Below, piece after piece: positions 1 through 64,000 of a DNA stretch of 64,000 nucleotides. The translations under genes were made by a program, and so were the position numbers. Origin of the DNA: Anaerolineales bacterium (GTDB lineage Bacteria; Chloroflexota; Anaerolineae; Anaerolineales; UBA6663); NCBI GenBank assembly GCA_034434015.1, contig DAOUAB010000229.1:1-64000 (forward strand). The letters run 5' to 3'. The notes below the pieces were generated by a model that saw nothing but the letters and a program-made list of their open reading frames with translations, made no database searches and was not told the DNA's origin. How positions within the stretch are numbered: position 1 is the first letter of the stretch; every line of letters begins with the position of its first letter.

Positions 1-2
1 CC

Positions 3-383
3 GATCACCTGCCGGCACATCTGGCCGCGGCCCTGGCCACCACCCGCGAGAGCACCCAGGCCCAGGCCGAGCGCATCGGTCCGGCCACGGCCCAGGTGGT
101 GGCCGAACTTCTGGCCCACCGGCCGCTGGACCGACTGCGCAACGCGGTGCGGGTCCTGGCACTGGCCGAGCGCTACACGCCCGCCCGGCTGGAAGCCGCT
201 TGCCGCCGCGGGCTGGCCTTTGGAGACACCGGCCTGCCCGCCCTCAAACGCATCCTGGCGGAAGGCTTGGACCAAGTGGAACTCCTCACCCCGGCGGCCA
301 GCGTTCTACCTGAGCAGCCGCTCTTTGCCCGGACCCCGGCGGAACTGGCCGAAGCCATCTTGGGAGGGGCGGCATGGAACTGA
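3..383 (+). CDS. istA: IS21-family transposase IstA, C-terminal fragment (5' end outside window)
   Basis: Open frame from the window edge; the C-terminal residues run into an istB gene overlapping at 374, the classic IS21 istA-istB arrangement. Confidence 0.55.
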   Translation, partial: DHLPAHLAAALATTRESTQAQAERIGPATAQVVAELLAHRPLDRLRNAVRVLALAERYTPARLEAACRRGLAFGDTGLPALKRILAEGLDQVELLTPAASVLPEQPLFARTPAELAEAILGGAAWN

Positions 384-1150
384 AACAGCATCTGATCCCG
401 CAGCTCAAGGCTCTGCGGCTGTCCGGCATCCTGGACACGCTGGACACGCGCATCCACCAGGCCGTGGATGAACGCTGGACCTATGGCGACTTCCTGGCCC
501 GTCTCCTGGAAGACGAAGTGGAGCGCCGCCAGCAAAAGCAGTTGGCACTCCGCGTCCGCCGCGCCGATTTGCCCAACGACAAAACCCTGGAAAGCTACGA
601 TTTCACCGCGGTCCCCAGCCTGAACCGCCAACTGCTCTACGAGCTCGCCACCGGCAACTACATCCGCGAACACCGCAACGTCTTGCTCTGCGGCCCGACC
701 GGCGTGGGCAAAACCCATCTGGCCCAGGCCTTGGCGCATGAAGCCTGCCGGCGCGGCTTTGACGTGCTCTTCTCTAACGCCCACAAAATGCTGCGCCATC
801 TCCAGGCCGGCCGCGCCGACAACTCCTACGACAAACGGCTGGCGCAATACGTGCGCGCCGACTTGCTGGTGATCGACGACTTCGGCCTCAAGCCGCTCGC
901 CCCAGCCAACGCCGAAGACCTGTATGACGTGATCGACGAGCGTTACGCCGGCGCCGGGGCGATCCTGCTTACCAGCAATCGCGCGCCGGCGGAGTGGGCG
1001 GCCTGGTTCGCCAATCCGCTCCTGGCCTCGGCCGGCCTTGATCGCCTGGCCCACAACGCCCATGTGATCGTGGTGAACACTGCCAGCTACCGAGCCCGTG
1101 GCCACCGGCGGCTGGAGGAGGTGGGGATTACCCTGGACACCCCCAGGTAG
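374..1150 (+). CDS. istB: IS21-family helper ATPase IstB
   Basis: 258 aa with Walker A GPTGVGKTH and Walker B LLVIDDFG; DnaA/IstB-like AAA; overlaps the preceding istA-like frame. Confidence 0.9.
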   Translation: MELKQHLIPQLKALRLSGILDTLDTRIHQAVDERWTYGDFLARLLEDEVERRQQKQLALRVRRADLPNDKTLESYDFTAVPSLNRQLLYELATGNYIREHRNVLLCGPTGVGKTHLAQALAHEACRRGFDVLFSNAHKMLRHLQAGRADNSYDKRLAQYVRADLLVIDDFGLKPLAPANAEDLYDVIDERYAGAGAILLTSNRAPAEWAAWFANPLLASAGLDRLAHNAHVIVVNTASYRARGHRRLEEVGITLDTPR

Positions 1151-1608
1151 GTCCGCGCGACGCTCAGCCCCAGGGTCTTCCCACTGGCCGACCCGTTCAA
1201 GGGGATGAGCCCGTTTGGCATAAACCGGATGCTGGATGGGGTGCCCCCGAAAAACGGGGGACACCCCATCCAGAGCAACCTATTTATTCCGCACGGCGCA
1301 CCGCGCCCTTGAGCGCGCCGATCCAGCCGGAAAGGCACCGGGCACAGAGCGCGCGCTGGCCAAAATATGTGAGTTCACCACCGACAACCAACGGCCTTAC
1401 TCAACCCGAGCACACGCCAGGCCGGGGCTAAACGCTGGCCCAGTTTGGCCGAGGGTGCCCGGCCCTCTTTAGCCGAGGATTGACACAACAGCGAGTTGAG
1501 GTAGGCGAGTTCCTTTTCCCGGGCGACAAACACTTCCGGGCCCTCCGATTGATACGAAGCATCACTCAGATTATTATAATCTGCAAGGGCTATCATGGCA
1601 GCGCTCCA

Positions 1609-2601
1609 TTACAGCCGCCAATTGTCCGCCGGGCTGGCCCGCCGGTGGGCGTCCTGCACGTCGACCTGGGCGATGCGGGCGTAGTGCTGGACCATCTCCA
1701 GCGAGCGATGGCCCAGCAGCGCCTGCAGGGTAAACAGGTCGCCGCCCGAACGCAGATACGTGATCGCGAAGGTGTGTCGGAAACGATGGGGATGGCAGTG
1801 GCCAATCCCGGCCCGCTGGCCGGCGCGCTCAATCAGCTTGAGCAGCACGTCGCGCTTGAGTGTCCGGTTGAACTTGCCGATGAAGAGCGGCGCCTCCGGG
1901 TCCCGGCCATCTTCGCGCTCGGCCAGATAGCGCCAGACGGCCCGGCGCGCGGCCTTGCCCAGGTAGACGAAACGGCCTTTGCCGCCCTTGGCGCCGCCGG
2001 CCCGGCCATGTTTGACGTGCACCTTGCCGGTCGCCTGTTCGAGGTCCCCGACTTGCAGGCTGCACAACTCGCCGGCCCGCAGGCCGGTGTCCACCAGCAT
2101 CAGGATCAGAGCCCGGTCGCGGTTGGCCGTCGGCCGGCGCATCACGAACTTGCGGCGGGCGTCCGTCTTGGCCTCGCGCGAGTACTCGCACGCCTTCAAC
2201 AGGCGTTCAATCTCTTCTTTGGTAAAGGCTTCGACCGGAGGGTATTTGAACTTCGGCGCCGGCACGCCCTTCATCGGGTTCTCGAAGTGGAATTCCGTGC
2301 TGGCCCAGCGGAAGAAGGCCGACAGGCTGACCCAGATGTTGCGGAGCGTTTTCGAGGAGAGCGGCGCGGTGCTGCCGCCTAGCCGGCGGGGTTTGTAGTC
2401 TGAGCGCATCCAGGCCAGGTAGGCGCGCAGGTCGGCGGTGGGGATGTTCTGCACCTCCCGTTCCCCGATATGGTTGGCGAAGACTGTCAGGTGATCTTTG
2501 TGGGCATACAGGGTCGCGGCGCTGAGCGCCTCGGCCGTTTTGTATTGCAGGAAGCCTTCAATTGCTATTCCGAGTTTTAGCCTCTGCAGACTGCGGTTCA
2601 T
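1609..2601 (-). CDS. Tyrosine-type site-specific integrase (phage integrase family)
   Basis: 330 aa; C-terminal catalytic region with R...HxxR...Y (HRFRHTFAITYL, LGHRSLEMVQHY); N-terminal SAM-like core-binding domain. Sits immediately next to a tRNA-like fragment. Confidence 0.85.
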   Translation of the reverse strand: MNRSLQRLKLGIAIEGFLQYKTAEALSAATLYAHKDHLTVFANHIGEREVQNIPTADLRAYLAWMRSDYKPRRLGGSTAPLSSKTLRNIWVSLSAFFRWASTEFHFENPMKGVPAPKFKYPPVEAFTKEEIERLLKACEYSREAKTDARRKFVMRRPTANRDRALILMLVDTGLRAGELCSLQVGDLEQATGKVHVKHGRAGGAKGGKGRFVYLGKAARRAVWRYLAEREDGRDPEAPLFIGKFNRTLKRDVLLKLIERAGQRAGIGHCHPHRFRHTFAITYLRSGGDLFTLQALLGHRSLEMVQHYARIAQVDVQDAHRRASPADNWRL

Positions 2602-2694
2602 TTCGGGATCCTCCGTTATAGTGGGTCTCCCGAACTCGAGTCCGCTGGGCCAATGAAAACACCCTAGCCTTTTGGACTAGGGTGCCTCTCAGAG

Positions 2695-2768
2695 TAGCGG
2701 GGGTTGGATTCGAACCAACGACCTCCGGGTTATGAGTTCTCATCCTGAGAGACAGGCCTTAGTCCAAT
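2695..2768 (-). tRNA. tRNA 3'-half-like fragment (T-arm GTTGG-TTCGAAT-CCAAC plus acceptor 3' strand), probable integration att remnant; no complete cloverleaf could be folded
   Basis: Minus-strand reading gives a canonical T-arm/T-loop GGTTCGAATCC followed by CCCCGCT-A. The acceptor 5' partner AGCGGGG is absent upstream. Directly abuts the integrase. Confidence 0.4.
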
Positions 2769-3491
2769 CGAACATGACGCTGAGCCTGGCCCGACGCACT
2801 CAAGCCCGAATAGACCTTGAGTGTGCTGATTGCGAATCAGTATAGCGTATGTTGAATCGAATGCAAGAGTGAATTTGGATGCACGCGCCATTTTCCTGGA
2901 ACCAGAGTCCGTAAAGCCAAACGACCACCACTGGTCGAGCAAAGTATTTCAGGGCTTTGCTCCTTTATCTTCGTACCACAACCGCACGTTTTGACCCTGG
3001 CGACGACACCGCCTGACAGGGTGCTCTCGTCGTTTGCCGTTGCCCAGCAGCGAATTTCGGGCTACCCGTATTTGCCCACCGATTTTCGGGTAGCCCGAAT
3101 TTACGCTCCCCCGTCGGCGGCTCCCGGCGGCCGGCAGCCAAACAAAGCCCCATGCACCTGAATTTCGTGGAGAGTTCGGAGAAATCTCGGAGGCTTTTCG
3201 GATGTCGCGACACGATTCTGCGATAGGCTGCGTCTCGACTTCTCTCGGCATCGGGTGTGCTGTCAGGATGAGTGACCGGCACCTGGTGCCCCTGGCTGTG
3301 TGCAGACATGGCCGTACGAGTCGCGAGGCCGGCGTCCCCCTCGCCCGGATGACTCGGACCCAGGCCGCGGGCGCATTTACCAGGCGAAAGGCTGGTCTGC
3401 ATGGCAGTTGACCGGGTTTGCGTGAGTGGAGAAGAACGACCTAAACAGACGAAACGGGTTCGCCATTTGACAAAACCGTTCGTCGCTCAGA

Positions 3492-4451
3492 TTGGCCCAG
3501 GAGGCAGGCATGGCATCACTCAAAGGGCAGGTGACTTATTGTTTGAACTCGCTCCAGGCGTACGGGAGCAGCCGGAGGCAGGCGCTCCGACAGGGCACCG
3601 CCGAGCAGTCCATTTATTCGTTCCGCACGATGCAGACGTATTGCCAACTTAATGTGACTTTTGCCGAATGGTGCCAGGACGAACACGGCGCCCGGCGCCT
3701 GGGAGACATTACCCCGGCCATGGCGGAAGCGTTTGTGGCCAGCCTGCGGGAACGCGCTTTGTCCCCCGCCACCATCAACACGTACGTATGCGCCATCAAG
3801 AAGCTGGACACCGGGCTCCGCAAATTAGGCTGGCGCCGGCGCAACGCCGAGCCCTTCGTTTTAGAGTTTGCAGGCCGCAGCGCGGATGCAGTGCCTAATC
3901 CTTATTCTCCCGAAAATGCGGAGCAGTTGATTGCGGGCCTCCATAAGATTGACCCCCAGTATGGACAGGTGGCCCGCCTTCAGCGGGTGAGCGGGTTACG
4001 GGTCAGCGAAGCCGTCCATCTTCAGGCGGAACTGATCGCTCTGGACGGGAGTTGGGTCACGCTGCAAGGGTCTGGCATCCACACCAAGGGCGGGCGCCCT
4101 CGGCGGGTGCCCATTCTTCCCAGACATCAACCATTACTCGTCCAGCTGCGAGCGCAGGGGCTCGCTCACCTGGACCTGCACGTGTTCCAACAGCGGCAAT
4201 CGCTCACGGCCGCCGTCAAACGCGCAACCAGCCGCTTGGTCGCCCGACTGAACATCCAGATCGGCGATGGCACACACTCACTGCGCAAGCTGTATGCCAA
4301 TGAGTTGTACCAGTATCTCCGTCATGAGAAAGCCATGTCCGACGGGGAAGCCCGCCAGGTCGTCAGCCAGGCACTGGGCCACAACCGCTTGGACGTATTG
4401 AAGGCGTATCTGGCTGAAGTCACGATCTCGGATCCAGGCCACAGGGCTTGA
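3492..4451 (+). CDS. Tyrosine recombinase / integrase family protein
   Basis: 319 aa; C-terminal motifs GLRVSEA, HSLRKLYANELY and LGHNRLDVLKAY match the R...HxxR...Y catalytic pattern of tyrosine recombinases. Confidence 0.7.
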   Translation: MAQEAGMASLKGQVTYCLNSLQAYGSSRRQALRQGTAEQSIYSFRTMQTYCQLNVTFAEWCQDEHGARRLGDITPAMAEAFVASLRERALSPATINTYVCAIKKLDTGLRKLGWRRRNAEPFVLEFAGRSADAVPNPYSPENAEQLIAGLHKIDPQYGQVARLQRVSGLRVSEAVHLQAELIALDGSWVTLQGSGIHTKGGRPRRVPILPRHQPLLVQLRAQGLAHLDLHVFQQRQSLTAAVKRATSRLVARLNIQIGDGTHSLRKLYANELYQYLRHEKAMSDGEARQVVSQALGHNRLDVLKAYLAEVTISDPGHRA

Positions 4452-4517
4452 CTGTCTTCACCGGAACGCTCGGGCTGCCTCCGTACTTATGGCCCAGCTA
4501 TGTAAGCTGGGTCATTG

Positions 4518-4559
4518 CCATAGAAGCCCGGCGGCTGGTCAGCCGCCGGGCTTCTATGG
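4518..4559 (+). terminator. Perfect 19-bp stem / 4-nt loop hairpin downstream of recombinase gene
   Basis: ccatagaagcccggcggct-ggtc-agccgccgggcttctatgg; no U-tract, which is common in high-GC genomes. Confidence 0.45.
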
Positions 4560-4649
4560 GAGGAGGTCCAACCCACTTCGGGAAGTCACCCCGAAGCGCC
4601 CACCCAGATAATCGGCAGTGTGAAGGCGAGGCTGCTCCACAATACGGCC

Positions 4650-5250
4650 AGCCCTAAATGTGGGCAACCCGTGGCCGGATCAAGTGTCGCGCTCGTCCGG
4701 CACTTACCGCTAAAATCCCTGGCCGCTGTCCTGGAGGATGGGTTGACGTGTGAGCCCTGCGCCAGGAAGAGCGACCGGAACTTAAGGGTGTTGGCGGCCA
4801 GTTGCTCGTGGTTGCCATCTCGATCAGGCGGCCGTCCAGCATCACGATAATGTTCTCGGCCTTGCGGATTGTGTCGGAGCGGTGGGTGACGAAGACGGCC
4901 GCAGGTCGAAGATCGGTCGCTTGCCGAGCGGGTCCAGGCTGGCGGTTAGCCTGTCAAGGATGATGAGCGGTGAGTCGTGGTCGAGCAGCCCGCCAACGCC
5001 GGCCGCTGCCACAGGCCACCCGAGAGGTCCGTCACCCGCCGAACCCCAAGCCGACGATCGTGCTAGGCTGGCGTCGGCGAAATACAGAGCCTTGAGTGAG
5101 TCAATGTGTGTGGGGTAGCCTGCCAGGCGGCGATTTTATCCTGGAGTGTCTCTGAGATGGCGGACCCAACCTTCTCGTCCTCAGCGTCCACGCGTTCTCA
5201 TGCAGCTAAGGGCCTCGGACAGGAAAGGCGGGATCTTGTGGCAGGCCCGG
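4650..5250 (-). pseudogene. Degraded ABC-transporter ATPase remnant (multiple frames)
   Basis: Minus-strand fragments VFVTHRSDTIRKAENIIVMLDGRLIE and LLDHDSPLIILD resemble ABC ATPase C-terminal and D-loop regions but lie in different frames with no intact ORF. Confidence 0.4.
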
Positions 5251-5303
5251 GTGAGCATCACCTTCCACGGTCCGGGGGATTGACAAAAGGGCAGTTCTGA
5301 ATA

Positions 5304-5317
5304 AGATATGCATATCT
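5304..5317 (+). promoter_or_regulatory. Perfect 14-bp palindrome AGATATGCATATCT in an AT-rich stretch just upstream of the ArsR-family gene; candidate ArsR/SmtB operator
   Basis: Palindrome seen directly; lies 23 bp upstream of the arsR start in a locally AT-rich promoter-like region. ArsR/SmtB operators are imperfect 12-2-12 AT-rich repeats. Confidence 0.4.
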
Positions 5318-5339
5318 GAGTATACGTTCAGGTATTTCT

Positions 5340-5654
5340 ATGATGATCGCCACAGCCAAGACCCACCTCCTCGACGAACGGACCGCTGCGCAAGTCGCGG
5401 AACTGTTCCGCGCGTTCAGCGACTCCAGCCGAGTGCGCATCATCGCCGCCCTGGCCGATGGAGAAATGAACGTGAGCGCTCTGGCCCAGGCTGCCAACGT
5501 CAGCGAGTCGGCGGTTTCTCACCACATGCGCGGCCTGCGACAGATGCGCCTGGTCCGGGCCCGCAAGGAAGGGCGTCAGGTCTTTTACGCTCTGGACGAC
5601 GACCATGTGGCGGCGCTATTCCGGCAGGGGCTGGAGCACGTCCGGCATGGATAG
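5340..5654 (+). CDS. ArsR/SmtB-family metalloregulatory transcriptional repressor
   Basis: 104 aa winged-HTH; VSALAQAANVSESAVSHHMRGLRQMRLV is typical of ArsR; precedes a P1B ATPase. Confidence 0.85.
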   Translation: MMIATAKTHLLDERTAAQVAELFRAFSDSSRVRIIAALADGEMNVSALAQAANVSESAVSHHMRGLRQMRLVRARKEGRQVFYALDDDHVAALFRQGLEHVRHG

Positions 5655-5967
5655 TCCCCAGAGTAGACGCTGGGCGCTGGCCGTGATTATCGGCCTGGTC
5701 CTCGCCGGACTGATCGGCCACCTGCTCCTGGCGGCGGCCTGTCCGGCGCCGGAACGGGCCCGCCCCGCATGTCCGGATGTTTCCCAGGCAGCGGGCGAAC
5801 TCGACCCCGGGACGTGCGCCCTGCACGCCGGATTTCAAGCGCCGCTGGCAATCCCGCTAAGCCTTCCACTGGCCCTGGTGCTGTTGGCGTTGGTCTGGCC
5901 GCGCCCCCGCGATCCAGAGACGCCGCGTTTCGCCTTCTTCCGTCCCCCCGTCGCCCTCTCAGCCTAG
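5647..5967 (+). CDS. Small hypothetical membrane protein with Cys pairs (CPAPERARPACPD)
   Basis: ATG overlaps the arsR stop (ATGGATAG); one hydrophobic helix; lies between the regulator and the ATPase. Confidence 0.3.
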   Translation: MDSPQSRRWALAVIIGLVLAGLIGHLLLAAACPAPERARPACPDVSQAAGELDPGTCALHAGFQAPLAIPLSLPLALVLLALVWPRPRDPETPRFAFFRPPVALSA

Positions 5968-6056
5968 CGCCGCGCCTGCCGCCGGCGTCTGTATGTCTTG
6001 TGGCTCGCTTTCTGCCAGGGCGAGCCTGGAACTTGGTGTTGCTTTGGAGTGCCTGA

Positions 6057-8399
6057 ATGTCCGAGAAAACGATTGAACTGGAGATCCCCGTGCTCCTGCC
6101 CGGGGTCGAGACCGATGATGACAGTTGCCTGGACCGGCTGGAGGCGGCCCTGCGCCACCAGAGAGGCCTGCTGCGCGTTCACCTCGAGCGCGAGAAACGG
6201 CCGGTCACCCTGTGCCTGCACTATGACCCCAACCTGATGAGCGTCGCGGATGTGAAACGCGCCGCCCAGCGTGCCGGCGCCCAAATCGCCAACCGCTTTC
6301 ACCATGACCTGCTCGCCATCGAGGGCATGGACTGCTCCGATTGCATCAAGGTCATCGAGCACGGCGTGGGCCGAATGCCGGGCGTCCTGGCTGTGAGTGT
6401 GAATTACCCGTCGCAGAAGCTGCGGGTGGAGTACGACACGGAGGCCACCAGCCGCGCGGCGATTGAGAAGCGCGTGCGCGGGCTGGGCTACACCGTCGCC
6501 GCCGAGGGCTGGCGAAGCTGGTATCAGGAGAATCGCGAGATCCTGTTCAGCGTCACCGCCGGCGTCCTGGTCGCCATCGGCTGGGTGGGGGAGACGTTCC
6601 TCGGCCTGCCCGCCCTCGTGGCCACCGTGCTCTACCTGGCCGCCTATGTCTTTGGCGGCTGGGACGTGTCCCGCCACGCCTGGCATGCAGTGAAGGAGCG
6701 CCACTTCGATACCGATCTGCTCATGGTCATGGCCGCCCTCGGCGCCGCGTTCCTGGGTGAGTTCGCCGAGGGCGCCTTCCTGCTCTTCCTCTTCAGCCTG
6801 GGCCATGCGCTCGAAGAACGGGCGCTTGACCGCGCCCGTCAGGCGGTGCGGGCGCTGGCGGACCTGGCACCCAAGACTGCCCTGGTGAGACGCGGCGAGC
6901 GCGAACAGGAATTGCAGGTCGAGGAGCTGCGCCTGGACGACATCGTCGTGGTGAGGCCGGGCACCCGGATCCCGGTCGACGGGGACGTGCTCGCCGGGCA
7001 GTCGGCCGTCAACCAGGCGCCGGTCACGGGCGAGTCCGCGCCCGTGGACAAGGCGCCCGGCGACCGGGTCTTCGCCGGGACGGTGAACGGCGAGGGCGCG
7101 CTGGAGGTAAAAGTGACCCGGCTGGCCCAGGACAGCACCCTGGCGCGGGTCATGAAGATGGTCGAGGAGGCCCAGACCCAGAAGTCCCCAACGCAGCAGA
7201 CGGTGGAGCGCTTCGAGCGTGTGTTTGTGCCGGCGGTGCTCGTCATCACCCTGCTCGTGATCGCCGTGCCGCCCTTGTTTGGCGTGCCCTTCCAGGTGTC
7301 TTTCCTGCGGGCGATGACGCTTCTGGTCGCGGCCTCTCCGTGCGCCCTGGCGCTCGGCACGCCGGCCTCGATCCTGGCCGGGGTCGCGCAGGCCGCGCGC
7401 AACGGCGTTCTGGTCAAAGGCGGCGTCCATCTGGAGAATCTCGGCCGGCTCAAAGCCATCGCCTTCGACAAGACCGGCACCATCACCCACGGTCAGCCGG
7501 AAGTGACCGATGTCGTGGCGTTCGGCGCGCAACTGAAAGACACCCAGCTTCTGTCGATCGCGGGCGCTGTGGAAAACCGCTCCGGCCACCCGCTGGCGCA
7601 GGCCGTCGTGCGCGCGGCCCAAGGCAAAGGGCTGGCGCTTCCCGACCCGGGCGAGGTGGAGTCGCTGACCGGGCGCGGCCTGCGCTCAACCGTCAACGGC
7701 CAAGTGGTGCTGATCGGCAACCCTAAATTGATGGACGAGTCGAATGTGACCGTGTCAGCCGACGCGCAAGCCAGGCTGGAGTCGCTGCAAGGCGAAGGCA
7801 AGACCATCATGCTGGTGGCGGTTGACGGGACCCTGGCCGGCGTGATCGCGGTGGCCGACACGCTCCGCCTCGAGGCGGCGTCGGCGATGGCGGCCCTGAG
7901 GCACCTCGGCGTGCAGGAAACCGTGATGCTCACGGGCGACAACGCCCGGGTGGCGAAAGCGATTGCGGGGAAGGTCGGCCTGACCACCTTCCGCGCCGAC
8001 CTCCTGCCGGAAGACAAAGTGACCACGGTCCGCCAGTTGAATGAGAAGTTCGGTCAGACGGCGATGGTGGGCGACGGCGTAAACGATGCCCCCGCGCTGG
8101 CGAACGCGACCGTCGGCATCGCGATGGGCGGCGCCGGCACGGATGTGGCGCTGGAGACGGCCGACGTGGCCCTGATGGGCGACGATCTCTCGAAGCTGCC
8201 TTTCGCGGTTGGATTGGGCCGCGCCACGCGGGCCATTATTCAGCAGAACCTGTTCATCTCGCTCGGTGTGATCGCACTGCTGGTGATCGCCTCGCTTACC
8301 GGCTGGACCGGCATCGGGATCGCCATCCTGTTTCATGAGGGCAGCACGATTGTGGTAGTGCTGAACGCGCTCCGGCTTCTGGGCTATCGGGCCTCATGA
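6057..8399 (+). CDS. Heavy-metal translocating P1B-type ATPase (HMA N-domain GMDCSDC; TM6 motif SPC)
   Basis: 780 aa; N-terminal HMA CxxC, DKTGTIT phosphorylation site, GDGVNDAP hinge, SPC in TM6. Confidence 0.9.
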   Translation: MSEKTIELEIPVLLPGVETDDDSCLDRLEAALRHQRGLLRVHLEREKRPVTLCLHYDPNLMSVADVKRAAQRAGAQIANRFHHDLLAIEGMDCSDCIKVIEHGVGRMPGVLAVSVNYPSQKLRVEYDTEATSRAAIEKRVRGLGYTVAAEGWRSWYQENREILFSVTAGVLVAIGWVGETFLGLPALVATVLYLAAYVFGGWDVSRHAWHAVKERHFDTDLLMVMAALGAAFLGEFAEGAFLLFLFSLGHALEERALDRARQAVRALADLAPKTALVRRGEREQELQVEELRLDDIVVVRPGTRIPVDGDVLAGQSAVNQAPVTGESAPVDKAPGDRVFAGTVNGEGALEVKVTRLAQDSTLARVMKMVEEAQTQKSPTQQTVERFERVFVPAVLVITLLVIAVPPLFGVPFQVSFLRAMTLLVAASPCALALGTPASILAGVAQAARNGVLVKGGVHLENLGRLKAIAFDKTGTITHGQPEVTDVVAFGAQLKDTQLLSIAGAVENRSGHPLAQAVVRAAQGKGLALPDPGEVESLTGRGLRSTVNGQVVLIGNPKLMDESNVTVSADAQARLESLQGEGKTIMLVAVDGTLAGVIAVADTLRLEAASAMAALRHLGVQETVMLTGDNARVAKAIAGKVGLTTFRADLLPEDKVTTVRQLNEKFGQTAMVGDGVNDAPALANATVGIAMGGAGTDVALETADVALMGDDLSKLPFAVGLGRATRAIIQQNLFISLGVIALLVIASLTGWTGIGIAILFHEGSTIVVVLNALRLLGYRAS

Positions 8400-8509
8400 G
8401 GGACAGGCCGCGGCAGGACGGGCATGAACGGCTGGAATAACGCAGACTGACCGCGCGCAACAGGTGAAGGCGTGCCCGGTTCTGTAACTCTACCAAACAG
8501 GAGGCCTTT

Positions 8510-8797
8510 ATGGAGCCCTTACAGGCGCTGTCCTTGATACTCGATCTGGCCACGGTTGGCCTGACGGTGGCGATGTTCCTGGCGCGTCCACGCGTTGGCG
8601 GCGCCATGGGGCAGGGGATCCAGATCCTCACCATTGGCTTCGTGGTGTTAGGCGTCGCATTTGTCACCGAAACTGGATTGTTCATCCTATCCCGCCTCAG
8701 TTTCCAGGCCAACGAAGTGATTCATCGCATGCTCATTGGGCTGGGGTTTGTCTTGATTATCTGGGGTTTTGGCGTGATGCGGCGCGCTTTCCAGTAG
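8510..8797 (+). CDS. Hypothetical small membrane protein (3 TM)
   Basis: Strong RBS aggagg 6 nt upstream; hydrophobic helices. Confidence 0.5.
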   Translation: MEPLQALSLILDLATVGLTVAMFLARPRVGGAMGQGIQILTIGFVVLGVAFVTETGLFILSRLSFQANEVIHRMLIGLGFVLIIWGFGVMRRAFQ

Positions 8798-8806
8798 CCG
8801 GACGGA

Positions 8807-9430
8807 ATGGATATCTTTGAGAGTATCACGAACGGGATCGTCAGCGCCGGAGCAATTATCCTGCTGGGTGTGATCCTCGCGAGCTGGCTGGCGAGTTATC
8901 GCAGACCAAAGGCCAGGCCGGTTAGGTCGGGTGACTGGTTCTTCACGCTTCCCACGTGGGCGCAAATCGTCGGTGGAGTTGGTGCCTGCGTGCTCTTTGC
9001 CTATCTGGGCTATCTGTTGTGGCTTCCGCTCCCGCTGACTGTTTCGCCCCTCGTGTCATGGATATTGCAGGTTGCCGGGCTGGTGCTTTTTCTCGCGGGG
9101 TGGCTCCTGGTCTTGTGGGCGCGCTGGGCGCTCGGCGCGATGTATGGAGTCAGCACCAGTTTCGCCGCGCCGCTGCGAGCGCAACACCGGCTGATCCAGC
9201 ACGGGCCGTACGCGTTCGTCCGGCACCCGATGTACCTGGGCTACTGGCTTTTGCTGTTGGGCATCACCTTGGTGTACCGCGCGTGGACGCCGTTGTTGCT
9301 CCTGGTGATATGCCTGGCCTCGTTCTACAGGCGGGCACGGCGCGAGGAGCAAGTGCTAGCCGAGACATTCGGCGTAGAGTGGCAGGGCTACAAGGCAAGG
9401 ACAAAGTTTCTCATCCCCTGGGTGTATTGA
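8807..9430 (+). CDS. ICMT/PEMT-family membrane methyltransferase
   Basis: 207 aa multi-TM; HGPYAFVRHPMYLGYWL ... EEQVLAETFGVEWQGYKARTKFLIPW matches the isoprenylcysteine carboxyl methyltransferase family signature. Confidence 0.75.
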   Translation: MDIFESITNGIVSAGAIILLGVILASWLASYRRPKARPVRSGDWFFTLPTWAQIVGGVGACVLFAYLGYLLWLPLPLTVSPLVSWILQVAGLVLFLAGWLLVLWARWALGAMYGVSTSFAAPLRAQHRLIQHGPYAFVRHPMYLGYWLLLLGITLVYRAWTPLLLLVICLASFYRRARREEQVLAETFGVEWQGYKARTKFLIPWVY

Positions 9431-9465
9431 GGATGAGCAGTCAACCGGGAAAGGAGAGAGGATCG

Positions 9466-9912
9466 ATGAAACGACTCGCACTGTTCACCCTTCTCGTCGC
9501 GCTGTCCGCGATGTGGATCAGCGCCTGCGGCGCCGGCTCGTCCGGCCATGACCTGGAAATGGCACCAGCATCGGCCTTGCCGCAGAAGATGCAGGATGCT
9601 CCCACTCAGGTTCGCGAGGCCTATCAATTTGCGCTCGCCAACCAGGCGGTGCTGAAAAAGATCCCCTGCTATTGCGGTTGTGGTGTGGATGGGCACACCA
9701 GCGTCAAGGACTGTTTCGTTCAAGACGTTCGCGCCGACGGCACGGTGATCTGGGACGAAATGGGGCTGGGTTGAAGCATCTGCGTGGACATCGTGCGTGA
9801 CACGATGCGACTGATGCGGGAAGGCAAGTCGCTGGCCGAGATCCGCGCCTACGTTGACGGCTATTACAGCCAGTTCGGCCCGGCCACCGACACCGAACCG
9901 GTGACCCCATAG
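9466..9912 (+). CDS. PCYCGC-motif lipoprotein; in-frame TGA at 9772-9774 (candidate selenocysteine, U-x-x-C); ORF track stops at 9774
   Basis: RBS aggagag; lipoprotein signal MKRLALFTLLVALSAMWISAC; exact PCYCGCG motif. The frame continues after TGA for 45 more codons (SICVDIVRDTMRLM...), giving about 148 aa, the length of the PCYCGC domain. Hairpin catcgtg-CGTGA-cacgatg begins 14 nt after the TGA. Confidence 0.5.
9789..9807 (+). promoter_or_regulatory. Candidate bacterial SECIS-like hairpin (7-bp stem, apical loop CGUGA) 14 nt downstream of the in-frame UGA; outer gcatc/gatgc stem extends it
   Basis: Perfect inverted repeat read directly; GU in the apical loop. Confidence 0.4.
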
Positions 9913-9947
9913 AGAAGACTGACCCTCTAGCATAAAAAGGACGGCAA

Positions 9948-10430
9948 ATGTCTCGCTCAACTCGACCCCAAACCAGACCTGTCGGGCCGCTCGTCCTGAT
10001 CGGCGTTGGCCTGACGCTTCTGATCGGTGCAATCCTGATAAGCCTAGGGCTCTCCCCAACCCCGACGGTACCCACGGCTCCCCTTCAAGATTCTGCCGAG
10101 GACACGTTTCCAGAAATTCCCCGCGTCAGCCTCGCCGACGCCCGGACCGCCTTTGATGCCCAGTCCGCCGTGTTCGTGGACGTACGCGAGCCCGACCCTT
10201 ATACCGCCGGCCACATCCCGGGCGCGCGGTCTCTCCCGTTAGCGGAACTCGAGAGCCGCCTCGGCGAACTCAGCCGTTCGGATTGGATCATCACCTACTG
10301 CACCTGACCGGCCGAGGAGTCCAGCGCCCGTGCGGCGCGCATTCTCCTTGACAACGGCTTTACTAAGGTCACACCGATCCTCGGCGGCTTCCGCGCCTGG
10401 ACGGAAGCGGGTTATCCAGTGGAGCCGTAA
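9948..10430 (+). CDS. Membrane-anchored rhodanese-domain sulfurtransferase; in-frame TGA at 10305-10307 aligns with the catalytic Cys position (candidate Sec-rhodanese); ORF track stops at 10307
   Basis: Rhodanese fold residues HIPGARSLP ... IITYCT-[TGA]-PAEESSARAARILLDNGFTKVTPILGGFRAWTEAGYPVEP continue in frame to TAA at 10428-10430. Spacing U-x6-ARAA matches catalytic C-x6 in GlpE-type rhodaneses. Hairpin gcgcc-CGTGC-ggcgc lies 16 nt after the TGA. Confidence 0.55.
10324..10338 (+). promoter_or_regulatory. Candidate SECIS-like hairpin (loop CGUGC) downstream of the rhodanese in-frame UGA; outer gaggag/ctcctt pairing possible
   Basis: Same loop core CGUG and similar spacing as the hairpin after the first in-frame UGA. 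Confidence 0.35.
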
Positions 10431-10503
10431 ATTATCGCCCGACCGGCGCCGCCTCTCTATCAGCACCGGCATCGTTCATTCACAGTCGCCGGAGACGAGA
10501 TTG

Positions 10504-11094
10504 ATGAAACTGTTTCTGCTACTTTATTTCAGCGCCTTCTTCCTCACCGCTTTCGTGTGGCGCTCTTTCCTGGTCTGGAAACGTACAGGCGTGAACCCAT
10601 ACCAACTTGGGAACACCGACAGCGCCCATGACTTCGTCGGCCGGCTTTTCAGGCTGACCATGATTGTGATTGCCGTCATCGTCATCACCTATGCAGCTTC
10701 GGATAGCGCCTATGAGTTGTTGACCCCAATCCCATGGCTGGGCCATCCGTTGCTGACGTGGGTTGGGACGGTACTGCTCGTGCTGGCGCTGGTCTGGATG
10801 CTGATCGCGCAGGCACAGATGGGGAATGCCTGGCGCATCGGTATTGACGCTGACACAAGGACAGAACTCGTGCAGACCGGCCTGTTCGCTGTCTCGCGCA
10901 ACCCGATTTTCCTCTCGATGCTGGTGATGCTGCTTGGCCTGCTTCTCGTCCTGCCTAGCGCCGCGAGCCTGGCGGTCAGCGTATTGGGCGCGGCGCTGAT
11001 TCACATTCAAATCCGGCTCGAAGAGGAGCACCTGGCCCGATTACATGGGGAAGCCTATCGCGCCTATTGCCGCCGCGTGCGGCGCTGGCTGTAG
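10504..11094 (+). CDS. ICMT/PEMT-family membrane methyltransferase (second copy)
   Basis: 196 aa; TGLFAVSRNPIFLSMLVMLLG ... EEEHLARLHGEAYRAYCRRVRRWL. The track ORF's N-terminal extension (10330-10503) overlaps the rhodanese frame and is likely spurious. Confidence 0.7.
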   Translation: MKLFLLLYFSAFFLTAFVWRSFLVWKRTGVNPYQLGNTDSAHDFVGRLFRLTMIVIAVIVITYAASDSAYELLTPIPWLGHPLLTWVGTVLLVLALVWMLIAQAQMGNAWRIGIDADTRTELVQTGLFAVSRNPIFLSMLVMLLGLLLVLPSAASLAVSVLGAALIHIQIRLEEEHLARLHGEAYRAYCRRVRRWL

Positions 11095-11107
11095 GCGCCT
11101 GGCAGAT

Positions 11108-11533
11108 ATGGACCGGTGGCACGGTGCGATCGAGAACGGGAGGAGCGCCCGCGTAACGAATGACGCGCCCGCCAACCGCTACCATTCTCGGTGCGGGTTT
11201 CGACGAATCGTCATCCTGCTGGCCTTTTTGGCCGGCCTTATCGCGGTTGCCCCGCCGGGCCTGTGCCCGTGCTGGCTCATCGCGGACGTGCGAACCTATC
11301 ATCCACACCCGGACGGCCAGCCCGACCGCCCCCACACGCACGATTACTTATTCGAGTTGTTCCATGCGCAACCGGTGGCAGCTTTGCCTGGGCCACCGAT
11401 AACGATTGGCGATCTAATGCTGGCGCTGATCGGCGCCGGTGTGTGGCGGCACCTCAGCCACCGGGCCTGGCCCGCGCAAGGCTGGGCGACGCCCCCGCCC
11501 ACTCCGCCCCCACGCCTCGCGGCCTCCTGCTGA
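11108..11533 (+). CDS. Hypothetical single-TM protein with CPC and His-rich segment (HPHPDGQPDRPHTHDY)
   Basis: ORF only; possible metal-binding motifs; weak start context. Confidence 0.3.
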   Translation: MDRWHGAIENGRSARVTNDAPANRYHSRCGFRRIVILLAFLAGLIAVAPPGLCPCWLIADVRTYHPHPDGQPDRPHTHDYLFELFHAQPVAALPGPPITIGDLMLALIGAGVWRHLSHRAWPAQGWATPPPTPPPRLAASC

Positions 11534-11584
11534 AGTTCATCGTCTACCCTTTCATGTTTTCGCTAACTGCCAGGAGGCTTGACT

Positions 11585-12178
11585 ATGTTCCGCAAACTCA
11601 TCCCAGCTCTAAGCGCACTGCTGCTGCTTGGCGTCTTGCTTATCCCGCATCCGGCTTCGGCCCACGAAGAAGTCACCGTCGGCGACTACACGCTCGAAAT
11701 CGGCTGGGTGAATGAGCCGGTGTTGCTGGGGGAAACCAATGGCGTCTTCCTGAGTGTCAGGAACACCGAAACTAAAGAACCCGTCGAGAGTCTCACGACC
11801 CTGCAAGTCGCCGTCGCCACGGGCGGCCAAACCCGCGACCTGGAACTGCACCCGCTCGGCGAGGATGCGCCCGGCCAGTATGCCGCCGACTTCATCCCCA
11901 CCGTGCGCGGCACGTACACGGTGAAGCTCACCGGCAAGATCGAAGAGCAGGACGTGGACCTGGAGCAAGAAATCGAAGAAGTCGGGCTGGCCGAAGACTA
12001 TCAATTCCCAATCGTCTTGCCTTCTCTGCCTGAGATGAACCAACAACTCACCGCCCTGCAAGCCGAGAACCAGGCGCTGCGGGCCTCCGCCACGCTCAAC
12101 CAATGGCTAGCCATTGGAGGCATCATCGTCGGGCTGGCCGGGCTGGCGGTGGGCGTCGTCAGCCTGCGCCGGAAATAA
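11585..12178 (+). CDS. YcnI-like (DUF1775) secreted copper-binding protein with C-terminal TM anchor
   Basis: RBS aggagg 7 nt upstream of ATG; signal peptide ending ASAHEE with His predicted as first mature residue; C-terminal TM; immediately upstream of a CopC-CopD gene, as in B. subtilis ycnI-ycnJ. Confidence 0.55.
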   Translation: MFRKLIPALSALLLLGVLLIPHPASAHEEVTVGDYTLEIGWVNEPVLLGETNGVFLSVRNTETKEPVESLTTLQVAVATGGQTRDLELHPLGEDAPGQYAADFIPTVRGTYTVKLTGKIEEQDVDLEQEIEEVGLAEDYQFPIVLPSLPEMNQQLTALQAENQALRASATLNQWLAIGGIIVGLAGLAVGVVSLRRK

Positions 12179-12182
12179 GGCG

Positions 12183-14936
12183 ATGAAGGCGCGCCGGCAT
12201 TTTCTCATCGTGTGGGTGGCGGTCAGCGCATTGGCACTGCTCTGGGCGAGGGCGATTCCAGCCTTCGCCCATGCCGTGCTCCTCTCCGCTGACCCGGCCC
12301 CCAACACCCTCCTCGACACCGCGCCGGCTCAAGTTCGGCTTCTTCTGACCGAGCCGGTGGCGCCCGCCTTTAGCCGGATCGCCGTCTTCGACCAATCCGG
12401 CCGGCAAGTGGACAACGGCGATTTGAAATCGGACAGCGACGATGGCACGGCGCCCGTCGTGACTCTGCCCCCGCTTTCCAGTGGGACGTATCTCGTCAGT
12501 TGGGAAGTGCTCTCCACCGTGGACGGCCACACGACCAGCGGCAGTTTTCCGTTCGGGGTGGGAGTTGCCCAACTGACCTCCGCGCCCGGCTCGGTTTCAT
12601 CCACCGCGCAGCGGCCGACCCCGTTCAGCACCGGCGCGCGCTGGTTCAACCTGACCGGACTCGCGTTACTACTGGGCCTCCTCACCTTCCGCCTGTTGGT
12701 CTGGAACCCGGCCTTCAAGGGCGTTGAGCTGAATGAAGCCGATGAGCGACTTGACTTGGCATTTGGACGCGCGAGCCTGAAAGTGGGCATCGCCGGGTTA
12801 GCGTTGGTGGGATTGGGCTTGATTTTTACCCTGATCGCGCAGGCCGCCAGGATAAACCTGTTGAGCTTCGACAACCTGAGAACTTGGCTGGGTACGCAAT
12901 TCGGCTCACTGTGGTTGGTTCGCTTTTTAGTGACGACGACGGTGGGCTTTGCCATGGCAGATCTATACGTCGGGTTGGGAGAAGGCCGTCGAGGCTTACG
13001 CGGCTGGGAATGGTGGGCCGGACTGGCGGCGTTGATTGGCCTCGCGCTGACAACCGCCTTGGTGAGTCACAGCGCCGCCCTTACTCAGGATACCCAACAG
13101 GCCATCGCGGTGGATGTCGTGCATGTCCTGGCTGCCGGGGTCTGGGTGGGGGGCCTGCTTCAACTGGCGCTTGGGCTGTGGATGGGACGGTCATTCCCGG
13201 CGAACTCGCGGGCGTGGCTCAACTTGAGCCTCTCGCTCAACTTCTCGGCGCTGGCGGCGGGCGCGGTGGGCGCGCTGCTGGTCAGCGGAAGCTACCTGGC
13301 CTGGAAACACGTCGGGAGTTGGACCGCGCTCTTCGGCACAGCGTATGGCCTGACCTTGCTCGCCAAGCTAGCGCTGGCTGTGCCCGCCTTCAGCATCGCG
13401 GCGGTCAATCTCTTGATCATCAAGCCCAGGCTGGACGCGGCCCTCGACCATCCCGAAGCAGCTTCGGCGCTCACGCTGCAACAGCGCTTTGGGCGGCTGG
13501 TGCGCGCGGAAGGTGTATTCGCCTTGCTGGTCCTCGCCGCGGCCGGCCTACTCACCGACCTGCAACGCGGGCAAGATGCGCCCCTGCTGTCCAGCCAGGC
13601 CGAGAAGGTCACGCTGGCGCAACCCGCCGAAGACTTGAACATCTCGCTCAGCCTCGAACCGGCGCTCGTCGGGCAGAACACGTTTGATGTGTACGTGACG
13701 GATGCCAGCGGCCAGCCGGTCGCGGACGCCAAAGAAGTATCGCTGCGTTTCACGTTCTTGGGCCAATCCATCGGCACGGCCGAAGCCAACGCGCCATCAT
13801 CCGGCGATGGACATTACCGCGTGGATGGCGGCTATCTGAGTCTGGCAGGGCCGTGGCAGGTGGAAGTCGCGGTGCGCCGTTCCGAGGCGTTCGACGTTTT
13901 CGCCGCATACCGCGTGGAAGCCGGTCTGAGCGGGGCGATTCAGCCGGTAGGTGGGCAGGCCGGTCTGATTGAGCAACTAACCAAGTTCCTGACCCGCAGC
14001 GGCGGCGCGGCGACGGGCGTCTTTCTCGTGTTGTTCGCCGTCACCTGGTCACTCCTCGCCGGCCGCGCCGCGAAGGAGGACTGGCAGTTGGTGCTGCTAT
14101 TCCTGCCGAGCCTGCTTGCTTTTTGGATTGGGGGAGTCCAGCTGTTCACCTTCGTCCGCGAGTTCACGCCCGCGAAGTTTGTGACCAATCCCATCTTGCC
14201 CGACTCGGCCTCCATCACGCGCGGGCAGGAACTCTACCAGGCCAACTGTGTGACGTGTCACGGCCCGGAAGGGCGCGGCGATGGCCCAGGGGCCATTGGC
14301 CTCACCCCGCCGCCCGCCGACTTCACCGCCGGGCATACGGAGAGCCACCCGGATGGCGACCTGTATTATTGGATCAAAGAAGGGATCAAGGACACCGCCA
14401 TGCCAGCGTTCGGAGACCAGTTCGACGATGAAGACATTTGGCACTTAGTCAACTACGTCCGCCGGTTGAGCGCACAGGAATACCAACCACCCGGGCCCGG
14501 CACATCATCGCCAGGGGTCAGTGATTCGCAGGCTGTGCTGTTCTTGCAGCAAGTCGAGGGAGTGATGAATCAGTTCGCCTCCATGGAGGCAGTGGAAGTA
14601 CTTCGCGATGACAGTGGCGTCGTGACCGCTACCATAATCGCATATCCCCATTTCAATTTCAGCCGTGAGGCCATTGACGTGCAGTTTGGGCCGACGAGCG
14701 AGTTGAGTGGTCAAAGCCAAGCCCGGCAGACCGTCACATTTGCCGTCGGGACTGGCGACTTGCGCTATGACTACGTCTTGGAGGTGGACCCCGCCACGCT
14801 GCGGATTGTCCGCTGGACAATGGATGGACCGAATCACCACATGATGACCGAATACACGACCTATCATCTGCCCGCAACCGTCACCCCGCCATCGGAACTG
14901 TTTGCGCCTACGGCCACGCCCATCGGTACTCCTTAG
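12183..14936 (+). CDS. CopC-CopD fusion (YcnJ-like) with C-terminal mono-haem cytochrome c domain
   Basis: N-terminal CopC fold (signal peptide, AHAVLLSADPAPNTLL...); about 8 TM CopD region; C-terminal CVTCHGPEGRGDG CxxCH with downstream Met ligand region. Confidence 0.85.
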   Translation: MKARRHFLIVWVAVSALALLWARAIPAFAHAVLLSADPAPNTLLDTAPAQVRLLLTEPVAPAFSRIAVFDQSGRQVDNGDLKSDSDDGTAPVVTLPPLSSGTYLVSWEVLSTVDGHTTSGSFPFGVGVAQLTSAPGSVSSTAQRPTPFSTGARWFNLTGLALLLGLLTFRLLVWNPAFKGVELNEADERLDLAFGRASLKVGIAGLALVGLGLIFTLIAQAARINLLSFDNLRTWLGTQFGSLWLVRFLVTTTVGFAMADLYVGLGEGRRGLRGWEWWAGLAALIGLALTTALVSHSAALTQDTQQAIAVDVVHVLAAGVWVGGLLQLALGLWMGRSFPANSRAWLNLSLSLNFSALAAGAVGALLVSGSYLAWKHVGSWTALFGTAYGLTLLAKLALAVPAFSIAAVNLLIIKPRLDAALDHPEAASALTLQQRFGRLVRAEGVFALLVLAAAGLLTDLQRGQDAPLLSSQAEKVTLAQPAEDLNISLSLEPALVGQNTFDVYVTDASGQPVADAKEVSLRFTFLGQSIGTAEANAPSSGDGHYRVDGGYLSLAGPWQVEVAVRRSEAFDVFAAYRVEAGLSGAIQPVGGQAGLIEQLTKFLTRSGGAATGVFLVLFAVTWSLLAGRAAKEDWQLVLLFLPSLLAFWIGGVQLFTFVREFTPAKFVTNPILPDSASITRGQELYQANCVTCHGPEGRGDGPGAIGLTPPPADFTAGHTESHPDGDLYYWIKEGIKDTAMPAFGDQFDDEDIWHLVNYVRRLSAQEYQPPGPGTSSPGVSDSQAVLFLQQVEGVMNQFASMEAVEVLRDDSGVVTATIIAYPHFNFSREAIDVQFGPTSELSGQSQARQTVTFAVGTGDLRYDYVLEVDPATLRIVRWTMDGPNHHMMTEYTTYHLPATVTPPSELFAPTATPIGTP

Positions 14937-15054
14937 AGGCGATCATAATCACGGTTGAGCGCGCAGGAGCACCAACGCGTCCTGAGAAGAGGAACACCTG
15001 ACTCGCCTGTTGGCGCAACGTGCGGCGGTGGCTCTAAAACAAGGAGAAGAGTTG

Positions 15055-15660
15055 ATGGAACAGACGACAAAGAAAAAGAAGCCTGCCGGGGCGCGCCGCA
15101 AGGTCCGCCGACGCCGGACGATCACGGGAACGACTGTCGTTAGCGTCATCCTGCTGGCCGTGGTCGGTATCGTGGCGCTCGCCGTCTACCAAACCTTAGC
15201 GGCCCGGGCGGAAGCCTCAAAGCCGATTGAGGGCGTCGAACAATTCCCCGCGCTCGAGCGCGGTCACGTGCAGGGAGCCGTCGCTTACGCACAGACGCCC
15301 CCGGTCGGTGGTCCGCACGAGCCGGCGTGGCAGAACTGTGGCGCATACACTCAGCCCCTCCAGAACGAGAACGCCGTTCACTCGCTCGAACACGGCGCGG
15401 TATGGATCACCTACCGGCCTGATCTCCCCGCCGCTGAAATCCAGCAACTTCAGGATCTGGCTCGGCAGAGCGGCTATCGCCTGCTCAGCCCGTACCCAGA
15501 CTTGCCCAGTCCAATTGTGATCTCCGCGTGGGGCTATCAACTCAAATTGGAACGGGCCGACGATCCCCGGCTGATGCGCTTCATCCAGAAGTATGAACTG
15601 AGCCCGCTGGCGCCGGAGCCGGGCGCGCCCTGCACCGGTGGTGTTGGACAGCCGGGCTAG
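15055..15660 (+). CDS. DUF3105-family membrane-anchored protein
   Basis: RBS aaggagaag; N-terminal basic region plus TM; GGPHEPAWQNCGAYTQP ... AVHSLEHGAVWITY matches the DUF3105 pattern; commonly paired with DUF305. Confidence 0.65.
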   Translation: MEQTTKKKKPAGARRKVRRRRTITGTTVVSVILLAVVGIVALAVYQTLAARAEASKPIEGVEQFPALERGHVQGAVAYAQTPPVGGPHEPAWQNCGAYTQPLQNENAVHSLEHGAVWITYRPDLPAAEIQQLQDLARQSGYRLLSPYPDLPSPIVISAWGYQLKLERADDPRLMRFIQKYELSPLAPEPGAPCTGGVGQPG

Positions 15661-15665
15661 GAGAC

Positions 15666-16352
15666 ATGAGGATGACGACTGAACAAATGCCCGCCGAGTC
15701 GCCCTCGCCCCGCGCCGTGCTCGCATTTGACGCGAGCGTGCTCGCGTCATTTGGCGCGTTGCTGGTGATTGTGGCGGTGCTCGCCTTCTGGCTGGGCGCG
15801 CGGCAAAACCTCGCGCCCAGCGCGAGCTCCCCGGACGTGGGCTTCGCCCGCGATATGATGAGGCACCACGCGCAGGCGGTGGATATGGCGACGCTATTGC
15901 GCGACCGCACCGACGACCCTGAGATGCGCCAGCTCGCGCTCGACATCATGCTGACGCAGCAGGCGCAGATCGGCCAGATGCAGGGCTGGCTGACGGTGTG
16001 GAATTTACCCATCGCCAGTACCGACCCGGCCATGGCGTGGATGGGCATGCCGGCTGGCTACTCAATGCCCGGCATGGCGACGCGCGAACAGATCAACCAG
16101 CTGGCGGGCCTGAAAGGCGTGGCGGCGGACGGACTGTTCCTGCAGTTGATGATCCCGCATCATCGCGGCGGCGTGATCATGGGACAGGGCGCGCTGGAAC
16201 GCGCGCAACAGCCCCAGGTCCGCCGGCTGGCTCAGTCCATCGTGGACGCGCAGACGAGCGAGATCGCCTATATGCAAGACCTGTTACGGCGCAAAGGTTT
16301 CCCGCCCGTGCCCGATGAGCCGGTGATGAACCATCAAAACATGTCGCCATGA
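15666..16352 (+). CDS. DUF305-family protein (two MxxHH motifs), copper-resistance associated
   Basis: DMMRHHAQAVDMA and LMIPHHRGGVIM repeats; TM anchor. Confidence 0.8.
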   Translation: MRMTTEQMPAESPSPRAVLAFDASVLASFGALLVIVAVLAFWLGARQNLAPSASSPDVGFARDMMRHHAQAVDMATLLRDRTDDPEMRQLALDIMLTQQAQIGQMQGWLTVWNLPIASTDPAMAWMGMPAGYSMPGMATREQINQLAGLKGVAADGLFLQLMIPHHRGGVIMGQGALERAQQPQVRRLAQSIVDAQTSEIAYMQDLLRRKGFPPVPDEPVMNHQNMSP

Positions 16353-16374
16353 GGCCGCAAGGTGGAAGAACCCG

Positions 16375-16809
16375 ATGAAAGTCAAAACCATCATCTTCGT
16401 CCGCACGCTCTTAGGTATCCTGCTCGGATTGTCCGCATGTTCTTCCCCGGCGCTTAGCGTCAGCGACGGGTGGTCGCGCCCGGCTGCAGCGGGCAACAAC
16501 GGCGCCGCCTACTTCATCATTCGCAACGGCACAGTCCACGCCGATACACTCCTCGGCGTAACAACCGATAGCGCCGGGCAGGCCGAGATGCACATGACCA
16601 TGGTGGACGCCAATAACGTCATGTCCATGCACCCACAGGCGACCGTTGACATCCCCGCGGGCGGCACGGTGGAGTTCAAGCCCGGCGGTCTGCACGTCAT
16701 GCTCATCGAGCTGAAGCAAGATCTCAAGGCCGGCGATGTTTATTCGCTGACTCTGCGGTTCCGCAACGCCGGTGACGTCCCCGTTACTATCACGGTCCAG
16801 GACCAATGA
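16375..16809 (+). CDS. Copper chaperone PCu(A)C (DUF461) lipoprotein
   Basis: Lipobox LSAC; conserved HxnM..M pattern (AEMHMTMVDANNVMSMH) and GGLHVMLIEL typical of PCuAC. Confidence 0.8.
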   Translation: MKVKTIIFVRTLLGILLGLSACSSPALSVSDGWSRPAAAGNNGAAYFIIRNGTVHADTLLGVTTDSAGQAEMHMTMVDANNVMSMHPQATVDIPAGGTVEFKPGGLHVMLIELKQDLKAGDVYSLTLRFRNAGDVPVTITVQDQ

Positions 16810-16842
16810 TTCCACATCTCTTCACGACGATCTGGAGGCCAA

Positions 16843-17262
16843 GTGTCTGCACAACTATCAGCCCTCGACAAACGCTGGCAATACGCCGCCGCAGCGCTCT
16901 CGGCATTAGCCGGCTTCATCCACATTCTGGTTGCGCCCGATCACTTTGAGGAGTGGATTGGCTATGGGGTTTTCTTTGTGATTGCCTCGGCCTGCCAGTG
17001 GCTGTTCGCCCTGATTGTGCTGGCCTACACGCCCCCACAGCGCGAACTGCTATGGACAGGCATCCTCGGCAATGCCGCCATCATCGCGCTCTGGGCTGTC
17101 ACCCGGACTCTCGGCCTCCCGTTCTTCGGGCCTGAGGCGGGCGAGGTGGAACCGGTGGGCCTGGTGGATTCCATCTCAAAGCTCGTTGAATTAGCGCTGA
17201 TTGCGTGTCTGGCGATCATGCTGCGCAGCCAGAGTTCGGCGGGCGAGCATGAAGACCGCTAG
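16843..17262 (+). CDS. Hypothetical integral membrane protein
   Basis: 4 predicted TM helices; no recognisable motif. Confidence 0.5.
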   Translation: MSAQLSALDKRWQYAAAALSALAGFIHILVAPDHFEEWIGYGVFFVIASACQWLFALIVLAYTPPQRELLWTGILGNAAIIALWAVTRTLGLPFFGPEAGEVEPVGLVDSISKLVELALIACLAIMLRSQSSAGEHEDR

Positions 17263-17318
17263 ACTGTCCGGCCGCACTGTGCAGATAGACGAACGCAGTC
17301 AATGCAGCAGAGACATAG

Positions 17319-17696
17319 ATGGTCAAAGGAGTCTTCTCAGGCAAAGATGACAGAGTCATACGAGCCGCGAGCATGTACTGGTTGACGTTACTGGCGGGGC
17401 TTGGGCTTTTCCTTTCCCCCTTCGTTTTGGGGATCGCGAGTCACATGGCGGATGTCCGCTTGGGCATTCTTTTCGGCCTGGTCATTGTCTCGGCTTCTCT
17501 ATGGGAGTTTGGCGAGCCTGGGAGGACTCGCTGGCCGGCGGTGATTATCTGCCTGGGCGGATTGGCGGTAGTGGTCGCCTCTTTCATTTTGGGTGCATTG
17601 GGACATACGCACATGCTCGGGGCCGGCATGGCCCTGGGTACGACGGCGGCTGTGCTAGGCATGCGAGGCTTCGTGCGCCATCGGGCATCGGGATGA
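17319..17696 (+). CDS. Hypothetical integral membrane protein
   Basis: Multiple TM helices; ends adjacent to the response-regulator start. Confidence 0.45.
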   Translation: MVKGVFSGKDDRVIRAASMYWLTLLAGLGLFLSPFVLGIASHMADVRLGILFGLVIVSASLWEFGEPGRTRWPAVIICLGGLAVVVASFILGALGHTHMLGAGMALGTTAAVLGMRGFVRHRASG

Positions 17697-17697
17697 C

Positions 17698-18369
17698 ATG
17701 GAGGCCAATCTTCTCATTATTGAGGATGAGTTGGAGTTTGCCGACTACCTGCGGCGTGGGCTGACGTACGCGGGTTACCGCCTACGGGTCGCCACCAGCG
17801 CCGAGGCCGGGCTGGATCAACTGCGCCGCAGTCACCCCGATCTCATCCTCCTCGACGTGATGCTGCCGGGCATGGACGGCATGATGGCCTGCCGCCAGCT
17901 GCGCGAGTCCGGCTTCACCGGCCCGGTGCTCATGCTCACCGCGCGCGACGCTGTGCCCGACCGGGTGATGGGGCTGGACTCCGGGGCGGACGATTATCTG
18001 GTCAAGCCGTTTGCGTTTGACGAACTGCTGGCGCGTCTGCGCGCGTTGCTGCGCCGCACGGGTGGGATGAGCAATCTCATCACCTTTGCCGATCTGGAGT
18101 TGGACGGCAACCTCCGCGTGGCGCGCCGCAGGGGCAAGGTGATCCGTCTGACCCGCACCGAATACGACCTGCTGGCCCTCTTCCTGGAACATCCCCGGAA
18201 CGCGCTCTCACGCGAGACGCTCATCGCCTGCATCTGGGGCATGGATCACGAGCACGACCCCAATGTGCTGGACGTATACATCTCTCGACTGCGCCGCAAA
18301 CTCGGCGACCCGCCGTTGATTCACACCCTGCACGGCGTCGGCTATGTGCTTCAGGATGACGCGGCATGA
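17698..18369 (+). CDS. OmpR-family two-component response regulator
   Basis: Receiver domain (LLDVMLPGMDG, phospho-Asp context) plus winged-helix trans_reg_C (LTRTEYDLLALFLEHP). Confidence 0.9.
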   Translation: MEANLLIIEDELEFADYLRRGLTYAGYRLRVATSAEAGLDQLRRSHPDLILLDVMLPGMDGMMACRQLRESGFTGPVLMLTARDAVPDRVMGLDSGADDYLVKPFAFDELLARLRALLRRTGGMSNLITFADLELDGNLRVARRRGKVIRLTRTEYDLLALFLEHPRNALSRETLIACIWGMDHEHDPNVLDVYISRLRRKLGDPPLIHTLHGVGYVLQDDAA

Positions 18370-19751
18370 TCCCATTGCGCTGGCGACTCACCCTGTGGCA
18401 TCTGGGCCTGACAGCCCTGGGCCTGTTGGGCTTCATCCTGATTTCGTACCGGGTCCTGTCCGACTCGTTGCGCGCCGAAGTGAACAACACCCTGGCCGAA
18501 CGCGCCAACCACGTCGCCGACGCGGTCGCCGTGGTGCCCAATCGCCCAATCGAGGGCATCTCCCAGGAAGCCACCGACGAGTTCCGCTCGCCCGGTATCT
18601 ACGTTCAGTTGTTCAACACCGAAGGCGTGGTCGTCGCACACTCATTCAACCTGGGCGCGCAGCAATTGCCCGTGCCGGCCGCCGACCTCAACCGGGCGTT
18701 AGCGGGCGAAAGCTTCTACGCCGCGACGGAAATTTCGGGTCAACCCGTGCAGTTGTTTTACCGCCCCATCCAACGCGACGGCCGGATTGTGGGTGCGGCG
18801 CAGGTGGGGCAGTCGCTCGCCGGGTCGGAGACCACACTCAGTCGTCTGCGGCTCATCTATGCCATCGGCACGGCCCTGGTACTGCTTTTCGGATGGGCGG
18901 GCGGATGGGTGTTCGCCCGCCTGGGCTTGCGGCCTGTGGCGCGCGTCACGCAGACTGCACGCGACATTGTCCGGGCCGAAGACCTCTCGCGCCGCGTGGC
19001 GTATTCCGGCCCTGCCGATGAGGTCGGCACGCTGGCCACCACCTTCAACGAAATGCTGGACCGGCTGCACATCCTGTTCGACAGCCAGCGGCGCTTCCTG
19101 GCGGAGGCCGCCCACGAGCTCCGCACGCCGCTCGCCTCCATGCTGGGCAACGTGGACTTGCTGGCGGCCTTCGGCGACGACCCGGCGCGGCGGCAGGAAA
19201 CCCTCGCCGCGCTCCAGCGCACCGGCCGGCACGTGGCCCGCCTGCTGGACGATTTGCTGCTCCTCGCCCAGGCCGAAGCAGGCTGGCATTTGTCCCCACT
19301 TGAGCCGGTCGCCCTGGATGATGTGCTCATGGAAGCCTACGAGGCAGCGCAATCGACCACGGGAAGTGTTACGCTCAAAGTAGACCGGTGCGAACCGGCC
19401 TGCGTGCGCGGCGACCCTGACCGCTTGCGGCAGGCGTTCATCAACCTGATTGACAATGCGGTGAAACACTCACCGCCAGGAGGCGTTGTCACCCTCAACG
19501 TCTGGCGCGAAGAGGGCCAGGTGAAGGGGAGCGTGGAAGACTGCGGCCCCGGCATTCCCCCCGACGCCCTGCCGCATATCTTCGAGCCGTTCTTCCGCGT
19601 ACCCTCCGGCGAACGCCTTCCCGGCGTCGGCCTGGGCCTAGCCATCGTCCACTGGACGGTGCGTGAACACGGCGGAGAGGTGGCGGTCGAAAGCGCCGCC
19701 GGGCGTGGCACAATGGTGAGCATTACGCTCCCCGAATACGCCTCACAATAG
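18366..19751 (+). CDS. Sensor histidine kinase (2 TM, HAMP, HisKA, HATPase_c)
   Basis: H-box HELRTPLASMLGNVDLL; N/G boxes NLIDNAVKHS, GVGLGLAIV; ATGA overlap with the regulator. Confidence 0.9.
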   Translation: MIPLRWRLTLWHLGLTALGLLGFILISYRVLSDSLRAEVNNTLAERANHVADAVAVVPNRPIEGISQEATDEFRSPGIYVQLFNTEGVVVAHSFNLGAQQLPVPAADLNRALAGESFYAATEISGQPVQLFYRPIQRDGRIVGAAQVGQSLAGSETTLSRLRLIYAIGTALVLLFGWAGGWVFARLGLRPVARVTQTARDIVRAEDLSRRVAYSGPADEVGTLATTFNEMLDRLHILFDSQRRFLAEAAHELRTPLASMLGNVDLLAAFGDDPARRQETLAALQRTGRHVARLLDDLLLLAQAEAGWHLSPLEPVALDDVLMEAYEAAQSTTGSVTLKVDRCEPACVRGDPDRLRQAFINLIDNAVKHSPPGGVVTLNVWREEGQVKGSVEDCGPGIPPDALPHIFEPFFRVPSGERLPGVGLGLAIVHWTVREHGGEVAVESAAGRGTMVSITLPEYASQ

Positions 19752-19925
19752 TCTGCTCTCATCCAAATTTCAGAACTTGTACAGGACTTTCTGAACCGGC
19801 GCGGCTATAGTCTGCTGCGCCGAATGCTCGGGTGTCCGGCTTCATAGCGACTGGCCTTGGCCCAATCGGCGTGCGGGCTGAGGCCAGATATTTGTCGAGT
19901 CCCTTCAGGCGGAGAAATCCATGGC

Positions 19926-21497
19926 ATGAACCGCAAAGAACGCACGGTCCTCGTCACCATCGTCATCAACCTGCTGCTTATCGCCTTCAAATTCTGGCTC
20001 GCAGGCGCATCCGGCAGCCTGGCCTTGCGGGCCAGCGCCCTGCACTCCATCGCCGACGCCGCCATCGGCGGCTTCGTGCTCGTCGGCCTGCTCCTCAGCC
20101 GGTGGAACGAGGCGCGCGCCCAGCGCAAAGGCCAGGTGAGCGCCATCGAAAACTGGGTGGCGCTGGCGGTGGCCGCCGCCATCTTCTACGTCGGTTTCGA
20201 CATCGTGCTGGAGGTATTGAGCGGCGAGCCGCCCGAACTCGCGAACCTCGGCCCCATCACGCTGGCCTCGCTCGTCACAGTCGCGGCGGCCTACTTCATC
20301 GCGCGTTACAAACTCTACGTCGGGCGGCAGACTAACTCGCCCGCCCTCATCGCCGGGGGCTATCACTCGCAGATGGACATCTATGCTTCCATCGTGGTGG
20401 TGGCCGGGCTGGCAGGCGCGGCGCTCGGCCTGCCCAATCTGGACAAGGCCGCCGCCGCCGTGGTGGTGGTCTTCATCCTCTTCTCCGGCTACGAGATTGC
20501 GTCCTCGGCGGTCAACGCCTTGCGCCACCGGGAGACGCTAGACATCGAAGGCGAAACCGCCGGCCACGTGCACCGACATCCGCTTGTGGCGGCGGGCGTG
20601 TGGCGCGTGTTCGTCCCGGCGGCCGCCCTCGTACTGCTGGCGCTGTATCTGCTTTCCGGTTTCTACGCGGTTCAGCCGGGCGAGGCCGCCGTCGTGCGCC
20701 GCTTCGGAAGTGTGCTTGCCGGGAATGTCGGCCCTGGCCTGCATTACCGCCTGCCGTGGCCGGTGGACCGCGTGGACATCGTGGCCGTGAACAGCATCCG
20801 CCGCGCCGAGGCTCCGGCCAGCCTCATGCTCACCGGCGACGAGAACCTCATCAATGTGCGCCTGAGCATTCATTACACCGTGACCGATCCCGCCGCGTTC
20901 TTGCTCAACGTGGTAGACCCTGAAGGCACGGTGCTGCAAGCCGCCGACGCCGCGATGCGGCAGGTGGTGGCGAACGAGGGCGTGGATGCCCTGCTCACCG
21001 TGGACAAATCCGCTATCCAGCAACGCGCCGCCGCACTGACGCAAACGGCTCTCGACAGTTACGCCTCCGGCCTGCAAGTCGTCGGGGTGCAACTGCTGGA
21101 GAGCAGCCCCCCGCCGGAAGTGGCCGAGGCGTTCCGCGACGTGGCCAGCGCGCGCGAGGACAAGAATACCTTCATTAATGAAGCCCTGGCGTACCAGAAC
21201 GAGGTCCTGCCCGTGGCGCGCGGCGACGCCGCAAAAACCGTCCAGGCCGCCAGCGCTTACCGCGCCGAAAAGGTGGCGCTGGCGGCGGGCGACGCGGCGT
21301 TGTTCACCAGCCGCCAGGGCGCGTATGCCGATGCGCCCGAAATCACCCGCCTGCGCCTGTACCTCGAAGCCGTCGAGAAAGTCCTGCCCGGTTCACGCAA
21401 ATTCGTGTTGGACGCCGCCGTGCGCCTGCAGACCACCGACCTGTGGTTCCCCGGCGCCCCTTCGGGCAACGCGCAGACCTTTCCGCCCCAGCCGTGA
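19926..21497 (+). CDS. Fusion protein: cation-diffusion-facilitator (CDF) 6-TM domain plus extra TM plus HflK-like SPFH/band-7 domain
   Basis: N-terminal CDF signature (SGSLALRASALHSIADAA with HxxxD in TM2; HSQMD HxxxD in TM5). C-terminal 300 aa align with HflK (FYAVQPGEAAVVRRFG ... HYRLPWPVDRVD ... SAREDK). No canonical CDF C-terminal domain. Confidence 0.7.
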   Translation: MNRKERTVLVTIVINLLLIAFKFWLAGASGSLALRASALHSIADAAIGGFVLVGLLLSRWNEARAQRKGQVSAIENWVALAVAAAIFYVGFDIVLEVLSGEPPELANLGPITLASLVTVAAAYFIARYKLYVGRQTNSPALIAGGYHSQMDIYASIVVVAGLAGAALGLPNLDKAAAAVVVVFILFSGYEIASSAVNALRHRETLDIEGETAGHVHRHPLVAAGVWRVFVPAAALVLLALYLLSGFYAVQPGEAAVVRRFGSVLAGNVGPGLHYRLPWPVDRVDIVAVNSIRRAEAPASLMLTGDENLINVRLSIHYTVTDPAAFLLNVVDPEGTVLQAADAAMRQVVANEGVDALLTVDKSAIQQRAAALTQTALDSYASGLQVVGVQLLESSPPPEVAEAFRDVASAREDKNTFINEALAYQNEVLPVARGDAAKTVQAASAYRAEKVALAAGDAALFTSRQGAYADAPEITRLRLYLEAVEKVLPGSRKFVLDAAVRLQTTDLWFPGAPSGNAQTFPPQP

Positions 21498-21530
21498 AGA
21501 ACGCACACAGCCGGTTCTGAAGGCATCCCG

Positions 21531-21836
21531 ATGACCCAACAACGAGATTTCCAGGCCGTGGACGACGCATTGCGAACTTATCCCATCCCACCTGCGCCGG
21601 CTACGCTGCTGCCGGGAACGATGGCGCGCGTTCGCGCCACCGCCCCACTCCGTTTCCGCCTGAACTGGCTTGACTATGCACTTTGCTCGTTTGCCACTGT
21701 CATGGTGGGATTGTCCCTCCTTTTGTGGCAACCATCGCTGCATTCACTCACGCACGTGTACCTGGCACTGGTACGGCTCTGGCACGCCTTTCAGTGGCTG
21801 TTTATTGAGGCGTTCGCTTGGTTCGGAAACCACTGA
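21531..21836 (+). CDS. Hypothetical small membrane protein
   Basis: ORF between the CDF-HflK and hflC genes; one or two TM. Confidence 0.35.
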   Translation: MTQQRDFQAVDDALRTYPIPPAPATLLPGTMARVRATAPLRFRLNWLDYALCSFATVMVGLSLLLWQPSLHSLTHVYLALVRLWHAFQWLFIEAFAWFGNH

Positions 21837-21888
21837 GGGCCATCGCCTCATCGTTACTGACTCTCTACGAGGAGAAGGAATAACTTCT

Positions 21889-22833
21889 ATGAAACTCATC
21901 CGCAACCTCGCCCTCGGCTTCATAGCCCTCGCGTTTCTGGCCGCCTACCTGGTCTTCTTTCAAGTGGACGCCACCGAGTACGCCATCGTCACGCAGTTCG
22001 GCCAGCCGGTGAACGTCATCACCCAGCCGGGCCTCTACGCCAAACTGCCCGATCCCATACAAAGCGTGGTGCGCATCAACAACCAGCTGCGCGTCTACAA
22101 CCTGCCGCAGACTGAATTCCTGACGGCAGACAAAAAGAACATCGTCCTCGAAGCCTACGCCACCTGGGAAGTGACCGACGCGCTGACCTTCCTCCGAACC
22201 GTACGCGACCCGGTGGGCGCGGAGACGCGCCTGGCCGACATTGTGGCTTCTGAACTCGGAGTAGCGCTCGGCCAGGTGGAACTGAGTCAACTCGTCACCA
22301 CCGACGCAGCGCAGTTGAAACTGCCCGATACTCTGAACGCTGTGACGCAGGGCGCGGCAGGCCGCACGACGCAATATGGCTTTGCCGTCACTGACGTGCG
22401 CCTCAAGCAGCTCACATTCCCGCAGGCCAACCTCACCAGCGTCTTCCAGCGCATGAAGGCCGAGCGCGAAGCCATCGCCCGCCAGTTCCGCTCGGAGGGC
22501 ACTGAACAGGCGGCCAAGATTCGCGCCGACGCCGATGCGCAGAAAGCGCAAATCCTGGCCGACGCCAACCAGCAGGCGGCTGAGACGCGCGGCCAGGCCG
22601 ACGCGGAGGCCATCGCCATCTACGCCGCCGCCTTCGGCAAAGACCCGGAGTTCTATCGCTTCCTGCGCACCCTGCAATCTTATGAGACGTTCATTGACAG
22701 CAATACGACCCTCATCCTGCCATCTGACTCGGAGCTGCTGCAATACCTCAACCCGGGAAATTCCAGCGCGAGCGTCAACAGCAACTCCGAGGTGACCGCC
22801 ACCCCGACACCGACGGCGACGGTCACGCCGTAG
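21889..22833 (+). CDS. hflC: HflC-like SPFH-domain protein
   Basis: RBS gaggagaagg; N-terminal TM then band-7 domain (YAIVTQFGQPV ... LTADKKNIVLEAYATWEV); Thr/Pro-rich C-terminus. Confidence 0.8.
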   Translation: MKLIRNLALGFIALAFLAAYLVFFQVDATEYAIVTQFGQPVNVITQPGLYAKLPDPIQSVVRINNQLRVYNLPQTEFLTADKKNIVLEAYATWEVTDALTFLRTVRDPVGAETRLADIVASELGVALGQVELSQLVTTDAAQLKLPDTLNAVTQGAAGRTTQYGFAVTDVRLKQLTFPQANLTSVFQRMKAEREAIARQFRSEGTEQAAKIRADADAQKAQILADANQQAAETRGQADAEAIAIYAAAFGKDPEFYRFLRTLQSYETFIDSNTTLILPSDSELLQYLNPGNSSASVNSNSEVTATPTPTATVTP

Positions 22834-22842
22834 GAGGCCCGG

Positions 22843-23958
22843 ATGACGACCGACACACCCACTCCACCTCCTCCACCACAGCGCCCGCGCTTTGATTGGC
22901 CTGGCTTGTTGCGCCAGATCGGACAGGCTGTCGCCCGATTCATTCGTAGCCTGGTCGGCGATGGCGAATCGCCGCTGGCTGACCTGCGCGCCGCCTTCGG
23001 CCATCTCAAATGGAATCGGGTCCTGTGGGGACTCATCGGTCTTGCCATCGCGGGCTATCTCGCCACCGGCGTGTACATCGTTGCGCCGGGCGAGGCTGCG
23101 GTCGTGCGGCGCTTCGGGGCTATCGTCGAGCCGCGCGCAGAGCCGGGCGCGCACTATCGCCTGCCCTGGCCCATTGACCGCGTGGACCTTGTCAACGTGG
23201 GCGACGTGCGCCGCGAAGTCGTCGGCGTGGCCGAACCCGAAGAGGGCCACGAGCATCCCGAGCCTCCTTCTAAACTTCAGGTGCTCTCCGGCGATACCAA
23301 CGTGATTGACGTGGAAATCGTGGTGCAGTATCAGGTGCGCGACCCCGCTGCCTATCTCGTCAACGTGCAATACGCGCCCTACCGCCTGGTGCGCGACGCG
23401 GTGCGGCAGGCCGTCACGGGCCTCGTTAATCAACTACCGGTGGACGACATCCTCACCACCGAACGGCAGGCATTGCAAGACGCCATCCGTGTTGAGACGC
23501 AGAAGCGGCTGGACGACTACAACAGCGGCCTGGTCGTCGTCGGGCTCAATCTGCAGAAAGCCTTCCCGCCCGACGAGGTGGCGGCCGCCTTCACCGACGT
23601 CAACAGCGCCCGAGAAGACAAGGCCCGCGCCATCAACGAAGCTACCGGCTACGCCAACAGCCTCCTCCCCGAAGCGCGCGGCCAGGCCGAGGGTATCCTG
23701 GCGCAGGCGCAGGCTTATCGCTCCGACGCGCTGGCGCAGGCCAATGGCGCGGCGCAGGCTTTCGAGGCCGTGCTGGCCGAGTATCAAACCAACTCGGAAA
23801 TTTACGGCGAAGACGTGACGCGCTACCGGCTGTACCTGGAAACACTGGAGAAGATTCTGCCGCGCGTGCAGGTGTACACGGTGGACACGCGCAACGGCGG
23901 CGAGGTGAATTTGCGGCTGTTGGGCAACCCTGCTCCCGCACCGACACCTGCCCCGTGA
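22843..23958 (+). CDS. hflK: HflK-like SPFH-domain protein
   Basis: Pro-rich N-terminus, TM, GEAAVVRRFGAIVEPRAEPGAHYRLPWPIDRVD, DVNSAREDK; paralogous to the C-terminal half of the upstream fusion. Confidence 0.85.
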   Translation: MTTDTPTPPPPPQRPRFDWPGLLRQIGQAVARFIRSLVGDGESPLADLRAAFGHLKWNRVLWGLIGLAIAGYLATGVYIVAPGEAAVVRRFGAIVEPRAEPGAHYRLPWPIDRVDLVNVGDVRREVVGVAEPEEGHEHPEPPSKLQVLSGDTNVIDVEIVVQYQVRDPAAYLVNVQYAPYRLVRDAVRQAVTGLVNQLPVDDILTTERQALQDAIRVETQKRLDDYNSGLVVVGLNLQKAFPPDEVAAAFTDVNSAREDKARAINEATGYANSLLPEARGQAEGILAQAQAYRSDALAQANGAAQAFEAVLAEYQTNSEIYGEDVTRYRLYLETLEKILPRVQVYTVDTRNGGEVNLRLLGNPAPAPTPAP

Positions 23959-23970
23959 AGGTGACGTTCG

Positions 23971-26298
23971 ATGGCTGAAGGCTGGAAGCAAGTCTGGGAC
24001 GACATCGTCAACGCCCTGCGCGGTGGCGAACCGAGGCCCGAACCACAGACGCCGCCGGTCGAGAAACCGGCCCTGCCCCCTGAGGTCGCGCCGCCCGAAG
24101 TCGAAGCTTTGCCGCCGACGATAAGCGCCGAATCGTCGGTCGAGGCTTCAGCGGTTCCCCTGGCTGCAGAACCCGCCGCGGCAGTGGTCGAGACTCCCCC
24201 ATCGGAAGTCGCGCCCTCAGTCGAACCCACTGGCGAGGCTGCGCCACTGGTTTGGGAGACCGGCGCCGGACCCGGCCTGCCGGTTGAAGGGGAGGGGGTA
24301 GCCAGCCAACAGGCAGCGCCTGAACCCGCGCCGACGGCGCGACAAATCTGGCTGGGGCGCCTGCGCACGGGCGCGCTGTACGCCGGGCTGGCCGCGGTGT
24401 TCGTCATCGGTCTGTGGTTTGCAGGCGGCTATCGCTGGTGGCCACAAGCCTATCTCTGGTGGCTGAGCCTGACTGCGCCTAAGCCGCCTGCCTCCGACGT
24501 GATCGCCACATTCGATGGCGGCCAGATCACCATCGCCGATGTGGAAGCCCACTTGAAACTGCTCGTGCCGGAAGAGTATCAGGTCGTTGCCCGCACGCCG
24601 GATACGCTGCTGGCCGTGGTCGAGGACATGGTGATGGATGAACTGGTGCGGCGCTGGGCGGCCACGCGCCAGCCAGACCGCGACGAAGACTTCAGCCACA
24701 CCATGCAGCACATCACCGAGAGCCTCAACCTGGAGTCGCTCGACCTCCAGCGACACGAGGGCGAAATCCAGGTGACGGAGAGCGAAATCCAGGATTACTA
24801 CAACGCCAACAAAGCGCAGTTCGGGGACCAAACCCTTGACCAAGTGCGCGATCAAATCCGGCAGACGCTCGTGTCGCAACGCGAGCAGGGATATATCGAA
24901 GGGTATATCAAGCGCCTGAAGGACAACGCCTCGATCACCCGCAATTTCGAACTGCTGGACGTACCGGCCCCGGCCGAGGACGACTTGCGCCGCTATTACG
25001 ACGCCAACCTCGACCTGTTCAAACTCTCGCGCCGCGCCGTGGTGGATGAACTGCAATTCCCCGCGGGCGCCGATGAGGCTGCCGCTCGCCAGAACGCCGA
25101 CGATGCGCTGCTCAAACTGCGCTCAGGTGCAACGTTTGGCGAGGTCGCTGGCGCGATCACCGGCACACTGGCCTTCACCGGCACGACTTTTAGCGAGGGC
25201 ACCCGCGACCCGGCCTGGGATGCTGCGGTGTTCGCGCTGACGGCGAACGAATTGAGCGATGTCTTTCGCGCGGGCGACTTTTTCTACATCGTCCGGCTCA
25301 ACGAACTTCAGCCCGCACGCACGCAGACGCTGGATGAAGTGCGACCCGTGGTGATGGCGGCCGTTCAGCAACAGAAAACTGAGGAATGGTTCAACGCTAA
25401 CGCCGGCAAAACGCTCTTCACGCTCAAGGGACGGCAGTATACGTTGAGGCAGTTTTACACGGAGTACAAAGAGCTGGATATTTCCACCCAGGCGCAGTAC
25501 GGCGGTCCGGAAGGCATGCAGCAACTGGCGGAATTGTTGATCGAGCGTCTCCTGCTCGTGGAAGACACCTACGACCAACTGCTGGACGTGCAGAACAAGC
25601 CGCTGGTGGACGAGGCGCGCCTGCAGGTGCTCAAGCAAATGCTGCACCAGGAAGAGATTGACGACAAGATCCAGGTGACCGACGAGGAGCTGCGAAAGTT
25701 CTACGATGAGAACATTGACCTGATGGCCCTGCCGCCCAGGTCGCGCATCCGCTATATCCGCATCGGGCTGGGTTCCACCGAAGACGAACAGAACGCCGCG
25801 CGCGCCCGCGCCGACGAAGCCTACAAAAAACTCGTGCCGGGCCTCTTCCAGCAGGGCGCAGACTTTGCCGCCGTCGCACAGGAATACTCCGAAGACCCGG
25901 AGACTGCCGCTAACGGCGGCGAACTCGACGGCTGGATCGGGGAGAGTGAAGATATCCTGGCCGAGGCGCAACTGCATCCATTCCACGAGGCGATTCTGCC
26001 GTTACAGCCAGACGAGATCAGCCGGCCTTTTCAATTTGGAGACAGCCTGTACATCGTACAGGTTATTGAGCGCACTGAGCCGGAACGATTGGCCTTCGAG
26101 CAGGCCAGGCCCTATATCGAGGAAATTCTCACTCAGCAGAAGCACGAGGAGAGGTTGGCGCAGCTCACCGACGATCTGTTCAAACAAGCGAACGTAGTGG
26201 TTTACGAAACTGTGCTGCTAGACTACTTCAAGACACTGCCAACACCCGTGGCACCCCTGGGAGCTCCAGAAGATGGCGCGCCTTATCCCTCGCCGTGA
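23971..26298 (+). CDS. Membrane-anchored SurA/PrsA-like peptidyl-prolyl cis-trans isomerase with two PpiC (parvulin) domains
   Basis: Pro/Ala/Glu-rich N-terminus, single TM, SurA-like chaperone region, two parvulin-type rotamase segments. Confidence 0.7.
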   Translation: MAEGWKQVWDDIVNALRGGEPRPEPQTPPVEKPALPPEVAPPEVEALPPTISAESSVEASAVPLAAEPAAAVVETPPSEVAPSVEPTGEAAPLVWETGAGPGLPVEGEGVASQQAAPEPAPTARQIWLGRLRTGALYAGLAAVFVIGLWFAGGYRWWPQAYLWWLSLTAPKPPASDVIATFDGGQITIADVEAHLKLLVPEEYQVVARTPDTLLAVVEDMVMDELVRRWAATRQPDRDEDFSHTMQHITESLNLESLDLQRHEGEIQVTESEIQDYYNANKAQFGDQTLDQVRDQIRQTLVSQREQGYIEGYIKRLKDNASITRNFELLDVPAPAEDDLRRYYDANLDLFKLSRRAVVDELQFPAGADEAAARQNADDALLKLRSGATFGEVAGAITGTLAFTGTTFSEGTRDPAWDAAVFALTANELSDVFRAGDFFYIVRLNELQPARTQTLDEVRPVVMAAVQQQKTEEWFNANAGKTLFTLKGRQYTLRQFYTEYKELDISTQAQYGGPEGMQQLAELLIERLLLVEDTYDQLLDVQNKPLVDEARLQVLKQMLHQEEIDDKIQVTDEELRKFYDENIDLMALPPRSRIRYIRIGLGSTEDEQNAARARADEAYKKLVPGLFQQGADFAAVAQEYSEDPETAANGGELDGWIGESEDILAEAQLHPFHEAILPLQPDEISRPFQFGDSLYIVQVIERTEPERLAFEQARPYIEEILTQQKHEERLAQLTDDLFKQANVVVYETVLLDYFKTLPTPVAPLGAPEDGAPYPSP

Positions 26299-27271
26299 TT
26301 TTCTCAAAGTTACAGCCATGGCTGCACTGGGCCTCGTATTGGACTTGCCACAGCGGGCGCAGCCCGCCGAGGCGCCTATCGCCCTGGGCCGCGTCACGAA
26401 CTCCTCGCTGCGGGCCTACGACCGGCCGGCGTTCACGGGCAAGGCGCAATCGAAGGTGTATTGGGCCGACACCCTTGTCAACATCTATGAAGAGAAGAAG
26501 GGTGGCGACCCCGGCCAATCGCAGAACCCGGTCTGGTGGCGCACGGACGAGGGCTGGGTACATTCGTCGCTGATCCAGCCGGTACGCAATGACCTGAACC
26601 AGCCAATTGTGGACGTACCCAAAGAAGGGTTTCTGGCTGAAGTGACAGTGCCCTTCACCGAGGCCTGGCGCAATGACGATGGCAACCCGAAGAAGGTCTA
26701 TCGCTTTTACTACGCCAGCACGCACTGGGTAGACCAATCGGTCACGGATAAGAAGGGCCGCGTGTGGTATCGCGTGCTGGATGACCGGTACAAGGTCTAC
26801 TACTTTGTGTTGGCTGAGAGCCTGCGCCGTGTGGATGACGACGAGCTGACGCCGATCTCATCAAACGTGACCGACAAGCGCATCGAAGTGGATTTGAAAC
26901 AGCAGAGCCTGACCGCGTATGAGAATGGCGCGATCGCCTTGACTGCTCGCGTCTCGACCGGGCGCCGGGGAGCGGCAACGCCCAGCGGAGAATTCAAAGT
27001 AGAGCAGAAGCGGCCGTCGCGCCACATGGCGGCAAGCGATGGCAACGGCTTTGATTTGCCGGGTGTGCCGTGGGTGTCCTATATCTACTGGACGGGCGTG
27101 GCGCTGCACGGCACGTACTGGCACAACGATTACGGCACGCCGCGCAGCCGCGGTTGCATCAACCTGACGCCGGCAGACGCCAAGTGGCTGTATCGCTGGA
27201 CGCTGCCCGTCGTCCCACCTGGAGAGGATTACGTGCGGGCTCCTGAAGGCACACGCGTTGTCGTGTTTTGA
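26273..27271 (+). CDS. L,D-transpeptidase (YkuD domain) with Tat signal
   Basis: RRDFLK twin-arginine motif; catalytic HGTYWHNDYGTPRSRGCINL (His...Cys). Confidence 0.8.
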   Translation: MARLIPRRDFLKVTAMAALGLVLDLPQRAQPAEAPIALGRVTNSSLRAYDRPAFTGKAQSKVYWADTLVNIYEEKKGGDPGQSQNPVWWRTDEGWVHSSLIQPVRNDLNQPIVDVPKEGFLAEVTVPFTEAWRNDDGNPKKVYRFYYASTHWVDQSVTDKKGRVWYRVLDDRYKVYYFVLAESLRRVDDDELTPISSNVTDKRIEVDLKQQSLTAYENGAIALTARVSTGRRGAATPSGEFKVEQKRPSRHMAASDGNGFDLPGVPWVSYIYWTGVALHGTYWHNDYGTPRSRGCINLTPADAKWLYRWTLPVVPPGEDYVRAPEGTRVVVF

Positions 27272-27682
27272 CAGCACTTCAGGATGGAGCCCCAAAGAGC
27301 GGAAGCTAATCCCGGTCTTCACCCGAACTGGGAATTCCAGCGTGAAACCTGCAAACGCAATCCCTGCGCTCTTCGAGGCGGTCAGCCAGGCTGCCTATCT
27401 ACGTGACTAACCTTGGCCCGACCGTCTCGCGCCAGCAGTGGGTGAGCGCCTTCGACGCGCACTTCGCTGGGACGAGCCCGGCCAGGAGAGTGACGGACCT
27501 GCCCACCAGCAGCACGCCCGGAAATCCTCGTCCGGGCCGCCGGCATGGTGTGTTGGCGCCACGCCGTGCCAATAAAGACGATAGTGGCCAGCGAGCTGCT
27601 CATGCGGGCGGGATAGCAGGCATATTATGTGACATTCTACACATTCTTCTCATCCGAGGTTCTTGTAATTTAGAGGGGATGA

Positions 27683-28011
27683 TTGGCCTATCCCGGTTCG
27701 GTGAGTATTGGCCCGGCGCCTCCCGTCTGCGCGGGTCCCTGGCCATCCTGTTGACGCTCAGCCTGGCCCTTATCACGACTACGGACGCAGATTGTCTGCG
27801 CTCGCAGCCGGAGGCCCGCGGCTGTGCGCCGGCGGTGACTAGCCCCCAGACCGGCGATCAGGCCGGCACATGCACCTATTGCGCCGACCGGCTGCCCGTC
27901 TGCCTGGCGTTTGTCCTGCCCGTGGCACCGAAGATCACGGTGGTCTTTCCGCCTCCGACCGCGCGCGCTTTCCACGCGTCTCACCTCGATCGTCCGCCCA
28001 TCTCCGCATAA
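27683..28011 (+). CDS. Hypothetical small secreted Cys-rich protein
   Basis: Preceded by a locally AT-rich, promoter-like segment (27610-27680); signal-peptide-like N-terminus; 6 Cys. Confidence 0.3.
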
Positions 28012-28177
28012 CCCCGCGAACCTGATCGGGCTCACCCTCTGGGAATGGCCGGGGCGTACACCACGGTCCTGCGTGTGGTCGCACCCAGCGGGTGAGTTTG
28101 AGAATTGCAGCCTGATACCGCCGGAGTGAACGGGTCTCCCGAAATCCACCGCTGTGACTCACGTCTCCGGGAGGTGC

Positions 28178-28594
28178 ATGGTCCGAGGTCAACTGATGAA
28201 CCACTTCCGACAATCCCTGCTCGTCGCCTTTTGGCTTGCCGCTGCCACGCTGTGGGCGGGTTGCGGCGCGGCGCCGCCGCGCATCGTCATCGAGCCCGCC
28301 AGACAGGAGCTGGGCGAGGTGCCTCAACAACTCATCGAGCTCACGTTTACGGTCCGCAACGAGGGCGGCAGCCCGCTCACCATCCAGAAGATCAGCACCT
28401 CCTGCGACTGCACCAAGGCGGAGATCAGCCTGGACGAGATCCCGGCCGGCGGAACGGCGGAGCTCAGGGTCTCGCTCGATCCGCTGGAAGATCACCTGTA
28501 TGGCAGCATCACGCGCGTGGTGTACATCCGCAGCAACGATCCCGAGCAGCCCGAGGCGCAGGCCAAGTTTCACGCCCTGATCCAGGGGCCGTAG
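28178..28594 (+). CDS. DUF1573-domain lipoprotein
   Basis: Lipobox WAGCGA; TFTVRNEGGSPLTIQKISTSCDCT matches the DUF1573 pattern. Confidence 0.6.
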   Translation: MVRGQLMNHFRQSLLVAFWLAAATLWAGCGAAPPRIVIEPARQELGEVPQQLIELTFTVRNEGGSPLTIQKISTSCDCTKAEISLDEIPAGGTAELRVSLDPLEDHLYGSITRVVYIRSNDPEQPEAQAKFHALIQGP

Positions 28595-28600
28595 GTCGCC

Positions 28601-29302
28601 ATGTTCAAAAGTTTCCTGGAGAGATTGTCCGGCGGAAACACGCTCTACTATCCCGGTTGCGTCACGCAGTATGCGCTGCCTGAGGTGGCCGAGCGCTACG
28701 AACGCTTGCTGCGTCAGGCGCGGATCGATTTCGTCGTCCTGCCGGGCGAGGTGCTGTGCTGCGGCAGTCCCGCCAAGCGCGCGGGCTATCTGAAGGATTT
28801 TGAGGACCTCAGGCGCAAGAATCTGGAGACGCTGGCGCGGTATGGCATCCGCAAGATCATCACCAACTGCCCGGGCTGCTACCACACTCTCAAGGTGGAT
28901 TACGGGCTGGAGGCCTGGCACGTCACGCAAGTCCTCCGCCCGGCCCGGACCCACCGAGCGGAGGCCGCCCCGCTTACTTACCACGACCCCTGCCATCTGG
29001 GGCGCTGGTCAGGCATCTACGAGGAACCGCGGCGTCTGCTGGCGGCAGCGGGATGGCAGGTGGGCGAACTTCCGGATAACCGCGAACACAGCCTGTGCTG
29101 CGGAGGCGGCGGCGGGGTGAAGTCCAACTTTCCCGAACTGGCTGACGCGATTGCGCGCCGACGCCTGGCGCAGGTGGCGAACAAGCGCGTATGCACGGCC
29201 TGCCCCTTGTGCTATGCCCACTTCAAGCAAAACGCCGGTGACGTCCAGGTGCTGGAGTTGAGCGAGGCCTTGATAGGTCGGGAAGCTGACGGTCGCTCAT
29301 GA
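28601..29302 (+). CDS. Cysteine-rich CCG-domain (Fe-S) protein, GlcF/LutA/HdrB-like
   Basis: Two CCG motifs (VLCCGSPAKRAGY; SLCCGGGGGVK) plus CxxC pairs. Confidence 0.8.
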   Translation: MFKSFLERLSGGNTLYYPGCVTQYALPEVAERYERLLRQARIDFVVLPGEVLCCGSPAKRAGYLKDFEDLRRKNLETLARYGIRKIITNCPGCYHTLKVDYGLEAWHVTQVLRPARTHRAEAAPLTYHDPCHLGRWSGIYEEPRRLLAAAGWQVGELPDNREHSLCCGGGGGVKSNFPELADAIARRRLAQVANKRVCTACPLCYAHFKQNAGDVQVLELSEALIGREADGRS

Positions 29303-30471
29303 ACTTGAAGCCGCTTCAGAATATCGTTGGACCCGAAAGACTATCGACGGAGGCCGCGGAACGCTGTGTGTATCGGCAGGACGCCTCGCGTCTGCAGGGC
29401 GATTGCCTGGCCGTCGTCTGGCCCGAAACGGCGGGGCAGATATCGGCCCTGGTGCAGTGGGCCGTCGCCGAAGGGGTGGATTTGACGCCGCGCGGGGCCG
29501 GCACCGGCCTGTGTGGCGGCGCGGTGCCCCAGGCCTCCGTTGTCGTGGACGTCTCGCGCCTGACTGCCATCGACTTCCCTGATCCGGCACAGGCGCGCGT
29601 GCGTGTCGGGGCCGGCGTCGCCGTGGGCGTGCTGAACCGATTTCTGCGACCTCACCGGTTGTTCCTGCCCGTCGTGCCCGGCAGCCACCGAACGGCCACC
29701 CTGGGCGGAATGCTGGCGACCAACGCCGCCGGGCTGCACGCCGTGCGCTACGGCGTGATGAGCAACTGGGTAGACGTGGCCTGGCTGGTGGACGGCCAGG
29801 GAGTGGTCCAGGTGTTACCCCATGACCAATTGGTCGCCGTTGCTGGCCGAGAGGGGACGACCGGTATTCTCGTCGAACTCACGCTGCGTCTGGCGCCCCT
29901 GCCCGAGCAGCGCTCGATCACGCTGCAACCCTTTGAGACCACGGCTGCCCTGCTGGACCAGCGCGCCGCGTGGCTGGCGGACCCGTGCCTGACGGCGCTC
30001 GAGTACCTGAACCGGCATGCGGCTGCCGCCATCGGCTGGGCCGCGTACCCGCACTTGTTCGCCGAATTCGAGGGCGGAGGCGGCGAGCTGCAGGGGGATC
30101 GGGCGGCTGCGCTGTGGCGCGCCCGTGACGGTCTCTATCCGCTGCTGGCGCGGCGTGGCTATCCCGTCATTGAGGACCCGCGCCTGGGGGAGACGGGCCT
30201 GCCCGAACTGCTGGACTGGCTGGATGGTGAGGGGATTCCGGTGTTCGGCCATCTGGGGCTGGGCCTCCTCCATCCCTGCTTCGCCCCAGGTGATACCCGC
30301 TTGGTCGAGCTCTATCGCCGGGTCGCGGCCTGGGGCGGGCAGGTGAGTGGCGAGCACGGCATCGGCCTCAAGAAGAAAGCCTGGGTGGGGGAGGCCCTGC
30401 GCTGCGAACTCGGTCCACTGAAACAGGGCTACGACCCGCACGGCGTGTTCAACCGGGGGAAGTTATGCTGA
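29299..30471 (+). CDS. FAD-linked oxidase (GlcD/GlcE-like, FAD_binding_4)
   Basis: PCMH FAD-binding motifs RGAGTGLCGGAVP; start overlaps upstream stop (ATGA). Confidence 0.85.
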   Translation: MNLKPLQNIVGPERLSTEAAERCVYRQDASRLQGDCLAVVWPETAGQISALVQWAVAEGVDLTPRGAGTGLCGGAVPQASVVVDVSRLTAIDFPDPAQARVRVGAGVAVGVLNRFLRPHRLFLPVVPGSHRTATLGGMLATNAAGLHAVRYGVMSNWVDVAWLVDGQGVVQVLPHDQLVAVAGREGTTGILVELTLRLAPLPEQRSITLQPFETTAALLDQRAAWLADPCLTALEYLNRHAAAAIGWAAYPHLFAEFEGGGGELQGDRAAALWRARDGLYPLLARRGYPVIEDPRLGETGLPELLDWLDGEGIPVFGHLGLGLLHPCFAPGDTRLVELYRRVAAWGGQVSGEHGIGLKKKAWVGEALRCELGPLKQGYDPHGVFNRGKLC

Positions 30472-30818
30472 CCGAATTGCTCGACAATCCCGACTGCATT
30501 GCCTGCGGGCTGTGCCGCGAAGCCTGCCCAGTCTTTGAGGTCCTCCGCCAGGAGCAGATCAGCCCGAGGGGGCGCGCGATCCTGGCCGCGAACGAAATCG
30601 CTTCGGTGCTTGTTTTCCAGTGCACTTTGTGCCGGGCCTGCCGGATTGTGTGCCCGGTGGGGCATGATCCCGACGGCGAGCGCATCCGCGCCCGGCAGGT
30701 GTCTCAGGGCGTCGAGACCGAGGCCAACCGGGCGATGATCGCCAACATCCGCCAGTATGGCAATCCCTTTGGACCGCTCAAGGCTGGGGATATTCCCAAG
30801 ACGCTGACGTGCTGCTGA
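30465..30818 (+). CDS. 4Fe-4S dicluster ferredoxin-domain protein (GlcF N-terminal-like)
   Basis: CIACGLCREACP and CTLCRACRIVCP motifs. Confidence 0.75.
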   Translation: MLTELLDNPDCIACGLCREACPVFEVLRQEQISPRGRAILAANEIASVLVFQCTLCRACRIVCPVGHDPDGERIRARQVSQGVETEANRAMIANIRQYGNPFGPLKAGDIPKTLTCC

Positions 30819-30831
30819 GGAGATGGGTTCT

Positions 30832-32040
30832 ATGCGTTACTCTGTGCTCTTGTCCATTGTGATCGTCTCGCTCTGGAGCGAAGCCGCGACGCCCGCGGCC
30901 GGCGTGGTCAACCGCCAGGCAGTGATCTACTACAACGAAGCCTGTGACGAGTGCCTGCGGTACGTCGACGGGGAGTTGGTGGCGCTCCTGACGGAATTCG
31001 AGGTCCAGGTCACTCAAAAGGACTATATCAACCAGCCCGAGCACCGGGTCGAGCTGAACGACCTGAACGAGCGCCTAGGCGTGCCCCTGGAACTTCAAAG
31101 TCACCTGGCGACGTATATCGACGGCGGCCGGATCATCTTGATGGGTGAGCCGCCCGAGGCCGTGGTGCGGGCGCTGTTGGCCCATGAGGCCGAGTCCCCG
31201 GAACGCCTCCTCATTTACAGCGAGGAAGGCGGTGACGGAGGGTATCGGGCCTGGGCGTTTGCCGGCCCGGTCCAGACCTATCCTCCAGGCACCGCTGTGG
31301 GAACTTACCTGAGTTGGTTCGAGGCCAACCGCACCACATTTACGGCGGCCAGCAGCCCGAGCGCCGATCATACCCTGCTGCTCTCGGCGGTGCTGCTCAC
31401 CGGCCTGGTCGACGGGATCAACCCGTGCGCCATGGCGATCCTGCTGTTCTTCATCACATTCCTGTTTTCCATCCGGAAGAATACAGGCTCGATCGTGAAG
31501 ATGGGGGCCGTCTACATCGGCGCCGTTTACGCGGTCTATTTCCTGGTGGGCCTGGGTCTGCTGCAGGCCTCCAACCTGGTGCAGGGCCACTGGCTGGGCC
31601 AGATGGGGGCGGCCCTGCTCATGCTTTTTGGCCTGGTGAACGTCCTGAATGGCCTGTTCCCGAAGTTTCCTCTGCGACTGGAATTACCGGAAATAGGCAA
31701 GGAGGGTCTGAAGAAGTGGATCTACCGCGCCACGTTGCCCGCGACGCTGGTCCTGGGCAGCCTGATGGGGCTGGAGAGCTTTCCTTGCTCGGGCGGCCCG
31801 TATGTCGCCATTCTGGGCTTGCTGGGCAGCCAGGCTGATTTCTGGCAAGGGGCAGTGTACCTGGCCCTCTACAACCTGATGTTCGTCGCGCCCCTGATTC
31901 TGATCTTGGCCTTATCGCTCAACCCGCTGGTGGCCAAGAAGATGCAGGTTTGGGAGCGCAGTTCGTCACGGATGGTGCGAACCGTGACAGGCGGGCTGAT
32001 GGCGGCGCTCGGGCTCGGGCTGCTGATCTGGGTGCTCTGA
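30832..32040 (+). CDS. CcdA/DsbD-family thiol:disulfide transmembrane protein with N-terminal periplasmic CxxC (CDEC) domain
   Basis: Signal peptide, YYNEACDEC, then 6-8 TM with INPCAM and FPCSGGPY conserved cysteines. Confidence 0.65.
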   Translation: MRYSVLLSIVIVSLWSEAATPAAGVVNRQAVIYYNEACDECLRYVDGELVALLTEFEVQVTQKDYINQPEHRVELNDLNERLGVPLELQSHLATYIDGGRIILMGEPPEAVVRALLAHEAESPERLLIYSEEGGDGGYRAWAFAGPVQTYPPGTAVGTYLSWFEANRTTFTAASSPSADHTLLLSAVLLTGLVDGINPCAMAILLFFITFLFSIRKNTGSIVKMGAVYIGAVYAVYFLVGLGLLQASNLVQGHWLGQMGAALLMLFGLVNVLNGLFPKFPLRLELPEIGKEGLKKWIYRATLPATLVLGSLMGLESFPCSGGPYVAILGLLGSQADFWQGAVYLALYNLMFVAPLILILALSLNPLVAKKMQVWERSSSRMVRTVTGGLMAALGLGLLIWVL

Positions 32041-32059
32041 TCAATACGGAGGCGGCTTC

Positions 32060-32764
32060 GTGTCATCCAAAGCAAAGCAAGTATCACTTTCGAAGTCCAT
32101 CACGCAGCGAGAACGGCGGCAGCGCGAGCAGCGGCGCCGGTCGCTGACGAGGGCATTGTGGGCGCTGCTGGCCCTGGCCGTCGTCGGCGGTCTGGCGTTC
32201 ACCCTGCTGCCCAGGCTTCTGCCGGCGCCGCCGCCGGCGGCCACCAGCCAGGACAAGAGCCTAGGCGCGGCGGAGGCCGCGGTAACCCTGGTCGAGTATG
32301 GCGACTTCCAATGTCCGGCCTGCCGGCAGTTTGCCATGACCACGGCGCGCACGTTGAAGCAAGAGTTTGTCAGCACGGGCAAGGTGCGTTTCGTCTACCG
32401 CCATTTTGCTTTTCTGGGGCCCGAGTCGCAGTGGGCGGCGGAAGCCTCCGAGTGCGCCAACGAGCAGGGACGTTTTTGGGAGTATTTCGACGCGCTGATT
32501 GCGAACTGGGCTGGAGAGAACGCTGGCGCCTTTAGCCGGGAGAACCTCAAGCGCTTTGCCACCGAGCTGGGGTTGGAGGCCGGCCCATTCAACGAGTGCC
32601 TGGACTCCGGCCGGTATACTGAGAAGGTGCAGCAAGAGACGCGGCAGGGCCAGCAGGCCGACGTGCGCGGGACCCCCTCCCTGTTCCTGAACGATCAACT
32701 GATCGCGGGCGGGTCCAACTATGAGATTCTGAAACGCGCTATCGTCGCGGCCCTCGAACGCTAA
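32060..32764 (+). CDS. DsbA/BdbD-family thioredoxin-fold oxidoreductase, membrane anchored
   Basis: GTG start with RBS ggaggcgg; active site CPAC; second pair CANEQG..C. Confidence 0.8.
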   Translation: MSSKAKQVSLSKSITQRERRQREQRRRSLTRALWALLALAVVGGLAFTLLPRLLPAPPPAATSQDKSLGAAEAAVTLVEYGDFQCPACRQFAMTTARTLKQEFVSTGKVRFVYRHFAFLGPESQWAAEASECANEQGRFWEYFDALIANWAGENAGAFSRENLKRFATELGLEAGPFNECLDSGRYTEKVQQETRQGQQADVRGTPSLFLNDQLIAGGSNYEILKRAIVAALER

Positions 32765-32822
32765 TCTGACGTGCGGCCCAGGGTGTGGATCGGCCCTGGC
32801 AGTCAGCCCTGCCTGTCAACCT

Positions 32823-33581
32823 TCAGCCCTTGCTGTTGCCTTCCACGCCGGGCCTGTTGCCCGATGCGCCGAGAGGCACAGGCTGCATCAGTTGCGCCGT
32901 CTTGGGCCGGTCGTGCCCATTCGATTCGGCGCGCACGACCCGCCCATGTTCGAGCGTGATCAGCCGATCCGCCAGGCGACCCACGCGGGCGTCGTGGGTG
33001 ACGATGACCAGCGTATGCCCCTGCGCATGCAAGCGGCGAAAAATGTCCAAGACGATCTCCTCGTTAGCCGCGTCGAGATTGCCGGTCGGCTCATCGGCCA
33101 GGATAATCTTGGGCTGGTTGATGAGCGCACGGGCAATGCACACGCGCTGCTGCTCCCCACCGGAAAGTTGCGCGGGCAAATGATGCAGACGCTGGCCCAG
33201 CCCCACCGCCTCGAGCGCGGCGCGCGCCTCGGCCTCGTCGGCCAGGCTATGAAAGTATTGTGCCAGCATCACGTTCTCCAGCGCCGTGAGGTACGGGATC
33301 AGGTAGAACTGCTGGAAAACTAACCCGATCATCTCGCGCCGGAAGTGGGTGAGCGCCTTGGACAGCAGCGTCGTGACCTCTACCCCGTCCACGCGCAACT
33401 GCCCGGCAGTCGGCCGGTCGAGGCCGCCCAGGATGTTCAACAGGGTCGTCTTGCCCGAACCGGATGGCCCCATCACGCTGACCCACTCGCCGCGGGCCAC
33501 TTCCAGGTCCACCCCATCCAGGGCCTTCACCTCGCCGTAGACCCGCGCAAGTTTGATTGCCTGCACAACGCTATCAGTCAT
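32823..33581 (-). CDS. ABC transporter ATP-binding protein (LolD/MacB-type)
   Basis: Walker A GPSGSGKTT, signature LSGGEQQRV, Walker B ILADEPTGNLD. Confidence 0.9.
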   Translation of the reverse strand: MTDSVVQAIKLARVYGEVKALDGVDLEVARGEWVSVMGPSGSGKTTLLNILGGLDRPTAGQLRVDGVEVTTLLSKALTHFRREMIGLVFQQFYLIPYLTALENVMLAQYFHSLADEAEARAALEAVGLGQRLHHLPAQLSGGEQQRVCIARALINQPKIILADEPTGNLDAANEEIVLDIFRRLHAQGHTLVIVTHDARVGRLADRLITLEHGRVVRAESNGHDRPKTAQLMQPVPLGASGNRPGVEGNSKG

Positions 33582-34738
33582 TATTCGCCTCGCAATGTCC
33601 TGACGGGATCAATCTGCAATGCGCGCTTCACCGGGAGAAGCCCGGCCACCAGCGTGACGATCAGCCCCACGAGCAGCGTGCCCGGAAATGCCCAGGCCGT
33701 GGGCATGATGATCGCCTCGAAGACCTGTTGCCCGATGAGGAGGGCCAGACCCACGCCGGCCAGATATCCCACGGCTCCTCCGATCGCGCCGACGCACAAC
33801 GCTTCAGCCAGGAACAAGCCGGCCACCCGCCGGTCGGCGGCGCCCAGCGCCTTCATCAAGCCAATCTCCGTTCGCCGTTCGATCACCAGCGTGTTGAGCG
33901 TCCCGGCCACGGTCAGCGCGCCGGCGATCAGCACCAACGCCGCTACCAGACCGATGAGCAGGCGCACCTTATCCAGCACCGTCGCCTCGGCCTGGGCGAA
34001 CTGCGCCAGGGTCCGCACTTCCGCGTCGGGCAGGAGGGTCTGGATTTCCTGTGCCACGGCCTCCAGCGGCCGGCCGGAGGTCAGTGCGCTGACCATGACC
34101 AGCCCAACCTGTCCAGACTGATCGGTGAGCGATTGGACCATGGGAAGATCGGCGACGAATTGATCGTCCTCCGCGCCGCCCGTTTCGAGCAGACCCACGA
34201 GGCGCATCGTTCGCGCTTCACGTCCATAGCCGACCGTGATCACTCCGCCCGGCTCGAGACCCATCGCGGCCGCGGCTCGCCCGCCGATGAGAACCTCATC
34301 CTTTACTTCAGGCCACCGCCCCTGCACCTGCCACCACGCGTTGAGCGCGCGAGCGGCCATCAGGTCAACACCCGCAAGGACGGCCGGACGCCCCTCGACC
34401 TCCACCACCGCGTGCAGGTATGGAACCAGGCCGACCACGCCTTCGACTCGTTTGACCGATTCGAGATCCGATTCGCGGATCGTCGCCGGGGCTGAAACCG
34501 CCCCAAAGTCCAGCTCACCGCTGCCGACGCGCAACGACGGCCCGCGTGGGCGAATGACGAGATTCGCTCCGTAGGCGCGCAGCTCGCGCCCGACCTGCCC
34601 GCCGATGTCGCCGGACAGGTTCAGCAGCCCTGAGACGAGCGCACTGCCCAGCGCCATCGCCAGCGCCGCGATGCTCAGGCGCGCGCGTTGATGCCGAAGC
34701 GAGCCGGAAAGAATTCGCCATGCAAAGTGCATACTCAT
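33581..34738 (-). CDS. ABC transporter permease, FtsX/MacB family
   Basis: Start MSMHFAWRIL; one N-terminal TM, large periplasmic domain, three C-terminal TM (MKALGAADRRVAGLFLAEAL). Track ORF has a spurious 169-aa N-terminal extension. Confidence 0.8.
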   Translation of the reverse strand: MSMHFAWRILSGSLRHQRARLSIAALAMALGSALVSGLLNLSGDIGGQVGRELRAYGANLVIRPRGPSLRVGSGELDFGAVSAPATIRESDLESVKRVEGVVGLVPYLHAVVEVEGRPAVLAGVDLMAARALNAWWQVQGRWPEVKDEVLIGGRAAAAMGLEPGGVITVGYGREARTMRLVGLLETGGAEDDQFVADLPMVQSLTDQSGQVGLVMVSALTSGRPLEAVAQEIQTLLPDAEVRTLAQFAQAEATVLDKVRLLIGLVAALVLIAGALTVAGTLNTLVIERRTEIGLMKALGAADRRVAGLFLAEALCVGAIGGAVGYLAGVGLALLIGQQVFEAIIMPTAWAFPGTLLVGLIVTLVAGLLPVKRALQIDPVRTLRGE

Positions 34739-36069
34739 TTCCCTCGCAACAACAACACCGGATCGAAGCGCACGGCTTGGCGCACCGGCAGAGCGCTGCC
34801 CAATAAGGCCACGGCCAGCGCCAGGAGCAGCGTGATCGGCAGGACGACGGGCGCGCTTTGCGCGTCCCCGCCGACCGAAAACACCGTGCGGACCAGCCCC
34901 TGCGCCAGCCCCAGGCCGAGCAGGTAGCCCGCCGCGCCGCCGGCCAACCCGATCAGCGCCGCTTCGCTGAGGAAGATGAGGGCGATGTGGCCGTCGTCCG
35001 CGCCGAGGGCTTTCATCAGCCCGATCTCGGCCCGGCGCTCCATCACCGAAGCCGTCATCACCGTCATCACCGCCAGCGCCGAGCCGCTCAGCGCCGCGAT
35101 CGCGAGCAGCGTCATCAGCAGGCCGATCTTGCCGAGGAAATCTACCTCGGCCTGGCTGATCTGGCGGATCGGGCGCACATCGGCGTCTGGCAGAACTTCC
35201 TTGATTTGTGTGAGCACCGCGCCCATGATCGGCGAGCAGTACCACGTCGCGTACTGTTCGGGCGTCATCTCGGCGGGATCGAGGCCGCGCAGGTCAGGGC
35301 GCAGATTTGCGTCCGGCTCGACCAGCGCGCTGATCTGCACGCGATCCGCGCCCTGCGAGAGGTTCAGGAGCGCCTGCGCCGCCGGGAGGGCGACGAAGAC
35401 CTGATCTTCCTCGTAGCCACCGGTGCTGACGAGGCCGATGATCCGGAAGCGGGCGGCCCGGTCCTCGACCGTGAGCGCGATCTGGTCTCCGACCTGCCAG
35501 CCCATCCGCCGGGCCAGCCCCGCCCCAACCATCGCCGATCCCTGATCGTCGTCCTGCAACCAATCGCCCTGCACCTGCCACCACGGCGCGATGGTCTTGA
35601 CGCCCGTGCGGAAGGTGGCCTCGTCAGACGCGCCCTCTGTCTTGGCAAAGCCAGTGCGGATGGCGGCGCCTTTGGGCAGAGTGAGGGGCTTGTCGAACCA
35701 CGTCCCGGTGACGGCCACGGTCTGACCGTTCACCTGGGCGAGGGCAGTGAGGTACGGCGCAAAGCCCACGATGTTGTGCCGCCAGAAGATGGTCTTCAAC
35801 TTCACCAATTCGTTTTCGTCCAGCAGCACTCGCTCGCCCGACACCCGCAGCGGCACCCCACCGATCTCTAGTCTCAGATCGCCATTGGCGGGCGAGGCGA
35901 GGATGTTCGCCCCGTACGCGCGCAGTTCGCGGCCCATCTGGCCGGTGATGTCGAGCGAGATGCCCAGCAGCGCAGCGGCCAGCGAGGCGCCGGTGGTCAC
36001 GGCCAGCATGGCGACAAGCAGGCGGCGGGTTCGGCGGCGCAGTGTGTCTTTGAGAAGGCGCAGCAGCAT
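34735..36069 (-). CDS. ABC transporter permease, FtsX/MacB family (second)
   Basis: Start MLLRLLKDTL; same topology; MKALGADDGHIALIFLSEAAL; stop overlaps downstream start (ATGA). Confidence 0.8.
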   Translation of the reverse strand: MLLRLLKDTLRRRTRRLLVAMLAVTTGASLAAALLGISLDITGQMGRELRAYGANILASPANGDLRLEIGGVPLRVSGERVLLDENELVKLKTIFWRHNIVGFAPYLTALAQVNGQTVAVTGTWFDKPLTLPKGAAIRTGFAKTEGASDEATFRTGVKTIAPWWQVQGDWLQDDDQGSAMVGAGLARRMGWQVGDQIALTVEDRAARFRIIGLVSTGGYEEDQVFVALPAAQALLNLSQGADRVQISALVEPDANLRPDLRGLDPAEMTPEQYATWYCSPIMGAVLTQIKEVLPDADVRPIRQISQAEVDFLGKIGLLMTLLAIAALSGSALAVMTVMTASVMERRAEIGLMKALGADDGHIALIFLSEAALIGLAGGAAGYLLGLGLAQGLVRTVFSVGGDAQSAPVVLPITLLLALAVALLGSALPVRQAVRFDPVLLLRGK

Positions 36070-36076
36070 AGGACGC

Positions 36077-37366
36077 TCACCTCGCCGCGAAGACGGTCTG
36101 CGCGCCCTCGAGGTCGGCGGCGGCAATCAGCACCTCGCCCCCGGCCAGAGAAGCCGTCAGTGGGACCGGGTTGCACCCACCCGGCATGCCCACAGTTTCC
36201 ATATTGATCGGGGCATTGCAGTTGTCGCAGATCAGCGTCCCACCCTCCTGATGGTAACCGCGCGGGGGGCAGATGCCGCAGGCGTTGAGCGCCACCGCGA
36301 TGTCGTCCTCGTCGCGCTTGATGACCATGAAGGTCACATCCACCTCGGTGCCTTGATAGAAATACAGGTTGAGCTGGCCGGGGATGAGGGCCTCCACGGG
36401 GATATGCACCATCCCGTCATCGCGTACCGCTACGGCCTGAGGATCGGGCCGGTAGGCGGCCCGGCCCATCGCATAGGCGGCCGTGCCCAGCGGCAGCACC
36501 GTCGCCAGCGTCACGCTCACGAGCGCCGCCTGCCAGTTCCGCGAGCGATAGAGCGTGGCCAGGCGCTTGCGCCGCTCCGGTCCAGTTTCATCCGGGAGCG
36601 CGGCCAGCGCCGCCGGGCGCAGGCGCATCTCGGGCAGCATGGTGAGCACGGGCAAGGCCACCAATGCGATGAGGATCAGCGTGGAGGTGCTGTCTTTGAC
36701 GATGAAGCCGATCACGGCCAGGAGCGCGGGCGTGCTCGGCAGCAGCCCGACCTCGAAGAATTCGTGCAGGCTTCCGGCGGCCAGCCGCACGACGAGCACC
36801 ATCAGCACAAAACCGGTAACGGCGAAGAAGCGGCGCAGGTTGATCCGCAGGCTGCCCTTCACGAACATGACGCCAAACAACCCGGCCAGCCCCAACCCGG
36901 TCAGCCCGCCGATCAGGCCCACCAGGTCAGGCGTCTCTGCCAGCGAGAGCGCGGCCAGAAAGAGGATCATCTCCACGCCCTCGCGGAAGACCATGAAGAA
37001 GACAAAGGCCAGCAGGCCCCAGCCTTGCCGTCTGGTCTGGCCGGTTGGCGCCGTGAGCGAGTCCAGCCGCCCCTCGATGTGCTGTTTGAGTCCCCGCGCA
37101 GCGCGCCACATCCACACGACCAGGCTGAACACGAGCACGGCGGCGACGGCCAGCAACGTGCCTTCCAGGACTTCGTTCTCCGGGTCAAACCCGGCCAGGT
37201 TGAAACCGGCCGCGCCCAGGAGGCTGGCGGCGGCCGCCAGGCCCAGCCCGGCATACACCCAGCGGCGCAACCCGGTCCGCCCGGTACGGCTGAGGTAAGT
37301 GAGGATGAGGCCGACCACGAGGGCGGCCTCCATTCCCTCGCGCAAGGTGATGACAAAGGCTTCCAT
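36077..37366 (-). CDS. FTR1-family high-affinity iron permease fused to C-terminal DUF2318-like Cys-rich domain
   Basis: Two REGxE motifs (LREGMEAALV, FREGVEMILF) in TM1/TM4; C-terminal CGICPPRGYH...CDNCNAP zinc-ribbon-like segment. Confidence 0.8.
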   Translation of the reverse strand: MEAFVITLREGMEAALVVGLILTYLSRTGRTGLRRWVYAGLGLAAAASLLGAAGFNLAGFDPENEVLEGTLLAVAAVLVFSLVVWMWRAARGLKQHIEGRLDSLTAPTGQTRRQGWGLLAFVFFMVFREGVEMILFLAALSLAETPDLVGLIGGLTGLGLAGLFGVMFVKGSLRINLRRFFAVTGFVLMVLVVRLAAGSLHEFFEVGLLPSTPALLAVIGFIVKDSTSTLILIALVALPVLTMLPEMRLRPAALAALPDETGPERRKRLATLYRSRNWQAALVSVTLATVLPLGTAAYAMGRAAYRPDPQAVAVRDDGMVHIPVEALIPGQLNLYFYQGTEVDVTFMVIKRDEDDIAVALNACGICPPRGYHQEGGTLICDNCNAPINMETVGMPGGCNPVPLTASLAGGEVLIAAADLEGAQTVFAAR

Positions 37367-37375
37367 CAGGATCCC

Positions 37376-37825
37376 CTATTCCTTTGCGGCTTGACGTTTC
37401 GCCGCGCAGGTCTGACAGTATCCTTCCAGGCAGATACAGGCGTGTGAGACTTCTAACCCCAATTCCTGCTGCAATTCAGCGCGCATCTGTTTCACGCGCG
37501 GGCTTTGGAATTCAACGACCTTGCGGCAGCCCAGGCAGGTGAAGTGATAGTGTTCGGGCGCGCCCACGGGTTCGTAGTGCTCGCGGGCATGATCTCGGGC
37601 CAGATAACGCTGCTCGATCAAGCCCATGTCTTTGAGGACCGTGAGGGTGCGATAGACCGTAGCCAGGCTGATGCTGGGGTCGTTCTGCCGCGCCCGCTGA
37701 TAGATGGCCTCGGCGTCCAGGTGCTCGCCGCTGGTTTCGACCACCTCCAGCACGATCTGGCGCTGGGGCGTGATGCGGTGACCGGTGGCGCGTAGGGTGG
37801 CAAGCGTTTCGGCGTGAGTGGTCAT
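37376..37825 (-). CDS. fur: Fur-family ferric uptake regulator
   Basis: HRITPQRQIVLEVV DNA-binding helix; HxH and CxxC ... CxxC metal sites (HYHFTCLGC ... CICLEGYCQTC); start MTTHAE chosen by homology. Confidence 0.85.
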   Translation of the reverse strand: MTTHAETLATLRATGHRITPQRQIVLEVVETSGEHLDAEAIYQRARQNDPSISLATVYRTLTVLKDMGLIEQRYLARDHAREHYEPVGAPEHYHFTCLGCRKVVEFQSPRVKQMRAELQQELGLEVSHACICLEGYCQTCAAKRQAAKE

Positions 37826-37858
37826 GGGAGACCGTCCGTTGGGTTGTTGCTGTTGCAA

Positions 37859-37941
37859 GTCATTCTCATTAGCGATGATAGGCAGAGGCACCCTGCTCAT
37901 CATGTGGATAATGTCACCCTGAAAACAGAATAAGTGTCACC
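37859..37941 (-). promoter_or_regulatory. Candidate Fur boxes in the fur-ftr operon promoter
   Basis: AT-rich islands in a GC-rich context. rc of 37859-37882 gives ...TAATGAGAATGAC, 10/12 to the GATAATGATAATCATTATC consensus half; a second site TGGATAATGTCACC...GAATAAGTGTCACC at 37905-37941. Confidence 0.4.
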
Positions 37942-38115
37942 GGCTAGAGCGGACAAGGCCGACCAAGATACTCATATTAGTGGATGGAATGATGGTTGGT
38001 GCTTGAGTGGTGTCAAGGGTCCGGTATACGCCAATCTCAAATCAGTCTCACAGCTTCTACACAATCTCCCGCTAGACTGCCGCCAGAAACTCGAGAACAG
38101 CCCTGGAGGTAGATC

Positions 38116-38754
38116 ATGCGCAAAATACTTTCCGTTGGTCTTGTGGCAGCGTTGGCCCTCGTGCTGACTGGCGCGTTCTTTTTTGCCGGGGTGGCCCTGG
38201 CCCAATCGCGTGGATCGGTCGCAGTCCCAACCCCCATGTCACCCGGCGCGTATATCAACCCCAATCCCGGCAACACAGGGGGTGATCCGTGGGGTTGGGG
38301 GTCGAGATCAGGGATGCGCTGGGGCGGGCCGGGGATGATGAACGGCTGTTGTGGCAATGGCAGCTGGCGTGAAGATTGGGGCGGTTGGGGGATGGGCTCG
38401 ATGCGAATGGGCATGATGCCGATGCATGGGTACTGGGGCCGTTCGACCGCCATCACGTCAACAGTTCCCGCACCGACTACCACATCGGTTTCATTCCAGA
38501 AAGACATTCAACCGATCTTCGAGGCGCGGTGTGTGGCCTGTCACGGCGGCGCGCGCGGCCTGTACCTGACCGACTACGACAGCGTGCTGCGTGGCAGTAC
38601 GAATGGGCCGGTCATCCTTCCGGGTGACCCGGTTGGCAGTCGCCTGATTCAGTATGTCGCCAGCGGCTATATGCCCTATGGCGGCCCGTCGCTGACCCAG
38701 GCGCAGATTCAGACACTCGTGAACTGGGTGGCAGCCGGCGCGCCCAACAACTGA
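38116..38754 (+). CDS. Secreted Met/Gly-rich protein with C-terminal cytochrome c (PSCyt1-like CxxCH) domain
   Basis: Signal peptide; GMRWGGPGMMNGCCGNGSW...GMGSMRMGMMPMHGYWG; CVACHGG haem motif. Confidence 0.7.
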   Translation: MRKILSVGLVAALALVLTGAFFFAGVALAQSRGSVAVPTPMSPGAYINPNPGNTGGDPWGWGSRSGMRWGGPGMMNGCCGNGSWREDWGGWGMGSMRMGMMPMHGYWGRSTAITSTVPAPTTTSVSFQKDIQPIFEARCVACHGGARGLYLTDYDSVLRGSTNGPVILPGDPVGSRLIQYVASGYMPYGGPSLTQAQIQTLVNWVAAGAPNN

Positions 38755-38769
38755 AACGGAATAAGCGCG

Positions 38770-39732
38770 ATGAACCGCACCACTATCTTCAGAGTGTTGG
38801 GCTTTGTCGTTGGCGGCGTCGTGCTGGCGTCTGCCGGGTTAGCGTCGGGGATGGCGTTAGCTCCAGCGAGGCGGGCGGCTATTGTGGTCGAGCCGTTGTC
38901 CACAGCCTCACCGTTGACCAGCGCCGATTTGCCATCTCAAACCACCACACTGTTGCCGCTGGCTGCGGACAATGGCCCGATTGCCCCCAGCTCTGCGACG
39001 CCGCCGCAACCTGACGGATGGCCGGGTGGCTACGGCGGCTGGACCGGCAGCATGGGAAACAGGGGTTGGGACGACTGGGAGATGAGGCCTGGCATGTCCC
39101 CACAGTACAACGCTGCGCCCGGTTATAGTATGCCCGGTGCGATGAATGGGAACTGGGGGATGCGGGGCGGCATGATGAACGATGGTTGGGGGATGGGCGG
39201 ATATAGAGGGAACAATAGCTATCGTGACCACTCTCAGACGCTTCCCAGCACGGCTCAGCCCATCGCTTCTCTGGACGCCGCCGCGCAAGCCGTGCGGGCT
39301 TATCTGGTCGCGTTCAACAACCCCGATCTGTCGCTGGCCGAAGTGATCCGGTTTGGCGATGGATACTATGCACGCGTTCGCGAGCAGAGCACCGGCCGCC
39401 ACGCATTTGCCCTGATGGTTGACCCGGCCACCGGACAGGTCTGGCCCGAGCCGGGCCCCAACGTCAGTTGGAACTCTCGTTATGGTCAGGGAGCAGCCAG
39501 GGAGATGACCGTTACGGCTGAGCAGGCGAGACAAATCGCCCAGGCTTCGCTCGACCTCAATGTGCCCGGCGCGACGGCTGGCGACCCGCTGACCTTCTAC
39601 GGCTACTACACTTTCGATGTCTGGCAGGCCGATCAGATCATCGGGATGGTCAGCGTCAGCGGCCTAACGGGCGAGGTCTGGTATCACAAACAATACGGCC
39701 CCTACATAGATCAGCTAATTCTTATACCGTAG
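38770..39732 (+). CDS. Secreted Gly/Met/Trp-rich protein with C-terminal PepSY-like domain
   Basis: Signal peptide; GWPGGYGGWTGSMGNRGWDDWEMRPGM...NWGMRGGMMNDGWGMGGY; C-terminal YGYYTFDV...GEVWYH. Confidence 0.55.
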   Translation: MNRTTIFRVLGFVVGGVVLASAGLASGMALAPARRAAIVVEPLSTASPLTSADLPSQTTTLLPLAADNGPIAPSSATPPQPDGWPGGYGGWTGSMGNRGWDDWEMRPGMSPQYNAAPGYSMPGAMNGNWGMRGGMMNDGWGMGGYRGNNSYRDHSQTLPSTAQPIASLDAAAQAVRAYLVAFNNPDLSLAEVIRFGDGYYARVREQSTGRHAFALMVDPATGQVWPEPGPNVSWNSRYGQGAAREMTVTAEQARQIAQASLDLNVPGATAGDPLTFYGYYTFDVWQADQIIGMVSVSGLTGEVWYHKQYGPYIDQLILIP

Positions 39733-39764
39733 GTCGAACGAAAACTTACCTCGGAGAATAGATC

Positions 39765-40187
39765 ATGAAAAACATGAACTGGACGCGTGGGCTGGTGATT
39801 GGTGGGATAACCCTGCTGGCGCTCGCGCTCGGGGCGAATCTGCTGGTCCCCCTGCTCTGGGGACGAGCAGGCGGCTGGGGCTATAATGGCTGCGGCTGGA
39901 ATGGCCTGGGGATGACCCTGGTGCCCGGAGCAGGTCTGGGCGGCTGGGGCGGCCCTGGCATGATGGGCATCAACCCCGTTGGCTGGATCGGCATGATCCT
40001 CATGGGGCTGTTCCCACTGGGCCTGCTCGTGGTGCTCGTCGCCGGCGGCGTGTGGCGGGTGCAGGCTCTGACGCGCAACACTGTCCCGCTCACCGCCGCC
40101 GGACCGTCACGCGCCTGTCCCAATTGCGGCCAGCCAGCCCAGACGGATTGGCGCAACTGTCCGCACTGCGGCGCGCAGCTTGCCTGA
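39765..40187 (+). CDS. Hypothetical membrane protein, Gly-rich segment plus C-terminal zinc ribbon (CPNCG...CPHCG)
   Basis: Two TM; C-terminal paired CxxC. Confidence 0.5.
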   Translation: MKNMNWTRGLVIGGITLLALALGANLLVPLLWGRAGGWGYNGCGWNGLGMTLVPGAGLGGWGGPGMMGINPVGWIGMILMGLFPLGLLVVLVAGGVWRVQALTRNTVPLTAAGPSRACPNCGQPAQTDWRNCPHCGAQLA

Positions 40188-40251
40188 TCCGATCATTCAG
40201 ACGTGGGGCGTTCGCACAGCGTGCGACGCCCCTGCGTTGCGTTATACGGCC

Positions 40252-40938
40252 GTGGCGAAGAAGATTCTGATCATCGAAGATGAAGCGAAGATCATGCGTA
40301 CCGTGCGGCTCTATCTGGAGCAGGCCGGATATAGCGTCGTGTGGGCCACCGATGGCGCACAAGGGCTGGCCGCCTTCCGCCATGAGAAGCCGGCGCTGGT
40401 ATTGCTCGACCTGAACCTGCCGGGTGAGCAGGATGGTCTGGATGTGTGCCGGACACTTCGGCGCGACTCCAACGTGCCCATCATCATGCTCACCGCCCGG
40501 AGCGAAGAAGTGGACCGGCTCATTGGACTCGAACTGGGCGCCGACGACTACATCCCCAAGCCGTTCTCGCCGCGCGAAGTCGTGGCCCGGGTGCGCGCCG
40601 TTCTGCGCCGCGCCGAACAACCCGGGGCGCCCCCAGAGTTCATCGAAGCCTCTGATATCCGCCTAGACCTTCAACGGCACACCGTCACCGTTTCCGGCAA
40701 ACCGGTCGAGTTGACCCCCAACGAGTTCGATCTGCTGGTGGCCTTCGTGCGCTATCCGGGACGAGTCTATACGCGTGCCCAACTGCTCGAACAAGCGCAG
40801 GGGCCAACGTATGAAGGCTATGAGCGCACCATTGACCAGCACGTGAAGAATCTGCGGCAGAAGATCGAACCCGATCCACGCGAGCCGCGCTACCTTCTTA
40901 CCGTGTATGGCGTCGGCTACAAGTTTGCGGAGGCGTGA
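40252..40938 (+). CDS. OmpR-family response regulator
   Basis: GTG start chosen; receiver (LLDLNLPGEQDG) plus winged-helix output domain. Confidence 0.85.
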   Translation: MAKKILIIEDEAKIMRTVRLYLEQAGYSVVWATDGAQGLAAFRHEKPALVLLDLNLPGEQDGLDVCRTLRRDSNVPIIMLTARSEEVDRLIGLELGADDYIPKPFSPREVVARVRAVLRRAEQPGAPPEFIEASDIRLDLQRHTVTVSGKPVELTPNEFDLLVAFVRYPGRVYTRAQLLEQAQGPTYEGYERTIDQHVKNLRQKIEPDPREPRYLLTVYGVGYKFAEA

Positions 40939-42419
40939 GGATGACGCGCAGTTTGTGGATCAAGCTGATGGGGGCGTTTGCGCTGGTCATCGTCGTCGGT
41001 ACCGGCATGGTCGTCTTCCTGGTCAGCCGGGCGACGACCGGGCAGTTTGAGTTGTACGTGACCCAGAGCGGACGTCAGTGGGCGGCCTGGCTGGCCCCGG
41101 CGCTGGCCGGCTACTACGCGCGTTCCGGTTCGTGGAGTGGCGTTGAAACGGTTTTGCAGAATCCGTGGGCGGCTGGCGGCACAGGCGGAGAGGGCTGGAT
41201 GGGGGACATGATGGGGGACGGCATGGACATGATGGAAGGCATGGGGGGATGGTGGAATGAGCCCGGCATGATGAGCGATAACATGTGGGCCGCCTCCGGC
41301 AACCGGTTGATTCTTACCGACGCCGAGGCGTTGGTGGTGGCGGACACGGCCGGGGCGCTGGTCGGAACCCGTTTGCCGGCCGACGACGTTGCGCGGGGGA
41401 TGCCGATCACGGTCGAGCAACGGCGCGTCGGCACGTTGATCGTCACGCCGTTCGACGCGCCCGCCACACCGGCCGGTGATTTTCTTGGCGCAGTCAATCG
41501 CTCCGTATTGTGGGCCGGCCTGGCGGCGGGCGGTGTCGCGCTGGTAATGGGATCTATTCTCTTCTTTCAGATCATCCGACCTTTGCGCAGTCTGTCCGCC
41601 GCCGCGCGTGGCATTACCCAGGGTGATCTGAGTCGGCGCGCGTGGGTCGGCGACAAAGACGAGGTCGGGCAGGTCGCCCTCACCTTCAACCAGATGGCCG
41701 AGACCCTGCAAGGCTACGCCGTCGAGCGCCGCAACATGATCGCCGACATTGCCCACGAACTGCGCACCCCGCTGTCGGTGATGCAGAGCAACCTGGAGGC
41801 GATGCTCGACGGCGTGCTGCCGGCCAGTTCAGAAGAGTTGGCCTCCCTCCACCAGGAAGCCTTGCTCCTCAACCGGCTGATCGGCGACCTGCGCACGCTG
41901 TCCCTGGCGGAGGCCAGGCAGCTGCGCTTGGAAAAGCGCCCGGTGGATGTGGGCGCGCTGGTTCAGCAGGTGACAGATCGATTGCGTCTGCGCGCCGGCG
42001 AGAAGGGCATCACGCTGGCGACCGAGGTAGCGCCGGGACTACCCGAAATCCAGGCCGATCCTGAGCGGCTGGCACAGGCCCTGGGCAACCTGGTGGACAA
42101 CGCGCTGCGCTACACGCGGGCGGGCACCTGCGTCGCTGTCGAGGCCCGGCCTGCGCCCGGCGGCGTCGAGCTGGCCGTCCGTGACGAAGGACCAGGCCTT
42201 CTGGCGGAGGATCTCCCCCACGTCTTCAACCGATTCTGGCGGGCTGAGAAGTCGCGAAACCGGGCGACGGGCGGCTCCGGCCTGGGTCTCGCCATTGTCC
42301 GGCAGCTTGCCGAGGCGCACGGGGGCCAGGCAATGGTGGAGAGCCCAACGGCCCACCCGACCGGCCCAGCCCGCGGCGCACGCTTCTCACTGCGCCTGCC
42401 GGCTGGGCGGAGCGCCTGA
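40935..42419 (+). CDS. Sensor histidine kinase with Met/Gly-rich periplasmic loop
   Basis: Periplasmic GEGWMGDMMGDGMDMMEGMGGWWNEPGMMSDNMW; HAMP; H-box HELRTPLSVMQSNLE; HATPase_c. Confidence 0.9.
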   Translation: MRMTRSLWIKLMGAFALVIVVGTGMVVFLVSRATTGQFELYVTQSGRQWAAWLAPALAGYYARSGSWSGVETVLQNPWAAGGTGGEGWMGDMMGDGMDMMEGMGGWWNEPGMMSDNMWAASGNRLILTDAEALVVADTAGALVGTRLPADDVARGMPITVEQRRVGTLIVTPFDAPATPAGDFLGAVNRSVLWAGLAAGGVALVMGSILFFQIIRPLRSLSAAARGITQGDLSRRAWVGDKDEVGQVALTFNQMAETLQGYAVERRNMIADIAHELRTPLSVMQSNLEAMLDGVLPASSEELASLHQEALLLNRLIGDLRTLSLAEARQLRLEKRPVDVGALVQQVTDRLRLRAGEKGITLATEVAPGLPEIQADPERLAQALGNLVDNALRYTRAGTCVAVEARPAPGGVELAVRDEGPGLLAEDLPHVFNRFWRAEKSRNRATGGSGLGLAIVRQLAEAHGGQAMVESPTAHPTGPARGARFSLRLPAGRSA

Positions 42420-42484
42420 AGCCGCCTGGCCGTATCAAAACCGGCGTTTCCCCCGTTAATCACGGCGGTAGAAAGGTCAACCAC

Positions 42485-43039
42485 TTGGATTCCTGCGAAT
42501 CCGATCTCATTCAGCGCGCCCGGCACGGTGATCCGGACGCACTGGTCGCGCTTTACGAACGCCATCAACCATCGGTGTTCACCTATGTCTATTACCGCGT
42601 GGGCGATCAGGTCGCAGCGGAGGACCTGACCGCTGAAGTATTCGCACGCATGGTCAAGAAGGTGGGGGACTATACCGACTGTGGCCGTCCGATCCTGGCC
42701 TGGCTGTATACCATCGCCCGCAATCTGATCGCGGACCACTACCGCGTCCGGAACGCGGTTGCGCCCGTGCCGCTAGAAGAAGCCCTGGTCGCCGGCGAGA
42801 CCGGACATCCCGCCATTGTGGCCGAGTATCACCTGGCGCAGGAGTGCCTGGCGAAGGCGCTGCGCTGGCTGACTGAGGAGCAGCGTCAATTGATCATGCT
42901 CCGCTTCGTCGAGGACCGTGAGGTCGAGGAAGTCGCCGCCATTATGGGGAAGAATGAGCGCGCCATTCGCTCCCTTCAACATCGGGCACTGGCCGCCCTC
43001 CACCGCGCCGTCGTGAAGGAAGGTTGCTATGAGCCCTGA
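42485..43039 (+). CDS. ECF (sigma-70 family) RNA polymerase sigma factor
   Basis: Region 2 (LVALYERHQPSVFTYVYYRV) and region 4 HTH (EVAAIMGKNERAIRSLQHRA). Confidence 0.85.
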   Translation: MDSCESDLIQRARHGDPDALVALYERHQPSVFTYVYYRVGDQVAAEDLTAEVFARMVKKVGDYTDCGRPILAWLYTIARNLIADHYRVRNAVAPVPLEEALVAGETGHPAIVAEYHLAQECLAKALRWLTEEQRQLIMLRFVEDREVEEVAAIMGKNERAIRSLQHRALAALHRAVVKEGCYEP

Positions 43040-44201
43040 CTTCGATCTGGTTCTGGACGAGTGCCTGGGCCGGCTGCGCGCCGGGGAAAGCGGCGAGGCC
43101 TGCCTGGCCCATCACCCCGCCGAGGCGGGACGACTGCGCCCGCTCCTTTCCACGGCTACCTGGGTGCGGCGCTTGCCCGCCCCTCGCTCCAGCCCGGAGG
43201 CGCTCATCGCCGGGCGGGAACGCCTGCTGGCGGCTGCGCGCGTTTACCAGCCCCCTGAAGCAGGGGTGGTTCGTCCCGTATCATCCGAGCTCCTTTCCCG
43301 TTATTCAGTGCGGATTGTCACCGCACTGCGCGATCTGTTGATCGGAAAGGAGACCAGAGGAATGAAACTCGTATTGCGCGTGGCGCTTAACTTGATGGTA
43401 GTCATCGTCGTCACAAGCGTTCTGACCATCACCGCCTCAGCCAATAGCCTGCCGGGCGACGCCCTGTATGGCGTCAAGCGTACCTGGGAGGAGGTGCGCC
43501 TGGGTCTGACACTTGATCCACAGGCTCGCAGCGCTATCGAGCGCCAGTACGCGGCGGAACGGCAGGAAGAGATTCGCACGCTTGTGGGCCTCGGCCGTGA
43601 AGTGGCCCTTGAGTTGGAGGGACGCCTGGAAGCGCTGGAGCCAGGGCGGTGGATCGTGAGCGGACTGGCCCTGCAGGTGAACGACCAGACGGTGGTCGAA
43701 GGCACACCGACTGTGGGGCTGATTGTCCAAGCGCATGTCCGCGTGCAGGGCAATGGCGGGCTGCTGGCCCTGCGGTTGAAGGTGATGACCCATACGGGCG
43801 CGCCGATTGTCCCAGTGCCGGAGCGCTCTTCCACGCCGCGCGGCGCGTCCAGCCCGGCCAATCATGGGAACGCGCCGACTGACGACACACCGTGGCCGAC
43901 ACCCGAGATGAGCCATACGCCGCAGCACAGGGCGCAACCGACAGCCGAGCACACGCAAATGCCGGGCCATACGCCGGAGCATACACCCTGGGCAACACCC
44001 ATCTCGACCCATACACCGGAGTACATGCCGCCAGCCCACACCCCCGAGCACACACCCTGGGCAACGCAAATGCCAGAGCACACCCCGGACCACGATCCCG
44101 AGCATAAGCTTTTGCCTTCAGCCACGCAGATGTCTGTCCACTCCCCAGAGCATCCCCCGGAGCACATGCCCGGCGCGACCGAGCCGCACGACGGGCCGTG
44201 A
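43029..44201 (+). CDS. Putative anti-sigma factor with extracytoplasmic domain and C-terminal His-Pro-Glu tandem repeats
   Basis: Overlaps the sigma stop; N-terminal zinc-anti-sigma-like region (CLAHHP); single TM; C-terminal repeats HTPEHTPWAT x several. Confidence 0.6.
   Translation: MSPDFDLVLDECLGRLRAGESGEACLAHHPAEAGRLRPLLSTATWVRRLPAPRSSPEALIAGRERLLAAARVYQPPEAGVVRPVSSELLSRYSVRIVTALRDLLIGKETRGMKLVLRVALNLMVVIVVTSVLTITASANSLPGDALYGVKRTWEEVRLGLTLDPQARSAIERQYAAERQEEIRTLVGLGREVALELEGRLEALEPGRWIVSGLALQVNDQTVVEGTPTVGLIVQAHVRVQGNGGLLALRLKVMTHTGAPIVPVPERSSTPRGASSPANHGNAPTDDTPWPTPEMSHTPQHRAQPTAEHTQMPGHTPEHTPWATPISTHTPEYMPPAHTPEHTPWATQMPEHTPDHDPEHKLLPSATQMSVHSPEHPPEHMPGATEPHDGP
43900..44180 (+). repeat. 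Imperfect in-frame tandem repeats encoding (H-T/M-P-E-H) units
   Basis: Repeated cacacc-ggag-cac / ccctgggcaac units visible in DNA. Confidence 0.45.
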
Positions 44202-44349
44202 CTCTTGATCGGCATCTGGTCATCTTTATCGGCGCCACATGGCGCCGATAGTGTTTAACGGCTGATTGGCGTGGGTGGCCTCTGTACAATACTCGTCAGC
44301 CATGCTAATATATCATCAATCTCTGATGCAATGATATAAGGAGCGCCAG

Positions 44350-44772
44350 ATGTTGTTGACGGCAGATAAGACGGGTCTGGAAGTCAAGGCCAAACTCTTT
44401 CGGGGGTTCGGAGATCCCTCGCGCCTGGGCATCCTGGATGCCCTGCGCAGCGGGCCGCTGACCGTGAGCGAGATCGTCGAGGCCACCGGCCTCTCCCAAT
44501 CCAATGTCTCTAATCACCTGGGCTGTCTGCGCGACTGTGGGCTGGTGATAGCTGAACAAGAGGGCCGCTACGTCACTTACCATCTGAGCGATGACCGCGT
44601 GGGTGAACTATTGGCTCTGACCGAGTCGCTCCTGGCGGATGTGGCGCGCGGTGTCTACGAATGCACCCGCTACAACATCCGGGCTGCGGAATCTCAGCCG
44701 ACCCAGGCATCCAGAGTTCATACGGGTCGGCGGATCCCGCGCCGGGCACTTCGCGGACGGGCACGCGCCTGA
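44350..44772 (+). CDS. ArsR/SmtB-family metal sensor, CmtR-like (CLRDCGLV alpha4 Cys pair plus C-terminal Cys)
   Basis: [33 protein letters not shown]; C-terminal YECTRY. Confidence 0.85.
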   Translation: MLLTADKTGLEVKAKLFRGFGDPSRLGILDALRSGPLTVSEIVEATGLSQSNVSNHLGCLRDCGLVIAEQEGRYVTYHLSDDRVGELLALTESLLADVARGVYECTRYNIRAAESQPTQASRVHTGRRIPRRALRGRARA

Positions 44773-44794
44773 CGCGCGCACGGTTACGAACTGC

Positions 44795-45550
44795 ATGAGC
44801 ACTCCGCTTGAGATGTCACCGTCCCGCCGCAACGCCATTGTCGCCAACCGGCTGGTGTTAGGGCTCAGCCGCAATTGGGTGGCAACCTTTATCACGTTCT
44901 TCGGGATATTTATCACCCTCCCGTGGCTGGCGCCGGTATTCATGAAGGTGGGCGCAACCGGCCTGGCGCGCGCGATCTACTTCATTTATTCCTTCGAGTG
45001 TCACCAACTGCCTGAGCGAGCCTACTACTTATTCGGCATGAAATCCATGTACTCGCTGGCCGAGATTCAGGCAGCCTGGCAGCCAACCAATAATCCCCTC
45101 CTCCTGCGCCAGTTCATCGGCAATCAGCAGTTAGGTTACAAGGTGGCGTGGTGTGACCGGACGACTGCGATGTATGGCGCGATTTGGCTCCTGATACTCG
45201 TCTGGCGGCCTTTGAGCAAACGGCTGCGCCCGCTGCCGCTGTGGGCTTTTGCCCTGCTCACCTTCCCCATTGCCATAGACGGCGGCACCCACTTTATTAG
45301 TGACCTGATGGGACTTGGAGTTGGGTTCCGCGAAACGAACGTCTGGCTGGCGGCGCTGACGGCGAATGCCTTTCCGCTTTGGTTTTATGCTACCGACGTC
45401 ATCGGCTCGTTCAATTGGTGGATGCGGTTGCTGACCGGCTTCCTGTTCGGCCTTGGCCTGGTCTGGCTGGCCTACCCTCAAGCCGAAATCTTCTTTGCTG
45501 AAGCGGCGGCCCGGATCGACATGAAGTTGCGGATGGCAGGCGTGCGTTGA
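44795..45550 (+). CDS. DUF2085-family membrane protein
   Basis: FECHQLPERAYYLFG motif; multiple TM; immediately downstream of the CmtR-like gene. Confidence 0.6.
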   Translation: MSTPLEMSPSRRNAIVANRLVLGLSRNWVATFITFFGIFITLPWLAPVFMKVGATGLARAIYFIYSFECHQLPERAYYLFGMKSMYSLAEIQAAWQPTNNPLLLRQFIGNQQLGYKVAWCDRTTAMYGAIWLLILVWRPLSKRLRPLPLWAFALLTFPIAIDGGTHFISDLMGLGVGFRETNVWLAALTANAFPLWFYATDVIGSFNWWMRLLTGFLFGLGLVWLAYPQAEIFFAEAAARIDMKLRMAGVR

Positions 45551-45613
45551 GGATCGTGCGTAGGCCTTTTTATTTTGGTGCGTTATATCATCATTTGATA
45601 ATGTGATAACTCG

Positions 45614-46126
45614 ATGTTGGCAGGCATGGTAATGGATAGAAAACTCAAAGCCGTTTCAGGAGTGTTACTGGGACTGCTGCTGGCGTTGGTCGCGGACAGC
45701 GTGTCCAAACTCTGGGCGGAGCAAACGCTTCGCCTTCATCGGCCTGTGCCGATATTGGGTGACATGTTCCGTCTCACGCTTAGCTATAACACCGGCGTGG
45801 CATTCGGGCTGTTTGCCAACGGCGGCATCTGGCCGCTCGTCATCACCGGCCTCATCATCATTGGCCTGGCGGTCTGGCTGGTGAACACCCTCCGCAGCGG
45901 CGAACAGACTCGTGCGGCGGCCTGGCCCATCGGGCTGATTCTCGGCGGGGCGATTGCCAACTTCGCCGACCGCCTGCCGGATGGCCGCGTCACCGATTTC
46001 CTCGACCTGGGCCTCGGCACGGCCCGCTGGCCGACTTTCAACCTGGCGGACAGTTTCATCGTGCTGGGTCTGATCCTTCTGCTCATAGCTGGACGCATTC
46101 CGAAAGCTTCGCCAGACAGCGAATAA
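45614..46126 (+). CDS. lspA: Lipoprotein signal peptidase II
   Basis: NTGVAFG and FNLADSFIV catalytic-Asp motifs; 4 TM. Confidence 0.85.
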   Translation: MLAGMVMDRKLKAVSGVLLGLLLALVADSVSKLWAEQTLRLHRPVPILGDMFRLTLSYNTGVAFGLFANGGIWPLVITGLIIIGLAVWLVNTLRSGEQTRAAAWPIGLILGGAIANFADRLPDGRVTDFLDLGLGTARWPTFNLADSFIVLGLILLLIAGRIPKASPDSE

Positions 46127-46581
46127 TGCCTGCAATGAATTGGCGACCGCACCGGTTCACCGTGATCTCGTTTGCTCTATTGCTGCTAGATCAGGCTTTT
46201 GACCTGGTCGTGGAATTTGCCCTGCCGGAAGGCGCGTCCCGCCTGTTCATTCTCGGACGGATGGGGATCACACGGCCCGTCAGCCCTGGCAGTGCGATGC
46301 TTGATACCGCCTCCTTTTTTGTTGTGTTGACGATTATCGGTGTGCCCTTCTTGTGGTGGTACAAGCGCCACATTGTCCCCGACGCCCTCTATCGTACCGC
46401 AGTGGCAGTTTTTCTCGGGGGACTGCTGGGCAACCTGGCCGATGGCTGGCGAGTCGGCCATCCGGTCGATTACCTGCGTGCCGGTGTCCCCTTTAATCTG
46501 GCCGACGTGGCCCTGGTGATGGGAGCAGTCTTGCTGTTCTATCGGATGTTGAGGCCACTCCGAGGGTTACAGGGGGGGTGA
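46126..46581 (+). CDS. Signal peptidase II paralog
   Basis: GNLADG and FNLADVALV motifs; start overlaps the upstream stop. Confidence 0.65.
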   Translation: MPAMNWRPHRFTVISFALLLLDQAFDLVVEFALPEGASRLFILGRMGITRPVSPGSAMLDTASFFVVLTIIGVPFLWWYKRHIVPDALYRTAVAVFLGGLLGNLADGWRVGHPVDYLRAGVPFNLADVALVMGAVLLFYRMLRPLRGLQGG

Positions 46582-46588
46582 AGAGACC

Positions 46589-47215
46589 ATGTTCCTGAGA
46601 AGCATGGTTCTGCTCCTGCTTGCACTGGTGGCCGTCAATCTGTGGTGGCGCTGGGCGAGCCGTCGCCGCTCGCTCCCCTGCCCCACATGGCTGGCTGGGT
46701 TTGTGGATGGCCCTGTGATGGATAGAGTCCTGGGCACGCAGACTACCCTGGATCGCATTGGGCTGCGACCTGGCTATCGGGTGCTCGAAATAGGGCCGGG
46801 GCCCGGTCGGCTGCTCATCCCGGCCGCCCGGCGTGTGCTACCCGGCGGCGAAGTCGTCGGCCTGGATATCCAGCCGGGGATGATTGAACGGCTCAAAGCG
46901 CGGGCGGCGCAGGCCGGTGCGTCGAACCTGACGACGAGTGTGGGCGATGCGACGCAACCGCATTTTCCACCAGATAGTTTTGACGTGATTTATTTCTGCA
47001 CGGTACTGGGCGAAATCCCGAACCGTGAAGCGGCGTTGCGGCAGTGTTATGCGGCGCTCAAATCTGGCGGCCAGCTTTCGATCACGGAAATCTTTCCCGA
47101 CCCACACTACCAATCCCGCGCGACAGTGAAACGATTGGCAGAGGCGACGGGCTTTCGACTACAAGCCATGCCCGGGCCGTGGTACTTTTTCTCGGCGAAC
47201 TTTGTGAAAGCATAG
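46589..47215 (+). CDS. Class I SAM-dependent methyltransferase (N-terminal TM)
   Basis: Motif I VLEIGPGPG; motif II/III DVIYFCTVLGEIPN. Confidence 0.8.
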   Translation: MFLRSMVLLLLALVAVNLWWRWASRRRSLPCPTWLAGFVDGPVMDRVLGTQTTLDRIGLRPGYRVLEIGPGPGRLLIPAARRVLPGGEVVGLDIQPGMIERLKARAAQAGASNLTTSVGDATQPHFPPDSFDVIYFCTVLGEIPNREAALRQCYAALKSGGQLSITEIFPDPHYQSRATVKRLAEATGFRLQAMPGPWYFFSANFVKA

Positions 47216-47241
47216 CCGGTTCGTTGGCACAGAGTCTTAGA

Positions 47242-47835
47242 ATGAGCCAAACGTTTTTCCACAGCGTCTTTGTCGTCTTCTTCACGCTGTTTGCCGCGAT
47301 CCGTGTGTATTTCCAGTGGCGCGCCCGGCTAGTGCAGGGGCAGGTTGAATACAAAGAAGGTAAGCTGAATATCGCCTTGCGCGCCCTCATTGGCGCAATA
47401 TTTTTCCTCGATGTCTTACTCTACATCGTTCGCCCGCAGGTCCTGGCGTGGGCGGAACTGCCGCTGCCGCAATGATTGCAGTGGCTGGGCGTTGTGCTGG
47501 GCATAGTCAGTCTTCCCCTCCTCGCGTGGACGCAGCAGGCCCTGGGGAGCAATTTTTCGCCGACGCTCCATGTGCGCCGGGAGCATAGGCTGGTGACCAG
47601 CGGGCCTTATCGCTACATGCGCCACCCGATGTATACGGCATTGTTTCTGTCCATGGCGGCGATTCTACTGCTGACGCGGAGCTGGCTCGTCGGCGGTGTT
47701 CCGCTCGTCGGCCTGTGTGTGATCGTGCTCCTGCGCGTCGAGCGTGAAGAGCGCGTGATGATCGGGAAATTCGGCGACGCGTATCGCGACTATATGAAAC
47801 GCACCGGACGATTTTTGCCTCGGGTGATACGTTGA
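47242..47835 (+). pseudogene. ICMT/PEMT-family methyltransferase interrupted by in-frame TGA at 47473-47475
   Basis: N-terminal TM half (MSQTFFHSVFVVFF...) and C-terminal catalytic half (GPYRYMRHPMYTALFL...EERVMIGKFGDAYRDYMKRTGRF) are in the same frame separated by a single TGA. The aligned position in paralogs is a hydrophobic residue, not Cys. No downstream hairpin seen. Confidence 0.5.
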
Positions 47836-48164
47836 AAGGCGGCGATGCCCAACCGCTAACTATGTCTACAGTTATTACTCGAAGTGGAAATAAGTCAGAA
47901 GGTACGACATTAAGCCAGAATACTCGGTGGCGGCTACCGGGGATCGAGCAATTCCAGGCCGTGCAGACCAAGCCGACGAACCTGCGTGTGTGCCTGCGTT
48001 TCGCGCACGGCTCTGACCCGGGCCGCGTCTGGAAGGCAGTGCATACCGAACTCACGCGCCTGCTCGCCAGGTACAAGCTCGACCACGTCACGGTCGAGTA
48101 CGCTGAGGAATTACCGGAGCAGTCCCTTGGCGGCAAGTACCGCGAGATCATCCCGATGGAATAA
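47832..48164 (+). CDS. Hypothetical protein; weak resemblance to the cation-efflux (CDF) C-terminal cytoplasmic domain
   Basis: TTG start; ...RVCLRFAHGSDPGRVWKAVHTELTRLL...DHVTVE; low confidence, possible gene remnant. Confidence 0.25.
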   Translation: MKGGDAQPLTMSTVITRSGNKSEGTTLSQNTRWRLPGIEQFQAVQTKPTNLRVCLRFAHGSDPGRVWKAVHTELTRLLARYKLDHVTVEYAEELPEQSLGGKYREIIPME

Positions 48165-48169
48165 GAAAG

Positions 48170-50296
48170 ATGAACACCAAACAACTCGAACTTCGTGTTG
48201 CCAACCTCGATTGCGAACATGATGCAGCCAACATTGAGCGTGGCCTGCAAAGCTTCGCGGGGCTGACTGGGCTAAAGGTCTATCCGAAATCCGCCAAAGT
48301 CACATTGACCTACGATCCGGCGCTGACCCGGCCCGAAGCCTTGAAAGAAAAGCTGGAAGCGCTCGGCTTTCCACCGCAAAAGGGCATGGAGATGGCCGAG
48401 CAGCCTAAACCCTGGCGCAACCCCAAGGTGCTCACGTCGGCTGCGTCGGGTGTGCTGTTGCTCGCCGGCTGGCTCATCGGGCTGGCTGGCGCACCAGAGA
48501 TTGTCTCAACCGTCATTTATGTTGCCGCCATCCTCATCGGCGGATATTTCTTTGGCCGGGAAGCCATCGAAGAGTTGATCTTCGAGCGCGAGATCGGCAT
48601 TGAGCTGCTTATGAGCGTGGCTGCTGTCGTGGCGATGATCATGGGCCAGGCCGCCGAAGGCGCCATGCTGGTCTTCCTGTATTCCATCAGCGAAGCGGCT
48701 GAAGGTTACACGGAAGAGAAAACCCGTGCGGCGATCAAGGCGCTGATGAACCTGGCGCCGAAGGTCGCGCTGGTCCGGCGCGATGGGGTCGAGCGTGAGA
48801 TCCCGGTCGAAGAACTGGAAGTGGGCGACGTGTTCATCGTCAAGCCGGGACAGTCCGTCGCCACGGACGGCGTGGTGCTCGTCGGCGCTTCCAGCATGAA
48901 CCAGGCCCCGGTCACGGGCGAGAGCGTGCCGGTGGAGAAGCAGCCCGGCGACACAGTGTTCGCGGGCAGCATCAACGGCGAGGGTGCGCTGGAAGTCCGG
49001 GCGACCAAGACCTTCGCCGAGAACACCATCGCGCGCATCATCCACATGGTCGAAGAGGCCCAGGAGAAGAAAGGCAGGAGCCAGCGCTTCATCGAACGCT
49101 TCGGCGCGCGCTACAGCCCGGCGGTGCTGCTTATCGGAATTCTCATCGCCGCGATTCCGCCGCTGTTCTTCAGCGCCGATTGGACGACCTGGATCACCCG
49201 CGCCACGGTCTTCATCGTGGCCGCCGCCCCGTGTGCCCTGGTCATCTCGATCCCCATCACCCTGGTGGCTTCACTCGGCACGGGCGCGCGCCAGGGCGTG
49301 CTCATCAAGGGCGGCGTCTACGTCGAAGAACTGGCGAAAGTAAAGGTGGTGGCGCTGGATAAGACCGGCACGCTGACGAGAGGCGAACCGGAAGTAACCG
49401 ATGTGGTGCTCTGCCGCACCGACCCGGATCAACCTACGACTTCTGCCCAAGAAGTGCTGGCGGTAGCGGCTGGCATCGAGCGGCGCAGCGGTCATCCCCT
49501 GGCGCGGGCTATCGTCCGCCATGCTGAGCAGCAGACAGTTGCTCCAGCGGAACTGGACAGCTTCCGGTCGCTGACCGGGGCGGGGGCGTCGGCGCGCCTG
49601 GACGGGCATACCGTATACGTCGGCAGCCCGGACCTGTTTCACGCCCGCCTGGGCGTCTCTTTGCATGGCGCGTGGGACGACATTCAACAGCTTCAGGGCG
49701 AAGGCAAGACCGTGGTGGTCGTCGGCGACGAGCAGGCGCCGTGGGGCCTGATCGCCATCCGCGACAACATCCGCCCGAATGCGCGCAAAGCGATTGACGC
49801 GCTGCACGCGGCGGGCGTTCAGAAGGTTGTGATGCTCACCGGCGACAACGAACGCACCGCACAGGCCATCGCCCGAGAGTTGGGCATTGACGAGGTATAT
49901 GCCGACTTGAAGCCGGAAGACAAACTGGTGAAAGTGCGCGAGCTGTCTCAGCGACATGGCCACGTCGCGATGGTGGGCGACGGGGTGAACGATGCTCCGG
50001 CGCTGGCCGAAGCGACCGTGGGCGTGGCGATGGGCGCGGCGGGCACGGACGTGGCGCTGGAAACCGCCGACGTGGCCCTGATGGCAGACGATCTGGAGAA
50101 GCTGGCTTACGCGCTCCGGTTGGCGAAGCGCAACCAGTCGGTCGTGAACCAGAACCTGGGGCTGTCGGCCCTGGTGATCGGCGCGTTAGTCGTTGGCGCG
50201 GTCGCCGGCGTCTTCTCCCTGCCTATCGCCGTACTGGGCCACGAGATCAGCGAGTTCGTCGTCATCGGTAGTGGCTTGCGGATGCTGCGGGCCTGA
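48170..50296 (+). CDS. Heavy-metal P1B-type ATPase (degenerate HMA N-domain; TM6 motif APC)
   Basis: [28 protein letters not shown]. Confidence 0.9.
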   Translation: MNTKQLELRVANLDCEHDAANIERGLQSFAGLTGLKVYPKSAKVTLTYDPALTRPEALKEKLEALGFPPQKGMEMAEQPKPWRNPKVLTSAASGVLLLAGWLIGLAGAPEIVSTVIYVAAILIGGYFFGREAIEELIFEREIGIELLMSVAAVVAMIMGQAAEGAMLVFLYSISEAAEGYTEEKTRAAIKALMNLAPKVALVRRDGVEREIPVEELEVGDVFIVKPGQSVATDGVVLVGASSMNQAPVTGESVPVEKQPGDTVFAGSINGEGALEVRATKTFAENTIARIIHMVEEAQEKKGRSQRFIERFGARYSPAVLLIGILIAAIPPLFFSADWTTWITRATVFIVAAAPCALVISIPITLVASLGTGARQGVLIKGGVYVEELAKVKVVALDKTGTLTRGEPEVTDVVLCRTDPDQPTTSAQEVLAVAAGIERRSGHPLARAIVRHAEQQTVAPAELDSFRSLTGAGASARLDGHTVYVGSPDLFHARLGVSLHGAWDDIQQLQGEGKTVVVVGDEQAPWGLIAIRDNIRPNARKAIDALHAAGVQKVVMLTGDNERTAQAIARELGIDEVYADLKPEDKLVKVRELSQRHGHVAMVGDGVNDAPALAEATVGVAMGAAGTDVALETADVALMADDLEKLAYALRLAKRNQSVVNQNLGLSALVIGALVVGAVAGVFSLPIAVLGHEISEFVVIGSGLRMLRA

Positions 50297-50330
50297 GGAG
50301 GAAGAGTATATCAACGGGATTGAGGAGCGT

Positions 50331-50684
50331 ATGCGACTTATCGCCAGCAGAGAAGTCATAGACCTGCGCACCAAACTGTTACGGGGCTTCGCCGACCCGC
50401 CCCGGCTCTTAATCCTGGAGCCCCTCCGAGCCGGACCATTGACGGTGAGCGAAATCGCAGAGGCAACCGGCCTTGCACAATCGGATGTCTCTGCTCATAT
50501 CGCCTGTTTGCGCGACTGCGGCCTCGTGATCGAGATACCGCAGGGACGCTCCGGTTACTATGAGTTGAGTGACAGGCGCATCGGGCAATTCCTGCGTCTC
50601 ATCGATGAATTATTGGTAGACGTGGCAAAGGGCGTGTCCGAATGCGCGCGCTACAATTCCCCACAGGAGCCCACGCATGGATAA
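50331..50684 (+). CDS. ArsR/SmtB-family CmtR-like metal sensor (paralog of 44350-44772)
   Basis: RBS gaggag; [12 protein letters not shown]; C-terminal SECARYN; overlaps the downstream ATPase start. Confidence 0.85.
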
Positions 50685-52791
50685 ACTTCAAACCCTCACG
50701 ATTCCAATCGCTGGTATGGACTGCGCCGAATGCACTCAGCATGTCCAGCACGCTATTGCCGCTGTGCCGGGCGTTGAGTCCGTCAACGTCTTTTTGTCTT
50801 CCGAGAAAGCCGTTATTCGGCTCGACCCGGCGCGGGTGAGTTTGCCCGCCCTCCGCAAGGCCGTCGCCAGCGCCGGAAACTATTCGGTGCCGGAGTCAGT
50901 CGCAACGCCGGCTGCCCCGCCTGGGTTGAACGATTTCACTCGCCGGGTGGTCACACTCTTAGCCGTCGTGTTCGGTGCAGTGTTGTTCGTCATCGTCGTC
51001 GGCGAGTGGCTGGGCCTGTTCGAGCGCATCACCGAACTGGTGCCTTTCCCCATCGGGGTGCTGTTGGTCATCCTCGGCGGATGGCCCATCTTCCGCAACG
51101 TCCTGCGCGCCGCCCTCAAGCGGCAGGTCACCTCACACACGCTGATGACACTCGGCGTGCTGGCCGCGCTGGCCATCGGGCAGTGGGCGACGGCCGCTGT
51201 TGTCGTCTTCTTTATGCGCGTCGGCGATTACGCCGAAAGCTTCACCACCGAACGCGCCCGCCGCGCGGTGAAAGACCTGACGGCGATGGCCCCGCAAACG
51301 GCCCGCGTCGAGCGGGATGGTGTAGAAATCGAAGTTCCGATTACCGAAGTGAGCGTCGGCGATACCGTCATCGTCCGGCCTGGTGAGAAAATCCCGGTGG
51401 ATGGCGAAGTCACGTCGGGACAGGCCACCGTGGATCAGGCAACCATCACGGGCGAGTCCATGCCAGTCGAGGCCGGCCCCGGTGCGAGAGTGTTTGCCGC
51501 GACCATTGCCAGGCTGGGCAGTTTGCGAGTCCGGGCCACCCATGTTGGGGCCGATACCACTTTTGGTCGCGTTATCAAGATGGTAGAAGAGGCCGAAGCG
51601 CACCGGGCCGATGTGCAGCGCTTCGCCGACAAGTTCACGGCCTATTATCTGCCGATGGTCGCGGGCCTGGCCGCAATCACTTTCCTCATCAGCCGCAACC
51701 CGTTGTCCACCGCCGCCGTGCTGGTCGTGGCGTGTTCCTGCTCCATCGCACTGGCCACGCCGATTGCGATGCTGGCCTCGATCGGGGCCGGCGCGAAGCG
51801 CGGCCTGCTCATCAAGGGCGGCAAATACATCGAGACGTTGGCGCACGCCGACGTACTCCTGATTGACAAGACCGGCACGCTCACCCTCGGCCAGCCGCAA
51901 ATCACCGACGTGATTCCATTGAACGGACTATCCACCTCGGAGGTGCTCGCGCTGGCCGGGTCTGCCGAACGCTACTCGGAGCATCCGCTGGCCGAAGCGG
52001 TGCGCGTGGCGGCTCGTGCCCGGAATCTACCGTTGGCCGAACCCCAAGATTTTGAAGCCATCCCCGGCATGGGTCTGCGCGCGAAGGTGGATGGAAGCAT
52101 CGTGACGGTGGGCAACCGCCGTCTCATCCCCATGGCTGAGTCGCTATCTATAGCCCACGCTTTCGAAGCGCAGGGCAAGACACTCTTGTTTGTGGCGCGC
52201 AATGATGAACTCGCGGGGGTGTTAGCTGCCGCCGATACTCTGCGCCCCGAGGTGCCTGCGGCACTGAACGCTGTGCGCGCTTTAGGTGTGCCGCAAGTTG
52301 AGCTGCTCACCGGTGACAACGAGCGCACAGCTGCCGCGCTCGCTGACAAGCTCAGCGTAAGGTATCGCGCCAATCTTCTCCCCGAAGACAAGATTGCGGT
52401 GGTGAAAGCGTATCAGGCGCAAGGCCGCACTGTGGTGATGGTGGGCGACGGAGTGAACGATGCACCGGCATTGGCGCAGGCAGATGTGGGCATCGCAATG
52501 GGCGCGGCGGGAACCGACATCGCCATCGAGGCCGCCCACATCGCGCTGATGCGCGACGACTGGGCGCTTGTTCCAGAGGTCTTTCGCATCGCGCGGCGGA
52601 CGATGCAGGTGGTCAAAATGAACCTGGTCTTCACCGCCATTTACAATGTGGCGGGGCTGACGCTGGCCGCCTTTGGCTTCCTGCCGCCCATCTTTGCCGC
52701 CGCCGCGCAATCTCTGCCGGATTTGGGCATCCTGGCGAATTCGTCGCGGCTGCTGCGGGTGCATTCGCAGATTTTGGCCGGTCGGGAGTAG
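50677..52791 (+). CDS. Heavy-metal P1B-type ATPase with HMA domain (GMDCAEC) and atypical TM6 motif CSC
   Basis: [13 protein letters not shown] in place of CPC; DKTGTLT; GDGVNDAP. Confidence 0.9.
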
Positions 52792-52822
52792 ACTGCGGCC
52801 TTCACGCCGAAGGAGGCCGCCG

Positions 52823-53170
52823 ATGGGAGAGGGCAAAGCCGAATTGGAAGCCCGGTTGCGGGCGGCGGTAGAAGCCGCCCTGGCCCAGGCGCTGGCCGAG
52901 CGAAAGGCCCCCGGGGAAGCCAGCCTGGCTGATATTGAACGGGTGGCCCGGGGCGCGGGGCAGGCGATTGAGCAGGCGATTGCCAGCGCGTTGGCCCAAG
53001 AGAGCGCCGCCGAGTTGCCGGTCTGGCCGAGTTGCCCGGCGTGTGGCCGGAAGATGAAGTCCAAGGGCAAACGCCGGCGGCGGATCGTGACCGAGGCGGG
53101 TGAGATCGAAGTCGAACGGGCGTATTACCACTGTGCGGCATGCGGGCGGGGGCTTTTTCCCCCTGGATGA
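52823..53170 (+). pseudogene. IS transposase N-terminal fragment (coiled-coil plus zinc ribbon CPACG...YYHCAACG; family uncertain, ISKra4-like), frameshifted into the downstream ORF
   Basis: Strong RBS aggagg; motif continues in the +1 frame (FPLDERWELTTSVYSPERAKQMVWL) across a G5-T5-C5 homopolymer tract at 53148-53163; no DDE domain follows. Confidence 0.45.
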
Positions 53171-54365
53171 GCGCTGGGAGTTGACCACGAGCGTCTATAG
53201 CCCCGAGCGGGCCAAGCAGATGGTCTGGCTGGCGGCCGCCCGCCGTTCGCCGAAGTCCGAAGGCGAGGCACCGCCGCTCCTGACCCTGGATGACCTCGCC
53301 TGGATCGAGCCGGAGGAAGCGACCGAGGACCGGCCGCCGACGCCTAAACCTGAGGTCTGCCTGACAGTGCTGGGCGGCCGCACGCCGCAGGCGGCCGTGG
53401 AGGCGCTGGGCGAAAACCGCTGGCAGGTCTGCCTTCGCCCGGGCACCGACTCTTTCTTCTTGGGCCAGCCTGTGACCTCGGCCGACCGGCTCGAGCCGGG
53501 AGACCTGATCCGGAAGGCCCGCCGCCTCCCCCTGCCGGAGAGTTACCGGCCTGGCTCGCTCGGCGTGCGCTATCTCCCCCGGATCATCCCGCGCCCGCAG
53601 CGCGTGCTAATGGTCCCGGTGGTAGTGGGCGGTATTCAGGCCGGGCCTCACGAGCGGGAGCTGATCAACGGCGGGCTGGTGGCGGCAGAACTGGCGGAGC
53701 GCAACTGGCCGTGGTGCACGGTCGGGCGCGTCATCGCGCGGGTCCCAGGCCAGCTGGACCAGATTGGGAGCGCGGTTTTGGTCGGGCCCAACCTGATCCT
53801 GACCGCCAGCCACGCCGTGCCCTGGGGGGCCACACAGTGGTCGATGGAATTCATCCCCGGCTTCCGGAACGGCGATCCTAACCCCCGGCCCTTTGGCAGC
53901 GCATTTGTACAGCACGCGCGCGGCATCCGGACCGAAAAGGACGACGTGCACGGCCGCGACTATGTGATTGCCAGCCTGTACCAGCCGATCGGGCGCCAGG
54001 CGGGCTGGATGGGCACTTGGTATTACTTTGATGACGACAGCTACCGGCGCTCGGGCTGGCAGTCGATCGGTTACCCGGGCAGCAATAATAACCGGCCGAT
54101 GCTTGCGCCCGACCTGCGGATCGAGGACGTCGACTCAGATGGGGATGGGCGGGAACTCGAGACGGCCGAGTTCCTGCCGGGCGGCTGGTCCGGCGGGCCG
54201 CTCTTCGGCTGGTTTGGACGGGACCCGCGCGTCGTTGGCATCGCCAGTGGGAACGAGGAAGAGTTCTCACTGGGGTGGTTCCATGTGACCGAAGACCACT
54301 CGGTTTTTGCCGGCGGCCAGCATATGGTGGACCTAGTGAAGTACGGCTACGCCAACTGGGCCTGA
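53100..54365 (+). CDS. Trypsin-like serine protease (S1 family), N-terminal region fused to or disrupted by an IS fragment
   Basis: Catalytic triad context LILTASHAV (His), DYVIASL (Asp), GWSGGPLFGW (Ser); PWCTVG motif shared with the paralog on the opposite strand. Confidence 0.6.
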   Translation: MRSKSNGRITTVRHAGGGFFPLDERWELTTSVYSPERAKQMVWLAAARRSPKSEGEAPPLLTLDDLAWIEPEEATEDRPPTPKPEVCLTVLGGRTPQAAVEALGENRWQVCLRPGTDSFFLGQPVTSADRLEPGDLIRKARRLPLPESYRPGSLGVRYLPRIIPRPQRVLMVPVVVGGIQAGPHERELINGGLVAAELAERNWPWCTVGRVIARVPGQLDQIGSAVLVGPNLILTASHAVPWGATQWSMEFIPGFRNGDPNPRPFGSAFVQHARGIRTEKDDVHGRDYVIASLYQPIGRQAGWMGTWYYFDDDSYRRSGWQSIGYPGSNNNRPMLAPDLRIEDVDSDGDGRELETAEFLPGGWSGGPLFGWFGRDPRVVGIASGNEEEFSLGWFHVTEDHSVFAGGQHMVDLVKYGYANWA

Positions 54366-54574
54366 GCTCCAGGCGCCGGATGACTTTAACGAGTCAGGCG
54401 GCGGATATAGCTGGCGACCAGCGGCCAGGGGATCGCCAGGATCCGGTCCCTGAGGCGGCGGAGGGCCTGGCGTGCCGAATGGCAGCACAAGCTGCTGTGG
54501 GTACGACAGGATGGACCCCAAAAGCTTACCGAACCCTTACGTACGGGAGTTCAAGACTATCGCGATTAGTTTGC

Positions 54575-54613
54575 GTCAAGATCAGGCCGCCGTCCGGGCG
54601 GCCTGATCTTGAC
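54575..54613. terminator. Perfect about 17-bp stem hairpin between convergent protease genes (bidirectional terminator candidate)
   Basis: gtcaagatcaggccgcc-gtccg-ggcggcctgatcttgac. Confidence 0.5.
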
Positions 54614-54847
54614 CTTGGAGCAACGGCCAAACCGAAGGCCAGGTCAACAAACTCAAGCTTCTAAAGCGCTAAATGTGCCGCGCGGGCAGGGCCAAGCTGG
54701 ATCTACTCCGCTCGGTTACTGCATGTGGCTCGAACACGAAAATGTGGAAGACCTCTACTCAAGCCCTCAACCTGTCCCATCCCGGCTGACACGAAACAGG
54801 CACCAAAGAAGTTTTGAAATTGCTACACCTCCTAACGAGAGAAGCCT

Positions 54848-55960
54848 TCAAGGATCGTCGCGGCGTGCCTGGCGGATCATGTTCACCATTGGCTCCCCGC
54901 CACCGCACCAGTTACCAACTGGACTGCCCGCGCTGGTGACACCCACGACATACGGTCCATCGGGCCAGAACTCGAAAAATGGGCCACCCGAATCGCCATA
55001 GGTGACATCGCCTGTCCGAGTCCGCATGTCCAAGCCATCGCCGGTCCCCAAGAAGCCCGGACCGTCGGCATCGTCGAAAGTAGCTTGATCCTGATAGGAC
55101 GGTCGCAGCCCGCCATTGCCGATGTCAATCGAGTATCCAATGTGTGACCAATAGGGTTGGTCGTTCCAATCATCGTCGTACACCCGAGAACCCATCCAGC
55201 CCAGCAGATCGCCCATCGGGGTATCCAGCACACACACCACATAATCCTCAGCCACATCGTCGGAGTTCTGCGGGCCGCCGGCGAGCCGGCGATAGTAGTA
55301 GATGGCTGTTGCATACGCAGTGCCAAACCGCGCCTGTGCGTCGAACGAGGCCGGCACGAATCGTACCTGTCCGAAACTGCCATCGGGCTGCCAGTCGATG
55401 GCATGGCTGGCGGTCAGCATATGGCGCGGTCCGACCAAGACGCCACTGGCCAGACTCACTGAGTACACCGCCCCAACGGTACACCAAGGATACGACGTGT
55501 CATCGAACACGTAGCGGCGATCAGGTGGATAGATGATATAGGGTTCCAGTTCCACCCCTTTCCGGGTCCGGACCTGCCGGGGCATGGGAGCGGCCGCGGC
55601 AGCCGGTACGTAACGCAGATCGCGGAAGCGGGGTCGGTAAGGCTCGGACGACCAGCCGGGTACAGAAACTCGGGTCGGGTCGAAGCGACGGCCGGGTATC
55701 TTCAGGGCGCGCGGGTGCGAGTGGAAGTTGCCGCCGGTGAGAACGGTGTCAACCCGGTACACGCCTGTCTCGGAGTGAATCGGCGTGATGCGGTGTGAGA
55801 TGTGTGGCTCACCGTGAGCACCGGAGACCATGACGCTGGCCACTGTAATTTCGGACGTTGCAGGCGGTGGTTCGGTGGCAAGAAGTGGCGGTAGCGACGC
55901 CAACTCTTCCGACCGGTAAGGGGGGTCGAACGCGGGCCTCGGCGCAGGTTCGTGATGCAT
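54848..55960 (-). CDS. Trypsin-like serine protease (S1 family) paralog
   Basis: MLTASHAI (His), DYVVCVL (Asp), GDSGGPFFEF (Ser); PWCTVG. Confidence 0.7.
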   Translation of the reverse strand: MHHEPAPRPAFDPPYRSEELASLPPLLATEPPPATSEITVASVMVSGAHGEPHISHRITPIHSETGVYRVDTVLTGGNFHSHPRALKIPGRRFDPTRVSVPGWSSEPYRPRFRDLRYVPAAAAAPMPRQVRTRKGVELEPYIIYPPDRRYVFDDTSYPWCTVGAVYSVSLASGVLVGPRHMLTASHAIDWQPDGSFGQVRFVPASFDAQARFGTAYATAIYYYRRLAGGPQNSDDVAEDYVVCVLDTPMGDLLGWMGSRVYDDDWNDQPYWSHIGYSIDIGNGGLRPSYQDQATFDDADGPGFLGTGDGLDMRTRTGDVTYGDSGGPFFEFWPDGPYVVGVTSAGSPVGNWCGGGEPMVNMIRQARRDDP

Positions 55961-57561
55961 GGGAACACCTCCAGTGTTCAGGACCGATAGGAGAGATTTG
56001 ATCGGCGGTGCTACTGAATTTCAATCGATGATTTGACACCTGGTATGCGCAAAACGCCCTAGTCTGGGCCTTTTTTTGCGGCCGGGGTGTCAAGTTATTT
56101 TCTCAAAACTCAGTAGCTTGCTTCCCGAGACGACGGTGGCGGGATGTTTAGGCGCGTTCCCGTAGCGGAGAGTGTAGGCTCGCAAAAAGCACCCGTCAAG
56201 TGAAAGTCATGGGCCAACTGGTTAGCTTGTGTTCGCAGGACTCGCCTCGTTCTTATGATAACGCAAGGAAACACAATCTTATTGTGTTTACTGAGGTGGA
56301 GAAAGGGCCGAAGTGACGGTTCTTGTATTGGCCCGACCAATTTGCTAGGCAGAAACATCTTGGGAAGGGTCATCCATAAGCCGCTTGACACCGTCCCATC
56401 TGGATTACATCAGGTAAACGTCGAGTTTATCCTCGCGGTCACGCAAGAAGCCAATGGTCGTCCCATCGGGCGGCCGAGCGGGGCGCCCCAGACGCGACAT
56501 TCGCAACCACTGAGCCGCCGGCGCCCGCCCACGATCCCTAGTCGCACGACGAAGGCGAAAAGAATAGCAAACCACCTTGGATAGTTGGATCGTTAGGGCG
56601 TTGAGCACTAGGAGGTATATCGGCGGATAGAGACGCAGGCCCCAGGGGGTGCCTGATCCCTTAACGGCCGCGGCCCGTGATAAAAATGTCAGCACTGCCA
56701 GAAGCCAGATCACCAAGAATCAATGGCGTAATGTTGAAATGATAGAGGCGGCTGCTCAGGATGGTCATCTGACCGCTCCAACAGATAGCCATTTGGGTAT
56801 TCATCCATTTCATGCTGCCCAAAGAGTTTGACAATCGCTGATGGAGAACATTATGCAGCCAATGTCCCTCGAACAAACCCGCGCTGACTCCACCCTCTGG
56901 CTGCGCTTCCTGTCGCGCCGGTCACTGGAACCGCGCTGACGGCACTTGCGCTCCCAATGGTGATTTTCGGCAGCATCGGCCAGCAGGCATCGGACAATGC
57001 TCTGGGAGCAGACTGTGTAGAACTCTTGCCGGCCGTCCGCAACCCCACTCTGTATCGCGTGGCGATGACCCTCGACGCAGTGGCCTGGCTGATGATAGGC
57101 GGCAGTCTGCTGACACTGGCAGGTGTCCTGCGCCGCCACACGCCGATCCGGGCCATCTTCATGGCTGCCTGTGGGATCGCCCAACTGACGGGTTCGCTGG
57201 GGGGCTTCATGCGCCTTAATGGCGTTGGCGACCTCGCCGCCCTTTATGCCACTACCGCGCCCGGTCAGCAAGCCGTTCTGCTCCAGACCACCAGGACGTG
57301 CTAAGCACACGCTGTCCAAGTTAATCCCAGACGGGTGCTGGATACTGCAGGAGTCTGCTCAAGCAAGCCGGTTGTCAAGCGCTTCTTCCACCCGGCGAGA
57401 GTCACGATCAACTGGCGCGACGCTTTCGAGTTGCCTGGACGGCTTTCGCGGCTTCAGGTAACCGTGTGGCCATCAAGCTCTTGATGATTCGCGAGCTGCG
57501 CCCCGCTCATTCAACCACGAGGCCGCCGGTCTGGACGGCGTGTCGCTCGCGCCGACGCCGC

Positions 57562-58557
57562 TCACGCCGGCGGCCTGGCCGTTGTGCGCGCCCGCTTCCG
57601 CCGCCACAGCCAAACTCCCAGCATCTGTCCGGCGAAGACCGCGCCGGCGAAGAGGCCCAGCAGGATCGTCGTGGGGGTGGTGACCCGCGACAGTGCACCG
57701 TAATAAATCGCATGCAGAATGACGAGCAGGAACAAGGCGTAGTTCAGGCGCTGCAGCCACTTCCACGGTCCCGCTTTGAGCTTCGCGAGGGCGAAGTTGC
57801 TGGAAATCGCGAGCAATCCCACCGCGATCAGGGTGGCGGCCAGCCCGGACCAGTTCCCCAGGCCAAAGCTGTTGGTCAAGAGCCTGCCGTCGGGCGTCGA
57901 GAAATAGAAGCGCACCCGTTCGCCGAAGGGCGCTGCGGGCCCGTGCACAAAGAACCCGGCAATGACGTGGATCAGGCTGACGATGGCCGTCCATGCGCCT
58001 ATGTCGCGACGCAGATAGCTTGAGACAGGGTTCCGCCTGTCCAGCAGGAGGTTGGCCGGTCCGATGAGGAGCGTGAGCGCCAGCCATCCCAGCGCGACGT
58101 AGCCGCTGGCGGTGGTGAACCGCGCGATGAAGACGCGGTCGTCCACAATGGCCGGTTGCGTCGCAGGATGGGTCGTTGCGGGGTTCTCGCCGCCTGCCTG
58201 CCCTGGACCTTGGTGGCCGGCGGTCTGGGAGCCTGTCCGCGGCGATCGGTGATCACCGGCGTGATCCGCTCCCGACGAGGCCGGGTGAGCGCCGGTGTGG
58301 CTGGCTGACTCTGGCGGGGACTGGTGGCCGGCTGCCTGGAAGAGGGGAACACTCAGCCAGAGGAGAATGACCCCGGCACTCGCAAGCGCCAGGGGCAGAT
58401 GGAACCGAAGCAGGCGATAACGCCAGTCACCGCGGGCGCCTCCAAGGGGTGGGAGCGAAGTTCTCGTCTCGGGGTGCATGCCCAATGGTACCCCGAAATC
58501 TCGCTGGGCCAGTCGTTCCAGTTGCGCCTGGCCCACCCGCTGGATGCCCGGGGACAC
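57562..58557 (-). CDS. Ferric-reductase-like transmembrane haem-binding domain protein (MsrQ/YedZ-like); true start probably internal (M27)
   Basis: 6 TM with conserved His pairs in helices (LIHVIAGFFVHG; LHAIYYGAL); His/Gly-rich periplasmic loop. Confidence 0.45.
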   Translation of the reverse strand: MSPGIQRVGQAQLERLAQRDFGVPLGMHPETRTSLPPLGGARGDWRYRLLRFHLPLALASAGVILLWLSVPLFQAAGHQSPPESASHTGAHPASSGADHAGDHRSPRTGSQTAGHQGPGQAGGENPATTHPATQPAIVDDRVFIARFTTASGYVALGWLALTLLIGPANLLLDRRNPVSSYLRRDIGAWTAIVSLIHVIAGFFVHGPAAPFGERVRFYFSTPDGRLLTNSFGLGNWSGLAATLIAVGLLAISSNFALAKLKAGPWKWLQRLNYALFLLVILHAIYYGALSRVTTPTTILLGLFAGAVFAGQMLGVWLWRRKRARTTARPPA

Positions 58558-58600
58558 ACCCTACTCGTCGCAGCGTCGCCGCCTTCGGCAACAGCTCACC

Positions 58601-59721
58601 TTAGGGCGGTGTCTGCACGGCGGAAAGAAGGTATCGCTCGATTAACTCAAAGATTTCTTCGTGACCGTCCATTTCCGCAGTGGTCACGATGACCAAGTGG
58701 TCGCCTGGGACCACGAAGATCATCTGTCCCCCCGCCCGAGAGCCGCATAAGCCCCAAGAGCAGGGTAGGTCCACCACTGATACCCGTAGCCTAAGTCGTC
58801 CTCCGTGGGTGTATGCGTCTGGATGGCGGCCTCTACCCATTGGGCCGACACGATGCGTTGTCCAGCCCATTCGCCCCGCTGGAGATACAGGTAACCGAGT
58901 TTGGCCATGTCGCGCGGCGTGAGCTGCAGGCCCCAGCCGCCGATGGGTATTCCGGCTGAGTCGGTGGCCCACCGCGCCGACCGTATGCCGAGTGGCCCGA
59001 AGAGCGTTTCCTCCGCGAAGGCTCGTGGATTCATGCCTGTGGCGGACTCCAGCAGAGCCGACAACAGATGAGAGCATCCCGAGCAGTAGTTGAACACCTT
59101 CCCACGTGGGCCAGCCATCGGCCGCTCAAGCATAAATTCCACCCAATCCGGGCTCTGATACAGGGCCCGGTAGGCGGCGTCCCCTTCTTCCCATTCCAGG
59201 CCGGCCCGCATCGTCAACAGGTCCTCCAACGTGATGGCCTGCTTCTGGGGATCCCGGCGGGCGGCCTGCTCAGGGAAGAAGTCGAGGATCGGCCGGTCGA
59301 GCTGGTCGATGGCGCCGCGGTCTGATGCGATGCCGATAAGCGTGGCGATGAAGCTCTTGGTGACTGAATAGGATTCGTGTGGTGTATCCGCTTGATAGGG
59401 CCCGAAGTACGTTTCGCTGACCAGAGTGCCGTTTCGAATGACCAGCAGGCTGTGTAGATTCAGGCGCCGGGCCTGGATCGTGGCCAGCATCTCGGCCAAC
59501 GTTTGCGGATCCAGGCCCTGGTCCTCGGGGCGCGAAGTGGGCCAGCCGTCCGTGGGCCAGCCGGGCGCAGGTGATGGACGCTGGGTTGTAACCGCCGACG
59601 CGCTCGAAATTGCCGAAGGCGCCGCAGCCGGCGTTGACACGCCATTAGGGGGCAAATTGGCACAACTGCCCAGCAGCGTACCCAGCAACGCGATCAGCGC
59701 GAAGCCAGACGGCCTGTTCAC
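58601..59721 (-). CDS. Beta-lactamase-family serine hydrolase lipoprotein, with -1 frameshift in a G6 run (about 58728-58733)
   Basis: SVTKS (SxxK) active site; lipobox LLGSCA. The C-terminal conserved GGQMIFVVPGDHLVIVTT is in the adjacent frame (track ORF 58601-59077); adding one G restores continuity. Confidence 0.65.
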
Positions 59722-59802
59722 GGGAATGGTCCTCTATTGAAGCCGGGGAGCGGATTGAGTGTCTTCCACGTCAATGACGTCCTAAAGAATCTCCAGGCGC
59801 CG

Positions 59803-60471
59803 TCACCCGGGTCGCGCCACGACGAACTTGAACATGCCGGCCATCGCCAGGTCATCGACCGACTCAATTTCGAGCCCAGCCGCACGGATATTGTCCAGGG
59901 TGCGCCGGTTCATGTTAGCACCCGTCAAGCGCACAAACAGCGGGGAGATCACATCGGTCATCGCCCCCATGATAGCGCTCTCGGGCCGCATGTGCTCCAG
60001 CAGCAGGATCTGGCCGCCCGGCCGCACGACGCGACCCAGCTCCCGCAGGCCCAGGACCGGGTCCGGCACTGAGCAGAACACGCAGGTGGCCACCGCCGTG
60101 TCGAAGGCGCTGTCCGCGAACTCTAGCGCCTGGACATCGGCGAGACGCAGGTCGGCGGCCAGTCCCAACTTCGCGGCGCGGTGGCGGGCGCGCTCCAGCA
60201 TCCGTGGCGCAAAGTCGGTCGCCACAATCTGCAGGTGGCCCGGCCAGAAGGGCATGTTCAGGCCCGTGCCGACGCCGACTTCCAGTACGCGTGGGCCGGT
60301 CGCCAGGCGCCACAGCCGCTGGCGCCATGGGCGCTGGAAGGCCTCCAGCAGGCCCTGGCGGCGGTCGTAAACGGGGGCCTGCCGGTCGTAGCGGTCCCGG
60401 GCCAGCGCCGTGGCCTGCTTGTCCACCTCGTTCGTCGAGGTGTGGATCGGGGTTGCCAGTGTCGTCGACAT
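59803..60471 (-). CDS. Class I SAM-dependent methyltransferase (UbiE/Methyltransf_11-like)
   Basis: RBS ggagg; VLEVGVGTG motif I; track ORF N-terminal extension is spurious. Confidence 0.8.
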   Translation of the reverse strand: MSTTLATPIHTSTNEVDKQATALARDRYDRQAPVYDRRQGLLEAFQRPWRQRLWRLATGPRVLEVGVGTGLNMPFWPGHLQIVATDFAPRMLERARHRAAKLGLAADLRLADVQALEFADSAFDTAVATCVFCSVPDPVLGLRELGRVVRPGGQILLLEHMRPESAIMGAMTDVISPLFVRLTGANMNRRTLDNIRAAGLEIESVDDLAMAGMFKFVVARPG

Positions 60472-61461
60472 GTCGTCCTCCAATTTGCGTTGGGCGCAAC
60501 TTCGCGCCTCTACCTGATCCGCGCCCACCTGTTCATGCCAGGTGCCCTCAAGACGACCTAAGCCGTGAGGGCGCGTCCACCCAGGTTCGTCAGGACCGCC
60601 GCAGCGCGGCCAGGCCGAGCCAGGACAGCACGGCCGGCAGCAGGTCGATGGCGGCCGATGCACAGCGGGCGGCTCTCGCCAGCGCAGAGCTTCCGAAGTG
60701 GGTGGCGCCGGTCACGCGCTGCGGACCAAAGGAGACCTGTGGACCGCCCGGCGGCGCGCCCGAGCCAAAGCGCGGCACCGGAATGTAAGCCGGCCCGGTT
60801 AGGAGCAGAACATCCAGCAGTGCGTGTTCGGCACGCGGACATCGGTTTTGCCAGGGACTCTTCCTTCGTAAAGGGTAACAATATAACGCCTTGCGCGAGA
60901 GCGCCATTGCGCCCGCTTTGGTATAGGCCAAATGGCCCGTGACCCGCAGGATCGAACCGGCGGGCAGCGCCCCGCGCCTGAGAAGATCAAGCACTGTGTC
61001 TCGGTCGGAGAATGACGATCATGAGAAAATGAGGCCGGCACGAGTACAATCGCGGACGCCCCGTGCGGAACTCTCTCCATGAGGAAAGAACGGACTCGTG
61101 GCCCACCTTAGAGGATTCTGGCTACACAGGGCTCAGGCCCGGTTGAAAGTGTGACACCATGAGCTGGTCAAAGATCTCGCTGTTCCTGTCGGGACTCTTT
61201 TTTGGCGGCGCGCTCGACCACGTCTTTCTTGCCGTGAAGGGCTCCCCTTTCACGCCCTATGGCGTGCGGTCAGGCGTGCGCGGAAATTGGGCCTTGGCAG
61301 CGCTGGATGGCGCGCTGGCCTTGATGCTCTACGGATGGCCGCGCCGTCGGGAGACGCAGGAATGAGAAACAACTCGCCACCCCGCAGCCAGCCTGGCAAG
61401 CTGCTGAATTCGACCGGGATTTGATCCTGATTTGGACGAGTCGCCTGAGCGGCGGTCCGCG

Positions 61462-61755
61462 CTACAACCCCGGTGGGAGAAGACCCCTCGGCCGGAGGGC
61501 CTGGTCCCCGAGCCCGCACCGGCGAACGAGCATGTAGCGGGGTTGGCTGCCGGTGACCAGGTTGCAATCAGCGTGCAGCGGGCATTGGCCGCAGGGTTGG
61601 TCGCGCGGGTCCAGCTTGACCAGCCGTCTCTTAGAGACGAGCAGTTCCAGCATGCCTTCCAGTGCGCCCGGTTGAACGTCCAGGCGGCGGCTCATCTCCT
61701 GGAGGTTGAGCCCGCCGCGGTGTTCAGCCAACAGCGTCAGGACCTGGGTCAACAT
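61462..61755 (-). CDS. feoC: FeoC-like winged-helix protein
   Basis: Small wHTH followed by Cys cluster CGQCPLHADC; immediately downstream of feoB. Confidence 0.55.
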   Translation of the reverse strand: MLTQVLTLLAEHRGGLNLQEMSRRLDVQPGALEGMLELLVSKRRLVKLDPRDQPCGQCPLHADCNLVTGSQPRYMLVRRCGLGDQALRPRGLLPPGL

Positions 61756-61816
61756 CGTCCGCTCTCGAGCTGGCTGCTGCCCCTGGCCGGGCCGGGTTTG
61801 ATTGACCCGGCCGCCC

Positions 61817-63511
61817 TTACCCCAGCCCCAGCAGCCGGCCCCCCTGGTAGACCAGGAAGGCCGCCAGCCAGGCCACCAGGGTCTGGTACACGGCCGAAAA
61901 TACGGCCCAGCGCCGGCCGAACTCGTGGGTGAGGGCGCCGAGCGTGGCGGCGCACGGCACATACAACAGGACAAACACCAGCAACGCAAAGGCGGTCAGC
62001 GGCGTGAAGCGAGCGCGCAGCGCCTGGCTGAGGGCCGTATCCTCGGCTTGGGCGTCGGCCGTCACCAGGTTGACGCCCGGGAGCACGCTAACCAGCGTCT
62101 TGCCCGACTCGAACGTGGCCGTCGCGAAGCCGGTGACAATGCCGAGCAAGTCTTCGCCCAAGGTCGGGGGCACGGCGCTGTCCAGGTCGCCTTGACTGCC
62201 GACGTACATCTGGCTCAGGGTGCTGACCACCACCTCCTTGGCCACGAAGCCGCTGACCAGGGCGCCGGCCGTGTCCCAGCGGCCGAAGCCGAGCGGCTCA
62301 AAGGCCGGCGCAATCGCGGCGCTGACACGCCCGAAATACGAGTCGCGAGGCGCGGTCACGCCCCAGGGTAGATTGAGCAGCAGCCACATCAAGATCGAGA
62401 CCGCCAGGATGGTGGTGCCGGCCTTGTGGAGCATCCCGCTGGTCCGGTCCCAGGTATGGATCAGGACGCCTTTGAGGGACGGCCAGCGATACGGCGGCAG
62501 TTCCAGGACAAAAGCCGAGGTCAGGTCTGGCTTGAGCAGGGTGCGCGTGAATACCAGCCCGGCCAGGATAGCGGTCAGGATGCCCAGCGCGTACAACGTC
62601 CAAACAACCACGTCGGCGCGGTCCCCGAAGAAGGCCAGGCCGAAGACGACGTAGACGGGCAGGCGCGCCGAGCACGACATCAAGGGCACCAGCAGGGCGG
62701 TCACGAGACGGTCCCGGCGGCCGGCGATGGTCCGGGTGGCGTAAATCGCGGGCACGGCGCAGCCCAGGCCCAGGATCATGGGGATGAAGGATTTGCCGTG
62801 CAGGCCGACCACGCGCATGAAGCGGTCCATGACGAAGGCAGCACGCGCCAGGTATCCGGAGTCCTCCAGCAGCGCCAAGAAGAAATACAGGATCAGCAAG
62901 CCTGGCACGAAGACCAGCACGCTGCCCACGCCCGCCACCACGCCGTCAACGACTAGCGAGCGCAGCCACTCTGGGGCTCGCAACACTCCCAGGATCGCGG
63001 CCAGCCAACGGGCGATCGGACCGTTGATCACGCCGTCCACCCAATTCAGGTAGGGTGCGGAGACGTTCATGACCAGGTAGAAGACCAGGTACATGACGGC
63101 GAAGAAGATAGGCAGGCCCAGCCAGCGGTGGGTAACGACGTTGTCGATGCGCCGCGTCAGTGCCAGGCGATCCCCCAGCGGGCGGCGGACCACCTGCCGG
63201 ACCAGGCCGTTGATAAAGCTGTACCGCCGATCGGCCAGGATCAGGTCCGGATCGTCATGGTGCCGCTCGCGCAGGCCGGTGGACAGTTCATGGGCCAGGG
63301 TCAGGATCGGACGGCTGTCCGGGAGTTGCTGCACCCGGGCCACGATATCGGTCTCGCCCTCCAGGAGTTTGAGAGCCAGCCAGCGAGGCGGATAACGGCC
63401 GCCCCCCAGGTCCGCTTCCGCCAGGGCAGCCGTGAGGCATTGGATCGCTTCTTCAACGTCGTGGCCGTAGTCCACGCGAAAAGCGGCCAGGGCCGCGGTC
63501 GGGGCGCTCAT
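61817..63511 (-). CDS. feoB: Ferrous iron transporter FeoB, GDI-like plus membrane (gate/nucleoside-recognition) domains
   Basis: Long polytopic membrane region with FeoB gate motifs; start ATG overlaps the stop of the upstream G-domain ORF (ATGA). Confidence 0.85.
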
Positions 63512-64000
63512 GTCCCGTGCCTCTGGGCGGATGTTCTCGCGACGCGGACGGCCTGCGCCAGCAACTCGTCAATGCCCTCGCCCCGGCTGGCGGCCGTCGG
63601 AACCACCGGGATGCCGCCGAGCGCAATTGAAAGGGCGCACAGATCGATGGCGCCTTTCTGCCGGCGGAGCTCGTCGGCCATATTGAGTGCCAGCACCAGC
63701 GGGACCCCCAGCTCCAGAAGCTGGACCGTCAGGTACAGGTTGCGCTCCAGGTTGGTCGCATCCACGACGTCGATGATGACGTCCGGCCAGGCCTCAAGGA
63801 CGAAGTCGCGGGCGATGACCTCCTCCGGCGAATACGCGGTCAGGCTGTACGTGCCGGGCAGATCCACCACTCCCAAGGTCAGTCGCTCAAATCGGCAGGA
63901 GCCTTCTTTCTTTTCGATCGTCTTGCCGGGCCAGTTGCCTACGTGTTGGCGCAGCCCGGTCAGGGTGTTGAAGAGGGTGGTCTTTCCGGCGTTGGGGTTG
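63508..64000 (-). CDS. feoB: FeoB N-terminal GTPase domain (separate ORF or frameshifted part of feoB); 5' end beyond window
   Basis: rc of 63880-64000 encodes [13 protein letters not shown] (G1) ... DLPGTYSL (G3) ... NMAD (G4). Confidence 0.8.

Follow-up and report, generated by a model that had tools for sequence, protein, structure and literature searches.

K1, a gene in a 64,000-nucleotide stretch of DNA from an Anaerolineales bacterium (the window; GCA_034434015.1 DAOUAB010000229.1:1-64000), is a real and widely conserved gene that joins a CDF membrane part and an HflK-type scaffold in one chain. An initial annotation had claimed such a CDF–SPFH fusion within a single 523-aa product, and both the continuous frame and the domain scans that it called for confirm the claim. 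A single open frame runs from 19857 to 21497 on the plus strand, where translation from the ATG at 19926 yields 523 aa, and the ORF listing contains no stop or frame shift inside K1, including positions 20600–20660, where a missed stop between the two domains had been a concern. Pfam places Cation_efflux (PF01545) at aa 9–199 (E 4e-26; 92.3 bits against a threshold of 26.6; profile 2–197 of 198) and Band_7 (PF01145) at aa 249–420 (E 3e-19). NCBIfam models for both halves likewise score above their cut-offs: the CDF model TIGR01297 at aa 5–199 (88.1 bits, cut-off 82.35; profile 2–198 of 285) and the hflK model TIGR01933 at aa 246–496 (235.5 bits, cut-off 159.4; profile 1–248 of 261). An AlphaFold2 monomer model, whose low pTM (0.40) makes it uninformative on the placement of the CDF domain relative to a ring, contains six helices (aa 3–29, 32–62, 68–99, 108–136, 139–166 and 171–201) followed by a low-confidence linker (202–221), a seventh helix (222–243) and a confident SPFH domain (pLDDT 85–94 across aa 246–394). 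Profiles and model together bear out the further claim that an extra TM helix and a complete HflK module stand where the CDF C-terminal domain would be.

Table 1. Features of K1, its cassette and the surrounding genes, with positions counted from the first nucleotide of the window.
Feature	Coordinates	Strand	Evidence
Heavy-metal P-type ATPase, HMA domain, SPC...HEGST motifs	6057..8399	+	Pfam; motif inspection
CopC-CopD-YtkA-cytochrome c fusion protein	12114..14936	+	Pfam CopC, CopD, YtkA, Cytochrome_CBB3
DUF3105 protein	15010..15660	+	Pfam DUF3105 E 2e-49
DUF305 protein	15666..16352	+	Pfam DUF305 E 9e-50; family in 11 loci
PCu(A)C copper chaperone	16375..16809	+	Pfam PCuAC E 4e-35; family in 17 loci
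OmpR-type response regulator, directly upstream	17698..18369	+	Best NCBIfam match TIGR01387
Sensor histidine kinase, 4-nt overlap with regulator gene	18366..19751	+	Best NCBIfam match TIGR01386
K1, CDF-HflK fusion gene, 523 aa	19926..21497	+	Uninterrupted ORF; Pfam and NCBIfam domain scans; full-length homologues
K1 six-helix CDF membrane domain, aa 1-201 (H40, D44, H147, D151)	19926..20528	+	Profiles, alignment, model
K1 acidic linker, aa 202-221, HxH motif (GHVHRH), predicted cytoplasmic	20529..20588	+	pLDDT <50 (AlphaFold2)
K1 seventh TM helix, aa 222-243	20589..20654	+	Alignment to E. coli HflK; helix in AlphaFold2 model
K1 HflK module, aa 246-496: SPFH domain and coiled-coil region	20661..21413	+	TIGR01933 235.5 bits; 7vhp E 1e-49
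hflC paralogue, 314 aa	21889..22833	+	TIGR01932 192.4 bits vs cut-off 134.4
K2, second, stand-alone hflK paralogue, 371 aa	22843..23958	+	TIGR01933 221 bits vs 159
Membrane-anchored PpiD-like peptidyl-prolyl isomerase, two parvulin domains, 775 aa	23971..26298	+	Pfam Rotamase models
L,D-transpeptidase (YkuD), overlaps isomerase gene end	26273..27271	+	Pfam YkuD E 3e-25; family in 11 loci
DsbA-like thioredoxin	32060..32764	+	Pfam Thioredoxin_4, DSBA; family in 12 loci

The fusion family is no rarity in sequence databases, which list it simply as 'HflK'. Full-length homologues of K1 make up more than 120 protein clusters from independent samples (59–100% identity), and a search for the same architecture in other genomes, proposed in the initial annotation, finds it in 40 species genomes that include cultured Alphaproteobacteria (isolates of Aminobacter, Rhizobium metallidurans, Chelativorans, Nitratireductor, Tianweitania and Oricola). 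At 50% identity the CDF–HflK architecture spans at least 76 clusters (76 among the top 150 clusters), and the linker and seventh-helix junction aligns across homologues. The triad of exporter–HflK fusion, HflC and HflK is still kept at 30–40% identity, with the partners of distant fusion members scoring above the cut-offs of the HflC and HflK models. A closed, PGAP-annotated conjugative plasmid of Aquibium oceanicum bears the cassette in the order regulator–kinase, fusion–hflC–hflK–isomerase, heavy-metal ATPase, PCuAC, SCO, DsbB and thioredoxin, with CopC/CopD nearby. The initial annotation knew of no described CDF–SPFH fusion, and neither a full-text literature search nor the 2009 survey of prokaryotic SPFH proteins yielded a description of one. 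New here are the deep conservation of the triad, the HflK modules on other exporters, the copper/metal-island setting and, across 47 loci, the lack of a nearby ftsH.

The CDF half has an intact six-TM core carrying both HxxxD metal-site motifs as originally described, HSIAD in TM2 (H40...D44) and HSQMD in TM5 (H147...D151). These four residues are invariant or almost so in an alignment of 25 close homologues. Of 70 divergent representatives (50% clustering), 57 keep the quartet as HDHD, a retention that points to selection on the transport site, and another 4 read HDED. A few fusion lineages among the 70 have no intact site (MNHH, RDHL, LHQE and others), so metal export would not be universal across the fusion family. 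H-D/H-D sites are typical of CDFs for Zn, Co, Cd or Fe, and the site in K1 suggests a substrate of that type. The best CDF subfamily models in NCBIfam are MamB, Cdf31, MamM and MntE, and aa 10–208 match the YiiP/FieF structures 3h90 and 2qfi in sequence, weakly yet significantly. The cytoplasmic, metallochaperone-like CDF C-terminal domain is absent from K1, since the TIGR01297 match ends at profile position 198 of 285; the Pfam scan gives no further domain, and only 20 residues separate helix 6 from helix 7 in the AlphaFold2 model. The family does include accepted CDFs without this domain, so that its absence marks a variant rather than an exclusion.

In K1 the place of that domain is occupied by the linker, whose HxH motif, present in 18 of the 25 homologues, is a putative metal-binding element. 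The alignment of K1 with E. coli HflK begins at residue 77 of the latter and takes in its TM helix; the seventh helix of K1 is by this alignment equivalent to the single HflK membrane anchor. The top Foldseek matches of the K1 model are HflK chains, and stomatin, prohibitin, erlin and flotillin structures are also found; with the enterobacterial HflK model NF008181 the score (191) stays below the cut-off of 660. From CDF topology, with an even helix count and the C-terminus inside, together with the topology of E. coli HflK, we infer that the HflK module is likely to lie outside the cytoplasmic membrane.

Downstream of K1, the ATG of hflC is preceded at 8 nt by the ribosome-binding site GGAGAAGGA, and an HflC partner gene adjoins the fusion in nearly all of the 47 loci and also in distant members. 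The initial annotation had called the two following genes canonical hflC and hflK; their order and family models stand, but they are not the housekeeping pair. K2 and the HflK part of K1 share 44% identity, and E. coli HflK shares a mean identity of only ~31–33% with each group of cassette HflK modules in the tree alignment. In a neighbour-joining tree, which is crude and built from sequences chosen by similarity to the query, the cassette HflC and its counterparts in other cassettes form one clade; K2 clusters with other cassettes' K2 genes, as it does in identity comparisons. On these sequence comparisons, hflC and K2 are cassette-specific paralogues. In the subclade of K1 the isomerase is the fourth cassette gene, placed after the SPFH triad in 39 of the 47 loci. 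Rotamase_2, Rotamase_3 and Rotamase (Pfam) each match two stretches of it, and it is PpiD-like in layout only, scoring 66.5 with the PpiD model NF008054, below the cut-off of 493.

The same kind of HflK module is carried by other exporters. Closely similar modules are fused to a heavy-metal P-type ATPase (TIGR01525, 611 bits) and to SO_0444 Cu/Zn efflux transporters (NF033936, 419 and 352 bits), and these HflK parts are most similar to each other and to the CDF-fused modules. An SO_0444–HflK fusion has HflC and HflK neighbours; one P-type ATPase–HflK fusion has neither as a neighbour. Because the same scaffold is fused to two further kinds of metal pump, this HflK family probably works directly with metal exporters.

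Cassette surroundings, counted over the 47 loci, include copper/metal-homeostasis and envelope thiol-redox genes. Homologues of the response regulator and the sensor kinase lie close to the cassette in 31 and 36 loci, respectively. Their best models are of the CusRS/CopRS/CzcRS type, yet both fall below the cut-offs of the heavy-metal families (regulator, 214.6 bits against 279.2 for TIGR01387; kinase, 193.2 bits against 292.55 for TIGR01386), and we describe the two-component system as heavy-metal-like. The P-type ATPase family is found close to the cassette in 17 loci and SCO in 11, and Kouleothrix likewise has a DUF3105 gene on the upstream side of its cassette. Copper functions predominate in the island, whereas the transport site of K1 is of the H-D/H-D kind, typical of Zn, Co, Cd or Fe. 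The isomerase, the two-component system, this island setting and the breadth of the family had gone unremarked in the initial annotation.

We consider it somewhat better than an even bet that in K1 a metal exporter is anchored to a specialised assembly of HflK/C type, itself part of an envelope metal-stress response. Three paralogues, K1, HflC and K2, would build the SPFH assembly, with the exporter covalently attached to its scaffold. The CDF half is predicted to be an active divalent-cation/proton antiporter, and the HflK half, outside the membrane, to co-assemble with HflC and K2 as a ring or cage like that of E. coli HflK/C. Metal stress would induce the assembly through the adjacent two-component system. 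Once formed, it would keep the exporter in a delimited membrane patch beside an extracytoplasmic folding factor, so that metal export would be coupled with protecting or repairing envelope proteins. The scaffold may also keep exporter domains near one another and in this way stand in for the missing CDF dimerisation and regulatory domain. Precedents for SPFH assemblies that hold transport proteins include the SLC transporters among stomatin-associated proteins (bioRxiv 10.1101/2025.08.30.673307) and aquaporin 1 bound to stomatin (PDB entry 9zd2).

An alternative that we regard as unlikely places the K1 exporter permanently within the FtsH–HflK/C protease complex, where FtsH would govern the exporter's turnover or, conversely, metal supplied locally by the exporter would modulate FtsH, itself a zinc protease. 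The catalytic zinc site of FtsH is cytoplasmic, so an exporter would draw metal away from FtsH rather than supply it. The K1 module does score above the HflK equivalog cut-off, with ~270 residues alignable to the E. coli HflK of the FtsH–HflK/C structures, and HflK/C is known both to promote and to restrain the proteolysis of membrane proteins by FtsH (PMC12048511). However, the cassette HflK and HflC proteins form clades separate from HflK/C of E. coli and Sinorhizobium (~31–33% identity), the cassette occurs on a conjugative plasmid with no ftsH nearby, and none of the 47 loci has an FtsH-like gene within ~8 kb of the fusion. The ftsH gene is normally encoded elsewhere, unlinked. FtsH-linked quality control of the transporter, as first suggested, was drawn from the family name only.

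Slightly less probable still is a CDF-like domain without net export, acting as a metal-binding sensor that alters SPFH conformation or as a mere multi-helix anchor. Such a role would suit the loss of the cytoplasmic domain through which CDFs are normally gated and dimerised, the lineages that retain the fusion without the site residues, and the recurrent linker HxH; against it, all four transport-site residues persist in most of the divergent representatives, and closely similar HflK modules sit on P-type ATPases and SO_0444 efflux permeases that are transporters in their entirety. Deep site conservation and the modules on these two other bona fide exporter classes also make the metal-sensing SPFH microdomain offered in the initial annotation a poorer fit than active export. 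The architecture that it described is supported, as is conservation of the fusion; its two functional links are not. A sequencing or assembly error joining separate CDF and hflK genes has a negligible probability and is ruled out by conservation of the full-length architecture: nothing was found in its favour, the frame is continuous, and the junction aligns throughout clusters drawn from independent samples, isolate genomes and a closed plasmid.

Beyond the tethered exporter itself, we raise as a speculative and rather improbable extension that exporter-tethered HflK/C forms a distinct, FtsH-independent class of SPFH cage, in which unrelated pumps (CDF, P1B-ATPase and SO_0444) would discharge into an HflK/HflC-walled membrane patch and extracytoplasmic chamber. 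Were this true, exported metal might be passed to chaperones and nascent metalloproteins or, alternatively, be kept off unfolded envelope proteins with the PpiD-like chaperone alongside, and bacterial SPFH cages would acquire a client that is both defined and marked genetically, along with a compartment-like function in metal handling.

Among known systems, E. coli HflK/HflC (SPFH3; FtsH–HflK/C, PDB 7vhp, 7wi3 and 9cz1) shares with K1 a single helix, SPFH domain and coiled coil (~270 alignable residues, E 1e-49) as well as an adjacent HflC partner gene, and the K1 cassette scores above the equivalog cut-offs. E. coli HflK has a ~76-residue cytoplasmic N-terminal tail where K1 has a six-helix metal transporter; E. 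coli has two paralogues and the cassette three; and the order K-C-K, isomerase and metal island differs from the E. coli-type hfq-hflX-hflK-hflC. Like the CDFs FieF/YiiP, MamB and CzcD, K1 has a six-helix core in which the HxxxD motifs of TM2 and TM5 make up a tetrahedral transport site. In characterised CDFs, however, a cytoplasmic C-terminal domain serves dimerisation and metal regulation, whereas the K1 chain re-enters the membrane to a predicted extracytoplasmic SPFH domain. SPFH–NfeD operons (for example QmcA–YbbJ, PDB 8z5g), likewise conserved, pair a bacterial SPFH protein with a membrane partner of its own, but the K1 cassette has no NfeD gene and its partner is a transporter fused in cis; QmcA is stomatin-like and matches K1, of the HflK/C subfamily, only at E 2.5e-4. 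The closest functional analogy is offered by eukaryotic SPFH proteins of the stomatin type, oligomers that associate with membrane transport proteins (ASIC3, aquaporin 1 and SLC transporters) and, for stomatin and ASIC3, act on a channel (PMC3433786). Those associations are non-covalent, lie on the cytoplasmic face and involve another SPFH subfamily, whereas K1 joins client and SPFH domain in one polypeptide, with that domain predicted to be on the outer side of the membrane, and has HflC and HflK paralogues for partners.

The 523-residue fusion gene, here K1, lies in a single forward-strand open frame (19857–21497) with its first ATG at 19926, and the junction between its two halves (20600–20660), where a missed stop had been considered, contains neither a stop nor a frame change. 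Pfam profiles place Cation_efflux at residues 9–199 (E 4e-26, covering almost the full profile) and Band_7 at residues 249–420 (E 3e-19), bearing out the composition proposed in the initial annotation: a cation diffusion facilitator (CDF) core joined to an HflK-type SPFH domain. The NCBIfam HflK equivalog model spans residues 246–496 at 235.5 bits (cut-off 159.4), and the CDF superfamily model covers residues 5–199 at 88.1 bits (cut-off 82.35). The latter match extends over profile positions 2–198 of 285 only, indicating that the cytoplasmic C-terminal domain is missing from K1. Among solved structures, E. coli HflK residues 77–343 align with K1 residues 224–495, membrane anchor included (E 1e-49), and YiiP/FieF gives a weak match to residues 10–208 (E 6e-5). 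An AlphaFold2 model built on 25 homologues contains six helices within residues 3–201, a low-confidence linker (202–221), a seventh helix (222–243) and a confident SPFH domain (246–394; pLDDT mostly 85–94), followed by a coiled-coil region that is poorly defined, as expected for the monomer of a ring-forming protein. HflK chains are the best PDB matches of this model; the top 50 Foldseek hits for the whole model are all SPFH structures, with none for the CDF half, and the CDF assignment therefore rests on the HMMs and the YiiP sequence match. As described previously, hflC and a stand-alone second hflK (K2) follow, each passing its own equivalog model. By sequence, the K1 module is an HflK family member with HflC as its partner gene, and profile and site residues place the transporter half among the CDFs; lacking the C-terminal domain, it is best described as a truncated CDF variant.

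Both HxxxD motifs of the CDF core lie at the positions first assigned to them (H40/D44 and H147/D151). All of 25 homologues keep D44 and H147, and nearly all keep H40 and D151; among 70 divergent representatives the quartet reads HDHD in 57 and HDED in 4, and a handful of lineages are without the site. This is the pattern that would be expected of a transport site under selection. CDF sites of the H-D/H-D type are typical of zinc, cobalt and cadmium (and iron) transporters, not of copper transporters. The nearest CDF subfamily models for K1 in NCBIfam are MamB, Cdf31, MamM, MntE and FieF, each scoring well under its cut-off. In place of the C-terminal domain K1 has an acidic linker with an HxH motif, seen in 18 of the 25 homologues; the linker might conceivably bind metal.

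The fusion is conserved in other genomes. A word-indexed protein search found full-length matches to K1 in more than 120 protein clusters at 59–100% identity, every one with both Pfam domains and drawn from many independent metagenomes and genomes. With each species represented by one genome, a scan gave 40 species with the fusion at full length, the closest relatives being about 82% identical. Together with the open frame, this conservation rules out an assembly artefact or missed stop as the source of K1. Carriers include many Anaerolineae and other Chloroflexota MAGs, Kouleothrix aurantiaca, a Eubacteriales MAG (41% identity) and, at 62–66% identity, the cultured Alphaproteobacteria Aminobacter aganoensis DSM 7051, Rhizobium metallidurans DSM 26575, Chelativorans multitrophicus, Nitratireductor indicus C115, Tianweitania, Oricola, Allosediminivita and Carideicomes. 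A further copy resides on a closed conjugative plasmid of Aquibium oceanicum (NZ_CP018172.1), where PGAP names it 'FtsH protease activity modulator HflK'. In an exhaustive search of 50%-identity cluster representatives, 76 of the best 150 contain both halves, with identity down to about 30%. The phyletic pattern and the plasmid copy point to horizontal spread of the fusion. Between Anaerolineae and Phyllobacteriaceae/Rhizobiaceae the cassette of K1, hflC, K2 and a PpiD-like isomerase shows about 64% identity; it is plasmid-borne in Aquibium and travels with a two-component system, which indicates inter-phylum transfer of the whole module. Some MAG titles are at odds with sequence relationships, as for 'uncultured Methylomonas sp.', whose contig is 82% identical to Anaerolineales; such records are probably mis-binned or mislabelled, and titles of this kind were given no weight in the taxonomy.

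Four distant family members were examined on their own contigs. Behind each of three CDF–HflK fusions (32–41% identity) lie two SPFH genes, which pass the HflC and HflK models, respectively, in the two with DNA available. The top representatives also include closely similar HflK modules, above the TIGR01933 cut-off, attached C-terminally to other exporters. P0232 is a heavy-metal P-type ATPase–HflK fusion (TIGR01525, 611 bits; P0239, P0247 and P0190 are partial), and P0200 and P0261 are fusions of SO_0444-family Cu/Zn efflux permeases (NF033936, 419 and 352 bits), which P0178, P0236 and P0263 resemble. HflC and HflK genes precede P0200; no SPFH neighbour was found on the contig of P0232. The HflK modules were compared by pairwise identity and in a crude neighbour-joining tree, without support values and of a set chosen by similarity to K1. 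Modules fused to the ATPases and permeases lie nearest to one another and to the CDF-fused ones, and the cassette HflC and K2 genes each form a group of their own. HflK proteins from the classical hflK–hflC loci of E. coli and Sinorhizobium are only about 31–33% identical to these modules.

Many distant exporter-fused HflK modules (P0132, P0137–P0139 and P0141–P0150) carry a 30–45-residue insertion in the SPFH domain, shared by the ATPase fusions P0232, P0239 and P0247. Its motif is conserved as (Y/L)-W-E-S-x-H-x-x-G-x-Y and is absent from K1 of the window; at the same SPFH place K2 has a shorter His/Glu-rich insert, EPEEGHEHPEPP. The insertion might form an outer-face loop that binds metal or a partner. 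On two anaerobe-like contigs (L048 and P0218), the exporter-HflK/HflC/HflK triad lies among Nitro_FeMo-Co (DUF) proteins, CbiA/ParA-type Fe-S ATPases, a radical SAM protein and DUF364, which suggests that in those lineages the triad is connected with other metals or with the handling of cofactors.

Gene neighbourhoods were compared by clustering crude ORF calls from 46 related loci and the window, leaving out antisense ORFs called over hflC/hflK in several loci (cluster c19); neighbour families with a window member were Pfam-checked and the others named by eye. SPFH genes lie near the cassette in all 47 loci, a parvulin isomerase in 39, a histidine kinase in 36 and a response regulator in 31. 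Less frequent neighbours are PCu(A)C and P-type ATPases (17 each), DsbA-like thioredoxins and M23/LysM peptidases (12 each), DUF305, SCO and L,D-transpeptidases (11 each), HtrA-like proteases and MerR regulators (10 each), and CcdA and Nramp (8 each). The cassette isomerase is large, with two parvulin regions, and the same four-gene run occurs in Kouleothrix and 'Rhizobium sp. AN80A' between differing flanks. On the Aquibium plasmid the order is regulator, kinase, four-gene cassette, heavy-metal P-type ATPase, PCu(A)C, SCO, DsbB and thioredoxin, with CopC, CopD, an Nramp transporter and more PCu(A)C/SCO genes nearby. The best models for the window regulator and kinase are a heavy-metal regulator and kinase, both below cut-off. 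No FtsH-like gene was found within about 8 kb of the fusion in any of the 47 loci, and a promoter and terminator scan of 19600–27600 gave counts equal to those of shuffled controls.

Features in and around the cassette, in window order
Feature	Position	Strand	Remarks
ArsR/SmtB-like regulator	5340–5654		by eye
P-type ATPase	6057–8399		HMA domain, SPC...HEGST
CopC-CopD-YtkA-cytochrome c protein	12114–14936	+	940 aa
DUF3105, DUF305, PCu(A)C, two small membrane proteins			in this order
Response regulator, kinase			directly precede fusion in gene order
K1, CDF–HflK fusion	19926–21497	+	523 aa
Gap ORF	21531–21836	+	101 aa
hflC	21889–22833	+	
K2, second hflK	22843–23958	+	
His/Glu-rich insert of K2	about 23230–23265	+	
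Isomerase, YkuD transpeptidase			
DsbA-like protein			further on
FTR1/EfeU-like iron permease, Fur-family regulator	36077–37903	−	by eye
Second OmpR-type regulator and kinase	40180–42419	+	by eye
ECF sigma factor, putative anti-sigma protein	42485–44201	+	by eye
P-type ATPase	48170–50296		APC motif
P-type ATPase	50677–52791		none of searched motifs; N-terminal CAEC

The fusion–hflC gap is 391 nt in the window (21498–21888) versus about 20–80 nt in relatives. Its ORF has a predicted membrane helix, gave neither a family hit in Pfam or NCBIfam nor a tblastn match among the related loci, and was not adopted as a cassette component; it is perhaps a small gene peculiar to this lineage, or what is left of an insertion. 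A fixed copper link of the cassette was likewise not adopted, as the distant triads adjoin other genes and the nearby P-type ATPases vary in signature motif (CPC, SPC...HEGST). The three P-type ATPases of the window also differ in signature motif; taken as a whole, the window resembles a large region of multi-metal resistance. The CopC-CopD-YtkA-like-cytochrome c (cbb3-type) protein is an unusual single chain.

Fusion of three unrelated exporter families to one scaffold module, retention of the K–C–K triad, conservation of the transport site and metal islands behind a two-component system are most simply read as this HflK/C clade working physically with metal exporters. K1, HflC and K2 would form an HflK/C-like ring on the outer face of the membrane, made under metal stress, with the CDF domains tethered at it; the PpiD-like folding factor of this subclade and the thiol-redox and peptidoglycan-remodelling neighbours would handle envelope damage. 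The CDF cytoplasmic domain is thought to regulate and dimerise family members, and the scaffold may replace the missing dimerisation domain by keeping exporter domains together. Architecture, its conservation and gene neighbourhoods are observed; the ring, tethering, stress and repair steps are read from anatomy and context. An FtsH-centred role of the fusion is possible, since both positive and negative effects of HflK/C on FtsH are known (PMC12048511), but nothing here speaks specifically for it. That the CDF domain acts as a sensor only would suit the loss of the regulatory domain, yet fits poorly with the conserved transport site and with HflK modules fused to complete pumps.

Physical work with exporters would bear on a wider question: to our knowledge FtsH is the sole established HflK/C partner, and the roles and contents of bacterial SPFH cages are still largely open. 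A covalent fusion directly names a client of the scaffold, and here three unrelated metal-exporter families each gained a closely similar HflK module, with HflC/HflK partners kept save in P0232; in comparative terms this is strong evidence that SPFH scaffolds and metal export are functionally coupled. K1 is also a natural CDF working, if it works, without a cytoplasmic domain. In keeping with the initial annotation, no CDF–SPFH fusion was found described in open-access papers and preprints or in a 2009 paper on SPFH evolution, although such absence is not proof; nor did this incomplete library yield a description of P-type ATPase–SPFH or SO_0444–SPFH fusions. Public databases already contain the proteins, generically labelled HflK, and the product name now given to them, 'FtsH protease activity modulator HflK', conceals the transporter half. 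The system is of real interest to the SPFH-scaffold and metal-homeostasis fields. Because cultured Alphaproteobacteria and a conjugative plasmid carry it, it is open to genetics, metal-tolerance assays and cryo-EM. The closest functional analogies to the K1 assembly are eukaryotic stomatin-type proteins, which bind channels and transporters including ASIC3, aquaporin 1 (PDB 9zd2) and SLC transporters (bioRxiv 10.1101/2025.08.30.673307). Those associations are non-covalent, lie on the cytoplasmic face and involve another SPFH subfamily, whereas in K1 exporter and scaffold are covalently fused.

Follow-up and report, generated by a model that had tools for sequence, protein, structure and literature searches.

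A conserved Chloroflexota operon of Met/Gly/Trp-rich surface proteins and a two-component system: a candidate module for sensing and buffering a soft metal cation

Introduction

Why would a sensor histidine kinase carry the same kind of Met/Gly/Trp-rich low-complexity segment as the three secreted or membrane proteins encoded immediately upstream of it? The question is raised by a locus in a 64-kb stretch of Anaerolineales DNA (the window), for which a first-pass annotation had proposed a Cu(I)/Ag(I)-responsive module. The genes and sequences behind that proposal were checked on the window and lie where they had been placed: five genes on the same (+) strand at 38116-42419, in the order P1-P2-P3-response regulator (RR)-histidine kinase (HK), with gaps of 15–65 bp. 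They encode a haem c protein (P1), a tandem-PepSY protein (P2), a protein with two transmembrane (TM) helices and a zinc ribbon (P3), an OmpR-type regulator and a BaeS-like kinase. The features of the region are:

38047..38078, + strand, putative operator/promoter (direct repeat, −35 overlap, −10-like box)
38116..38754, + strand, P1, 212 aa (Pfam PSCyt1, CVACH)
38770..39732, + strand, P2, 320 aa (AlphaFold model, tandem PepSY-like)
39765..40187, + strand, P3, 140 aa (Pfam Zn_ribbon_3)
40252..40938, + strand, response regulator, 228 aa (Pfam Response_reg and Trans_reg_C)
40935..42419, + strand, sensor histidine kinase, 494 aa (Pfam domains HAMP, HisKA, HATPase_c)
42485-43039, + strand, ECF sigma factor (Pfam)
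43029-44201, + strand, DUF5667/DUF5666 anti-sigma-like membrane protein (Pfam)

Results

The P1-P3-RR-HK arrangement is a recurrent Chloroflexota operon, with P3-RR-HK following P1 in 13 of the 15 contigs that have enough downstream DNA. RR-HK follows or precedes P2 in about 25 of 80 genomes. In the core operon P1 and P3 are constant and P2 is optional.

The Met-rich segments are real, specific and conserved. In the best 40-residue stretch of each protein, Met, Gly and Trp together account for 26 residues in P1, 21 in P2, 23 in P3 and 26 in HK, and for 6 in the cytoplasmic RR. Among six-frame open reading frames of at least 80 aa in the window, only those of HK, P1 and P2 reach at least five Met and at least six Gly per 30 aa; the P3 segment is Gly/Trp-rich with fewer Met. 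Segments of this kind are confined within the 64 kb to these four extracytoplasmic proteins, and across about 100 related loci they are almost exclusive to the same protein families. The observation that three consecutive proteins of this type stand beside a two-component system thus concerns segments that are both conserved and specific. The first-pass annotation had also raised the possibility that the segments are merely compositional, without conservation in orthologues. The conservation data contradict this: orthologues in all four families keep the character of the segments, although exact sequence and length vary freely, and the segments also occur in distant phyla and in archaea. That free variation, together with the GC-rich codons of Gly (GGN) and Trp (TGG), is what could be said for meaningless low complexity arising from high GC or replication slippage, a reading to which we give almost no credence. 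In the homologues Met makes up 9–13.5% of the segments versus 1.6–2.7% of the remainder of the same proteins, an enrichment of 4–8 times in all four families, and the local GC content of 62–65% disfavours Met (ATG). Since Met is enriched against the GC trend, GC bias does not explain the segments. DNA tandem repeats within them are nearly absent (two weak two-copy arrays), which implies that the bias is maintained at the protein level. The near-restriction of the segments to these families also speaks against an artefact, as does their retention in the orthologous kinases. The segment unit is GMMG/GWG: the MM dipeptide occurs at 3.2 times expectation, MxM at 0.7 times and MxxM at about 1 times, His amounts to 1–2%, and charges and Cys are few. 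The proposed resemblance to the Met-rich motifs of CopB, PcoB and CueO is therefore only loose, and the segments are also unlike Ctr1.

The HK comprises TM1, a PDC-like extracytoplasmic domain, TM2, HAMP, HisKA and HATPase_c. The Met/Gly-rich loop described for it (...GDMMGDGMDMMEGMGGWWNEPGMM...) was found at aa 89–113, as part of an insert at aa 81–113 (nt 41175–41273) within the PDC-like domain. In the structural model the insert has a pLDDT below 50 and is predicted to be disordered, and the pLDDT of the flanking β-sheet is 83–91. A Met/Gly insert is present in 25 of 26 orthologous kinases versus 3 of 15 other kinases of the same loci. Assignment to the CusS/CopS/SilS families is not supported: HK reaches 170 bits where TIGR01386 requires 292.55, and 141.5 where NF007345 (Cu/Ag sensor) requires 423. 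E. coli CusS/CusR, the cztS/silS/copS kinases and HK have in common a PDC-like periplasm-facing sensor between two TM helices, a HAMP-HisKA-HATPase core and an OmpR-family partner. CusS binds metal via structured sites of its folded sensor domain, whereas HK, unlike CusS as generally described, carries a disordered Met/Gly loop. The RR belongs to the OmpR/PhoB family (Response_reg and Trans_reg_C); its maximal open reading frame begins at 40180 and its likely start is 40252, the 228-aa form being taken from metagenome gene calls on identical contigs. It falls under every NCBIfam equivalog cut-off (for example 156 bits against 279 for TIGR01387), and its top matches are MtrA, BaeR and CreB.

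The best NCBIfam model for the kinase is BaeS_SmeS, and its sensor fold matches the WalK and BaeS extracellular sensor domains. Together with BaeR among the best matches of the regulator, this would fit a BaeS/DbfS-like sensor of stress in the envelope or membrane. In that case the segments would be flexible, interface-seeking "methionine bristle" loops that sense membrane perturbation, hydrophobic compounds or unfolded proteins and no metal, and P2, perhaps also P3, would be a partner that sets the kinase/phosphatase balance. A Met/Trp/Gly composition with few charges and few His or Cys suits interfacial or hydrophobic-ligand binding, the P3 loop is placed between two TM helices, and the PepSY protein DbfQ directly controls DbfS in a system that responds to membrane integrity (PMC12714742). 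The BaeS_SmeS score is, however, 258 bits against a cut-off of 500.

P1 consists of a signal peptide (aa 1–29), a Met/Gly/Trp-rich segment with a CC pair (about aa 55–110) and a haem domain (about aa 125–212). The suggestion that it ends in a c-type cytochrome domain proved correct: the C-terminal monohaem domain has CVACH at aa 139–143, an invariant Met186-Pro187, of which Met186 is likely the axial haem ligand, and a match to Pfam PSCyt1 of 28.5 bits (cut-off 22). A homologue search gave 62 clusters, and signal peptide, low-complexity segment and haem domain are retained in most of those inspected. The closest solved relative of the haem domain is the dihaem Fe(II) oxidase FoxE of Rhodobacter ferrooxidans (PDB 5mab), and the P1 profile matches both FoxE haem domains (E 3.9e-13). 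Common to the two proteins are CxxCH, a PGDPxxS...MP axial-Met segment and a W..GAPN tail; FoxE has two haem domains, whereas P1 has one, behind a Met/Gly/Trp/Cys-rich segment and inside a regulatory operon. The annotated neighbourhoods of P1 loci show no foxYZ partners.

P2 has an N-terminal TM/signal anchor, a linker that is Pro/Ser-rich and then Met/Gly/Trp-rich (about aa 82–150) and a C-terminal tandem PepSY-like domain (aa 160–320, nt 39247–39732). The window copy has no Pfam match, and its similarity to Pfam PepSY is undetectable; its AlphaFold model (pLDDT 92.4) shows two αβ4 units, and the best PDB match is to the C-terminal PepSY domains of YpeB (E 7e-5). The family comprises 1735 clusters at 50% identity and retains GMMGG-type linkers throughout. 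The window's P2 lacks the family motifs NMMW/GHM/WHG and the Met/His residues that the family conserves in the PepSY inter-domain loop. P3 consists of TM1, a Gly/Trp/Met-rich extracytoplasmic loop (about aa 32–72), TM2 and a cytoplasmic zinc ribbon (CPNCG...CPHCG, aa 115–140; Zn_ribbon_3, E 1.2e-8), its topology following from the positive-inside rule. Homologues of this layout with GWGMMGPGMMGGWG loops adjoin P2 in 14 of 80 loci and P1 in 13 of 21.

Upstream of P1, a direct repeat CTCACA-N4-CTACAC at 38047–38062 with an 11-bp period overlaps the −35 position, and is followed by a −10-like TAGACT (38073–38078) and a ribosome-binding site GGAGGT (38105–38110). The pattern YTYACWNNNNCTWCAY, with an information content of about 19 bits, has a single match in the 64-kb window even when one mismatch is allowed. 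The P1-type loci (513 kb) contain 12 matches and the P2-type loci (1.95 Mb) another 9, each of them a short way before the first gene of the operon. In these 2.5 Mb all 21 are on the operon strand, and they include loci outside the derivation of the pattern and loci that have P2/P3/SHOCT without an adjacent kinase. From this we infer that the RR binds the direct repeat and that it probably controls the Met-rich proteins itself. The earlier idea of a common chemistry in a sensor and its putative targets is thereby upheld as a likely reading, since the kinase and the upstream proteins lie in one conserved operon with a conserved regulator-type operator. The window contains no second operator copy and the neighbouring ATPases have their own ArsR, so no regulatory link to an efflux pump is seen.

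The module sits in metal-homeostasis and metal-resistance islands. An ArsR/SmtB regulator and a P1B ATPase adjoin it in 11 of about 14 P1-type loci with flanks, and the ArsR proteins of the window are CmtR-like with a Cys-rich sensing region. The P1B ATPases beside P1-type modules have APC, CSC or SPC motifs; a CopA-type identity was considered for these adjacent pumps, and none in the P1-type loci has the CPC/MxxSS signature. Within 8 kb on either side of canonical P2 genes, 80 loci contain eight CopA-type (CPC and MxxSS) and two CPH-type ATPases, with small extra GMMG proteins directly upstream of the CopA/CPH pumps in L017 and L025. Multicopper oxidase genes occur in loci L173 and L087, in L173 together with genes for a cupredoxin and a CopZ-like HMA protein. 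An ECF sigma/anti-sigma-like pair, as in the window, also stands beside the module in L091/L092, L174 and L175; the anti-sigma-like protein has a His/Glu/Pro-rich C-terminal repeat tail, and these tails are rich in metal-ligand residues and differ among loci. An envelope-stress sensor would not explain why genes for ArsR-regulated P1B ATPases, multicopper oxidase and cupredoxin lie so close by and so repeatedly, nor would it explain the c-type cytochrome or the metal-ligand-rich tails, and we regard it as somewhat unlikely.

Iron genes are also found nearby. A Fur protein and an FTR1-FtrD fusion are divergently adjacent to the module in the window, DtxR-FeoAB lies directly upstream in L087, and in L098 DtxR-FTR1 directly precedes P1 on its strand, so that iron-uptake genes are immediate neighbours in three independent loci; FTR1 occurs near P2 in 6 of 80 loci. 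Taken with the match to FoxE, which functions as an Fe(II) oxidase (PMC10654088), this is consistent with a module that senses extracellular Fe(II) or redox state in the manner of BqsRS and its PepSY proteins. P1 would then oxidise Fe(II) like FoxE and serve or protect the FTR1/Feo uptake systems next to it. PepSY neighbours of BqsS and the PepSY protein UipA, which binds Fe(III)/U, point the same way. So do the SPC-type (P1B-4) pumps among the neighbours, as such pumps can export Fe(II)/Co(II). However, thioether-rich loops with few His, Asp or Glu are poor Fe ligands, no RExxE motif occurs in the sequence of the kinase sensor region, many proteins unconnected with iron have a PSCyt1/FoxE-type domain, and iron genes adjoin only about 3 of 13 independent loci. 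We consider this explanation unlikely.

Exposed, disordered Met-rich loops are also ideal oxidant targets. Met oxidation to sulfoxide by HOCl, H2O2 or other oxidants could switch the kinase, as proposed for HprS, with the Met-rich proteins acting as sacrificial antioxidant sinks. E. coli HprSR, which responds to reactive chlorine species and controls periplasmic Met sulfoxide repair, provides a precedent (PMC9805139, PMC9302797). Genes for thioredoxin-like AhpC/TSA proteins adjoin the module in L087 and L173, and genes for thioredoxin reductase and glutaredoxin adjoin P2 in archaea. Yet about 100 related loci have essentially no MsrA/MsrB signature motifs beyond one weak MsrB-like match, and the regulator, at 138 bits, stays below the cut-off of 353 for HprR. 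Moreover, several carriers belong to Dehalococcoidia, Methanoperedens and Bathyarchaeia, which are usually considered anaerobic. An oxidant sensor therefore appears quite improbable.

Discussion

The explanation that we favour, with a probability of roughly 0.4, is that this Chloroflexota operon senses and locally buffers a soft metal cation that prefers thioether ligands, Cu(I)/Ag(I) being the best candidate. The operon probably controls its own expression, and P1, P2, P3 and the sensor domain of HK would all present their disordered Met/Gly/Trp-rich segments on the outer side of the membrane. The cation would bind the Met loop in the PDC-like domain of HK and shift it towards kinase activity; the phosphorylated regulator would then bind the direct repeat of 11-bp period, which overlaps the promoter's −35, and more of the Met-rich proteins and of the sensor system itself would be made. 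We further infer that the anchored Met-rich segments would trap the cation at the cell surface, in parallel to CopM in copMRS or to PcoE/SilE, and that the PepSY protein, possibly also P3, feeds back on the sensor domain of the kinase in the way that DbfQ acts on DbfS. P1, the cytochrome, may alter the redox state of the bound metal. Cu(I)/Ag(I) is our leading guess for the ligand on chemical grounds. In CusF, Cu(I)/Ag(I) is bound by Met thioethers and Trp cation-π contacts. Against these ions stand the GMMG/GWG rather than MxM/MxxM pattern, the scarcity of His, the HK and RR scores below heavy-metal family cut-offs, the non-CopA pumps next to the module, the FoxE-like haem domain, the iron-uptake neighbours and the Met/His loop loss in P2, and a role for Cu(I)/Ag(I) is not demonstrated. 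The first-pass interpretation as a whole is partly supported: the segments, the cytochrome, the operon and the metal island agree with it, but the motif resemblance is loose, and neither the CusS/CopS family scores nor the motifs of the adjacent pumps lend it support.

Two kinds of known system resemble this arrangement. In DbfQRS of V. cholerae and BqsPQRS of P. aeruginosa, too, the gene for a secreted PepSY-fold protein directly precedes those for an OmpR-type regulator and for a HAMP kinase whose extracytoplasmic sensor domain is small, and here as there the operon is apparently under the control of its own regulator. Unlike in those systems, PepSY here is tandem, membrane-anchored and preceded by a long Met/Gly/Trp-rich linker, the kinase has a Met-rich insert, and a cytochrome c and a zinc-ribbon membrane protein belong to the conserved core. 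DbfQ binds the DbfS sensor domain, and neighbourhoods of PepSY and two-component genes are more than 60-fold enriched (PMC12714742). The metal-binding PepSY proteins UipA of Microbacterium and lanpepsy are single-pass membrane or secreted proteins with tandem PepSY like P2. They bind hard cations (U/Fe and lanthanides, respectively) via acidic PepSY faces, whereas the candidate ligands in P2 are the thioethers of the disordered linker and, in the wider P2 family, also Met/His/Trp of the inter-domain loop.

In Synechocystis copMRS, and for PcoE/SilE under PcoRS/SilRS, a Met-containing metal-binding extracytoplasmic protein is co-transcribed with, and induced by, its metal-sensing two-component system; in copMRS a Cu-binding protein accompanies a Cu-responsive system (PMC4335983). 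This is the logic of sensor plus sponge that we propose here. The operon differs in that its proteins have no sequence kinship to CopM, PcoE or SilE, that the operator is found at neither an RND efflux operon nor any other pump, and that by curated cut-offs the kinase lies outside the CopS/CusS family. We regard the operon as a variant on PepSY and two-component modules with a CopMRS-like logic: a conserved, previously uncharacterised operon in which a kinase and three surface proteins have a Met/Gly/Trp-rich segment in common.

Organization of the operon

The five genes at 38116–42419 lie on one strand with gaps of 15–65 bp, and the same DNA is present, identical, in several metagenome and sequencing-run assemblies. 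An Rfam scan of 37300–44400 gave no match.

Operon genes, putative operator and flanking genes in the window
33581–37903, − strand: Fur, an FTR1 permease–FtrD-like (PF10080) fusion and two MacB_PCD/FtsX permeases, divergent from P1
38047–38062, + strand: putative operator, a direct repeat; −10-like TAGACT at 38073–38078
38116–38754, + strand: P1, haem c protein, 212 aa; signal peptide, Met/Gly/Trp-rich stretch with a CC pair, C-terminal cytochrome c domain with CVACH
38770–39732, + strand: P2, tandem-PepSY protein, 320 aa; no match in Pfam or NCBIfam
39765–40187, + strand: P3, 140 aa; Gly/Trp/Met-rich loop between two hydrophobic helices, C-terminal zinc ribbon
40252 (likely start, taken from gene calls on identical metagenome contigs), + strand: RR, OmpR-type regulator
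40935–42419, + strand: HK, BaeS-like sensor kinase, 494 aa; HAMP/HisKA/HATPase, GDMMGDGMDMMEGMGGWWNEPGMM in the extracytoplasmic region
44350–44772, 48170–50296, 50193–50684 and 50677–52791: ArsR and P1B ATPase genes, each CmtR-like ArsR/SmtB preceding an ATPase with an unusual TM4 motif

Relatives lead to Thermoflexales/Anaerolineae in the phylum Chloroflexota. What is conserved as a unit is the operon: of the 15 contigs that extend far enough downstream of a true P1 homologue, 13 continue with P3, RR and HK. In a metagenome scan with the P1 profile, which mostly recovered unrelated PSCyt1-domain giants, only L093–L104 belong to the true family. P2 is an optional member of the P1-type operon (found in the window and in L091/L092). 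In its own, larger family it is followed or preceded by RR–HK in about 25 of 80 genomes and adjoins P3 in 14 of 80 loci; greedy ORF calling in high-GC loci is imperfect, so these neighbour counts are approximate. The commonest immediate P2 neighbours are small SHOCT membrane proteins with Met/Gly/Trp-rich N-termini, seen in about 17–21 of the 80 loci depending on the method (L007, L036, L038, L046–L048, L056, L067, L072–L079); in L173 such a protein (9817–10032) stands in place of P3. Archaeal P2 homologues from Methanoperedens and others (L029, L030, L033, L070) have no adjacent two-component system and adjoin an ArsR-type regulator, a glutaredoxin/thioredoxin-like protein and a thioredoxin-reductase-like flavoprotein.

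The P2 family is large and unnamed. Searches gave at least 898 matches and at least 580 loci in species-representative genomes; clustering at 50% identity gives 1735 clusters, and the members are labelled “hypothetical protein” in the source annotations. Most are from Chloroflexota, others from Dormibacterota, Fraserbacteria, Rubrobacter, Methanoperedens, Bathyarchaeia and Halobacteria. The conserved C-terminal half is modelled as two PepSY-like α-β4 units (pLDDT 92.4), and a fold search matched the PepSY domains of YpeB (E 7e-5, probability 1.0). This search succeeded where the P2 profile found no match among PDB sequences; Pfam PF03413 matches 3 of the 120 listed homologues and leaves the window copy unmatched. 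GMMGG-type repeats occupy the linker that follows the membrane anchor, and most members also have them in the inter-domain loop (EPGPNMMWNxKYGHMGGMMGG). The window P2 and its closest relatives have lost the Met/His of this loop and of a WYHTWHG motif.

For P1 we found 62 homologue clusters, and most of the homologues inspected have a signal peptide and a haem domain together with a Met/Gly/Trp-rich region that in many cases contains CC or a single Cys. CVACH lies at residues 139–143, Met186-Pro187 is invariant in 30 homologues, and the Pfam PSCyt1 model scores 28.5 bits against a cut-off of 22. The CxxCH domain proposed in the first-pass annotation is thus borne out, and the motif, the distal Met and the above-cut-off profile match assign P1, by sequence, to the class I cytochromes c of FoxE/PSCyt1 type. 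The P3 family keeps its layout of TM helix, GWGMMGPGMMGGWG, TM helix and zinc ribbon.

In HK homologues a Met/Gly-rich insert of variable sequence is kept at the same position; it is present in 25 of 26 orthologous kinases (phmmer score of at least 300 bits), whereas of the 15 other kinases that these loci encode 3 have one. The HK model shows a long helix, then the insert (residues 81–113, pLDDT <50), then a confident β-sheet. The sensor is predicted to be a PDC-like domain resembling those of WalK and BaeS, with weak Foldseek statistics for BaeS (5wvn/5wvm, probability 0.75–0.99, E 0.05–0.3), better ones for WalK, and a mean model pLDDT of only 66.7.

The shared Met/Gly/Trp-rich segments

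Among all six-frame ORFs of at least 80 aa in the 64 kb, only HK, P1 and P2 contain at least five Met and six Gly per 30 residues, well beyond chance occurrence; the cytoplasmic RR of the same operon has no such segment. Across homologues the segments contain 9–13.5% Met, 18–30% Gly and 4–7% Trp, and the remainder of the same proteins 1.6–2.7% Met and 1–2% Trp. A GC content of 62–65% counteracts Met enrichment, since the Met codon is ATG. DNA tandem repeats are nearly absent, and the character of the segments is retained in the HK, P1, P2 and P3 families. We rejected a compositional or slippage artefact because Met is enriched in spite of the GC trend, the segments are conserved throughout the families and tandem repeats are nearly absent; the conservation data contradict this reading, which we consider very improbable. 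The concern that the segments might merely reflect base composition can accordingly be set aside.

The likeness to the Met-rich Cu(I) motifs of CopB, PcoB and CueO, noted in the first-pass annotation, is loose. In 10.4 kaa of low-complexity segments the MM dipeptide occurs 348 times against 109 expected (3.2-fold), MxM is under-represented (74), MxxM occurs 108 times and His makes up 1–2%. The prevailing motif is GMMG, and the MxM/MxxM enrichment with His of the classic motifs (CopB/PcoB MDHxxM, CueO, Ctr1 MxM/MxxM) is absent. In about 100 loci such segments are almost confined to P1, P2, P3, HK and the SHOCT proteins. Elsewhere they occur in a second cytochrome c and in a few small ORFs. Two of these ORFs, rich in GMMG-type repeats, lie immediately 5′ of an ATPase gene, which is of CopA type (CPC/MxxSS) in L017 (ORF at 10480–10761) and of CPH type in L025 (ORF at 10195–10584). 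The second cytochrome c belongs to the L173 operon (10058–10567), and its Met-rich run MMGSMQMMGGMMACVTCH abuts the haem-binding motif.

A putative operator upstream of P1

Alignment of the P1 upstream regions of divergent loci reveals a gap-free block, the direct repeat (T)TCACA-N4/5-CT(A/T)CAC, whose period is 11 bp; 9 bp separate its end from a −10-like TAnnnT on its 3′ side. The search pattern YTYACWNNNNCTWCAY (about 19 bits) matches the window once, and no further copy was found in the 64 kb with one mismatch allowed. After correction of over-long ORF starts by tblastn coordinates, its 12 matches in 513 kb of P1-type loci (the loci around P1 homologues) are all on the operon strand, just 5′ of the first gene; L091, L093 and L099 played no part in deriving the pattern. 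The nine matches in 1.95 Mb of P2-type loci, around P2 homologues, are likewise all on the operon strand. They coincide with the 5′ end of P2 or SHOCT–P2 genes or lie no more than about 330 bp from it; L056 and L064 have a match without an adjacent kinase. A generic promoter/terminator scan gave no signal above shuffled sequences.

A tandem repeat with 11-bp spacing that overlaps the −35 element is the classic activator arrangement of the OmpR/PhoB family. On this basis we infer that the regulator governs the operon that encodes it, with P1, P2, P3 and the SHOCT proteins as its conserved targets. The earlier suggestion that sensor and targets share one chemistry gains support from this conserved putative operator and the probable self-regulation.

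The module lies in transition-metal islands

Metal-related genes surround the module on both sides. The divergent Fur/FTR1 cluster we take to resemble the Campylobacter ftr1–p19 cluster, but a P19 or cupredoxin gene is not visible; contig L001, which is identical, continues farther upstream with genes for an ABC ATPase and a DsbA-like protein. Next after HK come an ECF sigma factor and a DUF5667/5666 protein whose tail is rich in His, followed by a CmtR-like ArsR, DUF2085, two LspA, methyltransferases, an APC P1B ATPase, a second CmtR-like ArsR and a CSC P1B ATPase. Of about 14 P1-type loci whose flanks could be used, 11 have ArsR and P1B ATPase genes beside the module, and the TM4 motifs of these ATPases are CSC (7), SPC (5) and APC (4), with no CopA-like motif. 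Copper-specific genes occur in two P1-type loci, L173 (multicopper oxidase, cupredoxin, CopZ-like HMA protein) and L087 (multicopper oxidase). Canonical P2 genes have eight CopA-type (CPC+MxxSS) and two CPH-type ATPases nearby in 80 loci, by a rough estimate well above chance for a 16-kb neighbourhood.

The DUF5667/DUF5666 anti-sigma-like protein (43029–44201) has a His/Glu/Pro-rich repeat tail (HTPEHTPW..., about 43836–44198). Its relatives beside the same module have quite different tails, also rich in metal-ligand residues: CRPVGDEHHYG repeats and a Gly/His tail in L091 (10229–11656) and L174 (938–2329), and MPMPTQWST repeats in L175 (4499–5638), with 32 Met in the whole protein. Both CmtR-like regulators contain CLRDCG and a C-terminal Cys; the N-terminal domain of the APC ATPase has no CxxC, and the CSC ATPase has a CxxC HMA domain. 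A third ArsR with an SPC-type ATPase lies at about 5340–8400, and the APC/CSC/SPC trio recurs beside the module in other loci. So does a SAM methyltransferase with weak ArsM/UbiE-like matches beside the island P1B ATPases (window 44795–47835; L087 1138–1821; L175 2338–2964; L099 4684–6000), accompanied in the window by DUF2085, two tandem LspA paralogues and an isoprenylcysteine-methyltransferase-like protein. The window also encodes a second OmpR-type two-component system (17698–19750) with a kinase that lacks a Met-rich loop; FeoB-like genes lie at the end of the window (61817–64000).

What the module may sense

We tentatively read the operon, with a probability of roughly 40%, as a module that senses and buffers a soft cation outside the cytoplasm, Cu(I)/Ag(I) being the most plausible one. 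The thioether/Trp chemistry of the segments, the apparently self-regulated “sponge” logic, the metal islands and the CopA association of the wider P2 family all point this way. By analogy, the module would work like copMRS (PMC4335983), whose logic it resembles, with the addition of a DbfQ-like PepSY modulator (PMC12714742), and P2 would contact HK. P2 shares with DbfQRS-like modules the PepSY fold and adjacency to RR/HK (in the window two genes 5′ of RR, within four genes and on the same strand), so that the operon belongs to the PepSY plus two-component arrangement by fold and gene order. Against a soft cation stand the GMMG type of the motif, with MM in excess, MxM depleted and His scarce, and the pumps adjoining this type of module, which are not CopA, have their own repressors and in no case carry the operator. 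Moreover, HK and RR fall below the cut-off of every heavy-metal family: HK scores 170.4 bits with TIGR01386 (cztS/silS/copS; cut-off 292.55) and 141.5 with NF007345 (CusS; 423), and RR 156.2 with TIGR01387 (cztR/silR/copR; 279.2). The MtrA, BaeR, CreB and PhoB models score RR higher than TIGR01387, all below their own cut-offs.

The best-scoring model for HK is BaeS, far below its cut-off (258.1 bits with NF012163, cut-off 500; 236.7 with NF007837, cut-off 603). Together with the precedent of DbfQRS, which responds to membrane integrity (PMC12714742), this speaks for sensing of envelope or membrane stress, a rather unlikely function that would leave the metal context and the cytochrome unexplained. 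Sensing of oxidants through Met oxidation has a precedent in HprSR, but about 100 related loci contain practically no signature motifs of MsrA or MsrB, and we regard it as quite improbable. In the HprR test 138.1 bits were obtained against a cut-off of 353. Membership in the CusS/CopS, BaeS and HprR families was thus rejected, all scores lying below the curated cut-offs.

An iron or redox module would account for the iron genes that adjoin it (Fur/FTR1 in the window, DtxR and FeoAB in L087, DtxR and FTR1 directly 5′ of P1 in L098) and for the match of the P1 haem-domain profile to both haem domains of the Fe(II) oxidase FoxE (E 3.9e-13). BqsRS, a PepSY-associated Fe(II) sensor, offers a further parallel. 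Met loops are, however, poor Fe ligands, and the translated HK contains no RExxE motif in residues 31–190, which makes this function doubtful. P1 has a single CxxCH compared with the dihaem FoxE, and no foxY/foxZ-like partners (PQQ protein, DMT-type transporter) occur in the Pfam-annotated neighbourhoods. By the features tested, the operon is a member of neither the CusS/CopS, BaeS, HprSR and BqsRS systems nor foxEYZ.

The disordered Met/Gly/Trp segment might itself be the recognition or signalling element, through which HK and the regulon proteins (P1, P2, P3, and SHOCT in other lineages) recognize the ligand and possibly each other. The segments would do so at the surface of the membrane, where a ligand might, for instance, bridge HK and the regulon proteins into a common assembly. 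This is a speculative and improbable proposal; if true, it would be an extracytoplasmic sensing mode without prior description.

Novelty and significance

Our literature searches found no description of such an operon; a search for the combination of PepSY, methionine-rich and two-component found nothing, and one for SHOCT and copper returned only a marginal silver-stress transcriptome match. New are the four-family operon itself, the disordered Met/Gly/Trp segment common to sensor and targets, the constant partnership with a FoxE-type cytochrome and a zinc-ribbon membrane protein, and the putative operator. The non-kinase components (the P2 family and SHOCT proteins) are common to Chloroflexota, other bacterial phyla and archaea (Methanoperedens, Bathyarchaeia). 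If our reading is right, a function could be assigned to several large “hypothetical” families, of which P2 alone forms about 1,700 clusters at 50% identity and is found in no fewer than 580 species genomes of bacteria and archaea. A Chloroflexota-specific type of metal- or stress-sensing two-component system, and the operator belonging to it, would also be defined. The module would further provide a tractable sensor that binds its ligand through an intrinsically disordered loop rich in thioethers, present on the induced proteins as well. Such a sensor would bear on the surface handling of copper, silver and other soft metals outside the E. coli paradigms, and may yield Met-rich metal-binding tags or biosensor parts that function at high temperature.
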